Position numbers and translations under genes: made by a program | Source: a virus | Length of the DNA: 64,000 bases | Direction: 5' to 3' (one strand) | Virus genome (UHGV): UHGV-0371537 | Shown: piece by piece, positions 1-64,000 of the stretch | Position numbering within the stretch: position 1 is the stretch's first letter | Layout of the letters: the number at the start of each line of letters is the position of its first letter | Notes under the pieces: model-generated | Database searches by the model: none | Told to the model about the DNA's origin: nothing | Seen by the model: the letters and a program-made list of their open reading frames with translations, nothing else

Positions 1-841
1 ACCGGGATACGGGCTTGCAAGATCGGGTTGGTCACAACTCTGATGGCTCTGAACGTTCTTTTCACTAGTCATCCACAACTGATATTCGGATATCCAGAAC
101 CATCAGAGTTGCAGCCATGCTACAACCCGCATCTGGGTGAGGTTAAGGTGATCGACCCCAGACACTTGCCTGTTTCGCCAGGCCAAACGGTTTAGCGTCG
201 GGTGCCTCCCGATGCCATTATCATGGCGAATAATGGCGTTGACTTACCCTCAGGTGTTTCTTTGCCACTCAACCCTTGCGCTTAGCAGGATTCACCAAAC
301 AACCCGCACTTCAGTGTCTTCGTCACACTTCGGCACTTGTCCTCTACGCTCGGACCAAACGAGGCTGGCCGACAGAAACATAACACCACTCATCACTAGA
401 GCGAGGATGTGGTTGATAGCCACGATGCTATGCTTTGTCGAAGAGTGATCACACTTGTCAGGATGATCACTGTTTTGCAGTACCTGCCGCAAAGTGGAGT
501 CCTCTGAACTTCAATGACCCCTCATCTTGTACTATCGCCGCCGGGAACGTTCACATTGTGAATCAACCCTTGGGTTAAGTTCAACGTCCAGAGGACTCTA
601 CTTTGCGTTGTGGGGGCAAACCCCCACACGGCTACTTCTTTAACAGGGATTGCTAGCCCTGGGGATTCCACTGTTTAAGGCTTTATCCCATAACGCCTGA
701 GGCGTGTTTTAACTTATTGAAGCTTGCATAACTGCAAACTGATGTGGCTATGGGACACATCTGGGAGGACACTCCGTGGATTCATTTTACAGCATCCCGT
801 ATAGCGGATACCGACCTCGATCAAGTGCCCTCTCAGATGTC

Positions 842-880
842 GGCGGGAGCTTATTAATCACACCCTCCCGCCTATTTTTA
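842..880 (+). terminator. terminator-like hairpin in the ORF-poor region
   Basis: GGCGGGAG (842-849) pairs with CTCCCGCC (865-872), followed by TATTTTT. Confidence 0.35.
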
Positions 881-1752
881 GTGCGCCGAATTTTGTTATG
901 AGGAGTCGGAAGACCTCACTGGTTTATAGGCTATTACGCCGCCGCCAGAAATTCATCAGAGTTTGCATTTATCTTTGTGGTCTGTTTCTTAAAACCCGCA
1001 AAGCCGCAAGCAACGAGAACGAAAACCTGTTTGAGCACAAGACGCCATGTCCTGGGATCACATCGAAGTGTTTGTCTAGTGCCCAAACAGCTTTTCGTTC
1101 AGTGGGTTAACTATACTCTGCAACCCGTTATTGACAAAACCTTAAATTATTTCGCGGTGGTCGGAGTCTAACCGACAGCTGGTTGAGCGCAGAGTCCTAG
1201 GAGAAGGTGCTAACCCGACCATCACCAGCAAGCTTCGCACCGGAAGCCTTTCCTCGTCTGCCTATGTTCACACGCAGTCCGTGTGTACACCGCGATATAA
1301 TCTACCGGAACTTACGCATCCAGCCTCGCCTGTTGGTGCTCCTTCGAATCCGGGAAGATCAGCAGGAACTATGAATCAAGTTAATTCAACCAACAGGAAC
1401 CTTTGTGTTGCCCTTTGACGCAACATTATGAACCCTCTATGAAGACTCATAATGTTGTCGGCGTGATGGAGATTAGCGCCCCCCGACCTCCCCTATGTGT
1501 TGGTGTCGACTTGCCAACGGGGTGCTCTCTATTTCTGAGCTAATCACGCTACAACAGGGAGTTTCGTTCTCCGACGGTCAGTGCGTCCACTAACACCATG
1601 CAAGGTGGATGTCACGCCTCTATTCACAACGGTGTCCTGAGACTGGACTTTCCTGGTTTCTGGCCCCAACCATACTTCCACCGCGCTATTCGCCTCACGT
1701 TTAATACTTTACTGCAGTCCAGCTAATTTGAAAAGTCCTCTCCTCTTTGAGC

Positions 1753-1899
1753 TACACTGCCCACAGCAGTGCGGACGAACCTTCACTCAAAACCGGATGC
1801 GCCGAAGTGGGCGACTGTTCACCGGACTGATCGGGTAGACCCAGGAGAGTAAAGGTAATCCCGATCAGGAGGATGAGGAGCAACATCATGTAAAACATA
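1753..1899 (-). CDS. possible small hydrophobic membrane peptide (48 aa)
   Basis: ATG at fwd 1897-1899 with GGAGG-like SD about 7 nt upstream; hydrophobic N-terminus MFYMMLLLILLIGITFTLLGL; below ORF-track cutoff; 57 nt downstream of the 189-aa minus-strand gene. Confidence 0.25.
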
Positions 1900-1955
1900 G
1901 TGTTCCCTCCCTTCCATGCAACTAACTTTACTGCAATTATTTATTGAATAAAGCG

Positions 1956-2525
1956 TTATTTTACCACTTTTAACTTCACATCGCGCTCGAGCAGATACAC
2001 ATACTCATGGGCGGCTTCACGCGACATATAATGGGTAGATGGGGTGCTGTGTTTGTTCAGCGTCTCTTTTAATACAACGCGCTCAGCCCAACCATTAATA
2101 GATGTACCATAGAAGCCGATGATGGCTGCAAAATAAATGTTGCTAGTTTCAGGCTCCAGGATATAGTTCACCGTGAAGCACACCTCTGAGCGAACACCGG
2201 ATGGCCTGATGCCGATGCGTGAAGATGGCATGTCTTGTTCAACACATAAATGGCGGAAGCGGTCGCGACGAGCTTGTGATGACTCCATGAGTTCGCTGCG
2301 CAGATACGTGTCGTCAATATTGAAAGAGAAGGTGTTGGCACCTTTCAAATCAGATTTCGCCAAATCAATGGCCGAAGGAATAATTCGGCGGAAATTAATT
2401 TCTTTCTTGGTCAGGCGTAAAACTTCCGACGTGATCATTTTAAAATCGATGTCGTTTACTTTCTTCCCTTCATATTTTTCTAACAAAGGGATGATGTGTT
2501 TTAATACAGCAGTGTTGATATGCAT
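1956..2525 (-). CDS. hypothetical protein (189 aa)
   Basis: Only long ORF in the first 2.8 kb; divergent from the gp6-like gene; no motif recognised. Confidence 0.5.
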   Translation of the reverse strand: MHINTAVLKHIIPLLEKYEGKKVNDIDFKMITSEVLRLTKKEINFRRIIPSAIDLAKSDLKGANTFSFNIDDTYLRSELMESSQARRDRFRHLCVEQDMPSSRIGIRPSGVRSEVCFTVNYILEPETSNIYFAAIIGFYGTSINGWAERVVLKETLNKHSTPSTHYMSREAAHEYVYLLERDVKLKVVK

Positions 2526-2680
2526 GAGAGGTTCCTTAATATACGGTTGATTGACCGGACTATTATATTGGTGAAGGTGTTATTGAATTAAAGGCCAACA
2601 AAACAGGAGCGCGGTTTATTAATAGGCAGAAACTACTTTTCTACACCACTTACAAACTGTATCGTATCGCTGTGCCCTTT

Positions 2681-2773
2681 GAGTTGTGAGTGTTAACGAA
2701 CAACGAAAAGCAGCCTCCATGGCTGTGGAATGGGACTGCCTGTCAAGGCGGTGTTACGAGCGAAGCGAGTAGG
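2681..2773 (+). repeat. bipartite conserved intergenic element, copy A (upstream of gp6-like gene)
   Basis: GAGTTGTGAGTGTTAACGAACAACGA (2681-2706) and GAGCGAAGCGAGTAGG (2758-2773) recur at 46405-46459 with one mismatch each. Confidence 0.55.
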
Positions 2774-2824
2774 TTAACTCTATTCGAATAATATAACGCG
2801 CGAGGAAGATCCATTCCCGTCCGG

Positions 2825-2831
2825 CTAAATA
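2825..2831 (+). promoter_or_regulatory. late-promoter-like CTAAATA motif upstream of the gp6-like gene
   Basis: CTAAATA about 45 nt upstream of ATG 2872; same heptamer recurs before other structural genes. Confidence 0.4.
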
Positions 2832-2871
2832 TCTTCAACACCATATTCAAGATCAGGTGATGGAGATTAAC

Positions 2872-4650
2872 ATGGCCACACAAACAGTTCCCTCACTCGA
2901 TGTCAGAACATACGAGTTCCTTCTTAAGAAGCGAATGAAAGCAGACCCGACCTTCAAAGACTATGATTTTGAAGGTTCCGGCCTCAGTGCCATCATTCGC
3001 CTCTTGGCCTCGGATGCCAATGCCGTCGGGTTCATGCAGAACATGCTGAATGGCGAAAGCCATCTTCACTCTGCCCAACAGCGTTCCAACGTCGGTCTTG
3101 CGGCGGGGTTCCTTTCATACACCCCTGACAACTACAAGGCTGCGTTCCTGTATGCCAACGTAACAGTCACACCGTATGATCCAACAACTGCCCCTGAAAC
3201 GATCGTAATCGATCGACGTGCGATGTTTATTGGTGCAAAGGATGGCAAGTCATACAACTTCACTGTCGAAGCCCCGGCGAGTGCTACTTTGGTGGATGGG
3301 TCTTACAAGTTTGAAAACCTGAAACTGATCCAGGGCAACTGGCTGTACAAGTCATATGATGTCGAAGGAAGTGCGATCTCGTCTTATGTGATCCCTTCTT
3401 CAACTGTAGACATCAATCATATGGTGGTACAGGTGGCGGCTTCGGATACAGCCGATGAGACCAGCACGTACTCTCGTTATGTCAGCCCATTTGACCTGAG
3501 TCAATATGCTCAGCTCTACTTTGTGGAACTTGGCCTGGATGGGATGTACACCTTCGAATTTGGAGATGGGTACATCTGCAAACGTGTGGAAGATGGGAAC
3601 GTCATATATCTACAGTACCTGGAAACGTCTGGCGAAGATGGCAACGACATCACCTCTTTGTCTTCAGCTTCTTCCATCGGTGGATTCAACCTCGTGGATG
3701 TTGAACTGGTGTCCGAGCGTTCTTCCGGTGGTGCGCCACCAGAAAGTATCGAAGACACGAAACGCCTTGCTCCTCTGGCCTACCAGGCCGAGGGCGCGGC
3801 TGTAGCTGAGATGGATTACGCTGTTCTAACAGAACGCTTGTTCTCCAATGTGTCACGCGCCAAAGCATATGGCGGAGATACGCTCTCTCCTCCCGACTCC
3901 GGCTATGTCTACATTGCTGTCATCCCTACTACTGGTGAGTCACTTTCGGACGCGGAGAAGGCAGATATCGTGGCGACGTTAGATAAGTACAACGTTGGCA
4001 CCATCACACCAAAGATCGTCAACGCCGACATCACGTATATCGACGTGACAACAACGGTGTTCTGGGATTCAACATCTACAGCATACAACGAAGAGCAATT
4101 GAAAACCGTTGTTGTAAACGGGGTGCAAAACTGGGGCGCATCTAATCTTGAAGGGTTCGAAGAGTTGTTCGACAAAGAGCAACTGCAAGAAGCCATCACC
4201 AAGATGGATCGTTCTATCGCTTCCAACATCGCTTCGGTGAAATACAAACGTCACTTTAAACCAGATTACGGCGTTCTGGATAGTTTCACTTTCGATTTCG
4301 ACAGATCTATCGCTTCTGGTTCGGTGCGCATCAGTGGGTTTAAACCTCTTCCGGCTGAAGTTGATTTCACGTACTACATACGAGACGTCAATGGTGTGTT
4401 GAATATGTACAAGGTGAGCACCGCCGACACGACGAAAGAATATCTTGTACAGGCTGTGGGTACTGTAGACTATGTGAATGGTGTTGTGGAATTACAGCAG
4501 ATCACAGTTTCGAATTACAACGCCGAAGGAGTAACGATTGTGGTGTCTCCTGATGGACTGAACCAGAACCTACAGGCTGTGCAGAACCAGGTGCTCCGCA
4601 TCGGTGCAGTAACTGTCCTGCCGGAGGTGCGCTATGTCCAAAGATCTTAA
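2872..4650 (+). CDS. gp6: baseplate wedge protein, T4 gp6-like
   Basis: N-terminal DYDFEGSGLSAIIRLLA matches the T4 gp6 DYDFEGS region; track ORF begins at GTG 2857, ATG 2872 has GGAG SD 6 nt upstream; CTAAATA late-promoter motif at 2825. Confidence 0.75.
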   Translation: MATQTVPSLDVRTYEFLLKKRMKADPTFKDYDFEGSGLSAIIRLLASDANAVGFMQNMLNGESHLHSAQQRSNVGLAAGFLSYTPDNYKAAFLYANVTVTPYDPTTAPETIVIDRRAMFIGAKDGKSYNFTVEAPASATLVDGSYKFENLKLIQGNWLYKSYDVEGSAISSYVIPSSTVDINHMVVQVAASDTADETSTYSRYVSPFDLSQYAQLYFVELGLDGMYTFEFGDGYICKRVEDGNVIYLQYLETSGEDGNDITSLSSASSIGGFNLVDVELVSERSSGGAPPESIEDTKRLAPLAYQAEGAAVAEMDYAVLTERLFSNVSRAKAYGGDTLSPPDSGYVYIAVIPTTGESLSDAEKADIVATLDKYNVGTITPKIVNADITYIDVTTTVFWDSTSTAYNEEQLKTVVVNGVQNWGASNLEGFEELFDKEQLQEAITKMDRSIASNIASVKYKRHFKPDYGVLDSFTFDFDRSIASGSVRISGFKPLPAEVDFTYYIRDVNGVLNMYKVSTADTTKEYLVQAVGTVDYVNGVVELQQITVSNYNAEGVTIVVSPDGLNQNLQAVQNQVLRIGAVTVLPEVRYVQRS

Positions 4651-5488
4651 TAACGGCCACAACGGGGTAAAGTATGAGACTCCGTTGTTCTACCAGAACG
4701 AGTTCCCGGCGTTCATTGAGTTCATGGACACTTTCTTCAATTGGTTGTACCGCCAGCAGGGGTTCACTGAAGAAGAGATCTTGTCTTATCTTGCGGAGCC
4801 AGATGCTTGGGTGAACCCGAACACCGAAGATTCACCCCTTGAGCAGCTGATTGATATCAAGAAACGAAAGACTCCGGGAACCGAAGCCAAGGATTTCTTG
4901 GAAGACAAGTTCCTGACCCGCACGTTTGAAAACATGATGGCGCTTGATGCAGAAGAACTCTTGGACGCAGATGGTCGACCGCTCATATCTATGGAAGATA
5001 AGAATGAACGTATCGATGATTGGTATAGCGACTTCGGTTTCCAGAGAACGGTTGACAAGAACTTCCTTGAATTCGGACACTTTGTACCAGTGGGTTCAGA
5101 TTCACTTGTGACATCTGATGGAGACACGTTTTCTGTTTTCGTGGCCGGGGTTCGACGCCGAACCCTGGACCATGTTCGTTGGTTGAAGTTGCTGAAACAT
5201 ATCTACCGTATTCGTGGGACGAAGAAAGCTATCGAACTGTTCTTCTGGATTTACTTTGGATGTCCTGTGTCTGTATACTATCCAAAGGAAGAGATCGGCG
5301 GCCTGGATGATAACTTTGAATGTGATGGCGCAACCGGGATGCGTGATGACTATTACTATGATGAATTCACTTATGTGATAAGAGTTCCTGGCGACGTATC
5401 TGATTTTGAAGGCGTATTTGAACGCGTCTTCCGTCAGCATTTCCATCCTGCTGGGTTTACCGTATTCCTGGAAAGTTCAAGGAGTTAA
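4634..5488 (+). CDS. hypothetical virion/baseplate-associated protein (284 aa)
   Basis: ORF overlapping the gp6-like stop with GGAGGTG SD; position inside the baseplate module. Confidence 0.5.
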   Translation: MSKDLNNGHNGVKYETPLFYQNEFPAFIEFMDTFFNWLYRQQGFTEEEILSYLAEPDAWVNPNTEDSPLEQLIDIKKRKTPGTEAKDFLEDKFLTRTFENMMALDAEELLDADGRPLISMEDKNERIDDWYSDFGFQRTVDKNFLEFGHFVPVGSDSLVTSDGDTFSVFVAGVRRRTLDHVRWLKLLKHIYRIRGTKKAIELFFWIYFGCPVSVYYPKEEIGGLDDNFECDGATGMRDDYYYDEFTYVIRVPGDVSDFEGVFERVFRQHFHPAGFTVFLESSRS

Positions 5489-5490
5489 AA

Positions 5491-6702
5491 ATGGCCGATT
5501 TCCTGAGTCAATATACAGGTCAGCAGATTGATGCAATACTTGGTTCTGTTGACGACAAAGTAAGTAAGAATGATGTTATCAACGATTTCGCCGTTGATGA
5601 CCCGTTGTTTCCTCCGTCAGCTCATTTGACATATGAGCTGAAGCGTTCTGTGGATAATATCTACGACATACTGGAAAACAAAGTGATCCGCACCGACGGT
5701 GGTGAACAAACTATCAACGGGCGGAAGACTTTTGCCGCAGAAATCCGAGCCAATGCTGGTGTCAGTATCCCTACGGGGAAGAAACTTACCATCACAGATG
5801 AGCCAGTTGATTCCACTGATGGCGTCAATCTGTCTATGCTGCGCAAGCACGGCGTGAGTGAAGACACTGCCGGGGTTAACTCTGGTCTGAAAATCGAGTT
5901 GTTACCTGGTGGCTACAACAAACTCACTTTCGATGGCACAAATCTGGCCACTTACTCTGGTACTGGTGTGCCAACTACCATGTTACTGGTGAGTGGAACC
6001 GACACTGTCAAGTACGACACATCTGCGTTTGTGACTTCTATCTTCAATGATACGCGTTTCAACGCTTATCTGAAGGTTGTTGATTATGATGCCGATATGT
6101 TGGATATCCAGTCTCAGTTCAACACTGTCAACACCACTCTGGCTGCGAAGGTCAACACGTCGACTTACAACTCCAAGATGTCTAGCCTGGACACCAGTAT
6201 ACTGGATCTGACGAACAACAAAGTGAACGTCAGTACGTATAACACGAAGATGGCGGCGTTGGACAGTTCCATCAGTGGCATTCAGAGTGATATCGGCACG
6301 ATCAATACCACGTTGTCTGGAAAGGTCAACACATCGACCTACAACGCCAAAATGACAAGCCTGGACGCCGACATTGCTGCCCGTGTGAAGATCGGGAAGA
6401 CCAACCCAAGCGGTATCACTGTCTCTGCTTCTGGGAACTCTGCGTTGCCCGACTTCGATTTGGTGAACCTTTGCCAGGTGTTGATCAGTGCACAATGGGG
6501 TACAGGCAACGTCGTGGATACGTACCGCGTGACGATCACCCGTGACGGGACTATCAAGTCTGAGCTGTTGGTACAGAAGTCCACTTCCGGTACGGTGACA
6601 TTCGCGGGTTCTGTAGTGTCTTCAAAACTTCGTTTGACGATAACAAATGCGAACACGACGACTGCTTGCTCCGTTGACTACAATCTAGTCGCTTCTTTCT
6701 AA
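5491..6702 (+). CDS. fibre-like structural protein with three tandem ~30-aa repeats
   Basis: Repeats of the form NT.NTTL..KVNTSTYN.KM..LD..I between aa ~204-298 (nt ~6100-6390); Ser/Thr/Asn-rich; sits in the tail-fibre module. Confidence 0.6.
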   Translation: MADFLSQYTGQQIDAILGSVDDKVSKNDVINDFAVDDPLFPPSAHLTYELKRSVDNIYDILENKVIRTDGGEQTINGRKTFAAEIRANAGVSIPTGKKLTITDEPVDSTDGVNLSMLRKHGVSEDTAGVNSGLKIELLPGGYNKLTFDGTNLATYSGTGVPTTMLLVSGTDTVKYDTSAFVTSIFNDTRFNAYLKVVDYDADMLDIQSQFNTVNTTLAAKVNTSTYNSKMSSLDTSILDLTNNKVNVSTYNTKMAALDSSISGIQSDIGTINTTLSGKVNTSTYNAKMTSLDADIAARVKIGKTNPSGITVSASGNSALPDFDLVNLCQVLISAQWGTGNVVDTYRVTITRDGTIKSELLVQKSTSGTVTFAGSVVSSKLRLTITNANTTTACSVDYNLVASF

Positions 6703-6710
6703 AGTGAAAA

Positions 6711-6751
6711 CTAAATACCCCTAGATGAAACGAACACATTTAGGGGTATTT
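6711..6751 (+). promoter_or_regulatory. late-promoter-like CTAAATA plus 11-bp hairpin covering the SD region
   Basis: CTAAATACCCCTA (6711-6723) pairs with TAGGGGTATTT (6741-6751); ATG 6755 follows 3 nt later. Confidence 0.5.
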
Positions 6752-6754
6752 GAA

Positions 6755-9736
6755 ATGGCTAATAAACCAACACAGCCTGTTTTCCCTCTCGGTCTGGCGG
6801 CTGAAGAGCAGTCTACTTTGGCTGGTGTCCTCAACACGGGTACGATTGAGCATGGACCAGATGCTGTCCTGACTTTACCAGAGGGTAATGCCAGCGCAGG
6901 ACTCCCGTCTTCCGTTCGCTACAATGCCGACTCCGACGAATTTGAGGGCTTCTATGAAAATGGTGGATGGTTGCCGCTGGGTGGCGGTGGTATCCGCTGG
7001 GAAGTCCTTCCGCATGCCTCTACGGCAACGCTCACTGAAGGGCGAGGCTATCTCATTAATAATACCACAGGGGCATCTACAGTGGTTCTCCCTTCCCCTA
7101 CGCGTATTGGGGATTCCGTTACTATTTGTGATGCTTATGGGAAATTTGCCACTTACCCATTGACCGTGTCTCCTTCTGGAAATAATTTGTATGGCTCCAC
7201 TGAAGACATGGCTATAACAACTGATAACGTATCAGCAACGTTCACTTGGTCTGGACCTGAACAAGGTTGGATTATTACATCCGGCGTCGGTCTTGGCCAA
7301 GGTCGTGTCTACAGTCGTGAAATCTTTACAAAAATTTTGGCGTCTGAAACAAGTTCTGTCGCTCTCAATACTCCACCAACAATTGTGGACGTGTATGCTG
7401 ACGGAAAACGTCTTGCGGAATCCAAATATTCACTAGATGGGAATGTAATCACTTTCAGTCCTTCTTTGCCAGCCAACACAGAACTTCAGGTGATTGAATA
7501 TACTCCTATTCAATTGGGTAATGTCAGTGGTTCTGGTTCTTCTACGATTACCTGGGTCTATAATGGGGGTTCAGCGATTGGTGGTGAAACCGAAATCACG
7601 TTGGACGTCGTTGTTGATGATGTTCCGGCCATTGATATAAACGGAAGTCGCCAGTATAAAAATCTGGGATTCACATTCGATCCATTAACCAGTAAAATCA
7701 CTCTTGCGCAAGAACTGGAACCAGAGGATGAAGTTGTTGTAATTATCAATGGAACACCAAACATCTATAATCAAATTGATTATACTTTGCGGGAAGTTGC
7801 TCGAGCAACCAATGTTAAAGATACAGAGGTCGTTTATTTTAGTGTTGGTGCTGCGTTAAGTGGGTATAAAGTTATTTATGACAAGGAGACGCAAAGGGCT
7901 TATCCCTTGCCTGCTGATATTGTCCCTGGTACTACTGCTGTCAGTCTTAGTTCTTCCGCTATACTTGTGCATTCTGCTGGTAGTGTTGATCTGGGCGCAT
8001 TAGCTGTATCTCGTGAAGAATATGTTACATTGTCTGGGACATTTGATTCTGGTGCTGTCATCAATGTTAAAAATGAATTACTCACCCATACTGATGGAAA
8101 GTATCGTTGGGATGGTACACTTCCTAAAACCGTTGCTCCTGGCTCAACTCTTATGACAACAGGCGGCGTTGGTGTTGGCGCATGGATTAGTGTTGGTGAT
8201 GCTTCATTGAAGTCAGAATTGGCTAAACCTACAGGAGCAGGTTTTTCAGGTTTTGATAAGTCAATTGATTACGAAACTGGTACTGTTGGCAATGCGCTTA
8301 AGAAAATTATAAATGTCAACCCGGATATGTATCCATCATTACAGGATGCGATTGATGCTGCGGCAGCTTTAACAGGTTTAGAACATGCACCAAGTAGTGC
8401 TGCTAACCATCCTGACTGGCTACAACCTAACACTGTAAGCAAAGTTATCAGGCTGAATGGGAAGAAATATCCTATCAGTACGACACTACACATTCACGGA
8501 GATGTTAGCATTGATGCTGGTTTCGGTGGGGTGTACCTCACCGATGACTTCGTTGCAGACTCCTCTGGCTATGCTGTTAAATGCGATAAAGGGACGGGTA
8601 ATCAATACGCTGGGCATATCAGCAACTTATTAATTGATGCCCGTGCAAAAACTGTTAATGGGTTTAAGATATCCGATGGCTATGCTAACAAGTTAGAAGG
8701 CATTTACGTAGCCAACGTTGATGGTCATGGCATCCATATTGCTGGCGGTATGGGTGTGCACCTATTGAAGTTTTATGCTGTTGGTGTATTAAAACCAACT
8801 AATCCGCTCAGCACAGCCCACATTGTTGAAGGTAGCGATCATCAGGTTAGCATGGGTGAAGGTCGTTATTTCCGATTTGGTACCTGGGTTCGTGGTGGTG
8901 GTAATAACAGAATTGGTAAGGTGCACAACTGGGGCATGTATGACGATACAGTCACCGACCAGAACTCAAGGATGAAATGCTGCTTTGTTGTACAGAACTC
9001 AATAAACAATTCCTTCAATCAATGTTTTGCAGATTCTCCATCAAAATGGGACTACACGAAAGCTAATTTAGATCCTGTAGATGGTTATATTAACGGCGGG
9101 ATTGGTTTTTTTATTGATGGTGGAGCCACCGGTAATACGTTCTCTCAATGCCAGACGTTTGTGAATATGAATGCGTTTAATGACGCAGGGTTATCTGCAT
9201 ATGCGGCATCACTAATGCCATTCGCCGTTGGCAGTATCAATTGCTCATTCATTGAGTGTGAAAACTCAAACTCACCAGCATGGGTGGCAAGACTGATAAC
9301 TCATATTTACTCTGTGGATCAGGCATTTACTAACATACTCGCAGCTAAGAATTTTGTTGGTATAGAGTATGATATGGTTTGCAATGGTACAATTTTCAGG
9401 AAAAATGTTGGAGTTCCTGTATTGGTAAGAAATTCAAAGTTCGAGACGCCAACAGCAAGTTATGCGCCTAACTTTTCAGACGCATCTTACATCGCAGCTA
9501 CAGTTACAGGAGATGTAACAATAACACCAGCAGTATTAACAAATACACTAATTGGTTATGTTGAGGTTCTTTTGGCTGTCTATTCAACAACATCTAAAAC
9601 AATAACATTTGGTGCAAATGTTATATTAGCAAGTAGTACCCCATCTTTGACAGCAGCTGGAACACAAGTTTTTAGGTTGTCAACAACTGATGGAGGAACG
9701 ACTTGGTTCTGTAAGTTCGAGAGTGCTTACCCGTAA
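6755..9736 (+). CDS. tailspike protein, long form with N-terminal extension (TSP4-like)
   Basis: Internal anchor domain (aa ~350-510) paralogous to the N-termini of the 9839 and 15080 genes (VSREEYVTL, VKNELLTHT, KYRWDG); track start ATG 6725 lies in a hairpin loop, ATG 6755 follows the CTAAATA motif and hairpin. Confidence 0.8.
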   Translation: MANKPTQPVFPLGLAAEEQSTLAGVLNTGTIEHGPDAVLTLPEGNASAGLPSSVRYNADSDEFEGFYENGGWLPLGGGGIRWEVLPHASTATLTEGRGYLINNTTGASTVVLPSPTRIGDSVTICDAYGKFATYPLTVSPSGNNLYGSTEDMAITTDNVSATFTWSGPEQGWIITSGVGLGQGRVYSREIFTKILASETSSVALNTPPTIVDVYADGKRLAESKYSLDGNVITFSPSLPANTELQVIEYTPIQLGNVSGSGSSTITWVYNGGSAIGGETEITLDVVVDDVPAIDINGSRQYKNLGFTFDPLTSKITLAQELEPEDEVVVIINGTPNIYNQIDYTLREVARATNVKDTEVVYFSVGAALSGYKVIYDKETQRAYPLPADIVPGTTAVSLSSSAILVHSAGSVDLGALAVSREEYVTLSGTFDSGAVINVKNELLTHTDGKYRWDGTLPKTVAPGSTLMTTGGVGVGAWISVGDASLKSELAKPTGAGFSGFDKSIDYETGTVGNALKKIINVNPDMYPSLQDAIDAAAALTGLEHAPSSAANHPDWLQPNTVSKVIRLNGKKYPISTTLHIHGDVSIDAGFGGVYLTDDFVADSSGYAVKCDKGTGNQYAGHISNLLIDARAKTVNGFKISDGYANKLEGIYVANVDGHGIHIAGGMGVHLLKFYAVGVLKPTNPLSTAHIVEGSDHQVSMGEGRYFRFGTWVRGGGNNRIGKVHNWGMYDDTVTDQNSRMKCCFVVQNSINNSFNQCFADSPSKWDYTKANLDPVDGYINGGIGFFIDGGATGNTFSQCQTFVNMNAFNDAGLSAYAASLMPFAVGSINCSFIECENSNSPAWVARLITHIYSVDQAFTNILAAKNFVGIEYDMVCNGTIFRKNVGVPVLVRNSKFETPTASYAPNFSDASYIAATVTGDVTITPAVLTNTLIGYVEVLLAVYSTTSKTITFGANVILASSTPSLTAAGTQVFRLSTTDGGTTWFCKFESAYP

Positions 9737-9740
9737 AACT

Positions 9741-9766
9741 AACCCCCTCTTCGGCAGGGTTCTTGT
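9741..9766 (+). terminator. degenerate copy of the AACCCCGCTTCGGCGGGGTT terminator
   Basis: AACCCCCTCTTCGGCAGGGTT immediately after the tailspike stop at 9736. Confidence 0.35.
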
Positions 9767-9798
9767 TATACCTTTGTTCATAAATTTATTAGTTCAGC

Positions 9799-9834
9799 CT
9801 AAATACCCCATATTGGTCATCCTTTATGGGGTAT
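9799..9834 (+). promoter_or_regulatory. late-promoter-like CTAAATA plus 9-bp hairpin covering the SD region
   Basis: ATACCCCAT (9803-9811) pairs with ATGGGGTAT (9826-9834); ATG 9839. Confidence 0.5.
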
Positions 9835-9838
9835 TATC

Positions 9839-11788
9839 ATGATTTCTCAATTCAATCAACCACGCGGCTCCACTTCCATAGAAGTTAACAAACAATCTAT
9901 CGCTCGAAATTTCGGTGTCAAAGAAGACGAAGTCGTTTATTTCACTGCTGGTATTGATCTCAGTGGATTTAAAGTAATTTATAATGAGTCTACCCAACGG
10001 GCTTATTCTCTTCCTTCAGGTATTGTTTCAGGAACGACTGCTGTTAGTCTTAGTGCTAACGCTGTTCTTATGCACTCAGCTGGTTCTATAGACCTCGGAG
10101 AATTAGCCGTATCTCGTGAAGAATACGTTACATTGCCTGGGTCATTCACCTCGGGTGCTACGCTTAATGTTAAAAATGAATTGCTTACCCATACAACAGG
10201 CAAGTATCGCTGGGACGGGGAATTTCCTAAAACCGTTTCTGCAGGTTCTACCCCTGAATCTGCTGGTGGTGTTGGTCCTAGTGCGTGGGTTAGTGTTGGT
10301 GTTGCTTCTTTAAGAGCAGACCTGGAAAAACCAACAGGGGCAGGATTGATTGGATTTGGCTGTTCTCCATATATAAATAGAAATATTGGAGATGTTCTCC
10401 AGGATATACCAACGAACAAATATTTTGGTGCAAAGTGTGATGGCGTAACTGATGATACTGTAGCTAACCAAACTGCACTTGATTGGTCTGCTGACAATAA
10501 AAGAGATGTTATTTTTGTTGGAAAAAGCTGCATAACAAGCAGACTTGTACACAATTCAGGCTCCAGGGTAACACATCTTGGAGAGATCAAACCTCGTGAT
10601 TTTTCTGATGATGTTGTTATTGAGGTAAAGGACGATGCGTGGCGTGATCCTTACAATGATGGAATAACAGCAATCGATACTGGCGATAGAGTTCATATTG
10701 ATGGTCTATGTATTGCCCCTGACTCTGTAATAGATGCTGTTGGTATTCTTGGCACTGATGGAGTGGATCCGATCATATCAAGATTAAGAACATTCAACAT
10801 GAGAAGGGGAGGAATTAAGATTGTTAAGGGGTATGGATGGAACATATCAAACATTTCAATCATTGCACCTTTTGATCAAAATAACTCTCATGATTATGCA
10901 GGAATTAGGCATGAAACGTCAGATTCATTTTATTCTAGCGTTATAGTTTCAGGATATACTACTGGACTTGATATGCCTGGAAATGCTAATCAAGTATCAA
11001 AGGCCCACTGCTGGGGAATGTCATTACCAGATAGAACCACTCGTAATATGTTATTCGGCCTTAAAATGAGCGGTAGTGGTAATAACGTAGTGCAATTCTA
11101 TTCTGATTCTCCTAAAAAAATTGATAAAACACAAGCTGCAAGCATTACAAATGGTGGGATTGGCTATGTAATTTCTGGTTTTAACAACACATTTTTATCA
11201 CCTAGGAACCTATCTCATCAGGATTGTGGCTTGAAATATGGTAAGGTTTTTCTGATATCTGGTTCTGAGAATACCTTTATTAGCCCCTTAATAGGTGATT
11301 ATGACTACATTGAAGATGATGGATTTTTCACATTTACAGATTCGGCAAGCCCGCTAAACAACTATGTTTATGGTGGCAACATGCAATCTACATATTTGTA
11401 CCCAATTGCAAGTGGTAGCTATAAACCAACTGTAAACATCCCATGCACATACAGCTCTCAAATATATAACCATAATATCATTCAGAAAAATGTTATGGGA
11501 AGAGTTGTTATTACATGCAATATTACAAGTAATTCATCCGACGATCCATTCTATATACAACTGCCACCTTATCTATCAGCTGTATCTGGGATGGCAAGTG
11601 GATCAATAATTAACAACCTTACATCGTCAGTAAGAGCTGATAGCAACCTTTTTGCAGTCGAACCTTATGTTTCAAATGGTAAAATCTACTTCCGTAGATT
11701 ATTTAGATCTGGAGCTGCTGATGATATAAAGCAAAATATGCTTAACACAGGTAATGCTTTCTTTGATATATCAATAAATGCAAGATAA
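9839..11788 (+). CDS. tailspike protein, short form (TSP3-like)
   Basis: N-terminal anchor domain shared with the other three tailspike genes; 649 aa. Confidence 0.8.
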   Translation: MISQFNQPRGSTSIEVNKQSIARNFGVKEDEVVYFTAGIDLSGFKVIYNESTQRAYSLPSGIVSGTTAVSLSANAVLMHSAGSIDLGELAVSREEYVTLPGSFTSGATLNVKNELLTHTTGKYRWDGEFPKTVSAGSTPESAGGVGPSAWVSVGVASLRADLEKPTGAGLIGFGCSPYINRNIGDVLQDIPTNKYFGAKCDGVTDDTVANQTALDWSADNKRDVIFVGKSCITSRLVHNSGSRVTHLGEIKPRDFSDDVVIEVKDDAWRDPYNDGITAIDTGDRVHIDGLCIAPDSVIDAVGILGTDGVDPIISRLRTFNMRRGGIKIVKGYGWNISNISIIAPFDQNNSHDYAGIRHETSDSFYSSVIVSGYTTGLDMPGNANQVSKAHCWGMSLPDRTTRNMLFGLKMSGSGNNVVQFYSDSPKKIDKTQAASITNGGIGYVISGFNNTFLSPRNLSHQDCGLKYGKVFLISGSENTFISPLIGDYDYIEDDGFFTFTDSASPLNNYVYGGNMQSTYLYPIASGSYKPTVNIPCTYSSQIYNHNIIQKNVMGRVVITCNITSNSSDDPFYIQLPPYLSAVSGMASGSIINNLTSSVRADSNLFAVEPYVSNGKIYFRRLFRSGAADDIKQNMLNTGNAFFDISINAR

Positions 11789-11791
11789 ATA

Positions 11792-11822
11792 AGTAGAGCA
11801 GCAACATGATTGCTGCTCTACT
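11792..11822 (+). terminator. perfect 12-bp hairpin after the tailspike stop
   Basis: AGTAGAGCAGCA pairs with TGCTGCTCTACT around a 7-nt loop; weak T-tract. Confidence 0.4.
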
Positions 11823-11834
11823 TTCTCATACAAC

Positions 11835-11978
11835 CTAATTGAAGTTAGTGGGTATATTACAGGAGGTAAAATATTCTTTAGAAGGTTATTCAGAAGCGGC
11901 TCTCCTGTTGATGTTCAGATAACAGATCTGATAACAGGTTATGCATCAATAGACTTGAGCTTTACTTGCCAGCTATAA
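11835..11978 (+). pseudogene. vestigial C-terminal fragment of a tailspike gene
   Basis: Translates to EVSGYITGGKIFFRRLFRSGSPVDVQITDLITGYASIDLSFTCQL*, homologous to the last ~45 aa of the 9839-11788 tailspike (core GKI(F/Y)FRRLFRSG 11 of 12 identical) but divergent at DNA level; no start codon. Confidence 0.6.
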
Positions 11979-11983
11979 ACAAA

Positions 11984-12010
11984 AACCCCGCTTCGGCGGG
12001 GTTAGTTTTA
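11984..12010 (+). terminator. rho-independent terminator (AACCCCGC-TTCG-GCGGGGTT)
   Basis: 8-bp GC-rich stem with TTCG loop followed by T-rich tail. Confidence 0.7.
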
Positions 12011-12278
12011 TCATCAGAATGGTATTGAATCACTGTTGGTAATAGTAGGCTCATTGCCTCTTGGTTGGTTTGGATGCTGTTCAGTATAACCGGTTCCAAC
12101 CAAACCAATGAGGCAGTGGGTAAGGGGGGTTTTTGTTGTACCCCAAACAATTCATTAGGTAGACTGTTTTAGTCAATTACGACTTAACTAACCTGAGAAA
12201 ATCCCTATGGGAAATGAACCAGATAACGTAACTCTAGCCAGACTCGAAGAGAGACTGAGAAACATTTTCGAAAACCAA

Positions 12279-12305
12279 AACCCCGCTTCGGCGGGGTTCT
12301 TATTA
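12279..12305 (+). terminator. rho-independent terminator, second exact copy
   Basis: Identical 20-mer AACCCCGCTTCGGCGGGGTT followed by CTTATTAT. Confidence 0.7.
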
Positions 12306-12336
12306 TATCCATGTTCATAAATTTTATTAGTTCAGG

Positions 12337-12373
12337 CTAAATACCCCATATTGGCAAATCCTCTATGGGGTAT
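12337..12373 (+). promoter_or_regulatory. late-promoter-like CTAAATA plus 9-bp hairpin covering the SD region
   Basis: ATACCCCAT (12341-12349) pairs with ATGGGGTAT (12365-12373); ATG 12380. Confidence 0.5.
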
Positions 12374-12379
12374 CTTCAA

Positions 12380-15022
12380 ATGACCAGAAACGTCGAGAGC
12401 ATCTTTGGAGCGGTCGTAACAGCTCCGCACCAGATTCCATACACTTACACAGCAACGGGCGGAGAGAAGTTTATCTCCCTCCCGTTCTATCCTGTTACGG
12501 GCTTCATCACCATCAATGGGGGTGTTCAGGTTCCGACAGACAATTTCGAAATCGATGGTAACACTGTCAACCTGGGTCGAGCACTTGAGACCGGGGATGT
12601 TGTGTATTGCTTGTTTGACAAGATCCTGTCTCCAGAAGATTATGAAAACGGGATCCGCATCTACAAGTTCCAGACCGTTGGTAACGAGACCTCATTCACC
12701 CCAGACTTCACGACATATGGTGTGCAGTCTCTGTATGTTGACGGGAAGTTCCAGGTGCCGGACGTCAACTACACGTATTCCCCAACCAATGGTGTCGTTA
12801 ATTTCCTGACTGGATCTCCGGCGGCTGGTGTTTGGGTTGTTGCAGAAATGTCTGTGAAGCAGCCAAACATTTCCCCTCTCTTCGATAGAACAATTCAAGA
12901 AGTGGCCAGATCTGCGAAAGTTAAGGACTCGGATGTTGTTATCGCTGTATCCGGTGCTTCACTTTCTTCCAAGAAAGTCATCTTTGATAAAACTGCGCAA
13001 AGATGGTACTCGCTGTCAACCGGGTTGACTTCCACGGTGGTCAGTTTGGTTGATGGAATCCTCACTCACTCTTCAGGTACTGTTGATTTAGGTGCGCTGG
13101 CGGTTACTCGTGGCGAATATTTCACCATGTCTGAAACCTTCACAACCGGGTTCACAATCAGAGTGAAGAATGAGATCGTCAGCGACGGAACATATCTTTA
13201 TCGCTGGGCTGGTAGTTTGCCAAAAGTTGTTTCCGCTGGAACAACCGTGGACAACACCGGGGGTGTGAGTGCGAGTGCCTGGGTGAGATCAGATCAAAGA
13301 ACCATCAGCACCGTCAAGAGACAACTACAGCAATCCTACACGATGGCAGAATTAGTGGCCAAAACTGACATACAGTTGGGCGACTCTTTCCTTTGCTCGG
13401 ACAGGGCATATGGTGTTTATGACGTCGTTTCTTCGGTGGCTTACCCACCAAATGGTTATTCGAACGTAGTCAGCACAGTGAACTCCGGTTTGGTGTTCAG
13501 ACTGCGTGTGGTTGCTAACACAATCGATTTGGAGCAAATTGGTGGTAAGCCTCTCATCTGGGGAACCCAAGAAATCGACTGTAAACAGGCGTTGCAGGAA
13601 GCTTTCTATCTCTTGCTCGACTCCGAGAGCGCGACGGTTGATCTGAAGTCCAACAAATGGTTGCTGTCATCTTATGTGTTCAACGACGTCAAACAGCGCC
13701 GGAAAATTGTTGGTAACAACGCCATTATCTATGGGATGCCAGATGACGGTGTGACCAACTATGATTACCTGGTGAGTACTGCATGGAACTACCAAGACAT
13801 CGAAGGTGTTACGTTCGACTGTCAGTGGAACCCTCGTTATGCATGCTGTCTCCGTATCACTCATGGGTACGGACGATACGATGGCCTGACGATTCGTAAA
13901 GCTCGTTGCGCCATTCAGGTTGGTAAGAGCGAGGAAAGCCGGGTCAGCCTCAGCGAATTCATGTTCACACAACTTCGCACTGAAGAATGTGCGAAAGTCG
14001 CAATTGTTCACGGGCTTTATTCTGTGCTTAACATCAGCGATTCCATCGTGGCTTGCGGCGAGGGCGCTTTCTGGAAAACATATGACTGTACCGGGTTCAC
14101 CATCTATGGTGGTCGCGTATTCCTGATGAAATGTGGGGGCAACAGCAACGTCATCAACTTAGACAACCCTTATGTCTATTGCGCAAATACCACGGTTGCA
14201 GGCGCTCCATATATCGGTTCGTTCAACGCAGTGCAGTGCGACTTTGAATTCAGGACTCGCTTCTGCATCGTGAACGATACGACGACAGTTTATCAAGATT
14301 ACAACCAAGCAGTTGTTCTTGATTCTTGCCGAATTGGTGTATTCGCCAGCCTGGACTCTCGTGCGTTGAATTTCTTTGAAAGTAACGTCGGATACCGTGG
14401 GCAGCTCCGGATTAAGAACACAGATCTTCTGTTCGACACCACCGTGTCTCTGCCGCCGATCAAAGCTGGTGGGCATACCATCGTGGATATTGATTATGAT
14501 TCGATCTACATTCCTAACTTCAGGGGTCCAAAGATGGTCAGCTTCGCTGGTTATCCTCCGGTTCTTCCAGTCGGGATTGTGTTCCAGAACAACGTTGGGG
14601 CTGACACTCCTCTTTCTGGTAACCAGTTTGTGAACTTTTCTAACCCGATCATTGGCTTGGATTCTGATTCCTCTCTGCTTAGCAGCAACTGGAACTCGTC
14701 CACCAAGAAATTCGAATTGCCTCCTGGTGGCTTGAGTGATGTTACCGTCACTGTACGTCTGACATTGAAAGATCCTGCCACCGCCCCGGTGACAGCGTTG
14801 GTGGAATACAACAACGGCACAGCGATTGGACTTGCATTCGGGACAATCCCGGTTGGATCCAAAGATCTTTTGATCACTGGCAGGATCCGGGATCTTCGAG
14901 ATACAGCCCAGATATATTGTATCACGAGTTCTACAGCGGCGTACACCCTCAGCAATACCGGGGCATATGACTCTACTATGACAATTGAGGCCAGCATTCG
15001 GCCTCCGAAGACTAAAAGTTAA
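12380..15022 (+). CDS. tailspike protein, long form (TSP2-like)
   Basis: Internal anchor domain (VTRGEYFTM, VKNEIVSDGTYLYRW); track start ATG 12365 lies in the 3-prime arm of the promoter-proximal hairpin, ATG 12380 is in frame 15 nt downstream. Confidence 0.75.
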   Translation: MTRNVESIFGAVVTAPHQIPYTYTATGGEKFISLPFYPVTGFITINGGVQVPTDNFEIDGNTVNLGRALETGDVVYCLFDKILSPEDYENGIRIYKFQTVGNETSFTPDFTTYGVQSLYVDGKFQVPDVNYTYSPTNGVVNFLTGSPAAGVWVVAEMSVKQPNISPLFDRTIQEVARSAKVKDSDVVIAVSGASLSSKKVIFDKTAQRWYSLSTGLTSTVVSLVDGILTHSSGTVDLGALAVTRGEYFTMSETFTTGFTIRVKNEIVSDGTYLYRWAGSLPKVVSAGTTVDNTGGVSASAWVRSDQRTISTVKRQLQQSYTMAELVAKTDIQLGDSFLCSDRAYGVYDVVSSVAYPPNGYSNVVSTVNSGLVFRLRVVANTIDLEQIGGKPLIWGTQEIDCKQALQEAFYLLLDSESATVDLKSNKWLLSSYVFNDVKQRRKIVGNNAIIYGMPDDGVTNYDYLVSTAWNYQDIEGVTFDCQWNPRYACCLRITHGYGRYDGLTIRKARCAIQVGKSEESRVSLSEFMFTQLRTEECAKVAIVHGLYSVLNISDSIVACGEGAFWKTYDCTGFTIYGGRVFLMKCGGNSNVINLDNPYVYCANTTVAGAPYIGSFNAVQCDFEFRTRFCIVNDTTTVYQDYNQAVVLDSCRIGVFASLDSRALNFFESNVGYRGQLRIKNTDLLFDTTVSLPPIKAGGHTIVDIDYDSIYIPNFRGPKMVSFAGYPPVLPVGIVFQNNVGADTPLSGNQFVNFSNPIIGLDSDSSLLSSNWNSSTKKFELPPGGLSDVTVTVRLTLKDPATAPVTALVEYNNGTAIGLAFGTIPVGSKDLLITGRIRDLRDTAQIYCITSSTAAYTLSNTGAYDSTMTIEASIRPPKTKS

Positions 15023-15030
15023 TTAACACA

Positions 15031-15050
15031 AGCCCTCTTCGGAGGGCTTT
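15031..15050 (+). terminator. rho-independent terminator between tailspike genes
   Basis: AGCCCTC-TTCG-GAGGGCT followed by TTTAACAT. Confidence 0.6.
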
Positions 15051-15079
15051 AACATGACTAAAACAACAGGAGATTCGTT

Positions 15080-17347
15080 ATGAATCCGCAATTTTCACAG
15101 CCGAAAGGCGCTGTCTCCAAAGAGACAAACAAAGACTCTATTGCACGCAAATTCGGTTGCAAGAAGTCTGAGGTTCTGTATGCCAAGACGGGCGCTGCCC
15201 TGACCGGTTACAAGGTGATCTATGATAAGGTCACTCAGCGCTCCTATGCTCTGCCTTCTAACCTGCCCGCTGGCGCTACCATCACCAGCTTGGCAGATGG
15301 TGTTCTTGTACATTCTGGCGGCACTGTAGACCTCGGAGCACTCGCTGTACTTCGGGAAGAGTTCGTAACTCTGGTTGAGAATTTCACTTCCGGGTTTACG
15401 ATTCGGGTCAAGAATGAAGTCGTGAGTGATGGAACGTACCTGTATCGTTGGGGTGGTTCGTTACCAAAGACCGTCAATGCTTCATCAACTGTTGCTGGGA
15501 CGGGTGGGATTTCTCCTAGTGCTTGGGTGGGCGTGGGAAACACTTCATTTTTGGGTGTTGACGGCGCAACATTAGTGGGGTATCAAAACCCTCGTTCAAC
15601 TGTGAACGAAACAATAAAATCCGCTCTTGATAAAATAAACATGAAAGTTATCTTTGCGGCGGATTGGGGTGTTAAAACTGATTCGTCTGATAACCAGGAT
15701 TCTTTGTGGTCCTTGGGTCAATATCTCTCTGCGTCTACGGAACCGCTGTACGTTGTATTTCCTAGGGGGATAAGTTTGGTCGGGTCACAGCAGTTTGCCG
15801 GGGCGTCTTCGCAAGGATATTCTTATCGACCCAACTATTTACGCCGCTCATGGGCGGACTTGTCCGCCGCTGGTTGGTTTTCCATCAGTGAGACTAATCA
15901 AAAGATCGTCTTAGACATGACCGGGTGGACTTTAAAACTGAACTCTGGATTCAAGCTCGGTTCATTTGATCCGATAACCGGAAATCCCGCACCCGATTCT
16001 CCATCAGAAGATTTAAATTTTATGGCGTCTTCTGGGTATATGATTAAGCTGTATCTCGCACCAAATGTGGAAATTTTGAATGGAACCACTGATGGTAACT
16101 TAACAGGTGCTATTTGGGGTGGTACTTATGGTCCAGCAGGGTATCAAGTCCCAGCATACAATATGTGGATTAATCAATCTGAAGGCGTTTACATATCTCG
16201 GCATACTTTTAAAAACTCTGCCGTTGACGGATTGTATCTTCAAGCCACAGGGAATAGAAATTTCCTAGACATTATCCCCAAAACCATTATCGACAACTGC
16301 ATCATAACAGACTGCGGTCGTAATTGTTATTCTCTCACTGGGGCTGCAAATGTTGAGATGAGAAACATCATTATAACCCGATCGGGTTCAAAGGCCAATG
16401 GCATTTCTACGCACGCAAGTGATCCGCAAGCAGGGGTGGACATTGAAGCGGAAGGTGGCAACCCATATAACATAACCTTCATTAATCCTAAGATCGTTGA
16501 TTGTGCTAAGAACGCTCTTATGACCGTGTCGGTGCCAGGAACTGTCAACGATGTGACTGTAGATGGAGGGGTTATTCACAGTTATTCAGAATTGGGCGCT
16601 GTGTTTAATTCAGGAAACTCTCGTAACATTAAATTCAAAAACGCCACTATAATTGGTGGGGTAATTGATTCTAAAAGCCCTGCAGAAATGGGTTTGGAAT
16701 GTTATTCATTCGAAAACTGCACGTTTGCAAACAGATATGGTAACACCTATGCAATGAATTATCTACTTTCTTTCCGAGTTAGTAAATTTGTTGGTAATAC
16801 CATTGATTTTAATATCCCCACCACTGGGGTAACAGCTCCGACCATCGTTATCAATGATCAAGATGGGGTTGCTAACGGTTACTCGTTAGAACGCTGTAAA
16901 CAGAATCGTATTATCCTGACCGGAAATGCTGCTAATATCACCTATGCCAACGGATTGGGGGGATTTAACTTTTTCCGCAATGCTGAAGTGTTTGTTGAAG
17001 CAGGGGGCATGACGGGAACAACGAAGATGTTGGTAGACACATGTTCTGCAGCGCCTGGAGGCATGCTTACAAATTCTGCTAACTTCAACTTTGGTGTCAC
17101 CATGACTAAAGATACAAGTCGGAATTTATGGTATGCTGCTAAACAATCTTATGTGGGTAGCGTACTGACAGCGGCTCCCACGGCGGCAGGCTCCCAGAAT
17201 GGAAGCCTGGATTTAGGGAGCGTGAATGGAAGATTTCGGACTGGATATTTCGATTCTGGGGTGATTGTCAGGGACGGAGTAACTGGTACGCATTATAGAG
17301 TGCGAGTTACCAGCGGTTCTCTGAATATTGTGGCGGATGAAAATTAA
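15080..17347 (+). CDS. tailspike protein, short form (TSP1-like)
   Basis: N-terminal anchor domain (VLREEFVTL, VKNEVVSDGTYLYRW); AGGAG SD; terminator upstream at 15031. Confidence 0.8.
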   Translation: MNPQFSQPKGAVSKETNKDSIARKFGCKKSEVLYAKTGAALTGYKVIYDKVTQRSYALPSNLPAGATITSLADGVLVHSGGTVDLGALAVLREEFVTLVENFTSGFTIRVKNEVVSDGTYLYRWGGSLPKTVNASSTVAGTGGISPSAWVGVGNTSFLGVDGATLVGYQNPRSTVNETIKSALDKINMKVIFAADWGVKTDSSDNQDSLWSLGQYLSASTEPLYVVFPRGISLVGSQQFAGASSQGYSYRPNYLRRSWADLSAAGWFSISETNQKIVLDMTGWTLKLNSGFKLGSFDPITGNPAPDSPSEDLNFMASSGYMIKLYLAPNVEILNGTTDGNLTGAIWGGTYGPAGYQVPAYNMWINQSEGVYISRHTFKNSAVDGLYLQATGNRNFLDIIPKTIIDNCIITDCGRNCYSLTGAANVEMRNIIITRSGSKANGISTHASDPQAGVDIEAEGGNPYNITFINPKIVDCAKNALMTVSVPGTVNDVTVDGGVIHSYSELGAVFNSGNSRNIKFKNATIIGGVIDSKSPAEMGLECYSFENCTFANRYGNTYAMNYLLSFRVSKFVGNTIDFNIPTTGVTAPTIVINDQDGVANGYSLERCKQNRIILTGNAANITYANGLGGFNFFRNAEVFVEAGGMTGTTKMLVDTCSAAPGGMLTNSANFNFGVTMTKDTSRNLWYAAKQSYVGSVLTAAPTAAGSQNGSLDLGSVNGRFRTGYFDSGVIVRDGVTGTHYRVRVTSGSLNIVADEN

Positions 17348-17393
17348 ATGTGCTTAAGTTTTAGTTTAAGCTGATACCGTGACAACTGTAATA

Positions 17394-17424
17394 AAGCCCC
17401 TGAGTATGAGGGGCTTATTTCTTT
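17394..17424 (+). terminator. rho-independent terminator after the last tailspike gene
   Basis: AAGCCCC...GGGGCTT followed by ATTTCTTT. Confidence 0.65.
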
Positions 17425-17446
17425 CTAATCCTCGGTTGGCTGTATA

Positions 17447-17453
17447 CTAAATA
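17447..17453 (+). promoter_or_regulatory. late-promoter-like CTAAATA motif upstream of the 1612-aa gene
   Basis: CTAAATA 35 nt upstream of ATG 17488, downstream of terminator 17394-17424. Confidence 0.4.
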
Positions 17454-17487
17454 TCTCTATAATGACACCTATCGATGGAGCATCAAA

Positions 17488-20400
17488 ATGCAAGAAATGA
17501 ATCTAAACCGTCGCCCATACTGGGATGACTGGAACCCTGAGAAGCGTTTTTCGCGCATCTTATTCCGTCCGGCTCCGATCAAAGTACAGACGCGCGAACT
17601 GAACCAGATGCAGACCATCTTCCAGGATCAGCTGGAGAAACTCGGGAATCATCTGTTCAAAGATGGCTCAATGGTTATCCCCGGTGGCCTGACGATCACC
17701 AACACAGCCGTATCGATGAAGTTCACTCTGGCTGGTGGCACTGAATTCACCGACCTTGAGAACATCGCAGAACTGTATGTTCTGGGTAAAGACAACAACG
17801 CCAAGGCGCGCGTACTGTCCCTGGAGCGCTATGTTTCGGAACCAGACACGATGTATGCCATCCTGGAGATGACAGAGAGCGGTTCATCTGACGGCTTTGG
17901 TGTCGGAGACAATCTGTACTTCAACACGTACGACGTGAACGATAACTTCATCCGTATCGGTTATGGCGTTGCTGCGACTGTCGGCGGTTCTATTGTCGCA
18001 CGTATGACCAAAGGCGTTTACTTCGTCCGTGGCATGTTCCTGGACGTTGAGCCAGCGACTCTGATCGTCGACAACGCATCCAACTCTACTTCACACCGTG
18101 TGGGGTTCAAAGTAACAGAGACCATCGTTACTGAAGTAGAAGACGAAAGTCTGTTCTCAAATGCTCAGGGGACTCCGAACTCTAAAGCCCCCGGCGCGCA
18201 CCGCTTCCGCGTGGATCTGGTGCTGTCTCGCTTCGGTTATGACGAAGAAGTGTCCGACTTCGTTGAACTGGCGAAAGTCAAAGACGGGCGCATTCAGTCC
18301 ATGGTGACCCAGTCCACTTACAACATCCTCGAAGACAGTATGGCTCAGCGCACCTATGAGACCAACGGGGATTACAACGTCTCCACTCATCAGATCGACC
18401 TGCGCGAACACCTGAAAGAGAACAACAACGGCGGCGTTTACACTCCGGGCGAAGGTGGTGATGCAAGCAAATTCGTGGCTGTCATGAAGCCGGGGATCTC
18501 CTATGTTCGTGGTCGTCGTATCGAGAACCTGGGCGAAGAACTGGTCACCATTGACAAGGCGCGGGACACCGATATCCTGAACAACAACCCTGTGGCTGTG
18601 GCGACGGGCAATTACCTCGTGTCCAAGAACTCCAAAGGGGTTCCAGTTATCTCTCGCACGATCCGTTACAAGTTCCTGAACGCCTCAAGCGCGACTCAGG
18701 CCACAGCACTGCTGATTTCAGCGGAGCGCTCTGGCGCCGAATTCCGTCTGTACATGCGTGATCTGGTTGTGACCGGAGATATGGGTACTGTCACCAAAGT
18801 TGCATACGAAGAAAGCGGTACAACAATGTTCTCTTGCGACCTGGAATCTAACCAGTTCAGCCAGAGTTCGGCGATTGACCTGATCTTCCCTCTGCCTGTG
18901 TTTGGGGTGAAGACCCTGGCACCTACTGGCACCATCGATATCAACTACACTGTCCTGCGTTCTAACAAAATCACGTTGAACGCTGCTGGTGCTGGCTCCA
19001 TCTCTGCTCCTTTGGGTTACAGCTTCAGCCCCGAATTCTCTCTGTATTCGGCGGCGAAGGCAGATGGAACTGCGGCTCAGTTCGATATCTCCTCCGGCCT
19101 GTCCCTGACGGGTACGCCAGTGGGTTCCGCTCTGCAGATCTCGCTGGGTGCTGGCTATGCCAACCAGTCCATCAACCTTCTGGCTCTGATGGTGCGCACC
19201 ACAGCAACGATCAAGACCAAGACTGCCACTGAAGTTACCGAGACTGTGACGTTCACGGCTGCGACCAGTGTGCAGCTTGGGAACCATGATGGGTACAAGC
19301 TGATCAGCGTGAAGAACGCAAGTGGTGCTGACGTCACTTCTAACTTCACTCTGGATGGTGGTCAGCGTGATGCTGCGTACTATCGTTCTAACCTGTTATC
19401 GGGCACTGGAGCCATTTCAGGGACGTTCACGGTGGTGTATCAGTATTTCGCTCACAGCTCTGGTGATTTCTTCACAGCGGATTCCTATTCCTCCATCGAT
19501 TACCCAGACATCCCGAACTATGTTTCATCCAGTTCCGGTACTGTGTATGGTCTGGCCGACAGCCTGGACTTCCGTCCTAAGATCACCGGCGGCGCTTCCG
19601 ACACCGACATGGTTCGCCCGAACACTGCTATCGTTCTGGATGCAGAGTATTATCTTCCGCGCATCGATGCTGTGTATCTGGCCGACAACGGCGTGTTCAA
19701 CGTTGCGCGTGGTGTGAGTTCCAACAACCTGGCTTCGCCTGCGATCCCAGACAACGGCATGCGTCTGTACGAATTGATGATCCCACCTTACACAGCGAAC
19801 ATCGACGACATTCAGATTCGTACCATCGACAACCGCCGTTACACGATGCGCGACATCGGTAAACTGGAGACCCGCATCTCCAACGTTGAGTATTACACCT
19901 CACTGTCTCAGCTGGAATCTTCAGCGATGACTCAGCAGGTGTTCGACCCAATTACTGGCAACCCGCGCTTCAAAAACGGCATCGCCGCTGATCCGTTCAA
20001 AGACTTCCGTCTGATTGACGACCTGTCTGCAGACTGGGTGGGTTCAATTGATACTGACAATGGACGCCTGCGCCCGTTTGTCCAGCAGAACGCGATTGAC
20101 CTGACGCCAGTCGGCTGGAACAATGTCCAGGACGGCATGGTCGTGTGTAACTACACCCGCGAGATCTCTGTACGCCAGGATTATGCGACCACGACTATCA
20201 ACGTGAACCCGTATGCAGTGTTCAACTGGGAAGGTTTCCTGAAACTCAACCCAACTACCGACTACTGGTTCGAGAACTACTATGTTGCTCCACGTGTGAT
20301 CAACGAAACGATCAACACACGCGGCGCGATCAAAGAAGGTTCTGTGTATGGCACATGGCGTACTGTGTCAGTGTCTGAACGTGTGTGGGAACCGCATGGT

Positions 20401-22326
20401 GCAGGCGGCGTTTGGTGGGGCTACCGCTACCGCACGACTGTGTCTACTCGTGACGTCACCACGTACACATACACCGACAAGACGACCACTACCCTGACTG
20501 GTGAGCAGATCGTTGAAACGCAGGTTATCCCTTACATGCGTAAGACGAACATCAACTTCGAAGCCACAGGCCTCCGCCCGTTTACTCGTGTGTATCCGTT
20601 CTTCTCTGGGCGTGATGTCAGTCCGTACTGTACTCCAAATGGCGGGACACTGGGCGGCGCGTTGAATACTGATGCCAACGGTAACATCAAAGGCGTGTTC
20701 GCGGTTCCTCAGAACGAGACTATCAAGTTTAACACGGGTGACAACGTCTTCCGTCTGACTGACAGCCCTGTGGACAGCAAGTCTGCTGATGATACCCTGA
20801 CCAATGCCGAGGCTGTTCATAAGTCCTTCGGTAAGAAACAGGGCATCCAGAAGACTTATGTCAACACTCGCGTCCTGGGATACACTGCGACCAAGTCTAC
20901 GGAAAACAAAACAGAGACGGTTGAAGTCGCGAAGTGGAAAGACCCAATTGCTCAATCCTTCATGGTTGCCACCAACATCGGAGGCGAATACATCGAAGGA
21001 ATTGAGGTGTTCTTCTCTACCAAGTCTCGCGATATTCCAATCACTCTGGAAATCCGTGAGATGAGCAATGGTCTACCAGCGACGACTGTGGTCACTCGTA
21101 AGACTTTGAATCCATCAGAAGTTTCCATCTCCACGGACTCTTCTGTGCCGACGATGTTCAAGTTTGATTACCCTGTGTATCTGCAGGCTCAGACTGAGTT
21201 CGCGATTGTTCTCCTGGCCAACACTCAGGACTACAACGCATACATCGCAGAGATGGGCAAAAAGAACTTACTGTCTAATGAGTTCATCGCCAAGCAGCCG
21301 TACACTGGTGTGTTCTTCACATCTTCCAACGGTACGACCTGGACTCCGAACCAGACTGCGGATATGAAGTTCCGTGTGTATCGCTGCAACTTCAGTGCTG
21401 GCGACAACATCGTAACATTTGATGCCAAAGTCGGTCCAAAAACTCGCCCTCTGGGTCTGAACGCTGTGAATTGCGTAAGTGGTTCTTCAACAGTTACAGT
21501 GTACGCTCCGGGTCATGGTTTGACAGCGGGTGAAAATGTAACGTTGTCCGGTCTGACTGGCGGCTGTGGGTTCACCCCAGAGCAGCTGAACATCCAGCAT
21601 ACTGTGACTGATGCGACTTTCACGACTTTCAAAGTTGTCCTCAGCTCGAATGCGGATTCCAACGGACAGATCGGCGGCGAAGCTGCTTCGTTCCTGGGTA
21701 ACTACCTGGTCGATATGTTCTATGCAAGTGTCACCAACTCAGCTCTGGAAGGTTCTGTGTTGAAACTGGAATACCGCTACCGAGATGCGACCTCCAACTC
21801 ATTCTCTGATTGGGCTGAGTTCGAATCCGATACGGACGCCCCATTACCGACGGAAGGTATCTACCGCCAGGTGGGCGACTTCCAGGTGCGGGCAACCATG
21901 ACGCGCAACGAAAGCAACGTGTACACGGCTCCGATGATCGATGGTGATGACTTCACTATCATCTTCAACACCTACGGTGTGGATCCGTTTGAAGACGTGT
22001 TCAGCTACGTGACCAAGGATATCGGCTTCGATAACCCTTGCACAACACTGAAACAGTACTTCGGTGCAATGCTGCCTTCTCAGTCTTCAATGACTGTGCA
22101 GGTCAAACTGTTGCGTGCAGGTCAGGAGATGGATGATGTGGCATGGGAAACTGTGACACCGACATCTCCTCTGGTCAACGACGGCTCTACGTTCTTTGAA
22201 TATGAGTACGACAAGACCGTGGACAGCACCAACCCGTTTGTTGGCCTGAAGATCCGCCTGCTGGTGAGAGGCAACCGTACAGCGCCGCCATCATTCAAAG
22301 ATTTCCGTTTGATTGCTCTGGCATAA
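17488..22326 (+). CDS. large virion structural protein (1612 aa), possible baseplate/fibre component
   Basis: Uninterrupted 4.8-kb ORF after the tailspike cluster with CTAAATA motif at 17447 and GGAG SD; function assigned by context only. Confidence 0.65.
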   Translation: MQEMNLNRRPYWDDWNPEKRFSRILFRPAPIKVQTRELNQMQTIFQDQLEKLGNHLFKDGSMVIPGGLTITNTAVSMKFTLAGGTEFTDLENIAELYVLGKDNNAKARVLSLERYVSEPDTMYAILEMTESGSSDGFGVGDNLYFNTYDVNDNFIRIGYGVAATVGGSIVARMTKGVYFVRGMFLDVEPATLIVDNASNSTSHRVGFKVTETIVTEVEDESLFSNAQGTPNSKAPGAHRFRVDLVLSRFGYDEEVSDFVELAKVKDGRIQSMVTQSTYNILEDSMAQRTYETNGDYNVSTHQIDLREHLKENNNGGVYTPGEGGDASKFVAVMKPGISYVRGRRIENLGEELVTIDKARDTDILNNNPVAVATGNYLVSKNSKGVPVISRTIRYKFLNASSATQATALLISAERSGAEFRLYMRDLVVTGDMGTVTKVAYEESGTTMFSCDLESNQFSQSSAIDLIFPLPVFGVKTLAPTGTIDINYTVLRSNKITLNAAGAGSISAPLGYSFSPEFSLYSAAKADGTAAQFDISSGLSLTGTPVGSALQISLGAGYANQSINLLALMVRTTATIKTKTATEVTETVTFTAATSVQLGNHDGYKLISVKNASGADVTSNFTLDGGQRDAAYYRSNLLSGTGAISGTFTVVYQYFAHSSGDFFTADSYSSIDYPDIPNYVSSSSGTVYGLADSLDFRPKITGGASDTDMVRPNTAIVLDAEYYLPRIDAVYLADNGVFNVARGVSSNNLASPAIPDNGMRLYELMIPPYTANIDDIQIRTIDNRRYTMRDIGKLETRISNVEYYTSLSQLESSAMTQQVFDPITGNPRFKNGIAADPFKDFRLIDDLSADWVGSIDTDNGRLRPFVQQNAIDLTPVGWNNVQDGMVVCNYTREISVRQDYATTTINVNPYAVFNWEGFLKLNPTTDYWFENYYVAPRVINETINTRGAIKEGSVYGTWRTVSVSERVWEPHGAGGVWWGYRYRTTVSTRDVTTYTYTDKTTTTLTGEQIVETQVIPYMRKTNINFEATGLRPFTRVYPFFSGRDVSPYCTPNGGTLGGALNTDANGNIKGVFAVPQNETIKFNTGDNVFRLTDSPVDSKSADDTLTNAEAVHKSFGKKQGIQKTYVNTRVLGYTATKSTENKTETVEVAKWKDPIAQSFMVATNIGGEYIEGIEVFFSTKSRDIPITLEIREMSNGLPATTVVTRKTLNPSEVSISTDSSVPTMFKFDYPVYLQAQTEFAIVLLANTQDYNAYIAEMGKKNLLSNEFIAKQPYTGVFFTSSNGTTWTPNQTADMKFRVYRCNFSAGDNIVTFDAKVGPKTRPLGLNAVNCVSGSSTVTVYAPGHGLTAGENVTLSGLTGGCGFTPEQLNIQHTVTDATFTTFKVVLSSNADSNGQIGGEAASFLGNYLVDMFYASVTNSALEGSVLKLEYRYRDATSNSFSDWAEFESDTDAPLPTEGIYRQVGDFQVRATMTRNESNVYTAPMIDGDDFTIIFNTYGVDPFEDVFSYVTKDIGFDNPCTTLKQYFGAMLPSQSSMTVQVKLLRAGQEMDDVAWETVTPTSPLVNDGSTFFEYEYDKTVDSTNPFVGLKIRLLVRGNRTAPPSFKDFRLIALA

Positions 22327-22377
22327 GTAGTATTACCAAGGCGGGGGCAACCCCGTCCAACAACAGAGGATATTATC

Positions 22378-22629
22378 ATGCGTGGTGTAAAAGTACAGGG
22401 GCATGCATCGATGATGAGAAGTAGCTCTTGCCCTGGGGCTATCATCTGCACAGACAGTGCTGCTGGTTTAGCGGCTCTGAACGCCCGTCGAAATCAGGAA
22501 GAAAAGGACAGAATTATTGCAGCGCAGGCCGCGCAGATCGATCAACTGACGGCGACGGTACAACTCATGGCGGAGCACCTCGGGATTGAAATCCCTACAG
22601 GAGGCCAAGATGTCAACGTCGACGAATAA
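22378..22629 (+). CDS. hypothetical protein (83 aa)
   Basis: ATG with AGAGGA SD; coiled-coil-like C-terminal half. Confidence 0.4.
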   Translation: MRGVKVQGHASMMRSSSCPGAIICTDSAAGLAALNARRNQEEKDRIIAAQAAQIDQLTATVQLMAEHLGIEIPTGGQDVNVDE

Positions 22630-22948
22630 TATCATTGATGTCAAGTCCATCCTGACAGGAGTACTGACGGCGGCGATAGTCTCCGTGGGCTCTGTAGTTT
22701 GGATGATGGGTAAATTTGAAAACCGTCTTGACGTGGTTGAGCGAGATTCCACCAAAGTAGACCAAATTTTGACCAAGGTCAACGACATGAGCGAGAAGAT
22801 CGCTGTGCTGAACACAGACGTCAACTACGTCAAGCAGAATGTTGCTGAGCTAAAACTCAATAGCAGCAGTCTGTCCGACGACGTGCGCACTCTGCGGATC
22901 ACAGTCGCCGATCTCCAGAGCAACAAGGGGAACGTCAATGGCCGTTAA
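22610..22948 (+). CDS. hypothetical membrane-anchored coiled-coil protein (112 aa)
   Basis: ATG 22610 with AGGAGG SD 6 nt upstream (track start is TTG 22586); hydrophobic segment ILTGVLTAAIVSVGSVVWMMG followed by heptad-like sequence. Confidence 0.45.
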   Translation: MSTSTNNIIDVKSILTGVLTAAIVSVGSVVWMMGKFENRLDVVERDSTKVDQILTKVNDMSEKIAVLNTDVNYVKQNVAELKLNSSSLSDDVRTLRITVADLQSNKGNVNGR

Positions 22949-23690
22949 TTCAATCACAGATCGCAAAGGGTTTATGAATTACATCCTCAAGAAATTGGGG
23001 GCACCTGTAATTCAGATTAACCTTGACCCAACACAGGTGTCAGACGCTGTTGACGACGCTCTTCAGAAATTCTGGGAGTACCACCGTGATGGTAGTCAGG
23101 ACGCGTTCTTCGTCCATGTCGTGACTGAAGACACGATCACCAATGGTTACATCGAATTCCCCAAAGATATCGATGACGTCACAGAAGTCATTCCTGGCCC
23201 ACCAATCGAATCTATCGGTAACTGGGCGACACCTCAATGGCAGATGGCTCAGGCCATGTTGGTGCCAAAGTCCGCTCTGGTATCTATCCGCCTGATCGAC
23301 TATGTGTCCATGCAGCAGCGCCTGTCTGACATTACCAGTGTTCTGAACGTGAAGCGCACCTTCGTGTACAAGAAATTCCAGCGCAGACTCTATCCTCAAT
23401 TCGCCCTGACGAAGGACGAGGCTCTGGCGTTCAAATGTTTCCAGAACATCGACCCAGAGGTCGAGGGGAATGAAGAAGCATGGAATGACATGTGGCTGAA
23501 GGCATATGCAACAGCGCTGGTAAAACGTCGCTGGGCTGAAGTACTCAAGAAGGCAAGAGGCATCCGTCTCCCTGGCGGTATTGAGCTGGATGGTGATACT
23601 ATGTTCAGTGAGGCTGAAGCGGAGATCGAGCGTTTAGAGGAAGAACTTCGTACTGGCCAGCAATACCCGATTGACTTCTATATGGGATAA
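22938..23690 (+). CDS. gp13: neck protein, T4 gp13-like
   Basis: N-terminal ILKKLGAPVIQINLDPTQV and C-terminal LPGGIELDGD..EAEIERLEEELR resemble T4 gp13 termini. Confidence 0.8.
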   Translation: MAVNSITDRKGFMNYILKKLGAPVIQINLDPTQVSDAVDDALQKFWEYHRDGSQDAFFVHVVTEDTITNGYIEFPKDIDDVTEVIPGPPIESIGNWATPQWQMAQAMLVPKSALVSIRLIDYVSMQQRLSDITSVLNVKRTFVYKKFQRRLYPQFALTKDEALAFKCFQNIDPEVEGNEEAWNDMWLKAYATALVKRRWAEVLKKARGIRLPGGIELDGDTMFSEAEAEIERLEEELRTGQQYPIDFYMG

Positions 23691-23717
23691 GGAAAGGCGG
23701 GTTCCCCCGCCCTTCTT

Positions 23718-23930
23718 TTAGATTTTCAAATCCAGGTTTCCGTTGCCACTACCACGCAGCAGGCCGTCTTCGGTCTTGTCTTTGGAGTTCCACCACTCGA
23801 TGAAGTCTGTGTCATCCACTTCCTTCACCAGACCGACGATGTCGTAATCACCGCCTCCAATCTTGGCATCCACACAGATGATTCGGACGCGACGACCGCT
23901 GCGAACTTCTTTGATGTCTTCCACTTGCAT
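23718..23930 (-). CDS. hypothetical protein (70 aa)
   Basis: Minus-strand ORF inserted with the T5orf172-like gene between gp13 and gp14. Confidence 0.35.
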   Translation of the reverse strand: MQVEDIKEVRSGRRVRIICVDAKIGGGDYDIVGLVKEVDDTDFIEWWNSKDKTEDGLLRGSGNGNLDLKI

Positions 23931-23959
23931 GAGTTATTCCTCAAAAGAATAAACTTCGA

Positions 23960-24676
23960 CTAAATACCTTCAAACGTATTTCTGATAAATTCGATAATAC
24001 GACTTTCATGTTTAAACCATTCAGTCGCACCGTCAAATCCCTTGTAGTTCATACTAAATGACATTTCATGAGCCTTTCTTTCCAGTTCTAACACGAATTG
24101 TCCATCATTTGACTTAAAAACTTCTAGAACATTGAACTCAAATGGAGTTGATCTTCTTAAAGATTTAAATCTATTATTTGGTGAATTGGACACCCCGATT
24201 TTCATACAGCCTTCTTCGCTGGTCAATATGTACAAATAACCGACTTTAAAAGGATTGTATCCGGAAGTTGCGCAGTAGGGGCACCAACTTTTACCATTCA
24301 CCAAATTACAGTATCTTGACTCCCAACGATGTCCTTCTGAACATTCCATAAGGCAAACTGTCACATTATCTTTATACTTTCCACCAATAAATTCTATGAA
24401 TTTACCACCGTTGGTTTCAGCATGGTCGGTTATTCTCTTTTTAGATTCTTGCTGGGTATTTCTCTTGTTGCCATTACATGTTGGGCACCAACTGCCTTTA
24501 TTGATCAAATTTCCATAAGATGCTGAACTCCATTGATGCCCTTCACCACACTGTAATATACATTTTGTCTGATTAGTGATAAATTTATCACCAACGAATC
24601 CCTGGAACAAACCACCTTTAGATAAGGCATATTTGTGAAGATTTTGAATAGCAGTTTCTTCTGTCAGGATTTTCAT
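23960..24676 (-). CDS. T5orf172 (GIY-YIG superfamily) domain protein with two N-terminal zinc ribbons; homing-endonuclease-like
   Basis: Two repeats C-x4-C..GH.W....C.L.N.KSWCP.C then GYLYIL....MKIGVSN....R..SLRR.....EWF, typical of T5orf172/MUG113; opposite strand between two neck genes. Confidence 0.65.
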   Translation of the reverse strand: MKILTEETAIQNLHKYALSKGGLFQGFVGDKFITNQTKCILQCGEGHQWSSASYGNLINKGSWCPTCNGNKRNTQQESKKRITDHAETNGGKFIEFIGGKYKDNVTVCLMECSEGHRWESRYCNLVNGKSWCPYCATSGYNPFKVGYLYILTSEEGCMKIGVSNSPNNRFKSLRRSTPFEFNVLEVFKSNDGQFVLELERKAHEMSFSMNYKGFDGATEWFKHESRIIEFIRNTFEGI

Positions 24677-24733
24677 ATTATCTAACCTTTAACAATATTC
24701 AACTAAATATATTTAAATCCTGAGGAATAGATC

Positions 24734-25384
24734 ATGGCCACTTCTCGATATTTTAACTACACCAATCACCAAGGCACGCAGAAGCTGATTGAAGATTTGG
24801 TGCAAGAAATGATTCAATTGCGTGGGATAGACATCAAGTATATACCACGTTCCATCGTTGAAAAATTTCCTATCACCAACGATGCCAACCACCGTTTCGA
24901 CCAGGCGTTCGACATCGAAGCGTACATGCAGGATTACCAGGGCTTCAACACCCAGATGTGGGAGAAGTTCGGGGGCATCCAACTGCAGGACGAAGTCACG
25001 TTCTCTATATCTCGCCGTCGATTTTCTGAAGTGATTGGTAACGGCGTTGGCCTGGAGCAACAGCCTCAAGAAGGTGATTTGATCTATCTGCCTCTAGCGA
25101 ACAAGATCTTCAAGGTTAACAACCCGAACAATGATGAAGACTTCATGCAGTTCGGGAAATGGTACACCTATTCTCTACCATGCACGTTGTTCCAGTATGG
25201 CAACGAGAACTTCGACACAGGCATGCCCGAGATTGATGACATCGATAAGCGCTTGTCTATCCTGGATGAGGAAGAGGAACCGGGCGTGTATAAAGATTCG
25301 TCTCTTCAGACAGACAATGCTCAGGCCGATACGTTGGAGCAAGGTCTTGCACCAGACAATCTGAAGATTGATTTTGGAGATTAA
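24734..25384 (+). CDS. gp14: neck protein, T4 gp14-like
   Basis: EGDLIYLP and YTYSLPC motifs as in T4 gp14; synteny gp13-gp14-gp15. Confidence 0.75.
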   Translation: MATSRYFNYTNHQGTQKLIEDLVQEMIQLRGIDIKYIPRSIVEKFPITNDANHRFDQAFDIEAYMQDYQGFNTQMWEKFGGIQLQDEVTFSISRRRFSEVIGNGVGLEQQPQEGDLIYLPLANKIFKVNNPNNDEDFMQFGKWYTYSLPCTLFQYGNENFDTGMPEIDDIDKRLSILDEEEEPGVYKDSSLQTDNAQADTLEQGLAPDNLKIDFGD

Positions 25385-25386
25385 AC

Positions 25387-26082
25387 ATGGCCAGACCATT
25401 TGAAAAATACTTCTACCATAAGTCTCTAGAGAAGTACATCAACCTCTTCGCCACCATCATGTCGGACCTGAAGGTTGACACAGAGCGTGGGCTGATGGAA
25501 GTTCCTCTACATATGGCTATTGGTCGGCGCAACGACCTCAACAGGAATGTTCCGGTCAATATGCTGCCGTTTGCAACGTTCAGTTTTGGGCAATTCGAAC
25601 CCAATAAGAGCGTTACGAAGTCTTTCCACAACCGCCAATCCACCCCAACAGCCGGGGCGAAGCAGCGCATTCCGATCAATATTGATTTCGAGTACAACAT
25701 TCGTTGTAAGAAATTGATCGAAATGCTACAGGTGTTGGAACAGATTTATTCTGTTTACACACCATCTTTGGACTGTGCTATCAAGGACAACGACACACTG
25801 CAGCAAGACCAGAAAATCAAGATCCAGCTGACAGGACACCAAATGTCTGACAACTGGGAAGGGGATGCCAGTGATTCTCCACACGTGGATTGTACGTTCA
25901 CCTTTGTGCTCAGTGGATTCATCTATGGGTATGATTATTGGGTGGATAACGGCGGTGGTGGGGATCCTAATGGGATCAAAGAGATAATTATAGAAATGTC
26001 TAATGATTTGAAAACGCCGTGGTCGGAATTGCCTGAATGGTTCCGCGTCGATAAAGACGGTGTACATCATCCTGGAGATTGA
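25387..26082 (+). CDS. gp15: tail sheath stabiliser/tail completion protein, T4 gp15-like
   Basis: Synteny plus N-terminal resemblance to T4 gp15. Confidence 0.7.
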   Translation: MARPFEKYFYHKSLEKYINLFATIMSDLKVDTERGLMEVPLHMAIGRRNDLNRNVPVNMLPFATFSFGQFEPNKSVTKSFHNRQSTPTAGAKQRIPINIDFEYNIRCKKLIEMLQVLEQIYSVYTPSLDCAIKDNDTLQQDQKIKIQLTGHQMSDNWEGDASDSPHVDCTFTFVLSGFIYGYDYWVDNGGGGDPNGIKEIIIEMSNDLKTPWSELPEWFRVDKDGVHHPGD

Positions 26083-26783
26083 TTATGAGTGCTATGTCAG
26101 AACGCCTGTTAAACACCCTTGGCGCTATCCAGGCGCGGGATGAAGTCGCTCAAGAAGTCATGGAGAAGACCGCGCCTGTGGCTGGAAAAGATTATGATCC
26201 GGATACAGGTGAATGGTTGGGTGAAAGACCTGCAGGGTATGAGCCTGTGGTGTTCCCTCCTTCACTGGATCCAGAAGAGCTGAAGTCAAAGGAATCCAAA
26301 GTTCCAGACTTTGATGACACGGATGCCACCACGGATTACAAACGCATCCGTGATACGACTTATGCGATGCAGGAAGCCACGATGTTCATGATGGGACAGG
26401 CGGCCAAACTCGCAACGACCACAGAAGCGCCTCGGGCGTTCACAGTCTTCAAGGAGTTGGGTGAACTCATGCGCGGCCTGAACAAAGACCTGATGGAGAA
26501 CCAGAAGACCATCAAGGCTGTTACGGGCGACAAAGAGCCTCCTGAAGAGACGACTGTTGAGGTCACGACTTCCCCTGATGGTACAACGACAGTCAACGTT
26601 GGCAAGCAAGCCAGATCTTCTCGTGATTTACTCAAGACTATTGAAGAGGCGCGCAAACGGGCTGAAGAGCGTACTGCGGCCAAAGCTGTAGGTAAAGAAG
26701 AGAAAGCCGAAGATGTGATCGATGTCGAGGCAGAGCCACAGCCGAAGGAAGAAGGTGAAGACAATGGCGTATCAGAAGCGTGA
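26079..26783 (+). CDS. gp16: terminase small subunit, T4 gp16-like
   Basis: Overlaps neighbours by 4 nt at both ends; central region resembles T4 gp16; charged C-terminus. Confidence 0.7.
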   Translation: MIMSAMSERLLNTLGAIQARDEVAQEVMEKTAPVAGKDYDPDTGEWLGERPAGYEPVVFPPSLDPEELKSKESKVPDFDDTDATTDYKRIRDTTYAMQEATMFMMGQAAKLATTTEAPRAFTVFKELGELMRGLNKDLMENQKTIKAVTGDKEPPEETTVEVTTSPDGTTTVNVGKQARSSRDLLKTIEEARKRAEERTAAKAVGKEEKAEDVIDVEAEPQPKEEGEDNGVSEA

Positions 26784-28974
26784 TGTAGAATACGCCCCGC
26801 TCAAGACGGGGTTTAAGACAGAAGACGTCAGACTGCGTATGGACCAAACGTTCATGCGCAAGCCGTCTGTGCGTGCTCCTCGCGTGGAGTTGATGCTAAC
26901 AGATGAGCAGGAATCGGAGTTCGTCGAGTGCGCGATGGATGCCCATTACTTCGCCGCCAACTACTACAAGATCACGACCATCGATAAAGGCTTCATCCTC
27001 TTTGACATGCACGATTACCAGAAGCAGTTGTTCCATGACTTCCAGGACTATCGATTCAATGCGGTCGTCCAGGCTCGTCAGTCTGGGAAATGTGTAAAAG
27101 GTGACACGCTTGTCACAGTTTACGATACTCTCAGCCAAGAAGAGTTCAGCATCACCGTCGAGGAGCTTCACAGCCGCTTCGAGGGACCGAATCATGCTGA
27201 GCCACTGAATGCCTTTGGTAAACACGATAAGTTCGTAGACAGCCGCTTCGGCAAGCGTTATTTTGTTCGCTGTGATAAGGGCTGGGTTCCGGTTATTGCA
27301 GCACACAAGACAAAACAGTATCAGGAATATGTGGTAATCACGACCACAGGTCGACGCATTCACGTCGCTGATGACCACATGTTCTTCAACAGCCACATGA
27401 AGGAAGTATTCGCCAAAGACCTGGAAGCCGGGTCTCTGCTCCAGACTGAAAATGGTTTGGAAGAAGTTGCAGAAGTGTGGCAGACAGGTGAAATGCACCA
27501 TATGTTCGACCTGCAAGTCAAGTCGAGCGATCAACGATATTACACAGGCGGTTTCCTCAGCCACAACACGACCGTCGTGGCAGCGTTCCTGCTCTGGTAT
27601 GCGATGTTCCACTCCGACAAAGAGATCGCAGTACTGGCGAACAAAGAGAAGCAGGCCATTGAAATCCTTGACCGTATCCGCAAGGCTTATCAGGATCTGC
27701 CATTCTTCCTACAACAAGGTTGTGAGAAGTTCGGTTCTACTCTGATCGAGTTCGAAAACGGTTCTAAGATCTATGCATACGCAACATCATCGGACTCCAT
27801 CCGTGGTCGTTCAGTATCACTCCTGTATGTCGACGAAGTAGCGTTCATTGAAAACGACTTTGAGTTCTGGGAGTCTACATTCCCTGCGATTGCATCTGCA
27901 GAGACTTCCCGTTGTATCCTGACCAGTACACCAAAAGGCCAGCGCGGGTTGTTCTACGATATCGTCACCAAGGCGAATCCAGACCACCCACAGTACAACG
28001 ACTTCAAACTCACGGAGGTGCCTTGGTATCGTGTGCCAACATACACCAAGGATCCAAACTGGGAATCCAAACAGAGGGCGAAGCTGGGGGATGCACGTTT
28101 CGATCAGGAATTCGGTATCAAGTTCCGTGGTTCCGTTGGTTCATTGATCCCGGCCAAGTGTCTGGACAAAATGACCTCGAAGCTCTATCTGGAGCCGAAC
28201 GAGTTCACCAAGATCTACCACGAATACGATCCGAAGCGTATCTACATGGGCATCGCAGATACAGGCAAGGGTGTGGAGGGGGATTACTCTGTTCTGACGA
28301 TATTGGACATCACAGACTACCCTCACAAGATTGCGGCCAAGTATCGAAACAACACGATACCGCCAATGATGTATGCATACACTATCGCCGATATGGGCGA
28401 GAAGTATGGCACATGTCCAATGCTGGTAGAAACCAACAACGACGTGGGTGGTCAGGTAATCACAATTCTATATCAGGAAATTGAATACCCAGAAATCATC
28501 TTCACCACAACAGATGCGAAGGGTACTGGTAAACGAATTGGCGGTCGTCGACCTGAACCTGGTATCAACACCAACAAGAAGGTTCGATCAAACGGTTGTG
28601 CTAACCTCAAGGCGCTTATTGAACGTGAAATGTTGGTTATTGATGACCAAGATACAATTGACGAACTCAGTACATTCGTATGGACTGGGACAAGGTATGA
28701 AGCCGATGATGGTTGTCATGACGACTGTGTAATGCCTCTTGTGCTCTATGCATGGGCGGTGAAACAAGAATGGTTTAGTGATCTCACCAACTCCAGCATC
28801 TCGGTTGATATGAGGGGGCGGTTGTCTGCGATGGAAGAATCTCAGATGATGCCTTTCGGCGGGGTTCTTTCAGCTCCCGACCCACACTCTGTCGAGAGCA
28901 TACCGGGCTTTGGTGGAGTCCAGGTTTATGACGAACGTTCCGGTATGACCATGGAAGAATGGCTGAGACGGTGA
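26764..28974 (+). CDS. gp17: terminase large subunit (gp17-like) carrying a mini-intein in the Walker A loop
   Basis: Exteins read VVQARQSGK|TTVVAAFLLWYAMF (Walker A) and resemble T4 gp17 ATPase and nuclease regions; start taken at ATG 26764 (track ATG 26722 also possible). Confidence 0.9.
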   Translation: MAYQKRDVEYAPLKTGFKTEDVRLRMDQTFMRKPSVRAPRVELMLTDEQESEFVECAMDAHYFAANYYKITTIDKGFILFDMHDYQKQLFHDFQDYRFNAVVQARQSGKCVKGDTLVTVYDTLSQEEFSITVEELHSRFEGPNHAEPLNAFGKHDKFVDSRFGKRYFVRCDKGWVPVIAAHKTKQYQEYVVITTTGRRIHVADDHMFFNSHMKEVFAKDLEAGSLLQTENGLEEVAEVWQTGEMHHMFDLQVKSSDQRYYTGGFLSHNTTVVAAFLLWYAMFHSDKEIAVLANKEKQAIEILDRIRKAYQDLPFFLQQGCEKFGSTLIEFENGSKIYAYATSSDSIRGRSVSLLYVDEVAFIENDFEFWESTFPAIASAETSRCILTSTPKGQRGLFYDIVTKANPDHPQYNDFKLTEVPWYRVPTYTKDPNWESKQRAKLGDARFDQEFGIKFRGSVGSLIPAKCLDKMTSKLYLEPNEFTKIYHEYDPKRIYMGIADTGKGVEGDYSVLTILDITDYPHKIAAKYRNNTIPPMMYAYTIADMGEKYGTCPMLVETNNDVGGQVITILYQEIEYPEIIFTTTDAKGTGKRIGGRRPEPGINTNKKVRSNGCANLKALIEREMLVIDDQDTIDELSTFVWTGTRYEADDGCHDDCVMPLVLYAWAVKQEWFSDLTNSSISVDMRGRLSAMEESQMMPFGGVLSAPDPHSVESIPGFGGVQVYDERSGMTMEEWLRR
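27091..27567 (+). mobile_element. mini-intein (159 aa) within the terminase large subunit P-loop
   Basis: Starts Cys (CVKGDTLV), ends HN followed by Thr +1; blocks F/G-like MFDLQVKSSDQRYYTGGFLSHN; splits GK|T of the Walker A; no endonuclease domain. Confidence 0.8.
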
Positions 28975-28977
28975 TCA

Positions 28978-28984
28978 CTAAATA
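28978..28984 (+). promoter_or_regulatory. late-promoter-like CTAAATA motif upstream of the sheath gene
   Basis: CTAAATA 43 nt upstream of ATG 29027. Confidence 0.4.
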
Positions 28985-29026
28985 TCTTTCAAATTGAGCG
29001 AAACTCTACCGAGAAGGAATAAGATT

Positions 29027-30925
29027 ATGGCAACTACAAGCTTCAGCGTTGCGCCGTCCGTACAATGGACGGAGCGTGATGCCACGCTTCAGACGTCTCC
29101 GTCCGTTGTTGTTCAGGGCGCGACTGTCGGTAAATTCCAGTGGGGGGAAGTTGAACTCCCTGTGCTGGTTACTGGTGGTGAGACTGGTCTGGTGAAGAAA
29201 TTCTTCAAACCTAACGATGACACTGCGGTCGACTTCCTGGTCGTGGCGGACTTCCTGTCCTATAGCTCCACAGCATGGGTCACCCGTGTTGTTGGACCTC
29301 TGGCCAAGAACTCTGTTACCAAAGGCCAGACTGCAATCACCATTAAGAACAAGCTGGACTTCGAAATGGCAAGTCCTTCTGCGTCTATTACCTGGACTGG
29401 TCGCTACCCTGGCTCCCTGGGTAACGATGTGGCTGTGAATATCTGTGATTCCGCGTCTTTCCCGACTTGGGAATTCCGCAATAACTTCGCCTATGCACCG
29501 CAGCCGGGTGAGTATCACATCGTTGTTCTGGACAAAGTGGGTCGCATCACCAACTCTTCCGGCGCTGTCGGCCAGGTTGAACGTATTTCTCTGTCTGGTA
29601 CTGCAACCGCTGATGGCAACATCACTGTTGACGGCGTGGCTTACGACTTCCTGACAGGCGACACAGCGGCTGAAATCGCTGCTCAGCTGGGTACTGACCT
29701 GGCGGCGCTGACCAACAAATTCACCAACGTGGTCGCCAAGTCCAACACCGTGACTTTCACTCGCGTTGACATCGGTCCACAGACTGCGGTGGCTGTGTCG
29801 GTTGAAGCCTACAAAGGCATCAGCATCAGCAACGTTGTGACCACTGTTGGTACTTCCGGCTCAATCATCGAGAAGTATGAACTGATGCAGCAGACCCAGG
29901 GTTCTAAGAAATCCGACGGTTCTAACGCATACTTCAAAGATGTGATCAACGACACTTCCAACTGGGTGTATGTCTTCACCGATACCCTGGCTGCTGGCGT
30001 GACTGAGCTGGAAGGTGGTGTGGACGACTACAACGTGAACCGCGTGGCTGCAATTGAAGTTCTGAACAATGCAGAAGCCTATGCTGCTAAACCAGTGTTT
30101 GCCTACTGTGAAGAACTCATCGAGCAGCAGGCCATCATCGACCTGTCTACCGAGCGCAAAGACACCGTGTCCTTCGTTTCTCCACTGCGCGATAACGTTG
30201 TTGGCAATCGTGGCCGTGAAATGGATGATGTTGTTGCCTGGCGTGAAAGCCTGGTGCGCGACTCTTCCTACTTCTTCATGGACGACAACTGGGCGTATGT
30301 GTACGACAAGTACAACGACAAGATGCGTTGGATCCCTGCTTGTGGTGGTACGGCGGGTGTTTGGGCACGCAGTATTGAACTGGCTGGCATCTACAAGTCT
30401 CCAGCGTTCCATAACCGTGGCAAATACAACAACTACAACCGCATGGCGTGGTCTGCGTCTTCTGATGAGCGTGCTGTCCTGTATCGCAACCAGATCAACA
30501 GCATCGTGACCTTCTCCAACGAAGGCATCGTGCTGTACGGGGACAAGACTGGCCTGACTCGTCCATCTGCGTTCGACCGCATCAACGTTCGCGGCCTGTT
30601 CATTATGGCCGAGCAGAACATCGCTGCAATCGCCAAATACTATCTTGGTGAGAACAACGACGAGTTTACTCGCAGCCTGTTCAGCAACGCCGTTCGTCCG
30701 TATCTGCGCCAGCTGACCAACATGGGCGCGATCTACGACGGTATGGTCAAGTGTGATGCTGACAACAACACCGCCGACATCATCGCTGCGAACCAGATGG
30801 TTGCGGGTATCTGGATGAAACCAGAATACAGTATAAATTGGATTTATCTTGATTTCGCCGCCGTTCGACCAGACATGGAGTTCAGCGAGATCGAAACGGG
30901 TGGTGGCATCGTAGCCGCTTCTTAA
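29027..30925 (+). CDS. gp18: tail sheath protein, T4 gp18-like
   Basis: 632-aa ORF from ATG 29027 (track start is TTG 28994) with GAGAAGGAA SD; CTAAATA at 28978; synteny gp17-gp18-gp19. Confidence 0.85.
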   Translation: MATTSFSVAPSVQWTERDATLQTSPSVVVQGATVGKFQWGEVELPVLVTGGETGLVKKFFKPNDDTAVDFLVVADFLSYSSTAWVTRVVGPLAKNSVTKGQTAITIKNKLDFEMASPSASITWTGRYPGSLGNDVAVNICDSASFPTWEFRNNFAYAPQPGEYHIVVLDKVGRITNSSGAVGQVERISLSGTATADGNITVDGVAYDFLTGDTAAEIAAQLGTDLAALTNKFTNVVAKSNTVTFTRVDIGPQTAVAVSVEAYKGISISNVVTTVGTSGSIIEKYELMQQTQGSKKSDGSNAYFKDVINDTSNWVYVFTDTLAAGVTELEGGVDDYNVNRVAAIEVLNNAEAYAAKPVFAYCEELIEQQAIIDLSTERKDTVSFVSPLRDNVVGNRGREMDDVVAWRESLVRDSSYFFMDDNWAYVYDKYNDKMRWIPACGGTAGVWARSIELAGIYKSPAFHNRGKYNNYNRMAWSASSDERAVLYRNQINSIVTFSNEGIVLYGDKTGLTRPSAFDRINVRGLFIMAEQNIAAIAKYYLGENNDEFTRSLFSNAVRPYLRQLTNMGAIYDGMVKCDADNNTADIIAANQMVAGIWMKPEYSINWIYLDFAAVRPDMEFSEIETGGGIVAAS

Positions 30926-30933
30926 TTTTAAAC

Positions 30934-30958
30934 GCCCCCGAAAGGGGGCTAATTCTTT
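30934..30958 (+). terminator. rho-independent terminator after the sheath gene
   Basis: GCCCCC-GAAA-GGGGGC followed by TAATTCTTT. Confidence 0.65.
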
Positions 30959-30966
30959 GGTGATTT

Positions 30967-31272
30967 ATGAAAACATTTTTGGATTTCCTGAACGAAGGCG
31001 CTTTGAAGGGTGATCTTCAGAAAGTCAAGGACGCCACCATCGAGTGGCTAGAAGACCAAGATGTGCGACTGAAGAAGTCGGACGTTCAGAACGGCGTATT
31101 CGGTGACTTCTTCCGCATCACGATTGACGGTGAATTCGAATACACCTACAACGGCAAAGAAATCCGAGTGATGGACGTCAAGAAAGACAAAGACGTCGCC
31201 ACCAAAGCCGCGTCTTCTCGTGAAGCCCAGGGTGAACTGGCCAAGCTGATGAAGAAGTACAGCAAGGTCTAA
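30967..31272 (+). CDS. hypothetical protein (101 aa) inserted between sheath and tube genes
   Basis: ORF preceded by terminator hairpin 30934-30958. Confidence 0.5.
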   Translation: MKTFLDFLNEGALKGDLQKVKDATIEWLEDQDVRLKKSDVQNGVFGDFFRITIDGEFEYTYNGKEIRVMDVKKDKDVATKAASSREAQGELAKLMKKYSKV

Positions 31273-31330
31273 CAATTCCCAACAGCTTGGCTAATTAGAA
31301 TTGTATAACCCTCTATTTGGAGAATCTATA

Positions 31331-31864
31331 ATGGCTACAGTAAACCAATTTCGAGCGGCCATGTCACGTGGGGGCGGCGTGCAGCGTCAGCACCGCTGGC
31401 GTGTGACCGTAAACTTCCCAGCATTTGTTGCGGGTTCGGACACCATTCGTGATGTGTCTCTGTTGGCTGTAACAACCAACACCCCAACTGGTCAGCTTGG
31501 TGAGATCCTTGTCCCATGGGGTGGTCGTGAATTGCCATTCCCTGGAGACCGTCGTTTTGAAGCGCTGCCTATCACCTTCATCAACGTTGTAGAGAACGGT
31601 CCATACAACGCGTTCGAAGTCTGGCAGCAGTACATCAACGGCAGTAACAACAACCGTGCGTCTGCGAACCCGGATGATTACTTCCGCGACGTGGTTATGG
31701 AACTGTTGGATGCCAACGACAATGTCACCAAGACCTGGACTCTGCAGGGCACCTGGCCTCAGAACCTCGGTCAACTCGAACTGGATATGTCCGCAATGGA
31801 CTCATATACTCAGTTTACCGTTGACCTGCGTTATTTCCAGGCCATCTCTGACCGCTCTCTCTAA
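31331..31864 (+). CDS. gp19: tail tube protein, T4 gp19-like
   Basis: C-terminal GTWPQNLGQLELDM...FTVDLRYFQ resembles the T4 gp19 C-terminus; ATG 31331 with GGAG SD (track start TTG 31301). Confidence 0.8.
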   Translation: MATVNQFRAAMSRGGGVQRQHRWRVTVNFPAFVAGSDTIRDVSLLAVTTNTPTGQLGEILVPWGGRELPFPGDRRFEALPITFINVVENGPYNAFEVWQQYINGSNNNRASANPDDYFRDVVMELLDANDNVTKTWTLQGTWPQNLGQLELDMSAMDSYTQFTVDLRYFQAISDRSL

Positions 31865-31931
31865 TGTCCTCTAGTGCTGGGGGAAGTGAATTCCCCCTCA
31901 CTAATTACAAGAAAATGTTGAGGACTTAATC

Positions 31932-33626
31932 ATGGCATTCGGTAATGGTGCATTCGGAAACGGGTTCTTTGGCCTGTTCGGTAGCGGTGGTAAAGTAGAA
32001 GCCCCCGTCGACACCGACAAAATGGTCACGAACCAGGAAGAAAAGTTGCTTTCAAAAGCGACTGTTGTTGCGCTGGACGATGCTCAGGATGGTTCCATCA
32101 TCCTCCAGGGCGGCGCAAATACATTCAATTTCGTAGGCGTTGAAAGCGAACTCCTCAACGTCAAACAGCTGGTCGAAGAGTACCAGAGCATGGCACAACA
32201 GCCTGAGATCCGTAAGGCTGTGGATATCATTGTTAACGACGTCGTCACCTGTGAAGAGGACGAAACTCCCGTATCTATCAACCTGGAAAAGGTAGAGGGC
32301 ATCACAGACGACGTCAAAGAGAAGATCACCGAAGCGTTCAAAGAGATCATGCATCTCTTGGACTTCGACAACACTGCCTACCAAAAGATTCGCAAGTGGT
32401 ATGTCGAAGGTCGTCAGGCTTATCATGTCGTAGTGGACCCGAAGAACAAGAAAGCGGGTATCGCCAAACTCATCATGATGGATTCTCGTTGTATCCGACC
32501 TGTGTATATCGTCCAAAAAGCGATGCGCGACGGTATCGAAGTCATCAATGATGTCAAACTTCAATACTACTACAACCCCAATTACAACCGCAACCAGTTC
32601 ACTGGCCAGTCCGGTACATCTCAGAACTTCCAGCCTTCACAGCAAGAACTGGTGTTTGATGACGAGAGCATCGTGTACCTGGACAGTGGTGAAGAGCCAT
32701 TGGCGAATGGGGTTGTTCCAAGCCTGTTAAACCCGGCTATTCGTCCCCTGAACAACCTCGTCACAACCGAGGATGCAACGGTCATCTACGCCATCACGCG
32801 TGCTCCCGAGAAGCGTGCATTCTATCTCGACGTGGGTACTTTGGGTAAGAAGTCTGCCGAAGAATACATGCAAGCTATGATGGGCAAGTTCAAGAACCGC
32901 CTGGCATATGATCGCATCACAGGTAAAGTCGCAGGCAACACGCATCTGATGGGCATCGCAGAGGATTACTGGCTGCCACGTCGTGAAGGACAGAACGCAA
33001 CCGAGATCTCTAACGTCGGTGGTGGTGATCAGCTTGGCCAGATGGATCACGTGAACTATTTCCGTGAGAAGCTGTATGAAGCCCTGATGATCCCGAAAGG
33101 GCGTCTACAAGAGGAAGGGTCCATCAACATCGGTGGTTCCAACCTGGCTGAGATTACTCAGGAAGAACTGCGCTTCAACAAATTCTGCGCCAGTCTGCGT
33201 CGTCGTTATTCAGGTGGTATATTCCTGGAACTTCTGCGTCGTCAGTTGATTCTGAAGAACATCACAGATCAGGCCGATTGGAACGAGAAGATCAAGCCGT
33301 TCGTCAAGTTCGAATTCACGTCCGACAGTTTCATCCGCGAGCAGCAAGAGAACGAAATCTTGGCACAGCGTATGTCAGCTTTGGGACAGATCGAACCGTA
33401 TATTGGCACCATCTTCTCTATCGATTATGCTCAACGCAATCTGCTGCGTATGTCTGATGAAGACATCAAAGATCAGCAAGAGAAGATCGCAAAAGAGAAG
33501 AAAGAAGGCAAATATCCTGAAGTGCAGGCAGATGAATCCGGCGGCTTTGGCGGCGGGGAAGTCAGCCCACTGAAATTCAGACCTAATGTCATCCCAGCGC
33601 CGACCCCGCCTGGTGGTGAAGAATAA
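31932..33626 (+). CDS. gp20: portal vertex protein, T4 gp20-like
   Basis: 564-aa ORF between tube and prohead core genes; size and synteny. Confidence 0.8.
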   Translation: MAFGNGAFGNGFFGLFGSGGKVEAPVDTDKMVTNQEEKLLSKATVVALDDAQDGSIILQGGANTFNFVGVESELLNVKQLVEEYQSMAQQPEIRKAVDIIVNDVVTCEEDETPVSINLEKVEGITDDVKEKITEAFKEIMHLLDFDNTAYQKIRKWYVEGRQAYHVVVDPKNKKAGIAKLIMMDSRCIRPVYIVQKAMRDGIEVINDVKLQYYYNPNYNRNQFTGQSGTSQNFQPSQQELVFDDESIVYLDSGEEPLANGVVPSLLNPAIRPLNNLVTTEDATVIYAITRAPEKRAFYLDVGTLGKKSAEEYMQAMMGKFKNRLAYDRITGKVAGNTHLMGIAEDYWLPRREGQNATEISNVGGGDQLGQMDHVNYFREKLYEALMIPKGRLQEEGSINIGGSNLAEITQEELRFNKFCASLRRRYSGGIFLELLRRQLILKNITDQADWNEKIKPFVKFEFTSDSFIREQQENEILAQRMSALGQIEPYIGTIFSIDYAQRNLLRMSDEDIKDQQEKIAKEKKEGKYPEVQADESGGFGGGEVSPLKFRPNVIPAPTPPGGEE

Positions 33627-33664
33627 TTCGACTAAGTATAGAAAACATTTTAGAGGATACGAAC

Positions 33665-33835
33665 ATGGCCGCTATCGATCTGGTAAAAGCAATCATCGCT
33701 GGTGACACCGATGCAGCTGTAGCTGAGTGTGAAACTGAACTGTCTGCTCGCGCCCAAGAACTGGTACAGCAGGGCACTGCATATGTCATGAACTCTCTGA
33801 GTCAAGACATGAATCCTGTTGACGACGATCAATAA
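33665..33835 (+). CDS. small acidic prohead core-like protein (56 aa), gp67-like position
   Basis: ATG 33665 to TAA 33833-33835; missing from ORF track (under 60 aa); between portal and gp68-like genes. Confidence 0.4.
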   Translation: MAAIDLVKAIIAGDTDAAVAECETELSARAQELVQQGTAYVMNSLSQDMNPVDDDQ

Positions 33836-33847
33836 GAGGGTGGTATC

Positions 33848-34153
33848 ATGGAAATCGAAGAAATTGCAACGTTCGCTGATTTCCTGGCTTCCCGCATGGA
33901 CGAGCAGAAAGTCATTGACAAGGTGAACGCGAAAGGTAAACGCCGCCGTCGCCTGCAGTGTGCTCCTGGTTTCAAACTGTCTGCAGACGGTTCCCGTTGT
34001 GAGGTTATGGTCGCCAGTGAGCGCCGGACTCGCAAGCTGGGCAACCGCAAGGCAATTCGAGCCAAGAAACGCATGGGTATGGGCTACCAGCGCAAAATTG
34101 AACGTCGTAAGAAGAAAGCGATGAAGTTCCGTCGTATGATGGGGCTGAGTTAA
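33848..34153 (+). CDS. basic prohead core-like protein, gp68-like position
   Basis: Highly basic C-terminus (KRRRR, RRKKKAMKFRR); synteny. Confidence 0.5.
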   Translation: MEIEEIATFADFLASRMDEQKVIDKVNAKGKRRRRLQCAPGFKLSADGSRCEVMVASERRTRKLGNRKAIRAKKRMGMGYQRKIERRKKKAMKFRRMMGLS

Positions 34154-34160
34154 GGAGCGA

Positions 34161-34829
34161 ATGATGAAACTGTTGCGTGAGATCACTGCGATAGGGAAAG
34201 ACCTTCAGATTGGTGAAGCGGCCACGGCGACTGGCGGTAAAGCCATGTACATCGAAGGTCCATTCGTGATGTGTAACCAGGTGAACCGTAATCGTCGCAA
34301 CTACGATCTCCAGAAAGTGGGTATCCCTGCCGTGGAAGCATATGACAGGGAGTACATCCAGGATCGTCGCGCAATCGGTGAACTCAAACATCCGGATTAT
34401 CCTTTCCCTGATATTGAACATGCTGCACTCAAAACCGAATCTTTGCGCTGGGAAGGCACCAACGCTATCGGTCGAGCGCGGATCTTAAATACACCGAAAG
34501 GCCAGATCATTCGTGCTCTGGCTGAAGCAGACTTCAACCTGGCCGTGTCTACACGCGGTCTTGGTGAGACCAAGTCGGTAGACGGTTACGATGACGTCCA
34601 ACCTGGCTTTATGCTCACTGCTGTTGATGCAGTCGACCGTCCTTCTGGACAAGTTTGTTATGTAAAGGCTGTGAGCGAATCTGTTGAATGGCAGCTTGAT
34701 GAATCTTCAGGAATCTGGGTTCCTAAAGACATCAAAGGGCAAGTGGTCGATTCATTGGTGAAAACCAATATTCAGTTCGAAGACGACTTCCTGCGCCGCC
34801 TCGATATCGCATTGAGACATCTGGGCTGA
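34161..34829 (+). CDS. gp21: prohead protease, T4 gp21-like
   Basis: 222-aa ORF immediately upstream of scaffold and capsid genes; size and synteny. Confidence 0.75.
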   Translation: MMKLLREITAIGKDLQIGEAATATGGKAMYIEGPFVMCNQVNRNRRNYDLQKVGIPAVEAYDREYIQDRRAIGELKHPDYPFPDIEHAALKTESLRWEGTNAIGRARILNTPKGQIIRALAEADFNLAVSTRGLGETKSVDGYDDVQPGFMLTAVDAVDRPSGQVCYVKAVSESVEWQLDESSGIWVPKDIKGQVVDSLVKTNIQFEDDFLRRLDIALRHLG

Positions 34830-34840
34830 ATTCAGCCTCA

Positions 34841-34847
34841 CTAAATA
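34841..34847 (+). promoter_or_regulatory. late-promoter-like CTAAATA motif upstream of the scaffold gene
   Basis: CTAAATA 28 nt upstream of ATG 34875. Confidence 0.4.
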
Positions 34848-34874
34848 CTGAAAATCGTTCAGAAGGAAACAATC

Positions 34875-35747
34875 ATGAAACCTGAATTGCAAAAACTGTT
34901 TGAGGGCGTTAACGGCCTCAGCACCGACTTCCTGGATAAAGTGTCTGGCCTGCTGGAATCTAAAGTAGAAGCTGCTCGCCTGACTGCTATCCAAGAAACC
35001 GAAAACGCTGCCAACATTGAGCGTCTGCGTCTTGTTGAAGCTCACCAGTCTGAAATTGCTCAGCTGAAAGAGTCTCACATCCAAGAGCTGGCCATCAAAG
35101 TCGACGGCTTCCTGAACGCCGTTGTAGAAGAGTGGGCTAACAAGAACGCTCCTGCTATCGACGCTCAGATCAAACGTGAAGCGGCTGAAAATCTGCTGAC
35201 TGGTCTGACTGGCGTTCTGAAAGAAGCTGGTATCAACTTCGCTACCGACGAAAACGGCCAGATCGCTGCGCTGACTGCTCGCCTGACCGAAGCTGAACGC
35301 CGTGCGGCTGAAGCTGAAGCAGAAAACCGTCAGATCAAAGAAGCGGCCAATGCGACTCTGCGCGACTCTGTTGTTGCCCGTATCTGTGAAGGTATGGTAG
35401 ACACCAAGAAAGCCACCGTCGTCGGCCTGCTGGAAGCGGTTCAGTTCACCACCGAAAGCGAATTCGCTTCTCGTGTTCAGACCTTCCGTAATCTGGTAGA
35501 AGGTAAGTCTGCCAAGAAAGAAGGTGACGACAACGACGATGACGACTTCAAAGACAAAGTCGGCGGCAAAGACGGCGACGATGACAACAAAGAGTCGAAA
35601 GACAAAGTCGACGAGAGCAAGAAATCCAAGAAAGAAGGCGACGACGACAACGACGACGATGAAGATGATGAAGCTGGTAAAGAGCTGAAAGAATCTATCC
35701 GTCGTCAGCGCGAATTGTATCGTGCGAAGTACAACGTCAACGGCTAA
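34875..35747 (+). CDS. gp22: prohead scaffold protein, T4 gp22-like
   Basis: Alpha-helical, Ala/Glu-rich with an acidic DDDDEDDE tail; CTAAATA at 34841. Confidence 0.75.
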   Translation: MKPELQKLFEGVNGLSTDFLDKVSGLLESKVEAARLTAIQETENAANIERLRLVEAHQSEIAQLKESHIQELAIKVDGFLNAVVEEWANKNAPAIDAQIKREAAENLLTGLTGVLKEAGINFATDENGQIAALTARLTEAERRAAEAEAENRQIKEAANATLRDSVVARICEGMVDTKKATVVGLLEAVQFTTESEFASRVQTFRNLVEGKSAKKEGDDNDDDDFKDKVGGKDGDDDNKESKDKVDESKKSKKEGDDDNDDDEDDEAGKELKESIRRQRELYRAKYNVNG

Positions 35748-35760
35748 TTTTAGCAGCCAC

Positions 35761-35786
35761 AGCCCTCGAAAGGGGGCTTGATTTTG
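35761..35786 (+). terminator. terminator-like hairpin after the scaffold gene
   Basis: AGCCCTC-GAAA-GGGGGCT followed by TGATTTTG. Confidence 0.55.
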
Positions 35787-35838
35787 AACTACTAAGTAAT
35801 TTCAACTTAACTGAATATCAATGTAAGGAATGAGCATC

Positions 35839-37161
35839 ATGGCTAAGAAACTTGTAACCGAAGAAATGCGCAAAGAGTGGCTGCCTGTTCTTCAAAAAGA
35901 ATCTGAACAGATCCAGCCTCTGTCTGCCGAAAACGTCGCTGTCCGTCTCCTGGAAAACCAGGCTGAGTGGAACGCCAAAAACCTGGGTGAATCCGAAGCC
36001 CCTGGCTCTCTGAACAACACTGTCGGTAAATGGCAGCCAGTTCTGATTGACATGGCTAAACGTCTGGCTCCGATCAACATCGCGATGGACTTCTTCGGCG
36101 TTCAGCCGCTGTCTGGTCCTGACGGTCAGATCTTCGCACTGCGTGCTCGCCAGGGCGTTGCAGATAGTTCCAACACCGCGCAGTCTCGTAAAGAACTGTT
36201 CATGCAGGAAGCTGATTCCGGCTACTCTGGTGACGGTACTGTACAGGCTGGCGACCCATCTGGCTTTACCCAGGCTGAAATCGAAGGTTCCGGCGCTGGT
36301 ACAACCACCATCGGTAAAGGTATGCCAAGCACCGACGCTGAACTGCTGGGTACTACCACCAACCCATGGGCGCGTGTTGGTATCACCGTGCAGAAAGCTA
36401 CCGTGACTGCGAAGTCTCGCGGCCTGTACGCTGACTACAGCCATGAGCTGCGCCAGGACATGATGGCGATTCACGGCGAAGACGTGGACAGCATCCTGTC
36501 TGACGTGATGGTCACTGAAATTCAGGCGGAAATGAACCGTGAGTTTATCCGCACCATGAACTTCAGCGCAGTACGCTTCAAAAAATTCGGCGCAAACGGC
36601 ATCGTGGACATCTCCACCGATATCTCCGGTCGTTGGGCTCTGGAAAAATGGAAGTACATGACTTTCATGCTGGAAGTTGAAGCGAACGGTATCGCCGTTG
36701 ACACCCGTCGTGGTAAAGGGAACCGTGTTCTGTGTTCTCCGAACGTAGCATCTGCCCTGGCGATGTCCGGCATGCTGGATTACGCTCCGGCGCTGCAGGA
36801 AAACACCAAGCTGGCGATCGACCCAACTGGCCAGACCTTCGCTGGTGTTCTGTCTAACGGCATGCGCGTTTACATCGACCCGTATGCAGTAGCAGAGTAC
36901 ATCACCCTGGCATACAAAGGCGCGACCGCGCTGGATGCTGGTATCTTCTTCGCGCCGTATGTGCCGCTGGAAATGTACCGCACCCAGGGTGAAACCACCT
37001 TCAGCCCACGTATGGCGTTCAAGACCCGCTACGGGATTTGTGCTAACCCATTCGTTCAGATCCCAGCGAACCAGGATCCACAGGTCTATGTGACTGCGGA
37101 TGGTATCGCCCAGGACAGCAACCCTTACTTCCGTAAAGGGTTAATAAAAGGCCTGTTTTAA
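35839..37161 (+). CDS. gp23: major capsid protein, T4 gp23-like
   Basis: GVQPLSGPDGQIFALRA, KTRYGICANPF and C-terminal YFRKG resemble T4 gp23; ATG 35839 preferred over 35830 on SD spacing. Confidence 0.9.
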   Translation: MAKKLVTEEMRKEWLPVLQKESEQIQPLSAENVAVRLLENQAEWNAKNLGESEAPGSLNNTVGKWQPVLIDMAKRLAPINIAMDFFGVQPLSGPDGQIFALRARQGVADSSNTAQSRKELFMQEADSGYSGDGTVQAGDPSGFTQAEIEGSGAGTTTIGKGMPSTDAELLGTTTNPWARVGITVQKATVTAKSRGLYADYSHELRQDMMAIHGEDVDSILSDVMVTEIQAEMNREFIRTMNFSAVRFKKFGANGIVDISTDISGRWALEKWKYMTFMLEVEANGIAVDTRRGKGNRVLCSPNVASALAMSGMLDYAPALQENTKLAIDPTGQTFAGVLSNGMRVYIDPYAVAEYITLAYKGATALDAGIFFAPYVPLEMYRTQGETTFSPRMAFKTRYGICANPFVQIPANQDPQVYVTADGIAQDSNPYFRKGLIKGLF

Positions 37162-37190
37162 TAATTAAAACAATGGCTTACGTCCTAACA

Positions 37191-37220
37191 AACCCCGCTT
37201 CGGCGGGGTTTTTGTTTGTT
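37191..37220 (+). terminator. rho-independent terminator after the major capsid gene, third exact copy
   Basis: AACCCCGCTTCGGCGGGGTT followed by TTTGTTTGTT. Confidence 0.75.
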
Positions 37221-37268
37221 CATAATACCAAACAGGTTATACTAGATACCATACGAAGGAGAACAATT

Positions 37269-38741
37269 ATGTATCAGGTAATCTGTAGTGTCTGTCATGA
37301 ACAGTTCAAAGCATCCAGGAAAGATAAGAAATTTTGTTCAGATGGTTGTAAAACGTTTTCTAGCAACACATTGAAAAATCTATCACCGGAATTTGTTGCT
37401 GATGCGACGTGCCTTTCGGATGAAGAATCTTATCGTCAATTTTTCCATAAACACATGTTCACTAAGAACAATAAATTGGATATTCAGAAATGCAAATCTA
37501 ATTTGTTAATGAAGCACATCAGATTGGACCTGTTGATATTTGCCAACGCCCATAACACCCTACAAGATCTGGCCTGTAAAGTCACAGCATGGTTACACAA
37601 TAGAACCGTGAAAATGTGCCCTGTGTGTTCCAAAGAAACCAACTTTTACATCAATGACAAAGATTACAGAACATATTGTTCCGAAGAATGTTATCAGATT
37701 TCTATGTGTAAAGGCGGGGTTGGTCGGAAAGCTATAGAGGCTTCAAATATATCCAAATATGGGAGCTGCTCTACACTACAACTACCTGGTGTGAGGAAGA
37801 AGGCGTTGATAACATTACAAGAACGTTATGGTGTTGACAATCCCATGAAAAACTCGATCATATTGAAACGTGCATTGTTTAACAATGGTTCTGTCAGGAA
37901 TAAGAAATCTTCTTATGAAAAAGAAATATCCGAGTTCCTCACCTCAATAGGAGTTGTGAACAAGGTTTCTAATTACAGTATATTGTCAGGCAAACAATTG
38001 GATATCTACTGCCCGGAACACAAACTTGCAATAGAATTCAATGGGTTGTACTGGCATTCAGAAGTTTTTAAAGAAAAACGGTATCATCTAGAAAAGACTG
38101 AAATGTGTGAATCTCAGGGTATCCAGTTGATCCATATTTGGGAAGACGAATGGGCTGAGAAACAGGATGTGGTCAAATCTCTTCTGAAGGCAAAACTCGG
38201 CATTAAAACGCCTGTCTCATACGCTCGCCAACATAAAGTTGTTTGGGGTAATATAAACGGTGTGAGGGAGTTTCTAGACGCCCATCATATACAAGGTTCC
38301 GTGTCGTCCACCCACCACTTATCGCTAATTGATAAGGCTGGTGTGATACAGGCCGTGATGTTGTTTACCAAAAGGAAAGATGGCCTGGAATTAGTCAGAT
38401 TTGCCTCTAATGATTGCCACGGGGCGTTCAGTAAACTTCTATCGCACTTCAGAAGGAAATTTGTTGGTGTCCCAATCTATTCTTTTGGCGACAGGTGTGT
38501 CGTAAGCAGGCTGTCGAACATTTACCTATCCCACAGGTTCATAGAAGAGGAAGTACAGAAGCCGGATTACAAATATCACAAGCCTGGTACATTTATGCGT
38601 GAGCACAAGTTCGGTTTCAGAAAAGATTCATTTGCTCGGATGGGTTATGACATAGAAGGCAAAACAGAAAGCCAGTTAGCAACCGAAGCCGGGCTGGTCA
38701 GGATTTGGAATTGTGGTCTGATCAAATATACCTTGAACTAA
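37269..38741 (+). CDS. freestanding homing-endonuclease-like protein with zinc fingers and a Vsr-like PD-(D/E)xK domain
   Basis: LAIEFNGLYWHSE matches the Vsr/DUF559 signature; CxxC/CxxxC clusters at the N-terminus; track start 37173 would read through the terminator at 37191. Confidence 0.65.
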   Translation: MYQVICSVCHEQFKASRKDKKFCSDGCKTFSSNTLKNLSPEFVADATCLSDEESYRQFFHKHMFTKNNKLDIQKCKSNLLMKHIRLDLLIFANAHNTLQDLACKVTAWLHNRTVKMCPVCSKETNFYINDKDYRTYCSEECYQISMCKGGVGRKAIEASNISKYGSCSTLQLPGVRKKALITLQERYGVDNPMKNSIILKRALFNNGSVRNKKSSYEKEISEFLTSIGVVNKVSNYSILSGKQLDIYCPEHKLAIEFNGLYWHSEVFKEKRYHLEKTEMCESQGIQLIHIWEDEWAEKQDVVKSLLKAKLGIKTPVSYARQHKVVWGNINGVREFLDAHHIQGSVSSTHHLSLIDKAGVIQAVMLFTKRKDGLELVRFASNDCHGAFSKLLSHFRRKFVGVPIYSFGDRCVVSRLSNIYLSHRFIEEEVQKPDYKYHKPGTFMREHKFGFRKDSFARMGYDIEGKTESQLATEAGLVRIWNCGLIKYTLN

Positions 38742-38804
38742 AAGATCATTTCAATAACGGGGTGAGAGGTATTATTGCCCCGTCTACTATCCGAGGGCTG
38801 TGAC

Positions 38805-39032
38805 ATGTACCTGAAAAAGATTGTGAAGAAGCCGAAAGGCGAAGTGATCGAAGTATGCCTTATTGAGGCTTATGTTGACTCCTGGAACAACGAGCAGCGT
38901 TACTTCATGGTCAACACATTGGTGTATGTCCCAGCCTCTCACCTTAACCGTGATTTCATCACACCCGAGAACATCGTCCGTTGGGAGATTGCAACGCAGT
39001 CCGACACCGACGAACACCCTATTTTGAACTGA
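38805..39032 (+). CDS. hypothetical protein (75 aa)
   Basis: ATG 38805 with GAGGG SD; track start is TTG 38775. Confidence 0.4.
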   Translation: MYLKKIVKKPKGEVIEVCLIEAYVDSWNNEQRYFMVNTLVYVPASHLNRDFITPENIVRWEIATQSDTDEHPILN

Positions 39033-39044
39033 AGGATCTATATC

Positions 39045-39488
39045 ATGTCAAAAGAGAAATACATCTTCATCAGCCCAGCCACGAAGGAGTTCTTTATCTC
39101 CGAAGTGAAAGATCGCGTTGAGAAGTTCCGCTACATGCGCAGCTATGGCCTGGCATCTGGTGAAATCGATTACCAGTCACTGGACAATGATCGCCAAGAT
39201 CTGATTGATGATGGCTGGCGTTTAGTCCCTTCCCCTCAGTATATCCACATCAAGCTGTACTACATGAAGGACAGCGGGAAGTATTACTCTGAAGGCGAAC
39301 TCATCCTCAATCGTGGCGAGGCTGAAGCTGAACCTGCTAAGTCCTGGATGGTCACTATGGATAAAATCCGCTATCTGCTCGACTCAGGCAATTTGCCCGG
39401 TTTGGTTAAAGGTGCCAGGTACGAGGTCTTCGTGACCGGAGAAGGGCATCCAGGTGGTTATCCACATCTGTTCCGCATTAACAACTGA
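39045..39488 (+). CDS. hypothetical protein (147 aa)
   Basis: ORF with upstream purine-rich SD. Confidence 0.5.
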   Translation: MSKEKYIFISPATKEFFISEVKDRVEKFRYMRSYGLASGEIDYQSLDNDRQDLIDDGWRLVPSPQYIHIKLYYMKDSGKYYSEGELILNRGEAEAEPAKSWMVTMDKIRYLLDSGNLPGLVKGARYEVFVTGEGHPGGYPHLFRINN

Positions 39489-39495
39489 GGTCATC

Positions 39496-39732
39496 ATGAG
39501 AATCAAAAAGATCGGCGCAAGTCCGCTCACTGGGACAATCTTCCAGGGCACCTTGAACACCAAAACCAGCATGTGGGTTGGTGAGAAGACCGACGTGACA
39601 GAGGACTGCGTGGCTGCCACGGCTGAACACATGCGACACATCAATAAAGACTACTGCTTCCCAACGACGGATGGTAAGTTCTTGGTGCTGAGCGCCGAGG
39701 TTCACGAGACCCTTCCTGATCGCTTCAAATAA
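39496..39732 (+). CDS. hypothetical protein (78 aa)
   Basis: ATG 39496 with GAGG SD; track start GTG 39454 overlaps the upstream gene. Confidence 0.4.
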   Translation: MRIKKIGASPLTGTIFQGTLNTKTSMWVGEKTDVTEDCVAATAEHMRHINKDYCFPTTDGKFLVLSAEVHETLPDRFK

Positions 39733-39835
39733 ATTTTAAATTTATTCAATAAACGGGGTTTACTTCTTCAATAAACCCCGTATACTTCATTCCATAAGCA
39801 GCACAACACTGACTCTGAAATGAAGGAACTACACC

Positions 39836-40132
39836 ATGAACAATATGCCAACCACCAAAACTGCTCTGGAAATCGATTCTCGCTTTATCGTTGAAGCATG
39901 GGCAAATAGCCAAAATGCGTATGTGTACTCCCTTTATATCGGCGACACCTATATTTCTTGTCTCGGTATCGACGGTTCTGTGAACGAGCACGGCGTGAAC
40001 GAGCGCTATACCAAGAAGCAGGCTATCGCGGATGCTACCAAATTCGCAACCGACATTCTGGATCGCATCAAAGCAGGCAAGCCGTACAAACGCGGTGAAA
40101 AGGGCTATGCCACCCAATTGCTCGGCGCTTGA
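39836..40132 (+). CDS. hypothetical protein (98 aa)
   Basis: ORF in small-gene cluster. Confidence 0.45.
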   Translation: MNNMPTTKTALEIDSRFIVEAWANSQNAYVYSLYIGDTYISCLGIDGSVNEHGVNERYTKKQAIADATKFATDILDRIKAGKPYKRGEKGYATQLLGA

Positions 40133-40201
40133 TTTGTTCTAAATCTTTGAACGGGGTATGTTAACTGCATACCCTTATCCCTACAAATAGAGGACTTTAC
40201 C

Positions 40202-40546
40202 GTGGCAAACGAAACCAAGGCAACGAAATCTGTGGAGATTCCCCACATCGTCAAGTTCGAAAAGCCGAGCGAGCGTAAACCGCGCAAAACTCGCCGCTTG
40301 GTCACCAAGTTGGACCTCCTGAAACAGAAGTTTGGCAACCACAGTGTGTTCACCCGCATTCGTAATGCATTAAAGGAAGGGCGAACCGAGCTGGAGCTAT
40401 ACCGTCCGAACGGTTCGACACGTGCGTATCAGACCACCGACGGCTTGCTGGAACTGATCCGCCTGAGCGGGATGACGATCGAACCTCGTTCGTCAGGCAC
40501 TCCCCTGTGCTCCCTCTATGTCATCGGCAATCTTGGGGCGCTGTAA
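40202..40546 (+). CDS. hypothetical basic protein (114 aa)
   Basis: GTG start with GAGGA SD 6-7 nt upstream. Confidence 0.4.
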   Translation: MANETKATKSVEIPHIVKFEKPSERKPRKTRRLVTKLDLLKQKFGNHSVFTRIRNALKEGRTELELYRPNGSTRAYQTTDGLLELIRLSGMTIEPRSSGTPLCSLYVIGNLGAL

Positions 40547-40551
40547 GTTCT

Positions 40552-40974
40552 ATGAAGAAGTATATCGTTGTCATCACTGGTTCCCGCTCAATTACCGAGC
40601 GGGATAAGGTCTTCGCCAAGCTGGATGAACTCCTCGATCCTCATGAAGTCTACACATTGATCGAGGGTGAGGCCAATGGTGTGGACAAGATTTGTCGCGA
40701 TTGGGCTGAAATCAATTATGTTGATGTCACTCCTATGCCGATCCCATCGGGCTATTATGAAAAATATGGCAAAGGGATGGGCAACAAACGCAATCAGGAC
40801 ATGTTAGACAAGGCATTGGATCTCGCTAGGCAGACTAAGCTGGAGGTGTATCCGATTGCGATGTGGGATGGTTCGTCCACTGGCACCCTGGACATGATAA
40901 ACAGGCTGAAGAAGGCAGGTCTCCCTGTGGATATCACTCTGATGGGTAAACCCAAAACCAAGCGCCTTTTGTAA
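40552..40974 (+). CDS. SLOG/DprA-like Rossmann-fold protein (140 aa)
   Basis: VVITGSRSI...GEANGVDK...W resembles the GSR...G..G.D signature of SLOG/DprA/LOG-type domains; ATG 40552. Confidence 0.4.
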   Translation: MKKYIVVITGSRSITERDKVFAKLDELLDPHEVYTLIEGEANGVDKICRDWAEINYVDVTPMPIPSGYYEKYGKGMGNKRNQDMLDKALDLARQTKLEVYPIAMWDGSSTGTLDMINRLKKAGLPVDITLMGKPKTKRLL

Positions 40975-41186
40975 CCTGTCATAAATAATCTGAGTTCACA
41001 CAGCGGAGATACATCATGTTTGTCGTCAATCTGTTCTGCTATATCTTCACGGCTTACTTCCTTGCAGCAGTAGCGCATGAGACGTATACTGATCTGAAGG
41101 AGGGCGAATACGCCGACTGGAAGGTCTATGCCAAGAAGTTCGCTCGCAAGTTCTGGTCCAACTTCGTTTACAAACTACCCTGATCC

Positions 41187-41217
41187 CTAAATACCCCCAT
41201 CATCCATGGGGGTATTT
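41187..41217 (+). promoter_or_regulatory. late-promoter-like CTAAATA plus perfect 12-bp hairpin
   Basis: AAATACCCCCAT (41189-41200) pairs with ATGGGGGTATTT (41206-41217); ATG 41222. Confidence 0.5.
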
Positions 41218-41221
41218 TCTT

Positions 41222-41950
41222 ATGAACGCACAGATCTATGACGCCCTTGAGCAGGGTAACGCATTTAACAATCCTCTCCCGTCCCTCAGCAGCACGTCAC
41301 AGGGTTTAATCACCAGTGGTAAGGCGACTACAGCTTCACTGGCTAACACAGGCGATACGCAAATCCAGGGCGCTCTGACGGCAGGTGGGCTTACCACAGC
41401 CAAACTGAACGAAGCAACCACTATGTTCAACTCTGCAGGTACGAGCCTCACCACCCTGAACAACTATGGTGACCAGACTGTCAGTGAAGCATATTCTCGG
41501 ATCGGGACTTCTGTTTCTTACAAATCTGGCCTGAAATCCATAGAGCGCGAGCCAACGAATTGTGATCTGATCAACAATGCATTCGGTGTCATTCAGACCC
41601 TTGGACGCCAGTGGATCGGTGCCATGGAGACCGCTCTCAGCACTGTCACGGCAAAAATGACCGAACTAGCCGAATTAGTAGCGCAGGGTGTGAGCGCAGG
41701 CCTGGCAAAGATCCAGGCGCTGGCTGCTGAGGTCACCGGGTACGTCAACACTGCCATAACTCAGGTCTCCCAGATAGCCCAGGATATTACGAGCGGTATC
41801 GCGGCAGAGCTAGCCCACATACAAGACATGGTTAGCAAGTGTCTGAACTTCTCATTTGCTAACGTCCTGTCTGAGTGGGCTAAAGATCTATGTGCTGGTG
41901 GTGTTATCAACAACATCGGTTCAGATAATCTCAAGAGTGCGCTGAAGTAA
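41222..41950 (+). CDS. late-expressed hypothetical protein (242 aa), possibly structural
   Basis: CTAAATA at 41187 followed by a perfect 12-bp hairpin; Ala/Thr/Ser-rich. Confidence 0.55.
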   Translation: MNAQIYDALEQGNAFNNPLPSLSSTSQGLITSGKATTASLANTGDTQIQGALTAGGLTTAKLNEATTMFNSAGTSLTTLNNYGDQTVSEAYSRIGTSVSYKSGLKSIEREPTNCDLINNAFGVIQTLGRQWIGAMETALSTVTAKMTELAELVAQGVSAGLAKIQALAAEVTGYVNTAITQVSQIAQDITSGIAAELAHIQDMVSKCLNFSFANVLSEWAKDLCAGGVINNIGSDNLKSALK

Positions 41951-42592
41951 TCAACGCTCCCTCGCCGGAAGAACTCCCACTGGCTCGATACCATCCAACA
42001 GTAGGGAGTTCACACCCACATTACTCAGTCTAATCCAGATCGTTCCCCCTGGGTTAACTTCAAAGATATTCATCTCATTCCCAACTGCGTCGTTGTTGAC
42101 AAACACACCCTGGGTTGCGATTCGTACTGGTTTATCTGAGTCATTCATGATTTTGAACGTCACGATTATATCCGATGTTGTACCCAGTCGCCCAACCATG
42201 TGTTGCTTCAGCTTGGCGTAGAATGATGGATTAAAAGTGATGATAATGCTGTTGTTCTGAGAGTAATAAATACTTGCTGATAGGTATGGAATCTTCCCTT
42301 CGTCGCCACGCCGCAGGAGGGGAATCGTGGTCTTCCAGTAAGGCTTGAGGGTGCTCGTGTTCTCCTCGAAGCAACCTAAAGGTACGAGCTTCTGGAAGGT
42401 CTGGAACTCTTGCACGATGATGTCCAGAATACCCTTGTTACAAGTGGGAACACTGGCCGACAACGTCACAGGTACGGTGCGTACTTCTGGGTTCCAGAGT
42501 TCGGAAACAGAAATTATTGGCGTGACAAAGATGCGACAGCTCGTGAGTAAGAGCATCGCGCATGCCAACAACAATCTACTGATCCCGCGCAT
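41951..42592 (-). CDS. putative lipoprotein (213 aa)
   Basis: MRGISRLLLACAMLLLTSC gives a signal peptide with LTSC lipobox; convergent with the 41222 gene; start at internal ATG fwd 42590-42592. Confidence 0.5.
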   Translation of the reverse strand: MRGISRLLLACAMLLLTSCRIFVTPIISVSELWNPEVRTVPVTLSASVPTCNKGILDIIVQEFQTFQKLVPLGCFEENTSTLKPYWKTTIPLLRRGDEGKIPYLSASIYYSQNNSIIITFNPSFYAKLKQHMVGRLGTTSDIIVTFKIMNDSDKPVRIATQGVFVNNDAVGNEMNIFEVNPGGTIWIRLSNVGVNSLLLDGIEPVGVLPARER

Positions 42593-42630
42593 CAGGGTCA
42601 CAAAATATCTCCACAGCAAAAGGTGCTATT

Positions 42631-43131
42631 ATGTCCGACGTACAATTCAAGAACGAAAACCCTAATTTTGCGGCGTCCGATAAGTGGCGTTTATCTATCG
42701 GAGACCTTGTACTCGTGTCCCGCAACATCCATGACTTCAGCATCCCTGGCTTGTATTCCGAGGGTATCGATGGTCCATCACCCGGTGACGTTCTCGTTTC
42801 CATATCTTCAGAACGTATCACATATGACCCCGTCGTATTTACTTTCGTAATCGATGAGGACTGGAAAACTTGGTTGGCGTTACACAACTGGATCCGCTCA
42901 AACGTCAAGCTGGACCAGCCTGTGAGCAAAGACATCACAATTGACTTGCTGGACAACCTCAATCGCCCCATCGGGCTGACTTTGGTGTTACAAGAATCAC
43001 GCCCAACTGCTCTTGACAACGTGTTGGTAGACGTGGATGCTGCTGTGCCTCAGCTGGTGTCGACTGTGACGTTCAAATTCCAGGAGATGGTGCCGACTCT
43101 TGTGAGCCGTGAGATAGATTCTAATCCGTGA
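42631..43131 (+). CDS. hypothetical protein (166 aa)
   Basis: ORF upstream of the UvsY-like gene. Confidence 0.5.
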   Translation: MSDVQFKNENPNFAASDKWRLSIGDLVLVSRNIHDFSIPGLYSEGIDGPSPGDVLVSISSERITYDPVVFTFVIDEDWKTWLALHNWIRSNVKLDQPVSKDITIDLLDNLNRPIGLTLVLQESRPTALDNVLVDVDAAVPQLVSTVTFKFQEMVPTLVSREIDSNP

Positions 43132-43173
43132 TGCGCGGTATAATTTTATGACATTGACAAGCTGGGATATTTT

Positions 43174-43626
43174 ATGAAAGAACAACTACAGACAATGGCA
43201 ACCGAGGATATCATGGACGAACTGGAGCCGCTGATAACAGTGGACCCAGAAGACATGAACCTTGACCAGATATCATTGAAGATTGGGCGCTCATGGATGG
43301 CCGTGCAGCGCCATTATCTGCGTGAAGGGCGTTATCTGGAATTCCTCAATGGACGCTTCCGGCAGATTGATCTTTACCTGCGCCGCTACTATGCAGGGGA
43401 GTTGCCACCGAATATCTATGCAGAACGCCCCCTGAAGGTTCGCCCCCTGAAGTCCGACCTGGACACATGGGTGAAAGCCGACGAAGACTATGTAGAATTG
43501 TCCGTTCTGCTACAAGAGCAGAAGGCAAAGGTCAAGTTTATTGAGACTTGTTTGGATCGTTTGAACAAGCTCGGCTACGAAGTGAAGAACGCCATAGATT
43601 GGCGTAAATACATGGATGGTTCATGA
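43174..43626 (+). CDS. uvsY: recombination mediator, T4 UvsY-like
   Basis: LYLRRYYAGE and C-terminal region resemble T4 UvsY; same module as the UvsW-like helicase. Confidence 0.55.
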   Translation: MKEQLQTMATEDIMDELEPLITVDPEDMNLDQISLKIGRSWMAVQRHYLREGRYLEFLNGRFRQIDLYLRRYYAGELPPNIYAERPLKVRPLKSDLDTWVKADEDYVELSVLLQEQKAKVKFIETCLDRLNKLGYEVKNAIDWRKYMDGS

Positions 43627-44372
43627 TGGCATCTCTCCAGGCTCTCAGAAAGCTGAACGACTTCGAAAATCGTCACTACACATTCCAGCAGTATGAACTC
43701 CCATACAAAGAACTGGAGTGTGTGACGACGGAGAATGGTCGACATTATGTGTCTCCGACTGGCGTCAAACTCACGTCTGTCACAACGATGCTGGGTCGAA
43801 CCGGAGACCATGAATGGCTCGAAGCCTGGAGGGAGAAGTTGGGCGCAGAGGCCGCCGATCTTGAGACCATGCGTTGTGCGGAACGTGGGGAGAAGCTGCA
43901 TCTTGCGTGTGAATTGTATTTGAAGAACCGCCCAATGAAAGAAGTGCTCGAGGCGGCTGGTGAATACATGTTCATGTTCAAGCAACTCTTCCCATACCTG
44001 AACAAGATGACCAAGATCTATGCTCAGGAGATTCCATTATATAGCGAAGTCCTTGGCCTCGCTGGGCGCGTAGACCTCATCGGGGTGTATGAGGGCAAAC
44101 CAGCCATAATCGACTTCAAGACCTCCAATGTAATGAAGACTCGGGGTATGATTGAGGACTACAGCATCCAGCTGTGTCTATACTCAGTCATGTTCCAACA
44201 GATGTTCGGCGTGAAGATCACCCGGTTGATAAACGTCATCGCCAACGAATCCTCTTTGAACCCAACTATCATCGAGTTCCATCGTGATGACATCCTGAGC
44301 AAGATGTTTGAGCGTGTCCGCCTGTACCATCGCATGGATAAAGAACAGAACGGAGTCTGGGCGAACCACTAA
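43623..44372 (+). CDS. PD-(D/E)xK nuclease-like protein (249 aa)
   Basis: GRVDLIGVYEGKPAIIDFKTS fits a D...(D/E).K core; sits between UvsY-like and UvsW-like genes. Confidence 0.45.
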   Translation: MMASLQALRKLNDFENRHYTFQQYELPYKELECVTTENGRHYVSPTGVKLTSVTTMLGRTGDHEWLEAWREKLGAEAADLETMRCAERGEKLHLACELYLKNRPMKEVLEAAGEYMFMFKQLFPYLNKMTKIYAQEIPLYSEVLGLAGRVDLIGVYEGKPAIIDFKTSNVMKTRGMIEDYSIQLCLYSVMFQQMFGVKITRLINVIANESSLNPTIIEFHRDDILSKMFERVRLYHRMDKEQNGVWANH

Positions 44373-44375
44373 ATA
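44369..44375 (+). promoter_or_regulatory. late-promoter-like CTAAATA motif upstream of the UvsW-like gene
   Basis: CTAAATACCCCAT inside the 3-prime end of the upstream gene, 26 nt before ATG 44401. Confidence 0.4.
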
Positions 44376-44400
44376 CCCCATATATCTTGGGAGATTTTGT

Positions 44401-45909
44401 ATGGCAGACGTTCAGATTGTTAAGGTTAACGAAGTCCGCATGCGTTGCATCGCAGATCTTTCTATCAGGGAAGAGCTGAACGATTACTTCAAATTCGAAG
44501 ACCCCAATTACACACCAAATCCATTCTCGAAATGGGATGGAATCGTTCGCCTTTTCACCAAGTCGTCCGGCCTCATCGATATCGGTCTCCTGTTCGAGGT
44601 TTTTAAATTCTGTAAGCATCACGGATACACAGTTGAATTGGACCCGGCGCTGAAGTACATACAGGACATCCCTGATGAAGAGATCTATGAATTCATCAAC
44701 AGCCTACACGCCAAAGTACGTACAGAAAATCATGAGTACATCGATGCGATCACCCGTGATTACCAGTTCGACACGATAGCCAAGGCGATGCGTCAAACCA
44801 GATGCGTCTGCGAACTGGCTACGAGTGCCGGGAAGTCCTTTGTTCTGTATGTCATGGCGCGGTACTACAGGCAACGCAGAGAAGCCCTAGAAAGCAATCT
44901 GAGGACGCTTATCGTGGTGCCGTCAATCCACCTGGTTACACAGCTGTACGACAACTTCGAAGAATACTCCCACGGCACTGACTGGAAGCCAGTTGTCCAC
45001 ACTCAGCTGATCTTTGAGGGGGCAACCAAGAACATCACCAAGCCGATTGTCATCAGTACCTGGCAGGGCATACAAGACCAACCGAAGGAGTGGTTCCACC
45101 AGTTTGGCGACATCGTTGTGGATGAAGTACATACATCCAAGTCCGAGAAGCTGTCCTACATCCTCAACAATTGTATCTACGCCGACCAGCGTCTGGGCGT
45201 GACGGGTACGCTGGCAAACACCAAAGTCGCTGGGCTTCAGGTGGTGGCTCACTTCGGCACTTATCACAAGATCATCACGGCTCGCGACCTTATCAATCTT
45301 GGGTACGCCACTGACATCAAGGTCAAGATGATCGAGCTGAAGCACACCATCGCTGACGCAATGACTCTTGACGGGGAGTACAGCAAGGAAATTGAATATC
45401 TTATCACCCATCAGTCGCGAAACGAAGTGATTGCGAAGATGGCGCTGAACCTCAAGGGGAATGTTGCTGTTATGTTCGAGCGTATTGACGCCCACATGAT
45501 GGTAGTGTATGAGATGCTGAGCGCAGTAAAGCCAAACGTGTTTGTCATCAACGGTGAAGTGAAGATCGAAGATCGTCGACGCATTCAGAAAGCGATGGAA
45601 GATGGCGAGGATATCACGTTGCTGGCTTCTTACGGGACAATGCAGCAGGGTGTTTCAATCAAGAAGTTGCATCACCTGGTACTGGCCCACCCGAGCAAGT
45701 CATATATCCGTGTCATACAGACATTGGGTCGTCTGATGCGTCAGCACTCCTCTAAGGATGTGGCATGGATCTGGGACTTAGTCGACAATGCGTCGTATAA
45801 AGGATCCCAGAACCACGCTGTGAGGCATTCGCAAGAGCGATACAAGTTCTATCTGTCTGAGCGCCACCCAGTAGAATTCATGAAAGTGGCGCTCGGTAAT
45901 CACGATTGA
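44401..45909 (+). CDS. uvsW: DNA/RNA helicase, T4 UvsW-like
   Basis: Walker A LATSAGKS, DEVH box, TWQGIQDQPKEWFHQFG and KKLHHLVLAH resemble T4 UvsW; 502 aa from ATG 44401 (track start 44308). Confidence 0.85.
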   Translation: MADVQIVKVNEVRMRCIADLSIREELNDYFKFEDPNYTPNPFSKWDGIVRLFTKSSGLIDIGLLFEVFKFCKHHGYTVELDPALKYIQDIPDEEIYEFINSLHAKVRTENHEYIDAITRDYQFDTIAKAMRQTRCVCELATSAGKSFVLYVMARYYRQRREALESNLRTLIVVPSIHLVTQLYDNFEEYSHGTDWKPVVHTQLIFEGATKNITKPIVISTWQGIQDQPKEWFHQFGDIVVDEVHTSKSEKLSYILNNCIYADQRLGVTGTLANTKVAGLQVVAHFGTYHKIITARDLINLGYATDIKVKMIELKHTIADAMTLDGEYSKEIEYLITHQSRNEVIAKMALNLKGNVAVMFERIDAHMMVVYEMLSAVKPNVFVINGEVKIEDRRRIQKAMEDGEDITLLASYGTMQQGVSIKKLHHLVLAHPSKSYIRVIQTLGRLMRQHSSKDVAWIWDLVDNASYKGSQNHAVRHSQERYKFYLSERHPVEFMKVALGNHD

Positions 45910-46277
45910 TCTTGGTTCACATAGGCGGGGGTTGCCTCGCCTTCTTCACCCGCTGCGCCGAACAATTTGTCCAAAGAAGCCAGGCACTGAGAATTCAGAT
46001 GTTCACTAATCGTGTCTTTCAACGTTCGTTCGCTGTCTAATTTGAACGGCAACACCTTCGCTTCAATGCCGTTTTCAAAGGTGACAACGCCGATGTACAG
46101 ACCAACTTTCATGCCTGTCATCAAGCCAAGAGGCACAAAGCGCGGCTCCGATGGTAAGTTCTTGTCTGACGCCAGCTGTGCCAGATAAACTGGAGTTCCG
46201 GTAACAAACTCTCCTGCGGTGAGGATGGCATCTGGCTTGCTGCATCCCACTGCGTACAATCCTACAAACTGTTTCAT
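45900..46277 (-). CDS. hypothetical protein (125 aa)
   Basis: Minus-strand ORF divergent from the sliding clamp gene. Confidence 0.45.
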   Translation of the reverse strand: MKQFVGLYAVGCSKPDAILTAGEFVTGTPVYLAQLASDKNLPSEPRFVPLGLMTGMKVGLYIGVVTFENGIEAKVLPFKLDSERTLKDTISEHLNSQCLASLDKLFGAAGEEGEATPAYVNQDQS

Positions 46278-46404
46278 ATATTACTCTCGTGTGTTGGTTA
46301 ACCTGACATACATATTATTTCGCGCCCATGTTTAGACCAAATTAAATTATTTTGCTGTTGAATAAAAACTGCTTTCTTGTTGAACAACTGGCGTGGTATT
46401 ATAC

Positions 46405-46459
46405 GAGTTGTGAGTGTTAACGAGCAACGAGTATTTGTTTTATGAGCGAAGCGAATAGG
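46405..46459 (+). repeat. bipartite conserved intergenic element, copy B (upstream of sliding clamp gene)
   Basis: GAGTTGTGAGTGTTAACGAGCAACGA (46405-46430) and GAGCGAAGCGAATAGG (46444-46459); spacer 13 nt here versus 51 nt in copy A. Confidence 0.55.
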
Positions 46460-46620
46460 ATTAATAAAGGTTGTTATCTTTAATAAATTCCATAAATGCC
46501 GAAGGCATTTATTAATAACGCGTAGCGGCAAATCACCACTTGTTCTATAAGCACAACACAGCGATACTAGATTGCGTCAAACATGACTTGAACCCCACTA
46601 TATTTTGAGGATACATACAA

Positions 46621-47289
46621 ATGCAAGAGATCACTCTCTCCGAACGTACACTTCAGTTGCTGGCCAACTTTGAGACCATCAACCCTTCTATCGTTCTGAC
46701 ACCGGGTAAAATGCTGCGCAGCATCAACGATTCTTCTACTGTGATTGCCGTGGCGCAGATCGAAGAAGACTTCCCGTTTGAGTTCCCTATCCTGGACCTG
46801 ACAAAGCTCCTGGCCATCCAGCGCCTGCCTTCCTTCAAAGGCGGTAAAGCCGAATTCCATCAGGACTACATCCTGCTGAAAGGTGAAAGCTCTCAGTTGC
46901 AGTTCTGGCGCTCTGCGAAGGAACTCACTGTTGTCCCGGCTGACACCATCGAACTGCCGTCTGTCGACTTCGAAGCGATCATCACTCCAGAAAAGATGAA
47001 AGAACTGACCCGCGCCTGTTCTACCCTCGGCCACAAGACCGTGCGCCTGGTTGCTCAGGGTGGCAAAACTCGCTTGGTTGCAACTACCACTACCCTGGAC
47101 AACTCTAACAACTACACCGTTGAGCTGGGTGAAACTGCTCTGCCGGACTTCGTCATGCCGCTGGACGTTGCCAACCTGAAGATGATCGAAGGCAACTATA
47201 CTCTGCGCGCCTGTGCAGAACTGCAGATGGTCAACTTCCAGTCCTCCGACGCGACGATCAATTACTTCGTCGGCGCACAGATTGAGTAA
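46621..47289 (+). CDS. gp45: sliding clamp, T4 gp45-like
   Basis: N-terminal LQLLANFETINPSIVL resembles T4 gp45; precedes the clamp loader. Confidence 0.8.
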   Translation: MQEITLSERTLQLLANFETINPSIVLTPGKMLRSINDSSTVIAVAQIEEDFPFEFPILDLTKLLAIQRLPSFKGGKAEFHQDYILLKGESSQLQFWRSAKELTVVPADTIELPSVDFEAIITPEKMKELTRACSTLGHKTVRLVAQGGKTRLVATTTTLDNSNNYTVELGETALPDFVMPLDVANLKMIEGNYTLRACAELQMVNFQSSDATINYFVGAQIE

Positions 47290-47368
47290 TCAATCTCCAG
47301 CCTGATGCTATAATGTGTGGGCGGGGGTTTCCCGCCCATTTGAAATGATTCTTCTACAAGAGGCTGAA

Positions 47369-48025
47369 ATGAGGAATCAACCGTTTGTATATCATTTGTT
47401 AGGAAAGGATGGTTCTTTCTATTTTGGTTCTAGAACGAAATTGGGTGCGCATCCTTTACAATTGTTCACTTCGTATTTCACTTCTTCACAAACGGTCAAG
47501 GAAATCATATCTAAGAAAGGTTCTGATTTCTTTGATGTGATATTTGTAGAATTGTTCGACTCTCCAGAAGATGCATATTGGAGAGAGCAGCAGTTGATTA
47601 GTGAGAACATTGATCACCCAAAATGTTTAAACAAATCATTTCAACCACTGGGTTGTGGTATCGCCAACGGTAGGTCAGCGGGACCCAAACATCACCGAGT
47701 TGGTGTCTCGAGTTGGTTGAAGGGTAAGTCTGGGAATCTTCATCCCATGCACGGAAGAACTGGTAAAAGCCACCCCGCCGCAGGAATAAAACCCTGGGAC
47801 ACCGGGGCTGCGCTGCTACACAACACCAGACCGATGTGGTTAAAGGCTGGGGTAGTGTATGATCACTGGGTTTCTACTGGTGATGGGTGCCATAGAATTG
47901 CCCGTTTGTTCTCTATCAAAGAGAACACCGCAACGAGTATGTTAAACAAATTCAAAGAGGGCTGGAACCCGTATGATGACGACGCTTGGGTTCTGTTCTG
48001 TAAACTATATCATGGAAATACATAA
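47369..48025 (+). CDS. GIY-YIG homing endonuclease (Seg-like)
   Basis: FVYHLLGKDGSFYFGSRT is a GIY-YIG core; NUMOD-like HPMHGRTGKSHP; ATG 47369 with GAGG SD; inserted between clamp and clamp-loader genes. Confidence 0.7.
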   Translation: MRNQPFVYHLLGKDGSFYFGSRTKLGAHPLQLFTSYFTSSQTVKEIISKKGSDFFDVIFVELFDSPEDAYWREQQLISENIDHPKCLNKSFQPLGCGIANGRSAGPKHHRVGVSSWLKGKSGNLHPMHGRTGKSHPAAGIKPWDTGAALLHNTRPMWLKAGVVYDHWVSTGDGCHRIARLFSIKENTATSMLNKFKEGWNPYDDDAWVLFCKLYHGNT

Positions 48026-49014
48026 TGTCTAATATCACGATTGTAAAAGACCAGTACGCTTGGGAGAACCGTTTCCGCCCTGACAACCTTGATGAGATTA
48101 TCATCCCTCAAGACGTCCGTGCTAAAATCCATGGCTACATTACCAGTGGCAACGGTAACATTCCTTCCATGCTGTTTTACTCCCCTCAGCCTGGTACTGG
48201 TAAAACCACCTCTGCCCTGGCTGTGTGCAACGAGATCGGTTGTAAACAACCCCTGATGATCAACGCATCCCTGGACAACAGCATTGATGTTATCCGTGAT
48301 CGCGTGATTCAATACTCTACTGGCGTGAGTGTATTCGGCGGTCGCAAAGTCGTTATCCTCGACGAAGTGGAGCGCCTGTCTATGGCGGCGCAAGAATCCC
48401 TGAAGGGTATTGTAGAGAAGGTCTCCAAGAACTGCTCGTTCATCCTGACCACCAACGCCAAGCAACGCGTGAACGAACCTTTGCGATCTCGTTGCCGTGA
48501 AATCGACTTCATCTGGAACGAGCAGGAAGCACTGGAAGTTCAGAACAAGTTCTGTTTGCGTTGCGTTGAAATCCTCCGCGCCGAAGGTGTTGAGTTCGTT
48601 CCCCAGGTTCTGGCTGCTATCGTTAAGCGCCATTTCCCCGATAATCGCCGCATTATGGGCACCCTGCAGGATAACGTCACCACCTATGGCAAGATTGACG
48701 AACGCGCCCTGGCTGTCTTGAAAGCGGCTGACCTTGGTACTCTGGTCGGCATGCTGAAAGCCAATGACTGGGCTGGTATGAAGCAGTGGGTGACTGACAA
48801 CCAGAACTACATCACAGAAGACTTCTATTCTCGCTTCTTCCAGTTCTGTGTACCGCAAGACAAAGAGAAGCCGATGATGGTTCAGAACGAGTCCATCCCA
48901 GACCTGGTCTGCGTCTGCGGCCAGTCACAAATCGAACATCGTCAGGTGGGTGATGTGTGGCTTCACGCCGTTTATTTCCTGACCAACGTCATGCTCAACA
49001 TTAAGTGGAAGTGA
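48025..49014 (+). CDS. gp44: clamp loader large subunit, T4 gp44-like
   Basis: Walker A SPQPGTGKTT, VVILDEVE Walker B and SRC motif resemble T4 gp44. Confidence 0.9.
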   Translation: MSNITIVKDQYAWENRFRPDNLDEIIIPQDVRAKIHGYITSGNGNIPSMLFYSPQPGTGKTTSALAVCNEIGCKQPLMINASLDNSIDVIRDRVIQYSTGVSVFGGRKVVILDEVERLSMAAQESLKGIVEKVSKNCSFILTTNAKQRVNEPLRSRCREIDFIWNEQEALEVQNKFCLRCVEILRAEGVEFVPQVLAAIVKRHFPDNRRIMGTLQDNVTTYGKIDERALAVLKAADLGTLVGMLKANDWAGMKQWVTDNQNYITEDFYSRFFQFCVPQDKEKPMMVQNESIPDLVCVCGQSQIEHRQVGDVWLHAVYFLTNVMLNIKWK

Positions 49015-49018
49015 TACT

Positions 49019-49441
49019 ATGGCCGCCCCTGGATTGTTCGATTATCTGTCTGCTCTGAACAGCAGCAAAGAGAACCTTCTGCAAACCGATGATCCGGAAG
49101 TGCAGAAGGGCTTCGACCCGTTCATGACGCGGCGTGGTCTCGCCCAGAGCAAAGACACTCTGGTGTTTGCGCAGCAGATGAATAAGCTGCATGCCACCAC
49201 TCCATGGATGCAATGGTCATACGCCTTTCATTCCATTCCAGCGCGTAAGCGTTATGACAAATGGTCTAAGAAAGGCGCTGTCGACCCTGATGTGAAGATG
49301 CTATCCGAGTATTTCTACATCAGCATGGAGAAGGCATCCGAGTACGTCCGTTTCTTGCCGCAGGAAGTCCTGGCTGAGATACGCGAAAAGATGGGACGTA
49401 CTGAGCTAAACGCCAAAGCGAAACCGCGCAAGGCTAAGTAG
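49019..49441 (+). CDS. clamp loader small subunit, gp62-like (by synteny)
   Basis: Position between gp44-like and regA-like genes; weak similarity only. Confidence 0.5.
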   Translation: MAAPGLFDYLSALNSSKENLLQTDDPEVQKGFDPFMTRRGLAQSKDTLVFAQQMNKLHATTPWMQWSYAFHSIPARKRYDKWSKKGAVDPDVKMLSEYFYISMEKASEYVRFLPQEVLAEIREKMGRTELNAKAKPRKAK

Positions 49442-49471
49442 TTCAAACTATTGCAAAAGGGGAAATAAGTC

Positions 49472-49936
49472 ATGGCGCGTAATACGCTGGACATATTGAA
49501 CATCTCAGCCGTCAACGATGAGGCCAGCATCGTTGATTGTATGGTTGAGGTTCAATTGAACCAAGATCGGCCAGGGATCTTCCTGGGGATCAAGGAAACA
49601 CTGAGCCGAATTGGGGTAAACACGCGCCAAGAGCCGAATACTCTGTACCAGACTTGTCATATCCTTCACAAGTATGGCAAGTATTATATCGTTCACTTCA
49701 AGCATCTGTTTATGCTGGATGGCCATTACAACGGCTTCAACCGTGAGGACATCCTGCGAATGAACCGCATCATCAAACTGCTTGAGCAGTGGAACATGGT
49801 GAAGGTCATTCACCCGGAACAGATCACCGAGGCCGCCGATATGTCACGCATCAAAGTGGTCAAACACGATCAGGTTCCCGAATGGAAACTGGTCCCAAAA
49901 TACATTATCCGGCCTACAAAGGCCAAAAGCGAATAA
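49472..49936 (+). CDS. regA: translational repressor RegA-like
   Basis: ETLSRIGVNTRQEPNTLYQTCHILHKYGKYYIVHFKHLFMLDG and EWKLVPKYII resemble T4 RegA. Confidence 0.8.
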   Translation: MARNTLDILNISAVNDEASIVDCMVEVQLNQDRPGIFLGIKETLSRIGVNTRQEPNTLYQTCHILHKYGKYYIVHFKHLFMLDGHYNGFNREDILRMNRIIKLLEQWNMVKVIHPEQITEAADMSRIKVVKHDQVPEWKLVPKYIIRPTKAKSE

Positions 49937-49952
49937 CTGGAGTCGCTAAATC

Positions 49953-50825
49953 ATGACAACTACATTTTCTAAGAACGTGAATCTGAATCTGGCTTTCGGT
50001 AATGCAAAGGGTGATGTGACGTCGCCCAATTTTGACAAGATCCGCAATCAGGCGAAACTGGTGCTGGAAGAAACCCGTGAACTGCTGGAAGCGGCGTATT
50101 TCGACCACGAGGTGAAAATTGAGTTCACTGCATCTCCGCGAGTCCTGAAAGAACCTGCTGTTGCCGACATCAAAGGCATTATGCGCCAGATTCTGGACGC
50201 TCAGGGCGACATCACAACAGTCAATGACGGCGTGGCTCACATTGCTGGTTTCGACGGCGATGAGTGCCTACAGCGCGTTTATGCTTCCAACATGAGCAAG
50301 TTCGTCCGCAATGCAGCTGAAGTTGTTCCGGCGCTGGAGTATTACTACAACAAAGGCTTCCCGCGTGAAAGCCTGCGCATCGAAGGTGAATTTCCACAGG
50401 CGTGCATCAAAGTGGTGGATACCATCACAATCGACGGCAAAGAGTATCCAGCAGGTAAGTTCCTGAAGAACATGGCGACATTCAAAGAGCCTGACTTCTC
50501 TGATATGCTGACTGCTGAGCCTAAGCGCCAGATCACAGAAATCATCTTGACGGGCACAGCCACTCCAGGCCAGCTTGGCTCAAATGAACATGCTGGTGTC
50601 GCTTTCGCTCCATTCGACTTCGTGGACGAGATCGTAGAATATTCCAAGATGGGCTTCCAGGCGTATTCAGGCGAAGCGATTGAGAGCTACATTCCTGTGT
50701 TTGTTTTTAATGAAGACAACTTCCCAACCCTGCCGATGATCTGGGGTGAATGGAAAGCCAACGTGCGCATTTACGTGGCTAGCCCAGTGCAGTCTTCAAT
50801 CACCCAGCTGACCCGTATCGATTAA
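49953..50825 (+). CDS. hypothetical protein (290 aa), possible MazG-like N-terminal domain
   Basis: LVLEETRELLEAA resembles the EE..E motif of all-alpha NTP pyrophosphohydrolases; weak. Confidence 0.4.
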   Translation: MTTTFSKNVNLNLAFGNAKGDVTSPNFDKIRNQAKLVLEETRELLEAAYFDHEVKIEFTASPRVLKEPAVADIKGIMRQILDAQGDITTVNDGVAHIAGFDGDECLQRVYASNMSKFVRNAAEVVPALEYYYNKGFPRESLRIEGEFPQACIKVVDTITIDGKEYPAGKFLKNMATFKEPDFSDMLTAEPKRQITEIILTGTATPGQLGSNEHAGVAFAPFDFVDEIVEYSKMGFQAYSGEAIESYIPVFVFNEDNFPTLPMIWGEWKANVRIYVASPVQSSITQLTRID

Positions 50826-50893
50826 GATATCCGGTTATTCACTAAACAACAGAGGCTATAATGGCCTCTGTTTTCGTATTCTAAGAGGATACC

Positions 50894-52093
50894 ATGAAAG
50901 ATAAAGCCCTGGACGTCCCGTACTGCGGTGTCCGCGAAGAAAAGATAAAGTCGGCCAAACCGGTTCTCAGTCCGACCCATACCCGCCTGTCTTATGACTG
51001 GATGAGCGAGCGCTATAAGATCCACGTTCGAAAGGACGTCCAGCGTCTTCCTGCTCCTTGGACGAATAATCCTATACTACGGCAGGTCAAGTTCTGTAAC
51101 GTCCGGAGAGAGCACGACAGGCAGTCTCTTAACCTGATCAACAACATCGTCAACAACGATGCTCTGGGTATGGCAGACAAGATGTTTAACTGCGTGCTGT
51201 TCCGCATGTTCAACCTCTGGGATCCGATCCAGGCTATCGGCGGCGCGATGACGATCAAAGAATTCGCCAAGATTAATCTTGACGCAACCCGTGAACGACT
51301 TCAGAAGTTCGAGGCTGACGGTGGTAAGGTATTCACCAATGCCTTCAACACAGGCGGCCTGAAGCAATGCCTGGCTTTCCCTGAGATGGTTGTCAACCAC
51401 AAGGAGCAGCTCTTCGGTGGGATGATGGTGAAAGTGTATCGCGTTGGCCAGGGTATTGTGGACGAGATGGACTACAAGGTCGCCAAGAAGCTGGTCGAAG
51501 AGAATCCTGGTGAATATACCATCGAGGGATGGGAACCGTACATGCCAATGCGTGTCATCCGTTCCCTGAAGGCATTCGTCAACAAGTATCCAAATTACTT
51601 CCATGACCTGCTGCGCCTTGGTACTCCTCTGGAAGTATACCAGCGCATGTACGACGACATCGAAGGGCTTGGTCCATTCCTGGCTTATCAGATCTGGGTG
51701 GACTTCACGTACATTCCTGAGTATCCGTTTAGTGAGAACCACTTCACGGTTGCTGGACCAGGCTGTCGTGCAGGCATCGACCTGATGTTCCTGAACAAAG
51801 ACGGTATGACCCACGAAGAATGCATCTTCTGGTTACGGGACAACCAGGACGCAGTGTATTCCCAATATGGATATGTTCGTGAGCAATTCTGGTCTGCGGA
51901 AGAGCCTTGGGATCAGTGTATGAATGTTCAACAATTAGAAAACCACTTTTGTGAATTGTCGAAATATACCCGTTGTGTAGAGGCTTTACAGCAAGGTAAA
52001 AAACCGCGCGGGAAGGTTGGATACGATGGGGAAGGACAACCTAAAGCGGCGACATCTGGTTCTAAAAACCTACTAAATTTATTTAAAAAGTAA
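50894..52093 (+). CDS. hypothetical protein (399 aa)
   Basis: Long ORF; no motif recognised by eye. Confidence 0.5.
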   Translation: MKDKALDVPYCGVREEKIKSAKPVLSPTHTRLSYDWMSERYKIHVRKDVQRLPAPWTNNPILRQVKFCNVRREHDRQSLNLINNIVNNDALGMADKMFNCVLFRMFNLWDPIQAIGGAMTIKEFAKINLDATRERLQKFEADGGKVFTNAFNTGGLKQCLAFPEMVVNHKEQLFGGMMVKVYRVGQGIVDEMDYKVAKKLVEENPGEYTIEGWEPYMPMRVIRSLKAFVNKYPNYFHDLLRLGTPLEVYQRMYDDIEGLGPFLAYQIWVDFTYIPEYPFSENHFTVAGPGCRAGIDLMFLNKDGMTHEECIFWLRDNQDAVYSQYGYVREQFWSAEEPWDQCMNVQQLENHFCELSKYTRCVEALQQGKKPRGKVGYDGEGQPKAATSGSKNLLNLFKK

Positions 52094-52152
52094 CTTACTT
52101 TGTGAGTTAAGAAAGTATATTATAACAGGAACTTTCATTTGGAGTTCCTGTT

Positions 52153-53082
52153 ATGTTTTACGAATTATTGATTTCTAAAGGCGGTAAACCGCATTTTATC
52201 AAGAAGTATTTGAGGATGGTTCAATCTTTCAAATATTCTGATAGTGACTACACTGAATTACACCACATCCTTCCCAAGAGCATGTTCCCTGAATATTCTA
52301 AAGATAAGATAAATTTGGTTCGATTAACAGGCAGACAACATTATCTTGTCCATGTATGCTTGGCCTTGGCTTTCCCAAACACGAGAATGGTGTATGCTGT
52401 TGTAGCTATGAGAAAGGGAGGAAGAAGAAATAAATCAGGTATTCGGTTTAATTCTCATTTGTATGAAAGTTTCAGAATTAAATTCAGCGAACAACTATCT
52501 TTACAATGGAAAGGGGTTTCTCGGTTTGTGGGTAAAGACAACCCAATGTATGGGAGAAGAGGAAAGAATAATCCCCAATATGGGTATAAGAGAACTCCAG
52601 AGCAAGTCAAGAAAATTACCAAAGGATTGATGAAAATCCATGAAAGGATGGCTTCTGATCCGGAATATAAAAGAGAAGTTTTAGAGCAGCGTCGTACCAA
52701 TACGGATTTAAAGCAATTTTCTGAGCGTTCCCGCCAAGCAAAACTCGGTGAACTCAATCCTAATTATGGGAAGGACTTAACCAACTCTTTCACACCGGAA
52801 CAACGCGCCAAACAGAAAGAAAACGCTCAGAAAGGCATGTTGGCTAAGATGCCTTGGGAGAAGGGTAAATGGAACCCCGACAATGACGTATATTGGGAGA
52901 AAGCTGATCAATTCCTTGAAGCCCTGAATACGATGAAACGTTCAGAAGCCCTCTTGTTCGTGTATGGAACAAAAGATCTGAAGGCGTTTAATGCCACCAG
53001 TGGGATAATCGAACGTTTCAATAAAGGCTGGGAACCATTAAAATGCGTAAAATGGTTAAAAAGATATAAGGGTGAAAAATGA
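52153..53082 (+). CDS. HNH homing endonuclease
   Basis: ELHHILPKSMFPEYSKDKINLVRLTGRQHYLVH is an HNH core; repeated NP.YG(R/K) NUMOD-like motifs. Confidence 0.7.
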   Translation: MFYELLISKGGKPHFIKKYLRMVQSFKYSDSDYTELHHILPKSMFPEYSKDKINLVRLTGRQHYLVHVCLALAFPNTRMVYAVVAMRKGGRRNKSGIRFNSHLYESFRIKFSEQLSLQWKGVSRFVGKDNPMYGRRGKNNPQYGYKRTPEQVKKITKGLMKIHERMASDPEYKREVLEQRRTNTDLKQFSERSRQAKLGELNPNYGKDLTNSFTPEQRAKQKENAQKGMLAKMPWEKGKWNPDNDVYWEKADQFLEALNTMKRSEALLFVYGTKDLKAFNATSGIIERFNKGWEPLKCVKWLKRYKGEK

Positions 53083-53303
53083 GCTGGAAATTGTTCAAAC
53101 TGTGTAAAGCGACTGATGAGTTTCTTCTGAAAGCCCGTATGGAAGGACGTCTCGTGTACACTCCTTACCCAGGCACTATTCGGTTTTGTAGTACGTTGAG
53201 GAAACAGAAATCAGTTTCTGGGCCAAGACGTTTGTTGATGCAGGGGATGCTGGCATACAACTCCGGTGATACTCGGCCTTGTGACGGTGGTAAGATCGTC
53301 TGA
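53079..53303 (+). CDS. hypothetical protein (74 aa)
   Basis: Short ORF overlapping the HNH gene stop. Confidence 0.3.
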   Translation: MSWKLFKLCKATDEFLLKARMEGRLVYTPYPGTIRFCSTLRKQKSVSGPRRLLMQGMLAYNSGDTRPCDGGKIV

Positions 53304-53422
53304 ATAAAGATTCCCTTTACTTCATTCTTCAATAACTTTTTTCAACGTATTATTGACCTCACTTAAACGAAGCGCCCTGGCAAACGGGGCGCACATTTGA
53401 ACTGAAACAGGAAGACTACATC

Positions 53423-55441
53423 ATGTCAGAATTTAAGCCCTTCGCAGTAGCTGTTAACAACAACGTGCTGGCCATGTCAGCAACTGGTCTGTTCATGACC
53501 AACATCGATAAAGATGCTCTGTGGGATCTGTATCTGTCTTCTTTCCCTGCTGGCACCAACCCGCTCTACCGTGAGCGTACCGAGCACGACTGCACCTGCT
53601 GCAAACAATTCATCCGTAATATCGGTGGTGTGGTTACCATCGACACTGACCTGAACGTGATCTCTATCTGGGATAACATTCAGCTGGGCAACGAATACGA
53701 CGTTGTCGCTGCGGCGCTGTCTGCGTATGTCAAGCAACACGCAATCGTCGACGTGTACTTCAACGATACCAAGAAAGTCGGTGTTGAGTCGAATCACGAA
53801 ATGAAAGACGGTAATGTCCGCACCTACAACCACTTCCACACCGACCTGCTGCCCAGCTATGTTCTGCGGGCTGATGCCATCGCTTCTAAGAAGGGTGAAA
53901 TCCGTCAGGCGATTGAAGTGTTTGAGCGCGGCCTGCGTGAACTGTCTCTGGAATCGGCTGAAATCGTTCTGGAATTGATCGACCAGAATTCTCTGTATCG
54001 CGGTGAAGAGCACAAGGCGGCAGTGCAGGCGTTCGTGGTGAACAAGACCCTGTACGAACAGACTGCAGAAGAGAAACGCGCTCTGTGGGCTTGGCGCACT
54101 GGCTATCATGCGAACGGTCATACCCCTCACGGCATTCGTAATACCGTGATTGGCTCTCTGTTGGTAGACCTCAACGAAGGCCGCGACCTGGAAACCGCCG
54201 TCAAGTCTTTCGAAGCCAAAGTAGCTCCGACGAACTACAAGCGCCCAACCGCGCTGGTAACTAAGTCGATGATCGAAAATGCGCAGAAAGAAGTTGAAGC
54301 GCTGGGTCTGACCGATTCACTGGGTCGCCGTTATGCCGTGTATGACGATCTGACCATCAACAACGTTCTGTTTGCCGACCTGGCAGCACAGAAGAAGATG
54401 GACCCGTTTGCTCAGCTGGCGTCTGAAGTGAAGACTCCGACCAAGTCCCTGGACAAGGTTGAAGAGATCACCATCGACGACTTCCTGGCGAACGTGCTGC
54501 CGAAAGCGCACTCAATGGAAGTGCTGGTTGAGAACTCTCACACTGGCAACCTGATGTCCCTGATCGCTCCGGCTACGGCAGGTGCTCCTAACCTGTTCAA
54601 GTGGAACAACGGCTTCAGCTGGTCATACAACGGTGAAGTGGCCGACTCCATCAAAGAGCGCGTGAAGACAGCAGGTGGCAACGTTGACGGTTTCCTCCGT
54701 GTGTCGCTGGCGTGGCATAACAACGACGACCTGGATCTGAGCCTGAACGATCCTTTACACAATCATGTGTATTACCACAACCGTCGCTCAGCAACTGGCG
54801 CAACCCTGGATATCGACATGAACGGTATGGACGGCATTGACCCGAATCGCCGCCCGGTGGAGAACATCTTCTTCAGCGATGAGCGCAAGCTGCGTAATGG
54901 TCTGTACGAGTTCTATGTCACTAACTTCAGCCAGCGTGAAACCTGTGATATGGGCTTCGAAATCGAAGTCGAATACAAAGGCCAGACCAAGCGTTTTTCG
55001 CATCCTGGCCTGAAGCACAAAGATCGCACTCTGGCTGTTGTGATTGATGTCCGCGCCGGACAGGTGGTAGACATCCGCTCTACTCTGAAAGACGATGCTC
55101 GTTCTCAGGAAATCTGGGGCATCAAGACCTCGGTCTTCCAGAAGGTACAGCTGGTTCTGAACTCACCAAACCATTGGGACGGCGAGCAGACGGGCAACAA
55201 GCACGTGTTCTTCATCCTGGAAGGTTGTGCTAACCCTGTCGGCACTCGTGGCTTCTATAACGAATATCTGAAGCCGGAACTGGATAAACACCGTAAGGTT
55301 TTTGAAATGTTAGGTAGTAAGATGAAAGTACAGCCAAGCACTGAGCAGCTGTCCGGTCTGGGCTTCTCTACCACCCAACGCAACCACGTGTTCGTGAAGG
55401 TGAGCGGCTCGTTCAACCGCACTGTAAAAGTTGTGTTCTAA
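53423..55441 (+). CDS. hypothetical protein (672 aa), unknown function
   Basis: Uninterrupted 2-kb ORF; no Walker, HxGH or other motif recognised. Confidence 0.55.
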   Translation: MSEFKPFAVAVNNNVLAMSATGLFMTNIDKDALWDLYLSSFPAGTNPLYRERTEHDCTCCKQFIRNIGGVVTIDTDLNVISIWDNIQLGNEYDVVAAALSAYVKQHAIVDVYFNDTKKVGVESNHEMKDGNVRTYNHFHTDLLPSYVLRADAIASKKGEIRQAIEVFERGLRELSLESAEIVLELIDQNSLYRGEEHKAAVQAFVVNKTLYEQTAEEKRALWAWRTGYHANGHTPHGIRNTVIGSLLVDLNEGRDLETAVKSFEAKVAPTNYKRPTALVTKSMIENAQKEVEALGLTDSLGRRYAVYDDLTINNVLFADLAAQKKMDPFAQLASEVKTPTKSLDKVEEITIDDFLANVLPKAHSMEVLVENSHTGNLMSLIAPATAGAPNLFKWNNGFSWSYNGEVADSIKERVKTAGGNVDGFLRVSLAWHNNDDLDLSLNDPLHNHVYYHNRRSATGATLDIDMNGMDGIDPNRRPVENIFFSDERKLRNGLYEFYVTNFSQRETCDMGFEIEVEYKGQTKRFSHPGLKHKDRTLAVVIDVRAGQVVDIRSTLKDDARSQEIWGIKTSVFQKVQLVLNSPNHWDGEQTGNKHVFFILEGCANPVGTRGFYNEYLKPELDKHRKVFEMLGSKMKVQPSTEQLSGLGFSTTQRNHVFVKVSGSFNRTVKVVF

Positions 55442-55484
55442 ACCCTTTTGAAACTGTAACCCATTTATCATTGAGGAAAGTAAA

Positions 55485-55856
55485 ATGTTCGATAAAGCAA
55501 CCCGTCTGAAACTGCGCTTCGAGTCCAACAAAGGTCTGCTGTCTGTTGAGCAGGTTTGGGACCTGAGCCTGACCGCCCTGAACGAAATGGCCAAAGGTCT
55601 GAGCCGTCAGGTGAAGGCAGCGGAAACCGATGAAGAAGATTTCATCGGCACCAAAAGCGCCGTTGACTCCGAACTGCAGCTGCGCTTCGACGTTGTCAAG
55701 CACATTATCGGCGTTAAGCTGAAAGAGCGTGACGACAGCAAAGACGCGGCACAGCGTAAGGCGGACAACCAGGTTATTATGGAGCTGATCCAGCGTAAGA
55801 AACAGCAGGAGCTGGAAGGCAAATCTGTTGAAGAACTGGAAGCGCTGCTGAAATAA
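55485..55856 (+). CDS. hypothetical protein (123 aa)
   Basis: ORF with charged helical C-terminus. Confidence 0.45.
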   Translation: MFDKATRLKLRFESNKGLLSVEQVWDLSLTALNEMAKGLSRQVKAAETDEEDFIGTKSAVDSELQLRFDVVKHIIGVKLKERDDSKDAAQRKADNQVIMELIQRKKQQELEGKSVEELEALLK

Positions 55857-55921
55857 CCCTGTTGGCTCCGGCCTGAGCAACCCCGCCTTGTGCGGGGTTT
55901 CTTTTATCTGAGGAAACCGTT

Positions 55922-56716
55922 ATGACAACCATCAATCGTAATGAACCCAAAGGTGTTGAGCTGAAGGGTAAATCTGTTCGCGAAGGTCTGAAGCTGTCTC
56001 CAGACCTCCTGAAGTCCCACATTGCTGAAGTCATCTATGAAGACCGTGAAGTCGGCGGTCATCGTGTCATCACCTGCCACTTCAAGATGGATAATGGATT
56101 TATCGTCTGGGGCAAGAATAGCTCTACTTCCATCGACCCTGCCAACTTTGATGAAGAGTTGGGTAAGAAGCTGGCCTATGACAAGACCTTCTCTCAGTTG
56201 TGGGAACTGGAAGCCTACCGCGCCGTTGTGGAGAAGCAGATGTTGGAGGTGGCTACCGCCGATGCGAAGATAGACATCTTCCAGTACATCTCCGAAAGGG
56301 GGAAGATAAATCAGATGGCTGGTATGGAATTCTTGCAAGGCCACGGTCAGTCTTTCGTGTTCCGACATCCACGAGACCCAAGCCGGGGTTTCTGTGCTGA
56401 ATTTATTCAGACTGACAACGAACGCCACAACGAACAATTCAATGGTAAATCCCGAGAGAAGGTTGAAACCTATCTGCGTTCGTTCATGCACCCGGATGAA
56501 TTGTATTCTGAACTCGTTGTCCGTCTGGCAAAGACATGCATGGCGGCTTACAAGGGTGGGATCTACTTCAATGCCACCACTTGGGATAAGATGAGCGCCG
56601 AAGAACAGAAAGACTGCTGTGAAGGCATCAGGCGGCTCTTGCTGGCTCCGGCGGATTATATCCCAACTGATCAGAAGGACGCGCTGTTCAAGGCCATCGT
56701 CGATTCCTACAAATAA
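55922..56716 (+). CDS. hypothetical protein (264 aa)
   Basis: ORF immediately upstream of the Prs-like/Nampt-like operon; followed by terminator 56747-56776. Confidence 0.5.
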   Translation: MTTINRNEPKGVELKGKSVREGLKLSPDLLKSHIAEVIYEDREVGGHRVITCHFKMDNGFIVWGKNSSTSIDPANFDEELGKKLAYDKTFSQLWELEAYRAVVEKQMLEVATADAKIDIFQYISERGKINQMAGMEFLQGHGQSFVFRHPRDPSRGFCAEFIQTDNERHNEQFNGKSREKVETYLRSFMHPDELYSELVVRLAKTCMAAYKGGIYFNATTWDKMSAEEQKDCCEGIRRLLLAPADYIPTDQKDALFKAIVDSYK

Positions 56717-56746
56717 CTGAATCAGCAAACTCCTTCAATAACAATG

Positions 56747-56776
56747 ACGCCCAGTATATTTGCTGGGCGTTTCAAT
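56747..56776 (+). terminator. terminator-like hairpin upstream of the Prs-like/Nampt-like operon
   Basis: ACGCCCAG pairs with CTGGGCGT around an 8-nt loop, followed by TTCAATTTGT. Confidence 0.5.
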
Positions 56777-56789
56777 TTGTGCATCACAG

Positions 56790-56795
56790 TATAAT
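56790..56795 (+). promoter_or_regulatory. candidate sigma70-type -10 element (TATAAT) for the Prs-like/Nampt-like operon
   Basis: TATAAT 31 nt upstream of ATG 56827 and just after terminator 56747-56776; -35 region (GTTTCA) is imperfect. Confidence 0.3.
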
Positions 56796-56826
56796 ACGAC
56801 TGTACAATACACCATGAGGCTACATT

Positions 56827-57681
56827 ATGTTTCGTTTGAAATTGAACGACCAAGATGTGTTCTATAAGCACTTCACCTTCCCAGGTGGTGAGGAACATAT
56901 CAAGATCCAAAAGGCTGGAATCCCTATCGGCCACGTCCAGAACGTGGTGATTGATGCTCACATCAAATCCTCTGCTGACTTCGTTGAGCTGGCACTGCTG
57001 GTTAACGCTGTTCGTGGCCTGGGTAACGTGGACCGTCTGACGGCATTCCATGCATATATCCCGTACTTCCCATATGCGCGTCAGGATCGTCATTGTGACT
57101 TTGGTGAGCCTCTGTCCGTGAAGTGGGCGGCTGAGTTCATCAACAGCATGAACTTTGACCGCGTGGCGATCAAAGACCCTCATAGCCATGTCGTGTCTTC
57201 TCTGATCAACAACGTCCATGTGGTCCCGCAAGATTACATCGTGCGTCAATATCTGGGCTGGTTCATTCGCGGCAACAATGCTGTGCTGGTAGCCCCTGAC
57301 GGCGGCGCGGCGAAGAAGACCGAAGCCCTCAGCCTGTCATTGGACGGCGTTCCTGTTGTCTACGGACACAAGAACCGTGACACCAAGACTGGTGAGATCA
57401 TTGGGGTGAGTATTACAAACCCTGAACTGATCAAAGACCGCTATCTGGTTGTGGTTGATGATATCTGCGACGGTGGGCGCACGTTTGTTGAGCTGGGCAA
57501 AGAGCTTCAGAAGCACGAGCCTAAGCACATGACGCTCTTCGTCACCCATGGCATCTTCAGCAAAGGTCTCTCTGTTTTCGACGGGATCTATGATGCTGTG
57601 TATGCCGACACTGTCTGGTGGGAGAACATCACCGCCGACGGTCTTCCTTTCAAAACTGAAAATACAGGACGTGTAAAATGA
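56827..57681 (+). CDS. ribose-phosphate pyrophosphokinase (Prs) family protein; candidate ADPR-pyrophosphate synthetase (Adps-like)
   Basis: YARQDR motif and phosphoribosyl-pyrophosphate binding loop VVVDDICDGGRT; 284 aa; 4-nt overlap with the downstream Nampt-like gene. Confidence 0.8.
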   Translation: MFRLKLNDQDVFYKHFTFPGGEEHIKIQKAGIPIGHVQNVVIDAHIKSSADFVELALLVNAVRGLGNVDRLTAFHAYIPYFPYARQDRHCDFGEPLSVKWAAEFINSMNFDRVAIKDPHSHVVSSLINNVHVVPQDYIVRQYLGWFIRGNNAVLVAPDGGAAKKTEALSLSLDGVPVVYGHKNRDTKTGEIIGVSITNPELIKDRYLVVVDDICDGGRTFVELGKELQKHEPKHMTLFVTHGIFSKGLSVFDGIYDAVYADTVWWENITADGLPFKTENTGRVK

Positions 57682-59342
57682 GCATGCGCCACTTAGATCC
57701 GATCCATGCAATCGACTTCTACAAATCAGGGCACATCTATCAGTTCCCTGAAGGCAGCGAGCTGGTGTTCTCCAACGGAACTCCGCGCTCCAACAAACTG
57801 TTCAACTCTCACCTGCCGAAGAACGGCGTGGTGGTCTGGGGCATCCAGGGCTTCATGACTTGGTTCCATGAACTGTTTGACGAAGCATTCTTCCAGCGCC
57901 CGAAGGCCAAGGTGTTGAAGAAGTATGCCCGTCGCATGAACAAAGTCCTGGGTCCAGGTCGTGTTGGTACAGAGCATATTGAAGCCCTGCATGACCTCGG
58001 CTACCTGCCTATCGAAGTCCGTGCGCTGCCCGAAGGCACCATGTGTCCGTATGGCGTTCCGGTGTATGTGATGTTCAACACCTTGCCGGAGTTCTACTGG
58101 CTGACCAACTATCTGGAGACTGTGTTCAGCTCTGAGATCTGGAAGCCGATGACGAACGCCACCATCGCCCTGCATTACAAGGCACTGATGGTGAAAGCCG
58201 CTATCGCTACAGGTGTGTCGCCGGACCATTGGTTCATCGACTACCAAGGCCACGACTTCTCCTTCCGTGGCATGAGCGGGTGGCATGACGCGGCGTCTTC
58301 CGGTTCCGGCCATTTGGTATTCTTCAAAGGCACCGATACCAACCCTGCCCTGGACTTCGTAGAAGAGTATTATGGCGCAGACATCGACGAAGACTATGTC
58401 GTTGCTGGTTCTGTTGCGGCTACCGAACACGCCGTGATGTGTATGGGCACGAAGGATGGTGAATTCGAAACCTTCCGCCGCCTGGTGCAGGACGTGTATC
58501 CTGATGGCATCGTCAGTATCGTATCTGATGCATGGGATTACTGGCAGGTCATCGACGACTATCTCCCTCGCCTGAAAGACATTATCATGGCGCGTAACGG
58601 TAAAGTCGTGATCCGCCCCGACTCGGGCGACCCAGTACACATCGTTGGCGGCTACCGCATCGAGGGGTTCAAAGACCGCGCCACGCTGAACATCAGCGGC
58701 GTGTCTAGCAGCACCGAAGTCATTCACATCGAAGAGACGAACACCTATCACCTGATCACAGGCGAAGGCACGATCAATTCTCTGATGGCAGACGACCGTA
58801 ATATCATCAGCCGTTCTGAAGCAGTCGGCTCTATCCAGCGCCTGTGGGAGATCTTTGGCGGTACTCAAACTGAGACTGGTCACTTCCTTTTGGATGATCA
58901 CATCGGTCTGATCTACGGCGACTCCATCACCCTGGCACGTGAAGACCAGATCTTTAGCCGTCTGGCTGGCCGGAACTTCGCTTCCATCAACGTGGTGTTC
59001 GGTATCGGTTCCTACACCTACCAGATGAACACCCGTGACAGTACTGGCACGGCAGTGAAAGCCACGGCTGGTAAAGTGAACGGCGAATTCCGTGAGATCT
59101 TCAAAGAGCCGAAGACCGACAAAGGCGGGACTAAAAAGTCTGCACGTGGTTTCCTTAAAGTCATTAAAGACTCTCAGGGTAAACTAGTGTTGGTTGACGG
59201 TATCACCTTTGATCAGGTACAAGACGCCGACAACCAGCACCAACTGGTGTATCGTGATGGTAAGTTCTTCAACACTCAGACTCTGGAAGATGCGCGTGTT
59301 CGTGCTGCTCCTCTGGTGGCGGAACTGGCCTCACAAATCTGA
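57678..59342 (+). CDS. nicotinamide phosphoribosyltransferase (Nampt/NadV) family protein; candidate nicotinamide ADPR transferase (Namat-like)
   Basis: GHDFSFRGMSG and surrounding region resemble Nampt family; 554 aa; coupled to the Prs-like gene. Confidence 0.8.
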   Translation: MSMRHLDPIHAIDFYKSGHIYQFPEGSELVFSNGTPRSNKLFNSHLPKNGVVVWGIQGFMTWFHELFDEAFFQRPKAKVLKKYARRMNKVLGPGRVGTEHIEALHDLGYLPIEVRALPEGTMCPYGVPVYVMFNTLPEFYWLTNYLETVFSSEIWKPMTNATIALHYKALMVKAAIATGVSPDHWFIDYQGHDFSFRGMSGWHDAASSGSGHLVFFKGTDTNPALDFVEEYYGADIDEDYVVAGSVAATEHAVMCMGTKDGEFETFRRLVQDVYPDGIVSIVSDAWDYWQVIDDYLPRLKDIIMARNGKVVIRPDSGDPVHIVGGYRIEGFKDRATLNISGVSSSTEVIHIEETNTYHLITGEGTINSLMADDRNIISRSEAVGSIQRLWEIFGGTQTETGHFLLDDHIGLIYGDSITLAREDQIFSRLAGRNFASINVVFGIGSYTYQMNTRDSTGTAVKATAGKVNGEFREIFKEPKTDKGGTKKSARGFLKVIKDSQGKLVLVDGITFDQVQDADNQHQLVYRDGKFFNTQTLEDARVRAAPLVAELASQI

Positions 59343-59349
59343 TAACCGA

Positions 59350-59371
59350 AGGGGAGGCAACTCCCCTGTTT
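59350..59371 (+). terminator. terminator-like hairpin after the Nampt-like gene
   Basis: AGGGGAG-GCAA-CTCCCCT followed by GTTT. Confidence 0.5.
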
Positions 59372-59383
59372 CGAGGTCGAGGA

Positions 59384-59554
59384 ATGTCCAAACCATTCAA
59401 AAATGCGGGTGTCGACAACCTCGACCGCCGCTTTAGCCCATCGGAAACGCTGATGAGTCAGATTGAACTCAATCGCGATTTCCTGGAACATATGCTGGTC
59501 AAGCCGGAAGGTGAGGCCGAAGACAACCCTGAAGAAGGCAATAACGATGATTGA
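59384..59554 (+). CDS. small acidic protein (56 aa)
   Basis: ATG 59384 after terminator hairpin; stop overlaps the start of the vWA gene; below ORF-track cutoff. Confidence 0.3.
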   Translation: MSKPFKNAGVDNLDRRFSPSETLMSQIELNRDFLEHMLVKPEGEAEDNPEEGNNDD

Positions 59555-61808
59555 ATCCCTGGAGTTTAAGAATGCGGTTTCGACTGTTGCTCCGTCCAAC
59601 CATGTAATCGTTGTGGACATCTCTTATTCGATGTACCGTGCGCTCCCTGAAGTCCGTAAGCACCTGAAGGAGAACCTGCCTTCCCTGGTGAAACCGGAAG
59701 ACACTGTGAGCCTCCTATACTTCTCATCCCGTGGCGACTTTGGTACTGTGTTCTCTGGTCGCCAGATCAGTGTTGCGTCTGATCTGAGCGAGCTGAACAA
59801 ACTGATTGATCGCTTCCTGCAACCATCCGGCTGTACTGGTTTTGTTGAACCTCTGGGTCTGGCGGTAGATACTGCGCGCAGTCTGAAGAAACCCGGCTAT
59901 GTCAACAACCTGGCATTCATGACCGATGGTTATGACAACTGCTGGCGCTCCAATGAGATCCTGGCCGTTGCCGAAACCTTGCCATTCGTCTTTGATAACA
60001 TCACTTTCATCGAATACGGCTGGTACTGTAACCGCGAACTGCTGGCTCAGATGTCTGAGCGTTCCGGCGCGACTCACGTGTTCGCCGAAGGCCAGACTGA
60101 ATATCAGACTGAGCTGGAAAACGTGTTGAAGTCCTCGGTGCCGAAGGTTCGTGTTGACGTTCCTCTGGTGTACACTCACGCCATTTATGTCGAAAACGGC
60201 GTAGCAACCGTGCTGGCGGTGCAAGCCGAAGCAAGAATGGATTTCCAGATTGGCGATGAGTCCGTAAAACGGAAAGTGATTGAAGTAGGCCACGTGAGCA
60301 TCCCTGAGAGCGTCACGAAGCTGTGGGTTGTCAATCCTAACATGATCGACCAGCTTGATGCGCTGGCGGACATCCAGGCGGCATACGTGCTGGCGTTCTA
60401 CGGCGTACACATCATGGACGCAGACCTGGTGTGGGCTGCACTGAAGAAAACGGGCGACGTTCGCTTCATCAAACAGTACAGCAACTGCTTCACCAAGCAG
60501 GACTACTCCAACATCAAAGTTGATCTGACCCAGGCCATCGTTGATGACCAGCTGCGCGGCGTTGATGGTATCGATTACAATATGGTCCCGGCTGAAGATG
60601 CCACGACCGTGGTTGATGTGCTGACGTACCTGGCCGAAGCTGGCGTGTCTGTTGCCACCAAGCACCCGATGTTCTCCTACAAGAGTATCGGTCGCGGTAC
60701 TGTACAGAAAGCCGACGACACCGAAGACAAACTGGCCGAAGAAATCGCGAACGCCCAGTCCAAAGAAGAGCGCAAAGCCCTGGCTCTCAAGCTGGCCGAG
60801 CACGAAGAGTGGACGCCGTCGTTTGAACCTGCCAATGATCTGGGTGTGGTTCCAATCAGCGACCTGGTCTATAACTCCGAGCGCCCGAACATCAGTGTGC
60901 GGACAGTGCAGCATGGTACTGTTGCAGTTCCTGAGTTCGCGCAGAAGAAGTACGGCCTGCCTGAAGAACTTGACACCTTCCAGTGGCGCAATTACACCAT
61001 CGTCAAAGATGGTATCATCAACGTGAAGACTCTACCGTTTAGACATACCGAATCACCAGTCCGGGGTGCTGAGGTTGTGCAAAAGCTGATCGAGATGGGC
61101 GTTCACGTGTTTGGTGGTCCAGAAGTGTTCATCTTGAACCTGGAAAGCGTACCGCTGGTCAACCGTGCGATGGTCAAGAACATCAGTGCTGCTCAGTTCT
61201 TTGCGGACAATGTCCGCCTGGAAGCCCTGAAAGGCAAGCAGAAGGTGCTGAAGTTCTATCGCGACGCTCTGGTTGGTAAAGGCAATGCCAAAGGTCTGGC
61301 TATTCAGTACGGCGCTGAGGCCGCAGAATACCTGTCTGGTGTTGGCATTCGCGATTACGGCTTCTCGCCGAAGACTGAGACCAAGGAGTCTACCGACTTC
61401 TACATGAGCCGTGAGCTGAACGTTAAGATCGCTGGCGCTTCTTCCCTGCCGAGCATCGCAGCGGTACAGAAGAAGATTGCCGACAAAAAGACTCTCAATG
61501 CGGGTGATATGTTCATCGCCAATGCCCTGAAAGAGTACGATGCATTCGTGAAGTCCCCGGCGATCACTGCCGTGCCTGAAGCCGTACAGAAACAGCTGAT
61601 CGAAAACTGGATCGACGCTGCTGCCAAGGCGGCCATCACTGAAGTCCGCGCTCTGAACAAGACGCTGTCTAAAGTGGTTTATGGTATCGTTGCTGGCCAC
61701 GGCTGGTTCACCGACCTCGACCTGGAAGAGTCCACCATGGAAGTTGAAGTGGATGGCGTGAAGTACAAGGTCACTGCCGAACTGGCAGAGAAAGAGATCA
61801 AAATCTAA
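59547..61808 (+). CDS. von Willebrand factor A (vWA) domain protein (754 aa)
   Basis: MIDAS-like VIVVDISYS (DxSxS) and downstream MTDGYDN near the N-terminus; start taken at ATG 59547 (track start 59463). Confidence 0.6.
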   Translation: MIESLEFKNAVSTVAPSNHVIVVDISYSMYRALPEVRKHLKENLPSLVKPEDTVSLLYFSSRGDFGTVFSGRQISVASDLSELNKLIDRFLQPSGCTGFVEPLGLAVDTARSLKKPGYVNNLAFMTDGYDNCWRSNEILAVAETLPFVFDNITFIEYGWYCNRELLAQMSERSGATHVFAEGQTEYQTELENVLKSSVPKVRVDVPLVYTHAIYVENGVATVLAVQAEARMDFQIGDESVKRKVIEVGHVSIPESVTKLWVVNPNMIDQLDALADIQAAYVLAFYGVHIMDADLVWAALKKTGDVRFIKQYSNCFTKQDYSNIKVDLTQAIVDDQLRGVDGIDYNMVPAEDATTVVDVLTYLAEAGVSVATKHPMFSYKSIGRGTVQKADDTEDKLAEEIANAQSKEERKALALKLAEHEEWTPSFEPANDLGVVPISDLVYNSERPNISVRTVQHGTVAVPEFAQKKYGLPEELDTFQWRNYTIVKDGIINVKTLPFRHTESPVRGAEVVQKLIEMGVHVFGGPEVFILNLESVPLVNRAMVKNISAAQFFADNVRLEALKGKQKVLKFYRDALVGKGNAKGLAIQYGAEAAEYLSGVGIRDYGFSPKTETKESTDFYMSRELNVKIAGASSLPSIAAVQKKIADKKTLNAGDMFIANALKEYDAFVKSPAITAVPEAVQKQLIENWIDAAAKAAITEVRALNKTLSKVVYGIVAGHGWFTDLDLEESTMEVEVDGVKYKVTAELAEKEIKI

Positions 61809-61851
61809 TCCAACAGGCGGGGCAACCCCGCCTTTCTTTGGGAGAAGTAAC

Positions 61852-62175
61852 ATGAGCGGTAAACCAACATATGTTGAGGTAATGCGCCACCTGGCCCGGT
61901 ACGCCACCGATAATCTGAATATGGATCTGTGGCGTGACGATGACAAGCGCAAACTGCTGGATGATGTGGCGGCTCAAAACGAGGATGCCCTGGACAAGCT
62001 GGCTGGCCTCCGCACCAAGAAAGACCTCGGCGGCGACGAACTCGATGCCATAGAAATCGTAATGGATCTCGAAGAAGAGTTTCAGGTCGAAATCGACGAC
62101 GGTTGGCTGGGTAGTAAAGGCGATGACCCGACCATGGGTGAACTCGCTGAACTCGTGGTCGCCCTGCGCAAATAA
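61852..62175 (+). CDS. acyl-carrier-protein-like protein with Glu in place of the phosphopantetheine Ser
   Basis: LGGDELDAIEIVMDLEEEFQVEI parallels ACP [23 protein letters not shown], with DSL replaced by DEL (GAA codon). Confidence 0.5.
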   Translation: MSGKPTYVEVMRHLARYATDNLNMDLWRDDDKRKLLDDVAAQNEDALDKLAGLRTKKDLGGDELDAIEIVMDLEEEFQVEIDDGWLGSKGDDPTMGELAELVVALRK

Positions 62176-62181
62176 CAGAAG

Positions 62182-62210
62182 TCCCCAACAAACGTTGGGG
62201 ATTTTTACTT
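62182..62210 (+). terminator. rho-independent terminator after the ACP-like gene
   Basis: TCCCCAAC-AAAC-GTTGGGGA followed by TTTTTACTTTT. Confidence 0.7.
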
Positions 62211-62297
62211 TTAGGGGTTTACTTCCTCTAAGGAATGTCCTATTATTCAATAACTGGCGAACGATGGGTTCATCAGGTTGAAAGGTAAGATTATATC

Positions 62298-62537
62298 ATG
62301 AAGAACAAAATGGTCGAAACTTCAGTAGAGATTGATCGCAATTGGGGCTTGCTGCGCGCAAAGGGGTTCCGTCGTGTGTATGCGACCAAAGAAGTCTACG
62401 CACAGCGCCGTGACGTTATTATCAGTAAGAAGGGTAAAGAGTGGGTTGCTGAAGAAGTCGATGTTGAGACTGGCGTCGTCGGCAAGATAAAGGCCAAATC
62501 TGCAATTCTCTTCGCTCTTCTGAAGCATATCAGTTAA
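62298..62537 (+). CDS. hypothetical protein (79 aa)
   Basis: ORF after a strong terminator at 62182-62210. Confidence 0.4.
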   Translation: MKNKMVETSVEIDRNWGLLRAKGFRRVYATKEVYAQRRDVIISKKGKEWVAEEVDVETGVVGKIKAKSAILFALLKHIS

Positions 62538-62576
62538 TTCTATAAACCCACGGCGGGGTATGTTTACTCCGCCTAT

Positions 62577-62975
62577 TTGACATCAAGAGACTATATCATG
62601 AAAAAGTTAATCCTCGCTGTTGCTATGCTGGGCGCTTCCTTTGCTGCTGTTTCCGCTCCTACTGTCATCACCGGAGTGTCTACCAACGGCGTTTATGCTT
62701 TCAAGGCGTATGGACAAGACCTCGTCCTGTATAAGAACGGGAAGATGATTGAGCGCTGTGTAGCGGACGGTGTAAACCGTGGGATCGACAATCAGGGCAG
62801 TCCGTTCATTCTGGACTTCTATGCCTGCTCCAACGGGACGAAGACCTTTGGTGTCAAGACCTTCGGCAACGTCGCCGACGGCGGTTGGGGGTTTATGGTT
62901 GAAACCCGCAATCGCCGCCCGGTCACGACTATTGAAGAAGAGTTCTTGATCTCTGTCGGGGGTGGTTCGTTATGA
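62577..62975 (+). CDS. putative secreted/periplasmic protein (132 aa)
   Basis: N-terminal signal peptide MKKLILAVAMLGASFAAVSA. Confidence 0.5.
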   Translation: MTSRDYIMKKLILAVAMLGASFAAVSAPTVITGVSTNGVYAFKAYGQDLVLYKNGKMIERCVADGVNRGIDNQGSPFILDFYACSNGTKTFGVKTFGNVADGGWGFMVETRNRRPVTTIEEEFLISVGGGSL

Positions 62976-63259
62976 AAAAGGACGAAGAACTCGCTCTATT
63001 CTCTATGGTGCGCAGTGAAGTCGAAACAGGTTTCAGGGAGACAGACGCGATTATTGACTTAATGAAAGTCAAAAACGATATCGACAATGAACGGTACAAA
63101 ACAGCGCTCTACGGCCTTCTCGAGTTCATTCTGCGCAAGGCCGATCTTGGTCCTGTCGACACCCTTGATGATCTGACCAAGCTGTTGAACACGGGCGGGG
63201 AAACTTTCGACACCGCTCGTATCCTGATTGACGGTGGACCTGAAGAAGACGAGGTGTGA
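62972..63259 (+). CDS. hypothetical protein (95 aa)
   Basis: ORF overlapping the upstream stop by 4 nt. Confidence 0.4.
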   Translation: MKKDEELALFSMVRSEVETGFRETDAIIDLMKVKNDIDNERYKTALYGLLEFILRKADLGPVDTLDDLTKLLNTGGETFDTARILIDGGPEEDEV

Positions 63260-63380
63260 TATGGACTGGGGAATTATTCTTCAATGTGTTGCTACTTTCG
63301 TCTTGGTGTTCCTGATTGTGTTCTGTTTTGGTTTCAGGATGCGCTAACTAAGGGATAATCCATATCCCGAGGTGAATCTC

Positions 63381-63830
63381 ATGTTCATGTCTTCCTTCAT
63401 AGACTGGTTGAACATTATCAACGGCCTGAGGATTCCTGTTGGAAATCTCGGGCTTTCTCGTTCTTCTATGCCACAGATTGACGATGACAAGCAGCAGGCG
63501 TTCCATGACTACCTGGAGGAACTCGGCATCACTATCGATGCTGGCCAGGTTCCTATCAAATCGCTCCGTCTCACCCAGAACGAAATCAACAAGATGAAGG
63601 TCTGGAAGATCATGAAGAACATTCGAAACAAGAAGCCGATGGGTCGGGTTTGGGTGTCTTCTGACAATTATGTGGTCGACGGCTCCCACCGCTATGTTGC
63701 TGCCCTGAACATGGATGATCGCCAGCGCATCAAGGTCTACAAAGTGGACATGCCAGCGATGGAGTTCGTCAAGGTTGCCAAGCAGTTCAAGGGTGTGAAG
63801 TTCAGAACTGTATCTGATGCCCGATACTAA
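63381..63830 (+). CDS. ParB-like nuclease domain protein
   Basis: VVDGSHRYVAALN resembles the ParB/sulfiredoxin DGhHR motif; ATG 63381 with GAGGTG SD (track start GTG 63372). Confidence 0.45.
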   Translation: MFMSSFIDWLNIINGLRIPVGNLGLSRSSMPQIDDDKQQAFHDYLEELGITIDAGQVPIKSLRLTQNEINKMKVWKIMKNIRNKKPMGRVWVSSDNYVVDGSHRYVAALNMDDRQRIKVYKVDMPAMEFVKVAKQFKGVKFRTVSDARY

Positions 63831-63914
63831 TCTGAATACGATAGTTTATTGAAACCCTTTACTCAACATGGTGAGCCGCCTATCATTTCATCCAATGAAA
63901 TAAGGAGAATCACC

Positions 63915-64000
63915 ATGAAACGTTTAATCCTCGGGGTCGTGCTGGCTGGTCTGGCATTACCCGCCGCCGCCAAGCTGAACTCCACAGGTGACAAACTGTG
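63915..64000 (+). CDS. putative secreted protein, 5-prime partial at window end
   Basis: ATG 63915 with AAGGAG SD; signal-peptide-like MKRLILGVVLAGLALPAAA; truncated by window edge. Confidence 0.4.
   Translation, partial: MKRLILGVVLAGLALPAAAKLNSTGDKL

Follow-up and report, generated by a model that had tools for sequence, protein, structure and literature searches.

The window analyzed here is a 64,000-nucleotide stretch of a virus genome (UHGV-0371537), and its plus strand carries a major capsid protein gene of the Gp23 type at 35830-37161 (Pfam PF07068, E = 8e-124; phrog_138, E = 7e-144), the conserved upstream neighbor of the gene discussed in this report. Directly downstream, at 37190-37220 on the same strand, this gene has its intrinsic terminator, AAACCCCGC-TTCG-GCGGGGTTT followed by a T-run; the 9-bp stem includes six GC pairs, and the hairpin with its T-run was located at 37190-37211. 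An earlier sequence-only reading had placed an endonuclease gene right after a capsid gene and a strong terminator, in the position that a Seg endonuclease occupies in T4. Both the neighbors and the analogy were borne out, and T4 segD, of the GIY-YIG type, does lie directly after gene 23. In an alignment of 27 loci the terminator is kept in all relatives, and a variable cassette starts directly 3' of it, with the left junction at 37213-37219 according to BLAST breakpoints and the same alignment. The right junction, located by BLAST breakpoints and alignment, is a conserved intergenic element (38749-38783, plus strand), which is the first sequence again common to endonuclease-free relatives and lies upstream of the next gene (38805-39032). 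Since this element of 35 nt occurs only once in the window, a repeated recombination element at the junction was rejected, and no meaningful repeats flanking the cassette were found.

The open reading frame within the cassette (37269-38741, plus strand) encodes a protein of 490 amino acids. Its ATG at 37269 is preceded, at a spacing of 7 nt, by the Shine-Dalgarno sequence GAAGGAG (37255-37261, plus strand), as read directly from the sequence. A longer alternative ORF starting at 37173 would cross the capsid terminator, and the annotated orthologs have 490-491 amino acids; therefore, translation likely starts at 37269. The gene sits within a low-GC island, and the GC content over its 5' two thirds is 0.37-0.39 vs. 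0.49 for the whole window. A tblastn search of the entire 64-kb window with the protein as query detected no paralog. With regard to a promoter of its own, sigma-70-like sites occurred only at chance level, and the late-promoter motif TATAAATA is absent from 36-40 kb. Because no promoter of its own could be recognized, the gene is probably expressed late in infection by read-through of the capsid terminator. An RNA structure near 37233-37288, a candidate hairpin occluding the ribosome-binding site, reached a z-score of only -1.75 and was not relied on.

The N-terminal CxxC clusters noticed earlier in the 490-residue protein were confirmed as two Cys4 clusters. Zinc finger 1 (C6, C9, C23, and C27; 37284-37349, plus strand) has an FCS-like motif, and was assigned from its cysteine positions and from an AF2 model that shows a β-hairpin followed by a helix with pLDDT >90. 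Zinc finger 2 (C117, C120, C137, and C141; 37617-37691, plus strand) is a YacG-like treble clef, with a match to Pfam YacG at residues 117-148 (E = 8.8e-5) and with C120 conserved in at least 90% of sequences. Residues 154-204 (37728-37880, plus strand) form a DUF7487-type helical repeat (Pfam PF24308, E = 1.3e-3; in homologs E down to 6e-102), which presumably contributes to DNA binding. Within the family, variation is greatest in this N-terminal region, which ranges from 32 to 489 amino acids with a mean identity of 23%.

The nuclease domain, Vsr-like and of the PD-(D/E)xK type, occupies residues 213-309 (37905-38195, plus strand) and carries the signature E217, D245, E256, N258, H263, H273, K276, and D293. 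The motif LAIEFNGLYWHSE, for which a Vsr/DUF559 type had been claimed, is located at residues 253-265, inside weak but consistent matches to DUF559, MTES_1575, and Vsr. When the HMM search suggested for this claim was carried out, the isolated domain exceeded the cut-off of DUF559 (24.9 vs. 20.6 bits) and the Vsr matches were weak. The domain has the Vsr-type PD-(D/E)xK catalytic fold of the EDxHD family together with the conserved E, D, and H of its signature: E217 is found in 75 of 77 family sequences, and D245 and H263 are found in all 77 and align with the positions of D196A and H213A in the I-Bth0305I structure (PDB 3R3P). The final Asp of EDxHD (I-Bth0305I D222, equivalent to Vsr D97) is not conserved, and no alignment puts an Asp there; in the profile alignment the position is taken by the invariant H273, and in the pairwise alignment by E275, in a column that varies among N, E, and D in the family. 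The signature reads E-D-x-H-H here, and H273 might take over the role in metal binding. All catalytic and structural invariants of the family are present in the protein, and its structure model is highly confident.

A further domain had been overlooked: the description of the protein as zinc fingers plus nuclease stood as far as it went, and the C-terminal 170 amino acids were missing from it. These residues form a Mom-like domain with the GNAT fold of the Mom family (residues 317-490; 38217-38738, plus strand), which makes up one third of the protein and is conserved as well as the nuclease. The domain was recognized only via structure and profile-profile comparison (probability 94-96%; hhalign 96%); single-sequence hhalign to phage Mu Mom gave a probability of only 38% and was replaced by the family-profile comparison. 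In the hhalign alignment all six key residues that Mom needs for its activity are present, with H340, R377, S388, D408, R409, and Y419 corresponding to H58, R111, S124, D149, R151, and Y159 of Mu Mom. Across the family H340, R377, and Y419 are conserved in 100% of members, D408 in 99%, S388 in 73%, and R409 in 68%. The Pfam model of Mom (PF25680) did not match the window protein even at E <= 10 and matched 18 of 77 homologs (best E = 4.8e-9); the C-terminal domain alone likewise gave no match to Pfam or NCBIfam even at E <= 10. As part of the conserved core, the domain would most likely act as a module for dsDNA binding, base flipping, and/or dimerization that aids cleavage. An intact Mom-like active site is not a requirement of classical models of homing.

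The protein shares 99.6% amino acid identity with gp188 of Shigella phage ChubbyThor and 90.6% with F-LimVII of Dickeya phage LIMEstone1. Its match to phrog_3339, annotated as 'homing endonuclease' (E = 5.3e-157), covers the full family length, with the best stretch at residues 205-489. The earlier proposal of a freestanding homing endonuclease from a less common catalytic family is supported by this match, by the Hef-like class of the ortholog, by the patchy presence of the gene, and by the signs of mobility in ChubbyThor described below. The part that did not hold is its novelty: F-LimVII was published in 2012 as a free-standing gene classed as Hef-like (PMC3296691, Table 1), and Hef-type enzymes had been assigned in 2011 to the Vsr-like EDxHD family of I-Bth0305I (PMC3239194). 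The gene was therefore correctly spotted, but it belongs to a family already described and is not a new candidate. Tequatrovirus FL44 and Acj9 carry the same core of nuclease and Mom-like domain at the classical site of Hef, between nrdA and nrdB; by tblastn, the 286-aa core shows 35% identity to the ORFs located there over 95-97% of the query. The Hef of T-even phage U5 was reportedly described by Sandegren and colleagues in 2005. According to reviews and papers citing that work, U5 Hef cleaves nrdB and was shown experimentally to be site-specific and homing-proficient (PMC2988022), and it is the one Hef-like enzyme with data on cleavage of an endonuclease-free allele and on homing in crosses. 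Homologs of the core occur in the jumbo phages K64-1, phiR1-37, and PBS1 and in Lak phages; 10-12 copies are present in Campylobacter phages and 3-4 paralogs in LIMEstone-type genomes.

The distribution of the gene is sporadic. Checked for presence/absence polymorphism, as had been proposed, the locus carries an ortholog in about 25 of 273-287 close relatives (about 9%) and in 3 of 20 IMG/VR loci, and the gene is not universal there. The carriers span Limestonevirus, Agtrevirus, and phages of E. coli and Salmonella, and none of the 25 has a truncated or disrupted ORF. The gene is free-standing: its own ORF occupies the space separating the capsid terminator from the next gene and lies outside any intron or intein. 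Other endonucleases have been found at the same site, including a GIY-YIG enzyme in Salmonella phage STP07, a paralog with 45-51% identity in fGh-Ecl02 and PC3, T4 segD, and a Hef-like gene in Vibrio phage K397.

A tract of 1,892 bp (36871-38762) is 99.6% identical to ChubbyThor, with 8 mismatches, against a background of about 90% identity with 3-24 mismatches per 100 bp outside the tract. As delimited by a mismatch map and a three-way comparison with the endonuclease-free phage Ag3, it takes in the last 291 bp of the capsid gene (36871-37161), the terminator, and the endonuclease gene in full. Midway through the capsid gene, ChubbyThor and Ag3 are 99.3% identical, and downstream of 38763 their identity is 99-100%; where ChubbyThor matches the window at 99.7%, in contrast, its identity to Ag3 is only about 93%. 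The 965-bp segment of three small ORFs in Ag3 is replaced in ChubbyThor by the 1.53-kb cassette, and ChubbyThor also carries at least 345 bp of the donor-type 3' end of the capsid gene plus terminator. A single natural event displays a gene-conversion tract with co-converted flanking markers. On sequence comparison, the patch is consistent with a homing footprint left by a recent transfer. In principle, such a patch could also arise when co-infecting phages undergo ordinary homologous recombination without any contribution from an endonuclease.

Because co-conversion extends almost only upstream, the cut site is placed on the capsid-gene side and, judging from this one event, would most likely lie within the final ~300-480 bp of the capsid gene or at the terminator. 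With this footprint, the region in which to look for the target shrinks to a few hundred base pairs. When the final 420 bp of the capsid gene, together with the terminator, were aligned for 7 carriers and 19 non-carriers, no position 5' of the junction told the two groups apart. The palindromic capsid terminator was considered as the recognition site, but this idea is not supported, its hairpin being identical in carriers and non-carriers.

Taken as a whole, the homing model, which sees in the gene a free-standing homing endonuclease from the Hef-like branch of Vsr-like (EDxHD) enzymes and an ortholog of F-LimVII, is given a probability of roughly 0.8. The N-terminal region, with its two zinc fingers and helical repeats, would recognize a particular DNA site in gene-free related phages, and the Vsr-fold domain (D245, E256, H263, and H273) would cut this DNA during mixed infection. 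The cutting step is proposed on account of the fold, the conserved residues, and the experiments on U5 Hef and I-Bth0305I. When the break is repaired by recombination with the carrier genome, the 1.53-kb cassette would be copied across together with some of its flank.

An unlikely reading, which is compatible with homing rather than exclusive of it, regards the protein as a single-polypeptide restriction-modification or exclusion weapon whose primary role is conflict and not self-propagation: the Mom-like domain would mark the phage's own adenines, and the nuclease would degrade unmodified DNA of the host or of superinfecting phages. This role was proposed for the fusions of Mom domains with REase-fold nucleases in jumbo phages (Iyer et al., 2021; PMC7824862), dsDNA is the substrate of Mom (PMC13219725), and the six key Mom residues are present here, four of them (H340, R377, D408, and Y419) with 99-100% conservation. 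However, at the Mom-essential positions of the other two, only 73% of members retain S388 and only 68% retain R409, and the long, hypervariable, and modular N-terminal DNA-binding regions are typical of site-specific homing enzymes, of which U5 Hef was shown to be one. Many divergent paralogs per genome at different intergenic sites beside conserved genes, the lack of the gene in about 90% of close relatives, and a conversion footprint centered on the gene also speak against a weapon, and among defense-system models PADLOC returned only 'HEase'. Less probable still, and in our view very unlikely, is a relic, an endonuclease gone inactive or in decay whose spread is only passive, the ChubbyThor patch being ordinary homologous recombination between co-infecting phages. 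The mosaic nature of Ackermannviridae genomes (identity 72-99% along the region) and the deletions or frameshifts in some endonuclease genes of Dickeya phages (PMC6267328) would fit such a relic, but full-length ORFs in all 25 carriers, the complete set of invariants, and the confident model do not, and the right edge of the patch matches the cassette within ~20 bp, in a heterologous replacement of the kind produced by break repair.

The reading as a housekeeping Vsr-type mismatch-repair nickase, or as the HNH endonuclease of the ChubbyThor annotation, is effectively refuted. It draws on the weak Vsr HMM matches, on the label 'putative HNH endonuclease' of ChubbyThor gp188, and on a match to phrog_559 'HNH endonuclease' (E = 6e-53), whereas the architecture and the sporadic distribution are unlike those of a repair gene. 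Vsr proper was rejected at 21 bits for TIGR00632 (cut-off 97.85) and 18.6-21.2 bits for Pfam Vsr (cut-off 27), and an HNH identity was rejected because no HNH Pfam family matched at E <= 1 and the fold is PD-(D/E)xK, not ββα-Me. Annotation of the ORF as Hef-like (Vsr-fold) corrects the labels 'HNH endonuclease' and 'hypothetical protein' in close relatives.

Within the homing model, it is conceivable but doubtful that the Mom-like domain is catalytically active and marks adenine with an N6-acyl group, of the glycyl or carbamoylmethyl type, in or close to the site that the enzyme itself recognizes. If it does, Hef-like elements would be single-chain selfish genes that cut others and mark self; the marking would explain the immunity of carriers despite the lack of a visible target polymorphism, and would unite the homing-endonuclease and the Mom-REase restriction-modification readings.

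F-LimVII (ORF137 of vB_DsoM_LIMEstone1) and its orthologs in ChubbyThor, pSal-SNUABM-02, and the E. coli phages RPN242, YX22, LHE287, ZQ1, and AV101 are the same gene at the same locus, with 88-99.6% amino acid identity and the same length and domains; here as there, the capsid gene and terminator are followed by the endonuclease and then by the same small genes. The window phage belongs to a distinct lineage, with ~90% nucleotide identity to the nearest database genomes. Compared with F-LimVII of LIMEstone1, the N-terminal third diverges fastest (86% nucleotide identity), whereas the C-terminal domain retains 96%. U5 Hef and the Hef genes between nrdA and nrdB in Acj9 and FL44 share the ~285-aa core of nuclease and Mom-like domain and are likewise free-standing between conserved genes; they differ in the insertion site, which is nrdA/nrdB rather than capsid gene/small ORFs, and in the N-terminal DNA-binding region. 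I-Bth0305I, the EDxHD prototype, is intron-encoded and has an N-terminal NUMOD/HTH region, a C-terminal nuclease, and no GNAT domain, whereas the window protein has two zinc fingers and a DUF7487 repeat, no NUMOD, and a central nuclease followed by GNAT, with H273 (or E275) at the position of D222.

Mu Mom (PDB 8BV8) is a stand-alone dimer that moves glycine from Gly-tRNA to the N6 of adenine. The Mom-like domain of the window protein, in contrast, is fused to a nuclease and falls below the Pfam Mom model, and two Mom-essential positions vary across its family. The Mom-REase fusions of jumbo phages likewise join a Mom-family GNAT domain to a nuclease of the restriction-endonuclease fold, but were read as restriction-modification units without a link to Hef or homing (Iyer et al., 2021), whereas the footprint observed here is of the homing type. 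The experimentally defined Hef homing endonucleases and these fusions appear to constitute one protein family, a view that reaches beyond the gene itself; with a single family, the presence of a working DNA-modifying domain in a homing endonuclease would become a directly testable question. ChubbyThor, Ag3, and the window together provide a clean natural case of probable homing by a free-standing endonuclease, in which co-conversion reaches to one side only, into the essential gene of the capsid. Free-standing homing endonuclease genes immediately 3' of the major capsid gene are also represented by T4 SegD and the STP07 endonuclease, both of the unrelated GIY-YIG catalytic family, and T4 segD is located on the opposite strand.

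The window phage belongs to the Ackermannviridae (Agtrevirus type), with about 90-91% nucleotide identity to the nearest database genomes. The 490-aa product of the ORF at 37269-38741 (+) matched PHROG 3339, 'homing endonuclease' (E 5e-157). Its counterparts at the same locus are gp188 of Shigella phage ChubbyThor (99.6% identity) and F-LimVII of Dickeya phage LIMEstone1 (90.6%). In the description of LIMEstone1, F-LimVII is classed among the free-standing homing endonucleases and termed 'Hef-like' (PMC3296691). Hef is the endonuclease of phage U5; it takes the place of mobE and cleaves nrdB (PMC2988022). Phage Hef-type enzymes were assigned by Taylor et al. to the Vsr-like 'EDxHD' family, with I-Bth0305I as the prototype (PMC3239194). 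The sequence-only reading of a free-standing Vsr-like homing endonuclease was right; this identity had already been published and annotated in close relatives, and the family is a known one. A true Vsr was rejected, as TIGR00632 scored only 21 bits against a cut-off of 97.85. ChubbyThor gp188 (1939-3411 of its locus) is labelled 'putative HNH endonuclease', and this label is wrong because no HNH domain was found in the protein. The catalytic fold is Vsr-like PD-(D/E)xK. Several other orthologues are labelled 'hypothetical protein'.

The gene follows a Gp23-type major capsid protein gene (35830-37161; Pfam E 8e-124) and a strong intrinsic terminator (37190-37211; 9-bp stem with six GC pairs, followed by a T-run). 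Its ATG is preceded by the Shine-Dalgarno sequence GAAGGAG (37255-37261); an alternative longer frame from 37173 would cross the terminator, and the annotated length of the orthologues is 490-491 aa. No promoter above chance was found for the gene, so that expression is most simply explained by read-through of the capsid terminator. The GC content is 0.37-0.39 across the 5' two thirds of the gene versus 0.486 for the window. Residues 253-265 of the protein carry the motif LAIEFNGLYWHSE, and two Cys4 clusters are present, one at C6/C9/C23/C27 and one at C117/C120/C137/C141. The ORF behind the capsid gene and terminator, the cysteine clusters and the motif had been described from the sequence correctly in every detail.

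The AlphaFold2 model, for which 77 homologues were used, has a mean pLDDT of 94.3 and a single disordered linker (residues 206-212). The N-terminal region (residues 1-205) consists of two zinc fingers, the second YacG-like (E 8.8e-5), and a DUF7487-type helical repeat. Across the family this region ranges from 32 to 489 aa, with a mean identity of 23% to the query, a variability that would be expected for a target-recognition part. Within the Vsr-like nuclease domain (residues 213-309), the profile alignment sets the invariant H273 at the position of I-Bth0305I D222 (Vsr D97); pairwise alignment places E275 there, in a column that varies between N, E and D within the family. H273 and K276 (window 38085-38096, residues 273-276) are invariant in all 77 homologues, where Vsr and I-Bth0305I carry the metal-binding Asp. 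The signature of the Hef branch is therefore E-D-x-H-H, in contrast to E-D-x-H-D in the EDxHD family; this variant, and the residue-level check of the nuclease, are additions of the present analysis.

The C-terminal GNAT-fold domain (residues 317-490) resembles Mom, the adenine modifier of phage Mu. Of the 77 homologues, 18 were matched by the Pfam Mom model PF25680 (best E 4.8e-9), and profile-profile comparison against 30 aligned Mom sequences gave 94.3% probability (E 1e-7), or 95.8% (E 7e-9, 129 columns) for the isolated domain. Six Mom residues whose mutation abolishes or strongly lowers activity, H58, R111, S124, D149, R151 and Y159 (PMC13219725), align in the profile-profile alignment with H340, R377, S388, D408, R409 and Y419, which are conserved in 100%, 100%, 73%, 99%, 68% and 100% of the Hef-like family, respectively; 37 of 77 members, including the window protein, keep all six. 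The core formed by nuclease and Mom-like domain varies little in length (276-294 aa). It was found in 418 phage records, with at least 80% of it covered in 388, and these include ORFs between nrdA and nrdB, the classical Hef position, of Tequatrovirus FL44 and Acj9. The Mom-nuclease fusion was noticed earlier by Iyer et al. (PMC7824862), and one GenBank record is labelled 'putative nuclease/acetyltransferase'. Within the literature searched, no paper tying the fusion to Hef or homing was found, and the connection of Mom-REase fusions with Hef-type homing endonucleases is added here. The most likely role of the domain is DNA binding, base flipping or dimerisation; an active, self-protective modification is possible, with low probability.

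The capsid gene and its flanks are common to 273-287 phage records at high identity, and an orthologue of the endonuclease is present in only 25, scattered over Dickeya, Shigella, Salmonella and E. coli phages. The presence/absence comparison among relatives proposed earlier thus revealed a polymorphic locus (about 9% occupancy); among close IMG/VR loci, 3 of 20 carry the gene. The variable cassette has its junctions at 37213-37219, directly behind the T-run of the capsid terminator, which is universally conserved, and at 38749. In the endonuclease-free phages Ag3 (locus positions 1876-2842) and CAU_YEP3 (1889-2860), exactly this site is filled by about 970 bp encoding three small ORFs of unknown function, so that the endonuclease was acquired by replacement of existing DNA rather than by simple insertion. 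The site holds a GIY-YIG endonuclease in STP07 and a Hef paralogue (45-51%) in fGh-Ecl02 and PC3. In Vibrio phage K397 (66% identity in the capsid protein), a Hef-like gene of its own follows the capsid gene (2325-3629 of its locus), and an IMG/VR contig (L025) has a 31%-identical one on the opposite strand after the major capsid gene (1691-2668, -). In T4, in agreement with the sequence-only reading, the GIY-YIG gene segD directly follows gene 23, the major capsid gene (3062-3733 of the T4 locus). Homing endonucleases thus occupy the site 3' of the capsid gene recurrently, in distant lineages as well.

Between 36871 and 38762 (1,892 bp) the window and ChubbyThor differ at just 8 sites, versus 3-24 differences per 100 bp outside. 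ChubbyThor is 99.3% identical to the endonuclease-free Ag3 in the mid capsid gene (36130-36730) and 99-100% identical from about 38763 to 39500; at 36730-37161 it is about 93% identical to Ag3 but 99.7% to the window. Based on this three-way comparison, ChubbyThor is an Ag3-like genome and the recipient from a window-like donor. It received the 1.53-kb cassette, displacing the 965-bp small-ORF segment of Ag3, together with at least 345 bp of upstream and at most about 20 bp of downstream donor flank. Such a tract is the pattern expected of double-strand-break repair with co-conversion, and its one-sidedness, in this single event, suggests a break on the capsid-gene side; ordinary recombination could conceivably have left it as well. 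This well-resolved natural conversion tract, pointing to the 3' end of the capsid gene as the target region, is a further addition. Aligned over the final 420 bp of the capsid gene, carriers and non-carriers showed no distinguishing position.

Classical free-standing homing is the most likely mechanism: the N-terminal modules would recognise the target site, the Vsr-fold domain would cut the endonuclease-free allele during mixed infection, and repair would copy the gene with its upstream flank into the cut genome. The conserved Mom residues are also consistent with a weapon of restriction-modification type, but this rival is at odds with the hypervariability of the N-termini, with multiple paralogues located at different intergenic sites, with the occupancy of about 9% and with a conversion patch centred on the gene. 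PADLOC recognised only a 'homing endonuclease' model in the protein.

Other features of the window were also observed. A 238-aa endonuclease-like gene (23960-24676, -), probably a second free-standing homing endonuclease, lies on the opposite strand in a low-GC island (minimum 0.36) between two neck/connector genes; its product matches the GIY-YIG-related domain T5orf172/MUG113 (Pfam E 1e-7 and 4e-7) and phrog_681. A third low-GC island (0.36) contains a 309-aa gene (52153-53082, +) with a NUMOD3 motif and a match to phrog_655 'homing endonuclease' (E 2e-63), likely a further member of this class. The longest low-GC stretch (8900-12400, down to 0.35) spans the distal portions of three tailspike genes in a row (6725-9736, 9839-11788 and 12365-15022), consistent with horizontally exchanged receptor-binding modules. 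A second presence/absence polymorphism lies 1 kb downstream of the endonuclease: the segment 39840-40131 (ORF 39836-40132, 98 aa) is missing from ChubbyThor, Ag3 and LIMEstone1 (coverage 0.02), and the ORF is found in CAU_YEP3, STP07 and pSal-SNUABM-02. Hairpin-like elements, TCAATAA(A)CGGGG followed by its complement, occur at 38751-38783 and 39742-39785 in two of the intergenic spacers that follow the endonuclease gene and may represent a shared intergenic signal.

Follow-up and report, generated by a model that had tools for sequence, protein, structure and literature searches.

Imm and Sp (spackle) of phage T4 are envelope exclusion factors whose action follows adsorption and is directed at DNA entry or at the tail lysozyme. 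TraT and Bor are outer-membrane lipoproteins of mobile elements that are expressed in the carrier cell and provide surface exclusion or serum resistance. In phage T5, the gene for the exclusion lipoprotein is located beside that for the receptor-binding protein (llp/oad). Llp binds FhuA and Rtp45 binds LptDE, and both are lipoproteins that, from the periplasmic side, prevent the same phage or its relatives from adsorbing or infecting (PMC9586334, PMC12685063). The exclusion lipoprotein Ltp of Streptococcus thermophilus phage TP-J34 is encoded in the lysogeny module (PMC3952083).

The DNA studied here is a stretch of 64,000 nucleotides from virus genome UHGV-0371537, and the window refers to this stretch at its full length. 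Sequence comparison assigns it to an Agtrevirus-like phage of the Ackermannviridae. A megablast search with positions 41000-44000 gave 45 full-length matches, all of them to Ackermannviridae and with identities of 80-90%; the best matches (~88%) were to Shigella phage Ag3 and to Salmonella phages SW16-7, SP-9-14, and SKML-39. The minus strand contains an ORF that extends from its first TTG over 41951..42619 in the ORF list, and the lipoprotein precursor encoded within it has the following features.

41951..42601, minus strand: coding sequence of the DUF7424 lipoprotein precursor, 216 aa (ORF list and sequence; Pfam; phrog_3832)
42608..42612, minus strand: Shine-Dalgarno sequence GGAGA, 6 nt ahead of the GTG (invariant among eight aligned Ackermannviridae)
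42539..42601, minus strand: signal peptide, residues 1-21, with n-region R5/R9 and core LLLACAMLLL (sequence, hydropathy; like the N-termini in 81 family members)
42536..42547, minus strand: lipobox L19-T20-S21-C22 (Cys22 and Arg23 invariant in close homologues)
42371..42442, minus strand: Cys54 (42442-42440) to Cys77 (42373-42371), predicted periplasmic disulfide pair (Cys conservation)

The gene starts with GTG (42601-42599) and stops with TGA (41953-41951). In the preliminary description the start had been placed at ATG 42592; this codon is in frame, but the start shifts by nine bases to the GTG three codons upstream, which is almost certainly the true one. The GTG is preferred because GGAGA lies 6 nt upstream of it, because both elements are invariant across the aligned Ackermannviridae, which represent six genera, and because Kuttervirus homologues have Ile, not Met, at the position of the ATG. 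The N-terminus of the protein is MTLMRGISRLLLACAMLLLTSC. The precursor opens with MTLMRGISR-LLLACAMLLL-TSC, i.e. with two positive charges (R5, R9) followed by a ten-residue hydrophobic core, and it has all elements of a lipoprotein precursor: a charged n-region, an h-region, and a lipobox ([LVI][ASTVI][GAS]C) within approximately 35 residues. Cys22 (42538-42536) is the predicted lipidated residue 1 of the mature lipoprotein, which has 195 aa and a mass of 21.7 kDa. The signal peptide and lipobox claimed earlier for the minus-strand ORF were thus borne out by the sequence, the invariance of Cys22, and the match to Pfam DUF7424, and the length given for the part after the lipobox (approximately 195 residues) was confirmed.

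In Enterobacteriaceae, an Asp at position +2 keeps a lipoprotein in the inner membrane. The DUF7424 lipoprotein has Arg23 at +2, and Lol-dependent delivery to the outer membrane is therefore predicted. We infer from these signals that the protein is lipidated and sorted to the outer membrane. Cys54 and Cys77, invariant in two alignments and at least 90% conserved in the 81-sequence family alignment, would form a disulfide bond, and the conserved pair would fit an oxidising periplasmic location.

The protein matched Pfam DUF7424 (PF24199) with an E-value of 4.8e-59 and 199.9 bits over profile positions 2-196 of 196 (curated gathering threshold 27 bits), and phrog_3832 with an E-value of 1.4e-99. 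Among 18 homologues at 52-92% identity, Cys22, Arg23, Cys54, and Cys77 were invariant; in the 81-sequence family alignment, which reaches down to ~17% identity, the lipobox Cys was the sole invariant column, a conservation that is far beyond chance. A profile search of 1.84 billion representatives yielded 89 clusters, nearly all of 190-240 aa and starting with a lipobox; the clusters were defined at 50% identity (about 90 in total), and the lipobox was present in nearly all of 88 cluster representatives. Several GenBank records already annotate the gene as 'putative lipoprotein'. DUF7424 was not mentioned in the literature searched, and searches of the literature on Ackermannviridae combined with lipoprotein or superinfection exclusion found nothing on the gene. 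PADLOC-DB 2.0 gave 0 families at E ≤ 0.01, and sequence searches of NCBIfam and the PDB gave no matches. The AlphaFold model is of high confidence (pLDDT 90.8), and no close solved fold was found for it. DUF7424 is an already catalogued, uncharacterised family that most likely represents a new structural class among phage exclusion lipoproteins.

The DUF7424 lipoprotein resembles T5 Llp, Rtp45, and Cor in being a lipoprotein of a lytic phage and in its predicted topology, which equals theirs (periplasmic side of the outer membrane). It differs from them in size, in gene position, and in the likely nature of the receptor. Llp and Rtp45 have masses of 6-8 kDa, and the mature DUF7424 lipoprotein is approximately threefold larger. 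Llp-type genes adjoin the receptor-binding protein gene, whereas the DUF7424 gene adjoins gp3, and the receptors of the Llp type are outer-membrane proteins, whereas the primary receptors of Ackermannviridae are polysaccharides. Comparison with Llp, Rtp45, and Cor revealed no similarity in sequence or fold (the structures of Llp and Rtp45 are solved). T4 Imm and Sp offer a parallel in that they belong to a virulent, T4-related contractile-tailed phage. TraT is similar in size to the DUF7424 lipoprotein; however, DUF7424 has no Pfam match to TraT or Bor and is a core gene of virulent phages. Llp, Rtp45, Cor, Ltp, TraT, and the spanins are all unrelated to it.

The local gene order is major capsid, small ORFs, SLOG-domain protein, DUF7217, lipoprotein (on the opposite strand), gp3, UvsY, exonuclease, and helicase, and this is the order conserved in Ackermannviridae. 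The immediate surroundings of the lipoprotein gene comprise the following features.

41222..41950, plus strand: DUF7217 virion protein, convergent neighbour (Pfam DUF7217, E 5.9e-98)
41939..41957, no strand assigned: weak 7-bp hairpin GCGCTGA-AGTAA-TCAACGC over both stop codons (sequence, folds)
42631..43131, plus strand: gp3-like tail completion/sheath stabiliser, divergent neighbour (phrog_45 tail tube, E 3e-31)

The lipoprotein and DUF7217 genes are convergent and their stop codons abut with 0 bases between them. The late-type motif CTAAATACCCC is present 35 nt upstream of the DUF7217 gene, at 41187 (CTAAATA 41187-41193). ORF129 of LIMEstone1 (25.03 kDa) was found in virions by mass spectrometry (PMC3296691) and is the DUF7217 orthologue by matching of masses. 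The neighbour had earlier been called a late structural-type gene, and the motif and the virion location of the orthologue agree with this. On the other side, the start codons of the lipoprotein and gp3 genes are only 29 nt apart; the gp3 annotation of the divergent neighbour is found in Ag3, SKML-39, and CAU_YEP3. The hairpin at the convergent junction gave fold z-scores of 0.15 and -0.97 and has no T-run on either strand, and a terminator scan called none at 41939..41957. In Ag3 and Magnus, a stem-loop or terminator is annotated at the equivalent junction.

Over more than 30 kb, the annotation of SKML-39 shows only two minus-strand genes, the lipoprotein gene and a 125-aa ORF, which in the window is located at 45900-46277 on the minus strand and overlaps the helicase stop. 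This ORF occurs in 272 Ackermannviridae records and evolves fast (31-46% identity between genera); its acidic C-terminal tail, EGE(A/P)TPAYV, is invariant. It had no family match in Pfam, NCBIfam, or PADLOC. As a second lipoprotein candidate it was rejected, the Cys of its lipobox-like AVGC12 not being conserved.

A tblastn search recovered the DUF7424 gene from 294 phage records, and in each it is divergent from gp3, the gene for tail completion. The hosts were Salmonella (164), Klebsiella (44), Escherichia (29), Dickeya (19), Serratia (10), Shigella (6), Erwinia (4), and Enterobacter (3). In all enterobacterial genera the counts equal those obtained for the adjacent gp3 gene, and the gene is therefore universal in the enterobacterial Ackermannviridae among the genomes searched. 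Vibrio, Aeromonas, and metagenomic relatives at 23-26% identity have it at the same position, divergent from a gp3-like gene. It diverges somewhat faster than gp3, UvsY, and exonuclease and broadly tracks the phage phylogeny. In the Ackermannviridae it is, on these comparisons, a vertically inherited core gene and not a variable accessory.

Some annotations in this group are incomplete. The records of two Serratia phages, 3M (locus L023, 1798-2106) and phiMAM1, annotate no more than the last 102 aa of DUF7424, and in Erwinia phage phiEa2809 the gene is uncalled (locus L024, about 1444-2091); tblastn revealed a full-length intact frame in both 3M and phiEa2809. Between the window and Ag3 (locus L002), amino acid identities for the genes around 41951-43131 amounted to 99% for the lipoprotein, 99% for UvsY, 84% for gp3, and 93% for DUF7217, a mosaicism that suggests recombination inside the cluster.

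In several P2/186-like prophage lineages, temperate DUF7424 relatives have the gene in the lysogeny module, co-oriented with the repressor; the window phage is virulent and has no lysogeny module. In six Pasteurellaceae-type P2-like prophages (L009-L014), the DUF7424 gene is convergent with tail gene D, and in four of them (L009, L010, L011, L013) it lies just downstream, on the same strand, of an HTH+Peptidase_S24 repressor gene. Repressor, BRCT-domain, and DUF7424 genes overlap by 4 bp in L009 and L010, and ~16 nt separate the repressor and DUF7424 genes in L011 and L013. The gene likewise follows an S24-type CI in two isolate genomes (L015, L019), and in metagenomic loci of two other subfamilies it follows a CI_repr+S24 repressor (L028) or an HTH+S24 repressor (L029-L031). 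In Haemophilus haemolyticus (L020) it is located between a 186-type cI (Phage_CI_repr + CI_C) and int. The arrangement is also seen in three gut-metagenome phages (L032-L034), where the 186-type cI ends at 6000, DUF7424 occupies 6001-6663, and int begins at 6666; the gene thus adjoins cI directly and is separated from int by 2 nt. A gene enclosed in this way by cI and int should be transcribed in the lysogen, and such a position is the signature of immunity, exclusion, or conversion cargo. In a Halomonas prophage, the DUF7424 gene occupies a classic moron site, after the tail-fibre genes and at the end of the prophage.

The position after cI or between cI and int is equivalent to that of Ltp in TP-J34. 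Ltp differs in having a Gram-positive host and a cytoplasmic-membrane anchor; its fold is unrelated to that of DUF7424, and no homology between the two proteins was found.

Nucleotide identity between L009 and L010 is 95-100% over the repressor and BRCT genes and over the first ~110 nt of DUF7424, signal peptide included; in the next ORF it is 92-96%. Over most of the mature domain of DUF7424, by contrast, it amounts to only 50-72%. Conflict systems typically show such a local allelic replacement, here confined to the mature domain, in their specificity determinants. Superinfection-exclusion genes typically combine this kind of divergence with a position behind the repressor. All phage contexts examined, a small sample, were contractile-tailed (Ackermannviridae, P2/186-like, or with a Mu-like baseplate), which is suggestive. 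One gene of the repressor-side slot encodes a DUF3800 protein with a match to PDC-M04A, a candidate defence protein in PADLOC. This slot behind the repressor of the Pasteurellaceae P2-like prophages (L009 7495-8004 and 8678-9429; L014 8890-9759) holds several further genes, coding for a BRCT-domain protein (weak match to PADLOC PDC-S48), a conserved 74-aa ORF, and a winged-helix protein beside the DUF3800 protein. By its gene content the slot looks like a variable defence or cargo island.

The heptamer CTAAATA occurs in 12 copies in the window versus 3.96 expected; 11 of them are on the plus strand, and the motif is often extended to CTAAATACCCC.

2825, 6711, 9799, 12337, 17447, 23960, 24703, 28978, 34841, 41187, 44369, plus strand: CTAAATA (motif count)

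The copies whose context was read lie ~30-40 nt before the next start (e.g. of DUF7217, the helicase, and large upstream ORFs). CTAAATA is probably the late-promoter motif of the window phage, in place of the T4 late motif TATAAATA, of which the window has one copy only. Upstream of the lipoprotein gene, the minus strand of the window showed neither a sigma-70-like promoter nor a CTAAATA late motif. With the gap of 29 nt to gp3, any promoter of the lipoprotein gene must fall in the gp3 coding sequence. A CATAAT that overlaps the gp3 start was rejected as a promoter, as it lacks a -35 element and is not conserved. No transcriptome papers on Ackermannviridae were found in the literature searched.

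The gp3 gene has no CTAAATA of its own, and the nearest late motif on its strand is that at 41187. With only the weak hairpin at 41939-41957 in between, late transcripts may run on to gp3 and pass antisense through the entire lipoprotein gene. A one-mismatch variant, CAAAATATCTCC, is present at 42596-42607. It overlaps with the start codon of the lipoprotein gene and lies 35 nt ahead of the ATG of gp3, but was not conserved in other genera.

The octamer TTCAATAA is also enriched in the window, with 12 copies versus 2.4 expected.

38750, 39745, 39767, 53017, 53328, 56734, 62246, plus strand: octamer TTCAATAA (motif count)
714, 1941, 2580, 28616, 63846, minus strand: octamer TTCAATAA (motif count)

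Many copies fall into the gaps that separate ORFs, and TTTACTTC precedes several of them; none is present upstream of the lipoprotein gene. The octamer is possibly an early/middle promoter element or a regulator-binding element.

The preliminary description had proposed superinfection exclusion or receptor masking. An exclusion role is plausible, with indirect, comparative support from the lysogeny-operon position and the mature-domain divergence of temperate relatives; masking of the primary receptor is unlikely. Ackermannviridae adsorb by variable tailspikes to surface polysaccharides (O-antigen or capsule), yet the lipoprotein, which would face the periplasm, is a conserved core gene product, and masking of the primary receptor is disfavoured for this reason. 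The protein would more probably act on a conserved secondary receptor or on penetration after adsorption. In the mechanism that we propose, the DUF7424 lipoprotein would be made inside the infected cell and, as predicted, sorted to the outer membrane, where its disulfide-stabilised, beta-rich domain of 21.7 kDa would face the periplasm. Once adsorbed, incoming contractile-tailed phages would depend on a conserved component of the envelope, and it is this component that the domain would occupy or alter, either a secondary receptor or a component of the step that penetrates the outer membrane and periplasm. Superinfecting phages would be excluded, and the loss of progeny on envelope debris might be limited.

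That the gene encodes an outer-membrane lipoprotein excluding superinfecting phages through such a conserved post-adsorption target is our tentative reading, and we give it slightly less than an even chance. Several findings speak against exclusion: in the Ackermannviridae the gene is not beside receptor-binding genes, and it is a vertically inherited core gene instead of a variable accessory; the protein has no homology to any characterised exclusion lipoprotein and a larger mature part, and PADLOC contains no model that matches it. The broader proposition, that DUF7424 is a new, structurally distinct family of exclusion lipoproteins specific to contractile-tailed phages, carried as immunity-operon cargo by P2/186-like phages and as a core gene by Ackermannviridae, and blocking DNA delivery at a conserved stage in the outer membrane or periplasm, not the primary receptor, is doubtful when taken as a whole. 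If true, DUF7424 would add a large-domain class beside the small lipoproteins of the Llp/Rtp45 type, and the family is a candidate route to a further target in the Gram-negative envelope at which phages can be excluded. Phage cocktails for therapy and biocontrol make wide use of Ackermannviridae (Vi01, CBA120, LIMEstone, and Agtrevirus-type), and a universal exclusion factor would, if true, shape the interference between cocktail members in co-infected cells.

Cargo of lysogeny operons can also be host fitness factors. The DUF7424 lipoprotein might accordingly be a Bor/TraT-like envelope fitness or lysogenic-conversion factor, directed against complement, bacteriocins, tailocins, or envelope stress, that lytic phages keep to preserve the infected cell. 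The position in lysogeny operons would suit any cargo expressed from a prophage, and in two loci (L017, beside TehB, and L039) DUF7424 stands in an apparently non-prophage chromosomal context. Such a function is hard to square with the universal retention of the gene in strictly virulent Ackermannviridae; Pfam showed no similarity to the TraT or Bor families, and the replacement of the mature domain alone is more typical of conflict genes. We regard a fitness function as improbable.

An envelope role in the late cycle of the phage itself, in lysis timing, in outer-membrane integrity, or in neutralising envelope fragments against loss of progeny, would go well with the status of a core gene, and the last of these functions overlaps with a second role proposed for T5 Llp. 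CTAAATA points into the DUF7424 gene in Vibrio phage K476 and in the metagenomic locus L037, whereas it faces gp3 instead in Aeromonas phage TSW001 and in L040, and in the window no late motif is present on the lipoprotein strand. Late expression, if true in K476 and L037, would argue against early exclusion and would better suit the protection of progeny from debris. The gene is not near the lysis genes, however, and its place in temperate relatives is the lysogeny module rather than a lysis cassette. A late-cycle role has in our estimate only a small chance of being correct.

The position of the gene between two virion-protein genes could suggest a virion or tail-assembly protein acting with gp3 and DUF7217. 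The export signal with its lipobox, the opposite strand, and the missing late motif contradict this, as do the virion proteomes. Mass spectrometry of LIMEstone1 virions lists ORF127 and ORF129, but not the ORF between them (PMC3296691). ORF127 corresponds to gp3 and ORF129 to DUF7217, and the lipoprotein homologue should by gene order be ORF128; both neighbours were thus detected and the lipoprotein was not. The Sajous1 homologue, gp167, is absent from the published Sajous1 virion list, and no lipoprotein peptides were found in the part of the Sajous1 supplement that was searched, an absence that is weak evidence. A cluster in the Sajous1 virion list ('gp214 tail completion, gp215-217 hypothetical') was considered as the lipoprotein locus and rejected by gene numbering: the numbers of the paper are those of GenBank (MCP gp157, tail tube gp151), where gp214-217 are other genes near 151-155 kb. 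A virion protein is contradicted by anatomy and proteomes and is highly improbable. An outer-membrane-type lipoprotein in a lytic phage of a Gram-negative host might also be taken for a spanin component, either an o-spanin or a unimolecular spanin, with a role in membrane fusion at lysis; this is similarly contradicted and hardly credible. The mature part is a confidently modelled globular domain of 195 aa, unlike a short proline-rich peptide. The gene is flanked by gp3 and DUF7217, and no i-spanin gene lies next to it or within it. The C-terminus, GIEPVGVLPARER, is not hydrophobic, and a C-terminal transmembrane segment is missing. Temperate relatives have DUF7424 in the lysogeny module, and related genomes have separate spanins annotated at other places (PMC10892097).

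The interval between the major capsid and lipoprotein genes contains one further ORF of note, which encodes 522 aa (37173-38741, plus strand) and directly follows the major capsid gene. It showed weak matches to the Vsr/DUF559/MTES_1575 endonuclease fold, is missing at the equivalent position in Ag3 and SKML-39, and is probably an insertion of the homing-endonuclease type. In Vibrio phage K476, an annotated homing endonuclease adjoins the major capsid gene in the same capsid-to-lipoprotein interval.

Follow-up and report, generated by a model that had tools for sequence, protein, structure and literature searches.

The region at 43174-45909 of the window, by which is meant the whole stretch of 64,000 nucleotides analysed (UHGV virus genome UHGV-0371537), is an ordinary uvsY–exonuclease–uvsW block, which is the standard arrangement of the Ackermannviridae and not an unusual one. 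The window itself is that of an Ackermannviridae phage (Aglimvirinae/Agtrevirus-like), and the three genes of the block, all on the + strand, encode the UvsY mediator, a PD-(D/E)xK nuclease of 248/249 aa and the 502-aa UvsW helicase. The explanation which best fits this arrangement, and a probable one, is that the middle gene of a conserved Ackermannviridae block codes for an exonuclease similar to human MGME1, which would trim ssDNA tails and flaps in recombination-dependent replication and repair. A recombination module at these positions had been claimed from a sequence-only reading, and in its outline the claim stands, in that all three open reading frames are found on the one strand with the coordinates that were given, and their identities as UvsY-like, PD-(D/E)xK nuclease and UvsW-like are backed by matches to Pfam, to PHROG and to the T4 UvsW structure.

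Synteny in related phages had been proposed as a check on the module, and in this regard the picture is clear. A megablast search with 42600-46300 matched 204 phage records, with the whole block in 192 of them; among the matches listed, the records are from Ackermannviridae or are not yet classified, with Yersinia phage CAU_YEP3 (89.4%) as the best match. From the enterobacterial members through to Vibrio Campanilevirus, the genes keep the order gp3–uvsY–exonuclease–uvsW–gp45–gp44–gp62–regA. This arrangement is annotated in CAU_YEP3, Ag3 and ChubbyThor as well as in K356 and GR28A, two distant Vibrio phages (Campanilevirus) for which the aa identity is 43-46%. In other words, the block lies at the same position across the Ackermannviridae, Vibrio members included. 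Indeed, the GenBank and RefSeq labels already read “UvsY / exonuclease / UvsW”. Upstream, the order is anchored by a gp3-like tail completion / sheath stabiliser gene (42631..43131, + strand; PHROG 45 ‘tail tube’, E 3e-31), the equivalent of which is annotated as gp3 tail completion in CAU_YEP3, Ag3 and ChubbyThor, and which is outside the recombination function. The T4-related phages likewise have uvsY and uvsW as neighbours downstream of gp3, as in the window.

The first gene of the block is uvsY (43174..43626, + strand), the product of which is 150 aa in length when read from 43174 or 137 aa when read from an alternative ATG at 43213, the latter having the better Shine-Dalgarno sequence (GAGGA); both lengths are annotated in relatives, 137 aa in CAU_YEP3 and 150 aa in Ag3 and ChubbyThor. 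The protein matches PF11056 across profile positions 13-127 of 128 (45.7 bits, E 1.1e-11; cut-off 22.8) and PHROG 231, the ‘UvsY-like recombination mediator’ (E 2e-44), while its sole match in the PDB is a weak one to T4 UvsY itself (E 0.096). Between gp3 and uvsY lies a conserved 42-nt intergenic region (43132..43173, + strand), which contains a perfect TATAAT at 43139-43144 together with a weak ribosome-binding site, GGGA. Among four phages with coding DNA that differs by 10-17%, only two positions vary in 43139-43173, from the TATAAT up to the ATG. From its sequence, this region is a possible candidate for the promoter of uvsY–exo–uvsW. A sigma-70 scan gave two sites as compared with 5.5 in shuffled sequence, none of them upstream of uvsY, and 43132..43173 has no copy of the T4 late motif TATAAATA, the single occurrence of which in the 64 kb is elsewhere; the sole occurrence of GTATAATT in the window is at 43138. 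The uvsY–exo–uvsW operon is thus one that we infer, since neither its promoter nor its terminator has been convincingly identified.

At the other end of the block is uvsW (44401..45909, + strand), an SF2 RNA-DNA / DNA-DNA helicase. A mechanical list of open reading frames starts this gene with a TTG at 44308; the ATG at 44401, which has the Shine-Dalgarno sequence GGGAGA 7 nt upstream (44388..44393, + strand), yields the 502-aa protein. A helicase of this length with a strong match to the T4 UvsW motifs had been noted at the outset, and this assignment is upheld by a phmmer alignment of residues 11-470 to the T4 UvsW structure 2oca (E 4.1e-74), in which motifs I, II and VI are paired as ATSAGKS/PTSAGRS, VDEVH/NDECH and QTLGRLMR/QTIGRVLR. 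The Pfam domains of the protein are UvsW_N (PF21241; 32.2 bits, cut-off 25.3), ResIII and Helicase_C.

The middle gene (43623..44372, + strand) encodes what is, as judged from its sequence, a small, single-domain, metal-dependent RecB-type PD-(D/E)xK exonuclease of an MGME1-like family, of 249 aa from 43623 or 248 aa from a second ATG at 43626. The putative PD-(D/E)xK core with which it had been credited is borne out by the profile search suggested for that purpose, where PF12705 (PDDEXK_1) clears its gathering score of 22 with 30.7 bits (E 3.8e-7), and PHROG 298, ‘exonuclease’, is matched at E 3.4e-85. That PHROG family spans Ackermannviridae, T4-like cyanophages and further myoviruses, and includes orf00169 of Shigella phage Ag3 and a putative exonuclease of Synechococcus phage S-PM2, such that the nuclease is simply another orthologue within it. 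In an alignment of 31 homologues, with identities that extend down to 30%, residues W69, H93, E97, E136, D151, D164, F165, K166, Y180, Q183 and Y187 are invariant. The RecB-type set is therefore complete (H93, E136, D151, D164-x-K166 and Q183-xxx-Y187), and the catalytic D/E/K triad, the lack of which would have told against a nuclease of this type, is present in all 31 sequences as D151, D164 and K166. The same alignment shows an N-terminal extension of ~30 aa that is specific to the Ackermannviridae. It has no conserved Cys column, the maximum being 19 of 31 at a position where the query has Leu, and therefore there is no Fe-S cluster.

Translation of the nuclease is coupled to that of uvsY, and the two proteins are produced together. 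In the window, the nuclease start codon overlaps the stop of uvsY (tcATGATGg; ATGA/TGATG), and the overlap is 1 nt in CAU_YEP3, Ag3 and GR28A and 31 nt in K356. The orthologues of Ag3 and CAU_YEP3, which lie at the same position, are 96% identical in amino acids, and the gene is under strong purifying selection, with a dN/dS of 0.058 against CAU_YEP3 and 0.022 against Ag3, which is the same range as found for uvsY and uvsW.

Sequence profile and predicted fold agree on human MGME1 (mitochondrial genome maintenance exonuclease 1, also Ddk1 / C20orf72; PDB 5ZYU, 5ZYT, 5ZYV, 5ZYW, 8XA9) as the closest solved relative of the nuclease. When a profile of the phage family was searched against the PDB, only MGME1 was significant, at E 1e-25 and across profile positions 32-224 of 225; the Cas4 protein SSO0001 came second at E 0.31. 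An AF2 model of the nuclease (pLDDT 94.4, pTM 0.89) gives the same result in a Foldseek search of the PDB, with MGME1 at ranks 1-9 (E 1e-12 to 5e-11, TM 0.62-0.84), followed by RecE (3e-5), EXO5 and Cas4. Residues of the nuclease align to MGME1 H180, E223, D238, D251, K253, Q271, Y275 and W152 with matching spacing, except that MGME1 is one residue longer between D251 and Q271. Among these, the auxiliary active-site residues of MGME1-like enzymes, a His in motif V and a Glu in motif I, are represented by the invariant H93 and E136, aligned to H180 and E223; in MGME1 itself, the substitutions H180Q, D238N, D251N and E223Q lower activity (PMC3597694, PMC6237815). Moreover, predicted helices 64-73 and 75-100 bear W69 and H93, which align to the arch residue W152 (alpha2) and to H180 (alpha3), respectively, and the model thus predicts an MGME1 fold inclusive of a two-helix arch above the active site.

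Both proteins are single-domain RecB-type PD-(D/E)xK enzymes with a similar core size, which share the H, E, D, DxK and QxxxY motifs, the arch Trp and an N-terminal PSVT-like motif, and which are both without Fe-S cysteines. The differences are that the nuclease is only about 17-21% identical to the human enzyme, that it is without the ~100 aa of targeting/unstructured sequence with which the animal proteins begin (PMC3597694), and that, unlike MGME1, it is phage-encoded, beside uvsY and uvsW. RecE, lambda exonuclease and Cas4 have the catalytic core and motifs II, III and IV in common with the nuclease, but match it much more weakly than MGME1 does (Foldseek 3e-5 to 7e-3), and the first two of them are toroidal oligomers with dsDNA ends as their substrate (PMC3597694, PMC6237815). 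Membership of the Cas4 family was considered and rejected, as the match to TIGR00372, at 32.9 bits, falls short of the cut-off of 65 and is limited to the core, and Fe-S cysteines are absent. Cas4 proteins carry a 4-Cys Fe-S cluster. Assignment as a defence-system protein was likewise set aside, the PADLOC matches being weak and at the level of the superfamily only.

These same similarities, to the PADLOC models of Cas4 and DruK (E 1e-8 to 1e-3), could be taken to suggest a counter-defence enzyme, which would destroy the ssDNA or DNA-end signals or effectors of host immunity, retron msDNA for example, or would process ends so as to evade RecBCD-like attack. Such a role is highly improbable, however, given that the sub-threshold Cas4 match is confined to the catalytic core, and that the gene combines strict conservation with a location amongst core replication genes. 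Genes for anti-defence are typically variable and accessory in their placement.

A further alternative, which had been raised as one of two possibilities for the 249-aa protein, is that the gene is another selfish endonuclease, in other words a free-standing homing endonuclease which entered between uvsY and uvsW. Homing endonucleases of the PD-(D/E)xK type do exist, uvsY abuts uvsW in cyanophages and Menderavirus such that the gene must have been inserted or relocated in an ancestor of the Ackermannviridae, and homing endonuclease genes do enter the same stretch in relatives. But practically all members of the family, the Vibrio genera included, have the gene at this one site, whereas the true homing genes at these junctions, on either side of the nuclease gene in some relatives, are sporadic and belong to other families (PHROG 314, GIY-YIG-like; PHROG 953, HNH); they flank the nuclease gene in ChubbyThor and SW16-7. 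The nuclease is also devoid of any accessory DNA-binding domain, Pfam and PHROG profile searches having found no GIY-YIG, HNH, LAGLIDADG or NUMOD domain within it, and its fold and motifs are of the exonuclease type. With distribution (192 of 204 records), selection (dN/dS 0.02-0.06), domain content and fold all against it, the selfish-endonuclease reading is therefore rejected, its probability being close to nil. The other possibility that had been offered, a repair nuclease, is in keeping with the evidence.

Outside the Ackermannviridae the surroundings of the gene change. In T4 itself, the order of the region is uvsY – uvsY.-1 / uvsY.-2 – uvsW. The cyanophages have a block gp3–uvsY–uvsW–gp55–gp47–gp46, whereas in the Ackermannviridae the MGME1-like exonuclease is intercalated and gp55, gp47 and gp46 are elsewhere. 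In both the Kyanoviridae and Menderavirus, uvsW comes straight after uvsY, with the nuclease gene located elsewhere: it is found as PhoH–exo–gp33–gp59–gp32 in cyanophage S-H38, where it adjoins PhoH and is 1.2 kb downstream of thymidylate synthase, and as gp61…exo…gp32 in Menderavirus. The adjacency of the nuclease to uvsY and uvsW is specific to the Ackermannviridae and, therefore, a dedicated partnership with UvsY and UvsW is not a property of the whole nuclease family. The jumbo phages PBECO4 and CBB have homologues of the nuclease as well.

The S-H38 context, next to PhoH and near thymidylate synthase, lends something to the notion of nucleotide salvage, whereby the exonuclease would mainly degrade host DNA, or linear and damaged DNA, to mononucleotides or short oligonucleotides that feed phage synthesis. 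In this regard, MGME1 participates in the degradation of linear mtDNA, according to two reports (PMC6584726, PMC11002302). The Ackermannviridae also substitute hypermodified bases for thymidine, the window having a gene for a 5-hmdU DNA kinase at 50894-52093, and a nuclease could in principle discriminate between host and phage DNA in this way. Against salvage are the coupling of the Ackermannviridae gene to uvsY and its place between two recombination genes, as well as the fact that the family already has DexA and gp46/gp47, the proteins which in T4 perform the job of host-DNA degradation and salvage. Moreover, an enzyme that requires an ssDNA end would need a helicase or endonuclease partner in order to act against duplex host DNA. 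On balance, salvage appears to be an unlikely function.

The gene adjoins that of the branch-migration helicase UvsW, which speaks for a resolvase, that is, a RecB-family nuclease that cuts Holliday junctions or branched DNA, as has been proposed for uncharacterised proteins with a RecB-family REase fold in group 2 and 3 jumbo phages. Iyer et al. 2021 (PMC7824862) suggested junction resolution as a possible function of such RecB-family proteins in some jumbo phages, and the PBECO4 and CBB homologues may add to this argument, their kinship with the example protein of that study being putative. However, a RuvC-like resolvase is already present in Ag3, and the closest structure is that of a monomeric exonuclease which threads ssDNA through a helical arch, the arch W69 (= W152) being invariant in the phage proteins, all of which makes a resolvase very unlikely.

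Trimming of ssDNA ends and flaps, dependent on Mg2+ and in the service of recombination-dependent replication and repair, is thus left as the most likely role by analogy with MGME1. By homology to the human enzyme, a free ssDNA end would be threaded beneath the two-helix arch of the nuclease and cleaved at a two-metal site formed by H93, D151 and D164, with K166, E136, Q183 and Y187 in support. The tails and flaps that serve as substrates would arise as UvsX and UvsY load on ssDNA, and as UvsW unwinds or branch-migrates D-loops, R-loops and stalled forks; the nuclease would then trim them, possibly including the removal of flaps in lagging-strand maturation. The activity, polarity and substrate are those which we infer by extrapolation from human MGME1, at about 17-21% identity, and any cooperation with UvsY and UvsW would be a conjecture from the gene context. 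A search of the literature for experiments on phage MGME1-like enzymes or on the Ackermannviridae gene returned only genome reports and the 2013 MGME1 paper.

Against this role, the phage family has further end-processing nucleases by which the same tasks could be performed, namely gp46/gp47, DexA, RNase HI and the RuvC-like resolvase in Ag3. No RNase H of the T4 type (FEN) is among the Ag3 annotations, nor did tblastn with a single cyanophage query, a search of limited sensitivity, find one in Ag3 or in the window (best E 1.3); there is therefore room for a flap-processing role of the nuclease. The cyanophages, however, encode both a T4-type RNase H and the MGME1-like exonuclease, and therefore the latter is not simply a FEN substitute. 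A bolder and rather doubtful proposal is that the Ackermannviridae, which may be without the T4-type RNase H, mature their lagging strands and recombination intermediates by means of RNase HI and the MGME1-like exonuclease, in the manner of RNASEH1 and MGME1 in the mitochondria of animals, that this clade might be the evolutionary source of MGME1, and that the coupling to uvsY would reflect a physical hand-off from UvsY to the exonuclease to UvsW. If true, the phage clade would be a tractable bacterial-virus model of MGME1.

Little in this is new, in that the block and its ‘exonuclease’ label are already in many deposited genomes, and a 2013 paper (PMC3597694) already described MGME1 as kin to exonucleases of cyanobacterial and proteobacterial phages. 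What is gained is a sharper annotation, as an MGME1-like RecB-family ssDNA exonuclease and not a Cas4, a restriction enzyme or a homing endonuclease, of a gene that occurs across the family, is under strong constraint and is coupled in its translation to uvsY. A tractable phage could reveal what an enzyme of the MGME1 type does in a T4-like replication and recombination system.

Three co-directional open reading frames occupy positions 43174-45909 of the plus strand, and profile searches uphold the sequence-only reading of them as a UvsY-like mediator, a 249-aa protein with a PD-(D/E)xK nuclease core and a 502-aa UvsW-like helicase. The first frame (43174-43626, 150 aa) matches Pfam PF11056 at 45.7 bits (cut-off 22.8) and the phage protein family profile PHROG 231 at E 2e-44, with T4 UvsY as its sole, weak match in a sequence search of the PDB. 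Its start is ambiguous, being either the ATG at 43174, with a weak GGGA site, or that at 43213, with GAGGA 5 bases upstream, and both alternatives are found in the annotations of relatives. The second frame (43623-44372, 249 aa), the start of which overlaps the uvsY stop (…tcATGATGg…), gives an above-threshold match to Pfam PDDEXK_1 and matches PHROG 298, 'exonuclease', at E 3.4e-85. Mechanical calling opened the third at a TTG (44308), but the ATG 7 nt 3' of GGGAGA, at 44401, gives a protein of 502 aa (44401-45909) which contains the UvsW-specific N-terminal domain. In its match to the crystal structure of T4 UvsW (E 4.1e-74), motifs I, II and VI are aligned.

The middle protein is an MGME1-like RecB-family exonuclease, MGME1 being the human mitochondrial exonuclease. 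From 90 homologues gathered, 31 were aligned, with identities from 85% down to 30%, and the D/E/K triad, on which the nuclease assignment had been staked, is kept throughout. Invariant residues include H93, E97, E136, D151, D164-F165-K166, Y180, Q183, Y187 and W69, such that the full RecB/RecE-type motif set is present, that is V (His), I (Glu), II (Asp), III (D-x-K) and IV (QxxxY). In a single-sequence search of the PDB, MGME1 is the only match (E 0.003); with the family profile it is matched at E 1e-25 over profile positions 32-224 of 225, the runner-up being Cas4 SSO0001 at E 0.31. The aligned pairs (phage/MGME1) are H93/H180, E136/E223, D151/D238, D164/D251, K166/K253, Q183/Q271 and Y187/Y275, the first four of which are spaced by 43, 15 and 13 residues, with the D251-Q271 interval one residue longer in MGME1; W69 aligns to W152 of the MGME1 helical arch. 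These seven MGME1 residues form its published active site, and the H180Q, D238N, D251N and E223Q substitutions lower its activity (PMC3597694, PMC6237815). The AlphaFold2 model made from this alignment is of high confidence (pLDDT 94.4, pTM 0.89), and a Foldseek search with it against the PDB places MGME1 entries at all of ranks 1-9 (E 1e-12 to 5e-11, TM 0.62-0.84), with RecE (3e-5), EXO5, Cas4, Dna2 and AddAB far below. The alignment contains no conserved cysteine column and hence no Fe-S cluster of the Cas4/AddB/Dna2 type. Identity as a Cas4 was rejected on the missing Fe-S cysteines and on an equivalog model score of 32.9 bits (cut-off 65).

Phages commonly carry the same fold, among them Aeromonas phiA8-29, Delftia PhiW-14, Pseudomonas pf16 and Sinorhizobium phiM9, and one metagenomic viral protein with it already carries an MGME1-like label. 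The gene block, the 'exonuclease' label (used in RefSeq and many GenBank records) and the kinship of MGME1 with phage proteins (Szczesny et al., PMC3597694) are all in the public record, and the original observation of the block is correct but ordinary. No experimental work on phage members of the family was found in the searchable literature.

Synteny bears the block out as a family-wide arrangement. A megablast search with 42600-46300 matched 204 phage records from Salmonella, Dickeya, Escherichia, Klebsiella, Shigella, Serratia, Erwinia, Enterobacter and Yersinia hosts, headed by Yersinia phage CAU_YEP3 (89.4%); the complete block is present in 192 of these, and every record whose taxonomy was checked belongs to the Ackermannviridae. 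The order lipoprotein(-)/gp3/uvsY/exonuclease/uvsW/small ORF(-)/gp45/gp44/gp62/regA is annotated in CAU_YEP3, Shigella phage Ag3 (where orf00169 is described as similar to a cyanophage S-PM2 putative exonuclease) and ChubbyThor, and recurs in the distant Vibrio phages K356 and GR28A (Campanilevirus), whose nucleases are 43-46% identical to that of the window. The block order is common to enterobacterial members and Vibrio Campanilevirus, and the overlap of uvsY stop and nuclease start is reported as conserved in all five phages. By contrast, uvsW directly follows uvsY in Kyanoviridae (ACG-2014d) and Menderavirus (Ps15), as part of gp3–uvsY–uvsW–x–gp55–gp47–gp46, and the MGME1-like gene sits elsewhere, within PhoH–exo–gp33–gp59–gp32 in cyanophage S-H38 and between gp61 and gp32 in IME-SM1. 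Its location between these two genes therefore reflects an old relocation specific to the Ackermannviridae, and the wider link of the gene is to replication and recombination genes generally. Across 43213-45909 the block is also a mosaic: UvsY is 98.5% identical to that of Ag3 and 88.3% to that of CAU_YEP3, UvsW is 91.2% and 97.4% identical, respectively, and the nuclease is ~96% identical to both. Since uvsY and uvsW are closest to different relatives, Agtrevirus-like lineages seem to have recombined within or close to the nuclease gene.

The sequence-only reading left the nuclease as either a repair enzyme or a selfish endonuclease. The latter is ruled out by purifying selection (dN/dS against CAU_YEP3 and Ag3, respectively, of 0.058 and 0.022 for the nuclease, 0.051 and 0.009 for uvsY, 0.020 and 0.058 for uvsW), by the presence of the gene throughout the Ackermannviridae and by true homing endonuclease genes that occur sporadically at both of its borders in relatives; what stands is the MGME1-like exonuclease, and homing ranks lower as its role. 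In ChubbyThor uvsY is separated from the nuclease by a GIY-YIG-like gene (PHROG 314), and in SW16-7 an HNH gene (PHROG 953, E 1e-72) separates the nuclease from uvsW, as one probably does in SP-9-14, whose megablast match contains the same extra ~0.6 kb; both genes are absent from the window. The selfish PD-(D/E)xK nuclease of the window is instead a 522-aa homing endonuclease (37173-38741, plus strand; PHROG 3339, E 5e-157), which begins 11 nt 3' of the major capsid gene (35830-37161) and has a Vsr/DUF559/MTES_1575-like domain at residues 240-340 (weak Pfam matches). It is not at this position in CAU_YEP3 or Ag3; Vibrio phage K356 likewise has a homing endonuclease gene 3' of its major head gene. 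A GIY-YIG/SegE-like gene (47315-48025, plus strand, probable start 47369; PHROG 314, E 5e-16, weak Pfam GIY-YIG) separates the sliding-clamp gene gp45 (46621-47289) from the clamp-loader gene gp44 (48025-49014), as in CAU_YEP3; it is absent in Ag3, where the gap is 82 nt. Low-GC patches (GC 0.43) hold two further homing-endonuclease-like genes, one of 309 aa with a NUMOD3 motif (52153-53082, plus strand; PHROG 655, E 2e-63), directly 3' of a 5-hmdU DNA kinase gene (50894-52093; PF18723, E 4e-81), and one of 238 aa with a T5orf172/MUG113 domain (23960-24676, minus strand; PHROG 681, E 2e-59).

By homology with MGME1, the enzyme would be a divalent-metal-dependent exonuclease, which would require a free ssDNA end threaded beneath the helical arch. 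Ag3 encodes a T4-type replication and recombination set (gp43, gp45, gp44/62, gp41, gp61, gp59, gp32, ligase, UvsX, UvsY, UvsW and gp46/47), together with DexA, a RuvC-like resolvase and, as its sole RNase H, a 146-aa RNase HI-type enzyme whose gene adjoins gp55. The most economical role would be the trimming of ssDNA tails and flaps that arise from strand invasion, branch migration and fork restart. Nucleotide salvage, counter-defence and junction resolution rank below such trimming, the last having been raised for RecB-family proteins of jumbo phages (Iyer et al. 2021). Flap removal in lagging-strand maturation, as by MGME1 with Pol gamma, is also possible, since the Ag3 annotation lists no RNase H of the T4 type (FEN family) and tblastn with that of cyanophage S-H38 detects none in either Ag3 or the window, the best E being 1.3. 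However, cyanophages have both enzymes, and the MGME1-like exonuclease is therefore not a simple FEN substitute. The only mildly interesting remainder is the idea that these phages might use an RNase HI and MGME1-like pair as mitochondria do.

Co-transcription of the block is plausible. Consensus scans within it gave neither a sigma-70 promoter nor a T4 late motif nor a terminator that was convincing. The 42-nt gp3–uvsY spacer (43132-43173, plus strand) contains a perfect TATAAT and is near-invariant in four phages with coding DNA 10-17% divergent, being better conserved than the adjoining coding DNA. The T4 late-promoter motif TATAAATA occurs once in the 64-kb window, at 10372, despite gp55 and gp33 homologues being encoded in Ackermannviridae, the late promoters of which probably have a different consensus from T4. 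Upstream on the plus strand lie genes for a YspA/SLOG-family protein (PF10686, 40552-40974) and a DUF7217 protein (41222-41950, E 6e-98; structural in the CAU_YEP3 annotation), and on the minus strand one for a DUF7424 protein (41951-42619; a lipoprotein in that annotation), all family-conserved and with no assigned function. Downstream, a conserved 125-aa ORF (45900-46277, minus strand; PHROG 4255, E 5.5e-48) converges on uvsW, the two overlapping by 10 nt at their 3' ends; this ORF has no Pfam, NCBIfam or PADLOC match and is also present in Ag3, ChubbyThor and SW16-7. CAU_YEP3 has a shorter ORF in its place, the 'clamp loader subunit' label of which is probably a mis-annotation.

Follow-up and report, generated by a model that had tools for sequence, protein, structure and literature searches.

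The gp45-gp44 locus and the boundaries of its insert

The window, that is, the whole analysed stretch of 64,000 nucleotides from virus genome UHGV-0371537, belongs to a phage that is a new member of the Aglimvirinae (Ackermannviridae). As shown in Table 1, a homing endonuclease ORF lies between a gp45-like sliding clamp gene and a gp44-like clamp-loader ATPase gene. This arrangement, which an earlier note on the same DNA had described, was confirmed by the ORF itself and by the PHROG assignments of both flanks (223 and 168). The window gp44-like protein is also matched by the T4 gp44 structure 3u5z at 7.9e-40, and gp62 and regA come after its gene. A second endonuclease of the window, at 52153-53082, has a NUMOD3 match at 6.4e-5.

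Table 1. Features of the gp45-gp44 region in the window
Feature	Position	Strand	Evidence
gp45-like sliding clamp gene, upstream flank	46621..47289	+	PHROG 223 at 1.8e-64; weak Pfam gp45-slide_C match
gp45-to-insert spacer (native gp45-gp44 spacer of the lineage, outside the mobile insert)	47290..47368	+	Spacers of relatives
TATAAT in spacer	47309-47314		
GC hairpin in spacer, then TTTGAAA	47317-47339		
Ribosome-binding site AAGAGG in spacer	47358-47363		
Homing endonuclease gene, the whole mobile insert (657 bp)	47369..48025	+	ORF and boundary comparison; PHROG 314
GIY-YIG (SegE-type) nuclease domain, residues 1-95	47369..47653	+	AF2, Foldseek, hhalign, conserved columns
Low-confidence linker, residues 96-155, with degenerate NUMOD3-like G..HP..G repeats	47654..47833	+	AF2, homologue alignment
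C-terminal four-helix domain, residues 156-218, putative helix-turn-helix DNA-binding module	47834..48022	+	AF2, Foldseek
3' end of the insert, now the gp44 translation-initiation region	47975..48024	+	Equivalent kept as a stub in LIMEstone1
gp44-like clamp-loader ATPase gene, downstream flank, presumed target gene	48025..49014	+	PHROG 168 at 2.5e-104; Pfam AAA, Gp44_lid
Seven-substitution patch, gp44 nt 36, 42, 46-48 and 50-51 (WENKYRP to WENRFRP)	48060..48075	+	Insert-bearing versus insert-free genomes

The endonuclease ORF is intact from its ATG to its TAA and encodes 218 amino acids. An alternative reading with a GTG start at 47315 gives 236 residues; the ATG, with AAGAGG 6 nt upstream, is used in every annotated relative. 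The 218-aa protein matched the PHROG 314 family ("homing endonuclease") over its full length at 8.6e-15. An exhaustive HMMER search returned 656 representative homologues at E<=1e-3 and was the basis for a usable alignment (a word-indexed search returned two proteins). The reading as a chance ORF was rejected on the PHROG 314 match, these homologues, and a dN/dS of 0.05-0.21 across eight endonuclease alleles. Purifying selection acts over the full length of the protein, its catalytic residues included, and function appears to have been retained. The GC content is 36% and the GC3 35% (entered for the nuclease-domain part, 47369..47653), while the GC3 of the neighbouring genes is 63-67%.

The earlier note proposed that the gene was inserted between otherwise adjacent genes and suggested a comparison of the gp45-gp44 junction among related phages. 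Such insert-free junctions were found, and they demonstrate the insertion directly. In SKML-39, ChubbyThor, phiD3, Marshall, and May, as well as in 17 IMG/VR loci, gp45 and gp44 are adjacent, with an intact junction and a spacer of 79-86 nt. The junction of the five named phages reads ...AAGAGGCTGNAATG-TCTAAT, while that of the insert-bearing genomes reads ...AAGAGGCTGNAATG-AGGAAT...CATAATG-TCTAAT. The insert is exactly the ORF; the mobile unit is a bare ORF without a promoter or a ribosome-binding site of its own.

The ATG of the endonuclease is the former gp44 ATG, and the former ribosome-binding site of gp44 has been taken over. Since the insert is placed exactly at the gp44 start codon, the endonuclease is translated from the original Shine-Dalgarno sequence and ATG of gp44. 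At the other end, the endonuclease TAA (48023-48025) overlaps with the present gp44 ATG (48025-48027) as TAATG. The present gp44 start therefore lies in an overlap within the 3' end of the insert, and upstream of it there is just a weak GGA, 9-11 nt before the ATG.

The window spacer is 96-99% identical to the spacer preceding gp44 in the insert-free SKML-39, ChubbyThor, and phiD3, while the allotria spacer is of the Kuttervirus type and 71% identical to that of the window. The spacer type is backbone-specific in each lineage. The spacer hairpin, seen in the centroid fold, occupies a constant position across all lineages with different stem sequences, and it is annotated as a terminator in the phage May record. 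RNAalifold also recovered it, with a single compensatory pair because the lineages were mis-registered in the spacer alignment, and thus no covariation is claimed. A scan for sigma-70 and terminator consensus sequences gave nothing exceeding shuffles on the plus strand.

Domain organization of the endonuclease

The AF2 model of residues 1-95 has a pLDDT of about 90 and the order beta-beta-alpha-beta-alpha. In a Foldseek search against the PDB, the best three matches were to the catalytic domain of I-TevI (1mk0/1ln0), with probabilities of 0.99-1.00 and target-normalised TM scores of 0.63-0.68. The sequence FVYHLLGKDGSFYFGSRT (residues 6-23) contains the GIY and YIG motifs as FVY (6-8) and FYFG (17-20), on the model strands E6-12 and E17-22. 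The key residues of the domain are Y8, Y18, G20, R22, Y36, E73, and N88. Among 41 homologues, Y8, Y18, and G20 are kept in at least 90%, and E73 and N88 are invariant. In hhalign, Y8, Y18, G20, E73, and N88 pair with Y6, Y17, G19, E75, and N90 of I-TevI. The canonical arginine in helix 1 of I-TevI, R27, lands in an hhalign gap; R22, in a G-S-R motif found throughout the family, may take its place.

The window protein misses the Pfam gathering thresholds for GIY-YIG families (PF01541, 15.2-17.7 bits versus 22.6; PF19835, 15.2-17.8 versus 25), with E-values of 0.004-0.027. A PDB sequence search with the single window protein gave nothing relevant, and an NCBIfam search of it gave no match. On the other hand, PF19835 (SegE_GIY-YIG) is matched by 24 of the 41 homologues at E<=1e-3 (best, 1e-9). 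A viral structure library yielded 125 entries at E<=1e-3 under the names of GIY-YIG or Seg-like endonucleases, and the SegG structure was matched at 3.9e-7. Thus, the GIY-YIG nuclease announced in the earlier note is supported by the fold, the conserved residues, and the PF19835 matches of the homologues, although the protein itself stays below the Pfam threshold.

The linker is Gly/His/Pro-rich, with an AF2 pLDDT of 40-55, and is the most divergent stretch between allele A, the window type, and allele B, the type of CAU_YEP3 (55-78% nucleotide identity). It contains a repeated G-x-x-(x)-HP-x-x-G motif (GNLHPMHG and GKSHPAAG, at about residues 121-139), which aligns with the NUMOD3-bearing stretches of homologues; Pfam NUMOD3 is found in 21 of the 41 alignment members. 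However, no match to NUMOD3 (PF07460) or any other Pfam NUMOD was found in the window protein, even at E<=10 with its isolated residues 95-218. The "NUMOD-like repeats" of the earlier note are confirmed in part, as a repeated motif, and the NUMOD label is weakly supported for the window protein.

The four C-terminal helices (160-170, 174-180, 185-196, and 205-215) are modelled with a pLDDT of 84-93. Foldseek gave weak matches of this domain to helix-turn-helix domains of the LuxR/GerE/sigma-region-4 type (LiaR, NarL, and TraR; E about 1-2.5, probability 0.2-0.66), and Pfam gave no match in the isolated C-terminal half. Other proteins have the same module after an HNH, SegE, or NUMOD3 N-terminus, and the second endonuclease of the window shares it weakly.

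The closest solved structure to the nuclease domain is thus that of I-TevI, which is encoded in the T4 td intron. The two share the aligned Y/Y/G/E/N catalytic constellation and, as modelled, a tripartite organization of a nuclease, a flexible linker, and a C-terminal helical DNA-binding domain, which is putative in the window protein. The profile of the window family also has a marginal match to the I-TevI DNA-binding domain in the PDB (1i3j, E=0.041), touching the NUMOD3 helix region. In contrast to I-TevI, the window gene lies outside an intron, and its product is only about 17% identical in sequence, has no zinc finger, leaves R27 unaligned, and has a degenerate NUMOD3 motif.

Distribution, transfer, and loss of the insert

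Is the insert common in related phages? It is carried by just 16 of about 295 phage records having the gp45-gp44 locus, and both states, insert-bearing and insert-free, occur inside Agtrevirus and inside Kuttervirus. This contradicts uniform carriage by all relatives, which the earlier note had named, together with a lack of nuclease activity, as what would speak against homing. IMG/VR pattern scans mostly found the sequenced isolates again; the sole extra carrier was L031, whose insert is identical to that of CAU_YEP3.

All copies with at least 82% amino acid identity occupy the gp45-gp44 locus alone, while paralogues with 41% identity or less are located elsewhere. The closest paralogues are F-LimVI of LIMEstone1 and its Kuttervirus orthologues (PhiSH19 and Maynard), at 35-41% amino acid identity over the full length. 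They have the same domain order and the C-terminal KF+.GW.P..D..W motif, and are likewise freestanding with a stop/start overlap onto a downstream essential gene. However, they lie between rnh and gp55, not between gp45 and gp44. The F-Lim proteins were given as putative homing endonucleases in the LIMEstone1 paper, which reported 14 elements, none of them at the gp45-gp44 junction (PMC3296691).

The insert and its backbones tell different histories. Between the window and allotria, which has Kuttervirus-type flanks, the nucleotide identity is 94.2% in the insert and 71-79% in the flanks. For rabagast, the values are 90.1% and about 76%. The reverse is seen for CAU_YEP3, with 79.1% in the insert and 87-96% in the flanks. 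The gp45-like gene is 92-94% identical to those of Aglimvirinae relatives and about 76% identical to those of Kuttervirus. A near-identical gene in backbones of about 76% identity implies recent mobility, and the element has moved between Aglimvirinae and Cvivirinae backbones. The eight compared alleles are mosaic, with most of their differences in the putative DNA-binding part.

It might be argued that the gene encodes a GIY-YIG nuclease that benefits the phage without homing, degrading host or competitor DNA, and that it was inherited vertically with many losses. T4 endonuclease II, which has this kind of function, is likewise a member of the GIY-YIG superfamily, and the window gene is situated in a replication-gene operon. 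However, an insert identity of 94% inside flanks of 71-79% is impossible by vertical descent, and dozens of precise ATG-to-ATG losses over three clades would be needed. Both the modular architecture and the nearest relatives, by structure and by sequence, are those of Seg-type or intron-type endonucleases. This explanation is therefore very improbable.

LIMEstone1, a Dickeya phage, has only a stub at the gp45-gp44 junction: it keeps roughly 50 nt of the 3' end of the insert, and its spacer is 104 nt long rather than 79. The spacer consists of ...TTTGAAATGA followed directly by CAGTGCTTGGGTTCTATTCTGTAAACTATATCATGGGAATTCATA-ATG, in which the 3' end of allele B is joined at the microhomology AATGA. 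The gp44 of this phage is the RFRP allele. A "middle promoter" inside the stub is a predicted annotation of the depositors. The stub was also considered as an ancestral spacer, and this was rejected: it encodes the conserved C-terminus of the family, and the empty AAGAGGCTGNAATG-TCTAA form is common to all three clades, so that the stub is a remnant. The insert was thus lost at least once, through a microhomology deletion in the LIMEstone1 lineage that left the stub and a putatively resistant gp44 allele.

The stub also bears on the possibility that the cassette has been domesticated or is "addictive". In such a case the nuclease would be immobile, and the ORF would persist mainly because it captured the ribosome-binding site and start codon of gp44; translation of the essential clamp loader would then rely on coupling to the ORF. 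The insertion is exactly ORF-sized with the TAATG overlap, only the weak GGA precedes the gp44 ATG, and the LIMEstone1 deletion spared the very segment that now forms the initiation region of gp44. However, purifying selection acts on the whole protein with its catalytic residues, the near-identical gene in distant backbones points to recent mobility, most relatives do not have the gene, and loss by deletion did happen. Domestication is thus an unlikely account of the locus.

The gp44 patch and the proposed homing mechanism

A patch of clustered substitutions in gp44 is linked to the insert. It consists of G36C, A42G, AAA46-48CGT, and AT50-51TC, which amount to K16R/Y17F and two silent changes, and was present in all 12 fetched genomes with the window-type allele (five Aglimvirinae, including the window, and seven Kuttervirus). 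In contrast, none of 22 insert-free loci has it, and all 22 encode KYRP; given phylogenetic non-independence, this 12-versus-22 association reflects perhaps two to four independent events. A megablast search with the 41-nt patch as the query found six Aglimvirinae carriers only, a result that is not a census because the 28-mer word requirement excludes the Kuttervirus carriers. Compared with its insert-free sister maane, allotria shows no mismatch over 1106 nt upstream, and of its 13 mismatches over 1564 nt downstream, seven are packed into the 16-nt patch. KYRP is a conserved clamp-loader motif, present in both T4 gp44 and yeast RFC3. The two allele-B genomes kept KYRP and have eight synonymous changes relative to SKML-39 in the first 54 nt of gp44.

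These patterns suggest that the patch may mark the target site of the endonuclease, as an inferred cleavage-resistant version. Homing endonucleases tend to target conserved coding sequence (PMC2988022), and the conserved KYRP motif fits this habit. It is proposed, tentatively and with a little less than even confidence, that the endonuclease targets the DNA for KYRP (RFC box), 36-56 bp inside gp44, and that self-cutting is escaped through RFRP in allele A or through dense synonymous recoding in allele B, whose DNA-binding region has diverged. In Kuttervirus, nt 1-35 of gp44, which separate the insert from the patch, are of the backbone type, so that the patch is not explained by a simple, unbroken tract of co-conversion with an Aglimvirinae donor.

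Alternatively, the patch may be a neutral hitch-hiker or a compensation for altered gp44 expression, with the cut site elsewhere, e.g., at a distance of hundreds of bp like that of SegG. The T4 freestanding enzymes cut away from their own genes, the Seg enzymes usually by hundreds of bp (PMC2988022), while the patch is only 36-51 bp from the insert. The RF change is missing in the allele-B genomes, and among Aglimvirinae gp44 as a whole shows stronger mosaicism (85-92% identity) than gp45 (92-94%). On the other side, the patch is the sole clustered difference between the near-identical sisters, from about 1.1 kb upstream to 1.5 kb downstream, and it recurs in two backbones. It also alters an otherwise universally conserved motif, so that its neutrality is hard to see. 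This alternative is rather doubtful, though more probable than domestication or a non-homing nuclease.

Taken as a whole, the locus very probably houses a GIY-YIG homing endonuclease gene of the freestanding Seg type, resident between gp45 and gp44 in Ackermannviridae phages, and the following mechanism is proposed for it. In a mixed infection, the linker and the C-terminal helical domain would bind the 5' end of gp44 of an insert-free phage, at a putative site around gp44 nt 36-56, TGGGAAAACAA(A/G)TA(T/C)CG.CC, which encodes the clamp-loader motif WENKYRP. The GIY-YIG domain would make a double-strand break nearby. Recombinational repair off the insert-bearing genome would then copy the insert plus the adjoining patch, which would protect the new host genome from being cut again. 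The Seg-type homing arrangement claimed in the earlier note is supported by the sporadic distribution, the discordance between insert and backbone, the gp44 patch, and the LIMEstone1 remnant.

The T4 Seg proteins (SegA-G, with SegF and SegG performing intronless homing) are likewise encoded by freestanding GIY-YIG genes in spacers of conserved essential genes. Common to both are a promoter-less cassette on the host operon, a sporadic occurrence among relatives, and sequence differences in the adjacent gene that go with the element, which may be compared with marker exclusion and co-conversion (PMC2988022). They are also alike in the PF19835 matches of close homologues and in the SegG structural match. 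Unlike them, the window gene is found in Ackermannviridae and at another locus; T4 has no seg gene at 45/44 (Table 1 of PMC2988022). Furthermore, the window insert has no ribosome-binding site of its own and shares its ATG with the displaced gene, and the distance from its insertion point to the inferred target would be only 36-56 bp instead of hundreds. In having its insertion site near the presumed cut, it resembles I-TevI.

Freestanding homing endonucleases are well known in T4-like phages, and Ackermannviridae have already been noted as rich in them (PMC3296691, PMC6267328), so that this kind of element is ordinary. The gene is annotated as "hypothetical protein" in most GenBank records among the 16 carriers, a label that can now give way to a confident name. 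Genomes without the insert, with it, with mosaic alleles, and with a deletion stub exist in near-isogenic pairs; they form a clean natural experiment and yield a precise prediction, a target of 16-20 bp in an essential conserved motif. The element helps to account for the local mosaicism around the clamp-loader genes in comparisons of Salmonella and E. coli Ackermannviridae or in their combination in phage cocktails. In ViI-like phages, part of the thymidine is replaced by hypermodified bases. A GIY-YIG enzyme this compact (218 aa), with a defined site on hypermodified phage DNA, could prove useful for engineering these phages. If the targeting of KYRP is true, then, taken together with the captured ribosome-binding site and start codon of gp44, the locus would be a natural cross-genus case in which a selfish nuclease reshapes an essential replication protein in sequence as well as in expression, with the stages of gain, spread, resistance, and loss all preserved in sequenced isolates.

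Gene structure, neighbours and protein fold

The earlier note had described a 218-aa ORF with a GIY-YIG core between gp45-like and gp44-like genes, and both the ORF and its flanks were borne out by direct observation (see the table below). The peptide quoted there (FVYHLLGKDGSFYFGSRT) is residues 6-23 of the protein. The TAA stop codon of the endonuclease gene shares one base with the start codon of gp44 (TAATG). The first half of the ORF has a reduced GC content of 0.37-0.41, with flanks at 0.50-0.55. The nuclease domain has a GC3 of 35% and the remainder of the gene 50%, compared with 63-67% for the four neighbouring genes.

Features of the locus and its surroundings (window coordinates)
Feature	Position	Strand	Details
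UvsW-like helicase ORF	44308-45909	+	533 aa, apparently unbroken; boundaries provisional
Divergent ORF	45900-46277	-	125 aa
AT-rich spacer 5' of gp45	46300-46600		GC 0.33-0.40
Terminator-like hairpin	46492-46512	-	ATAAATGCC-TTC-GGCATTTAT; where the divergent ORF meets gp45
gp45-type sliding clamp	46621-47289		upstream; PHROG 223, 1.8e-64
GC-rich hairpin	47317-47339	+	between gp45 and the next gene; followed by TTTGAAA
AAGAGG	47358-47363		6 nt 5' of the endonuclease ATG
Endonuclease ORF	47369-48025	+	218 codons, ATG start, TAA stop
gp44-type clamp-loader ATPase	48025-49014		downstream; PHROG 168, 2.5e-104; T4 gp44 structure 3u5z, 7.9e-40
gp62	49019-49441		after gp44
regA	49472-49936		after gp62
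Second freestanding endonuclease gene	52153-53082	+	309 aa; HNH-like N-terminus (ELHHILPKS...RQHYLVH); Pfam NUMOD3, 6.4e-5

The locus region resembles Ackermannviridae (ViI-like) phages, and the top backbone matches are Aglimvirinae. Since the best of these reach about 87% identity over 12 kb (Limestonevirus) and 92.6% over the 2.5-kb locus (Agtrevirus pSal-SNUABM-02), the window comes from an unsequenced or new Aglimvirinae species.

The protein stays below the Pfam score thresholds (GIY-YIG and SegE_GIY-YIG, 15-18 bits) and also failed the NUMOD3 test, while PHROG 314 "homing endonuclease" matches it over the full length (8.6e-15). An exhaustive HMMER search found 656 homologous cluster representatives (E<=1e-3), the majority covering residues 4-93 and a distinct set only about 128-212. 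In an alignment of 41 sequences, of which 24 match PF19835 SegE_GIY-YIG and 21 NUMOD3, Y36, E73 and N88 are invariant and Y8, Y18, G20, S39 and S40 nearly so. In an AlphaFold2 model built with this alignment (mean pLDDT 75), residues 1-95 form a confident beta-beta-alpha-beta-alpha domain (pLDDT about 90) and residues 156-215 a confident four-helix C-terminal domain, with an ill-defined region (100-155) between them. Among solved structures, the three best matches are to the catalytic domain of I-TevI (1mk0, 1ln0; probability 0.99-1.00, target TM 0.63-0.68), and the 125 matches in a viral structure library (E<=1e-3) carry names of GIY-YIG, Seg-like or group-I-intron endonucleases. Profile-sequence alignment with I-TevI (E=4e-5) pairs Y8/Y6, Y18/Y17, G20/G19, E73/E75 and N88/N90; I-TevI R27 is unpaired, and R22 in the family G-S-R motif is a candidate counterpart. 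The likeness to I-TevI lies in the build of nuclease, linker and helical, putatively DNA-binding domain.

The C-terminal helices weakly resemble small HTH domains, and the I-TevI DNA-binding domain (1i3j) matches the family profile marginally (E=0.041). In other proteins the same C-terminal module follows N-termini of HNH or SegE type or with NUMOD3, an example of the domain shuffling typical among homing endonucleases. As for the NUMOD-like repeats of the earlier note, the GNLHPMHG/GKSHPAAG repeats do align with NUMOD3-positive segments in relatives, but Pfam gave no NUMOD match in the protein even at E<=10; the resemblance is degenerate at best.

A GxxNPMxGR repeat and a C-terminal F.KGW.P motif are shared with the protein of the second freestanding endonuclease gene. 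That gene is also sporadic (full coverage in 34 of 143 records), and its identity to copies in Kuttervirus (Det7, GG32, PMBT18) is 92-95%, far above that of the backbone.

Insertion and loss at the gp45-gp44 junction

The gp45-gp44 junction was compared in 12 genomes, with insert-free Aglimvirinae (SKML-39, ChubbyThor, phiD3), Kuttervirus (Marshall) and Taipeivirus (May). In all three insert-free clades, the gp45 stop codon is followed by a 79-86 nt spacer (TATAAT, GC hairpin, TTTGAAA and AAGAGGCTGNA) and then by ATG TCT AAT starting gp44, confirming an insertion between otherwise adjacent genes. Insert-bearing phages keep the lineage-specific spacer, the ribosome-binding site and the ATG, which is followed by AGG AAT... 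of the endonuclease, and the ORF ends as ...CAT AAT G TCT AAT, running into gp44. Because spacer, ribosome-binding site and ATG are common to both kinds of junction, the mobile segment is exactly the 657-bp ORF, with a boundary ambiguity of 3 bp (ATG). The insert brings neither a promoter nor a ribosome-binding site and has taken over the ribosome-binding site of gp44, whose start is now a stop/start overlap with only GGA at -11 to -9 ahead of its ATG. Several seg and mob genes of T4 have been described as promoter-less cassettes (PMC2988022); the present insert fits this class but goes one step further.

The GC-rich hairpin with TTTGAAA occurs in all three clades, also at the equivalent position in loci L003, L004, L013-L015, L021, L022 and L032, with differing stems (GGGCGGGG/CCCGCCC, GGCGGGG/CCCCGCC, GCAGGGGC/GCCCCTGC). 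The record of phage May annotates it as a terminator. Its alifold covariation signal was weak because the lineages are mis-registered in the alignment.

Dickeya phage LIMEstone1 has a spacer of 104 nt, as do Coodle and RC-2014, judged from 1870-bp match lengths. After ...CCCATTTGAAATGA it reads CAGTGCTTGGGTTCTATTCTGTAAACTATATCATGGGAATTCATA-ATG, and this stub (L001 2246-2294) is the last 45-50 nt of an endonuclease gene of allele B, the type found in CAU_YEP3. The joint is a 5-nt microhomology, AATGA, present in the spacer (GAAATGA) and close to the ORF end (ATAATGA). Since the allele-B 3' end is joined at AATGA, a 632-bp deletion took out the endonuclease gene and left the part that had come to serve for gp44 initiation. 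A "putative middle promoter" predicted by the depositors falls within the stub. In sister isolates of Limestonevirus, phiD3 among them, the junction is clean and empty, and none of the 14 endonuclease genes given in the LIMEstone1 paper (PMC3296691) lies there. In LIMEstone1, uvsW (L001 1-810) is split by the I-LimI element, which appears to be a further presence/absence polymorphism of a mobile element adjoining the locus.

Distribution and mosaic alleles

Is the gene carried by all relatives without variation? This was not seen: sensitive BLAST matched the locus in 295 phage records, and 16 of them carry the insert, or 14 distinct phages after merging GenBank/RefSeq duplicates. The same 16 records were found by tblastn, all at this locus (82-99% aa identity); every other match is at most 41% identical and lies elsewhere, the nearest paralogue being F-LimVI and its Kuttervirus orthologues between rnh and gp55. 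The Agtrevirus-like carriers are phages of Salmonella, E. coli and Yersinia, and the Kuttervirus carriers infect Salmonella.

Nucleotide identity to the window (%)
Phage	gp45	Spacer	Insert	gp44	gp62	regA
allotria	76.2	71.4	94.2	76.9	71.4	79.1
rabagast	76.2	71.4	90.1	76.4	71.6	79.4
CAU_YEP3	91.6	98.7	79.1	87.1	96.0	94.4

The discordance between insert and flank identities in these three phages goes both ways, so the insert has a history decoupled from that of the backbone. Together with the sporadic presence, this agrees with the Seg-type homing arrangement proposed in the earlier note. Among eight endonuclease alleles dN/dS is 0.05-0.21; therefore the protein is under purifying selection.

The CAU_YEP3 allele (L010 2268-2924) is identical to that of IMG/VR locus L031 (3300045988_142553). 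It is 98-100% identical to the window allele over nt 1-180 (nuclease-domain DNA) and only 55-78% over nt 240-540 (linker and DNA-binding part). The rabagast and S115 alleles are hybrids that resemble the window allele in the 5' part and the CAU_YEP3 allele at the 3' end. These patterns suggest that the alleles recombine with one another, possibly with altered specificity.

In the Aglimvirinae relatives, divergence and mosaicism are greater for gp44 (84.8-91.8% to the window) than for gp45 (91.6-94.0%). The SNP blocks of gp44 are common to genomes in changing combinations, which fits recurrent recombination on the downstream side of the insertion site.

A linked patch in gp44 and the proposed homing cycle

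The first 96 nt of gp44 were aligned from 36 loci. The window-type group comprises Aglimvirinae (window, pSal-SNUABM-02, YX22, SP-9-14) and Kuttervirus loci (allotria, rabagast, KE31, S115, Mansal, SilasIsHot, UTK0004); the RF-type sequence also occurs in SW16-7, PC3 and PH4.

Types of gp44 start region
Group	Loci	Codons 13-19	Nucleotides
Window-type allele	11	WENRFRP	nt 36-56 (C/T)TGGGAGAACCGTTTCCGCCC
LIMEstone1 (stub only)	1	WENRFRP	nt 36-56 ATGGGAAAACCGCTTCCGCCC
Insert-free, three clades	22	WENKYRP	nt 36-56 (A/G)TGGGAAAACAA(A/G)TA(T/C)CG.CC
Allele B (CAU_YEP3, L031)	2	WENKYRP	8 synonymous changes in first 54 nt vs SKML-39

The KYRP motif is kept in T4 gp44 (EQKYRP) and yeast RFC3 (VEKYRP). 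Upstream of the insertion point, allotria and its insert-free sister maane (L028) have no mismatch over 1106 nt; downstream, they have 13 over 1564 nt, seven of them at gp44 nt 36, 42, 46, 47, 48, 50 and 51. Thus, the local difference is the 657-bp ORF and a 16-nt patch. A second small patch (nt 15-24, ACGATTGTAAAA against ACTATCGTTTCC, S8K) is found in the Aglimvirinae carriers and LIMEstone1 and is lacking in the Kuttervirus carriers. Since gp44 nt 1-35 is of the backbone type in the latter, the 16-nt patch does not simply reflect one unbroken tract converted from an Aglimvirinae donor; another Kuttervirus may have served as donor, or the heteroduplex may have been repaired in patches. The association of insert and 16-nt patch rests on a few independent events.

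In the proposed mechanism, the enzyme would recognise and cut insert-free gp44 near nt 36-56, and repair of the double-strand break, with a co-infecting genome that bears the insert as template, would copy both ORF and patch. Carriers would be protected by the patch, or by the silent recoding of allele B, and LIMEstone1 would represent a "resistant empty site" stage of the cycle. The protein has the sequence, fold and genomic context of a homing endonuclease, as far as computation can test them, and it is probably an active or recently active freestanding GIY-YIG homing endonuclease; its likeness to the T4 Seg-type endonucleases would lie in an intronless mode of homing. That gp44 near nt 36-56 is its specific target is an even chance at best. 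T4 Seg enzymes often cut much farther from their own genes (PMC2988022).

The many endonuclease genes of Ackermannviridae and their variable presence are already in print (PMC3296691; PMC6267328). A few database records name this gene "homing endonuclease" and most "hypothetical", and no paper on the gp45-gp44 endonuclease locus was found in the literature; the gene is new and uncharacterised, while the kind of element is already known. The element itself is of modest interest. Somewhat more interesting are the natural series, which is unusually complete, a target prediction that is concrete, and the fact that a clamp-loader motif conserved universally has been recoded.
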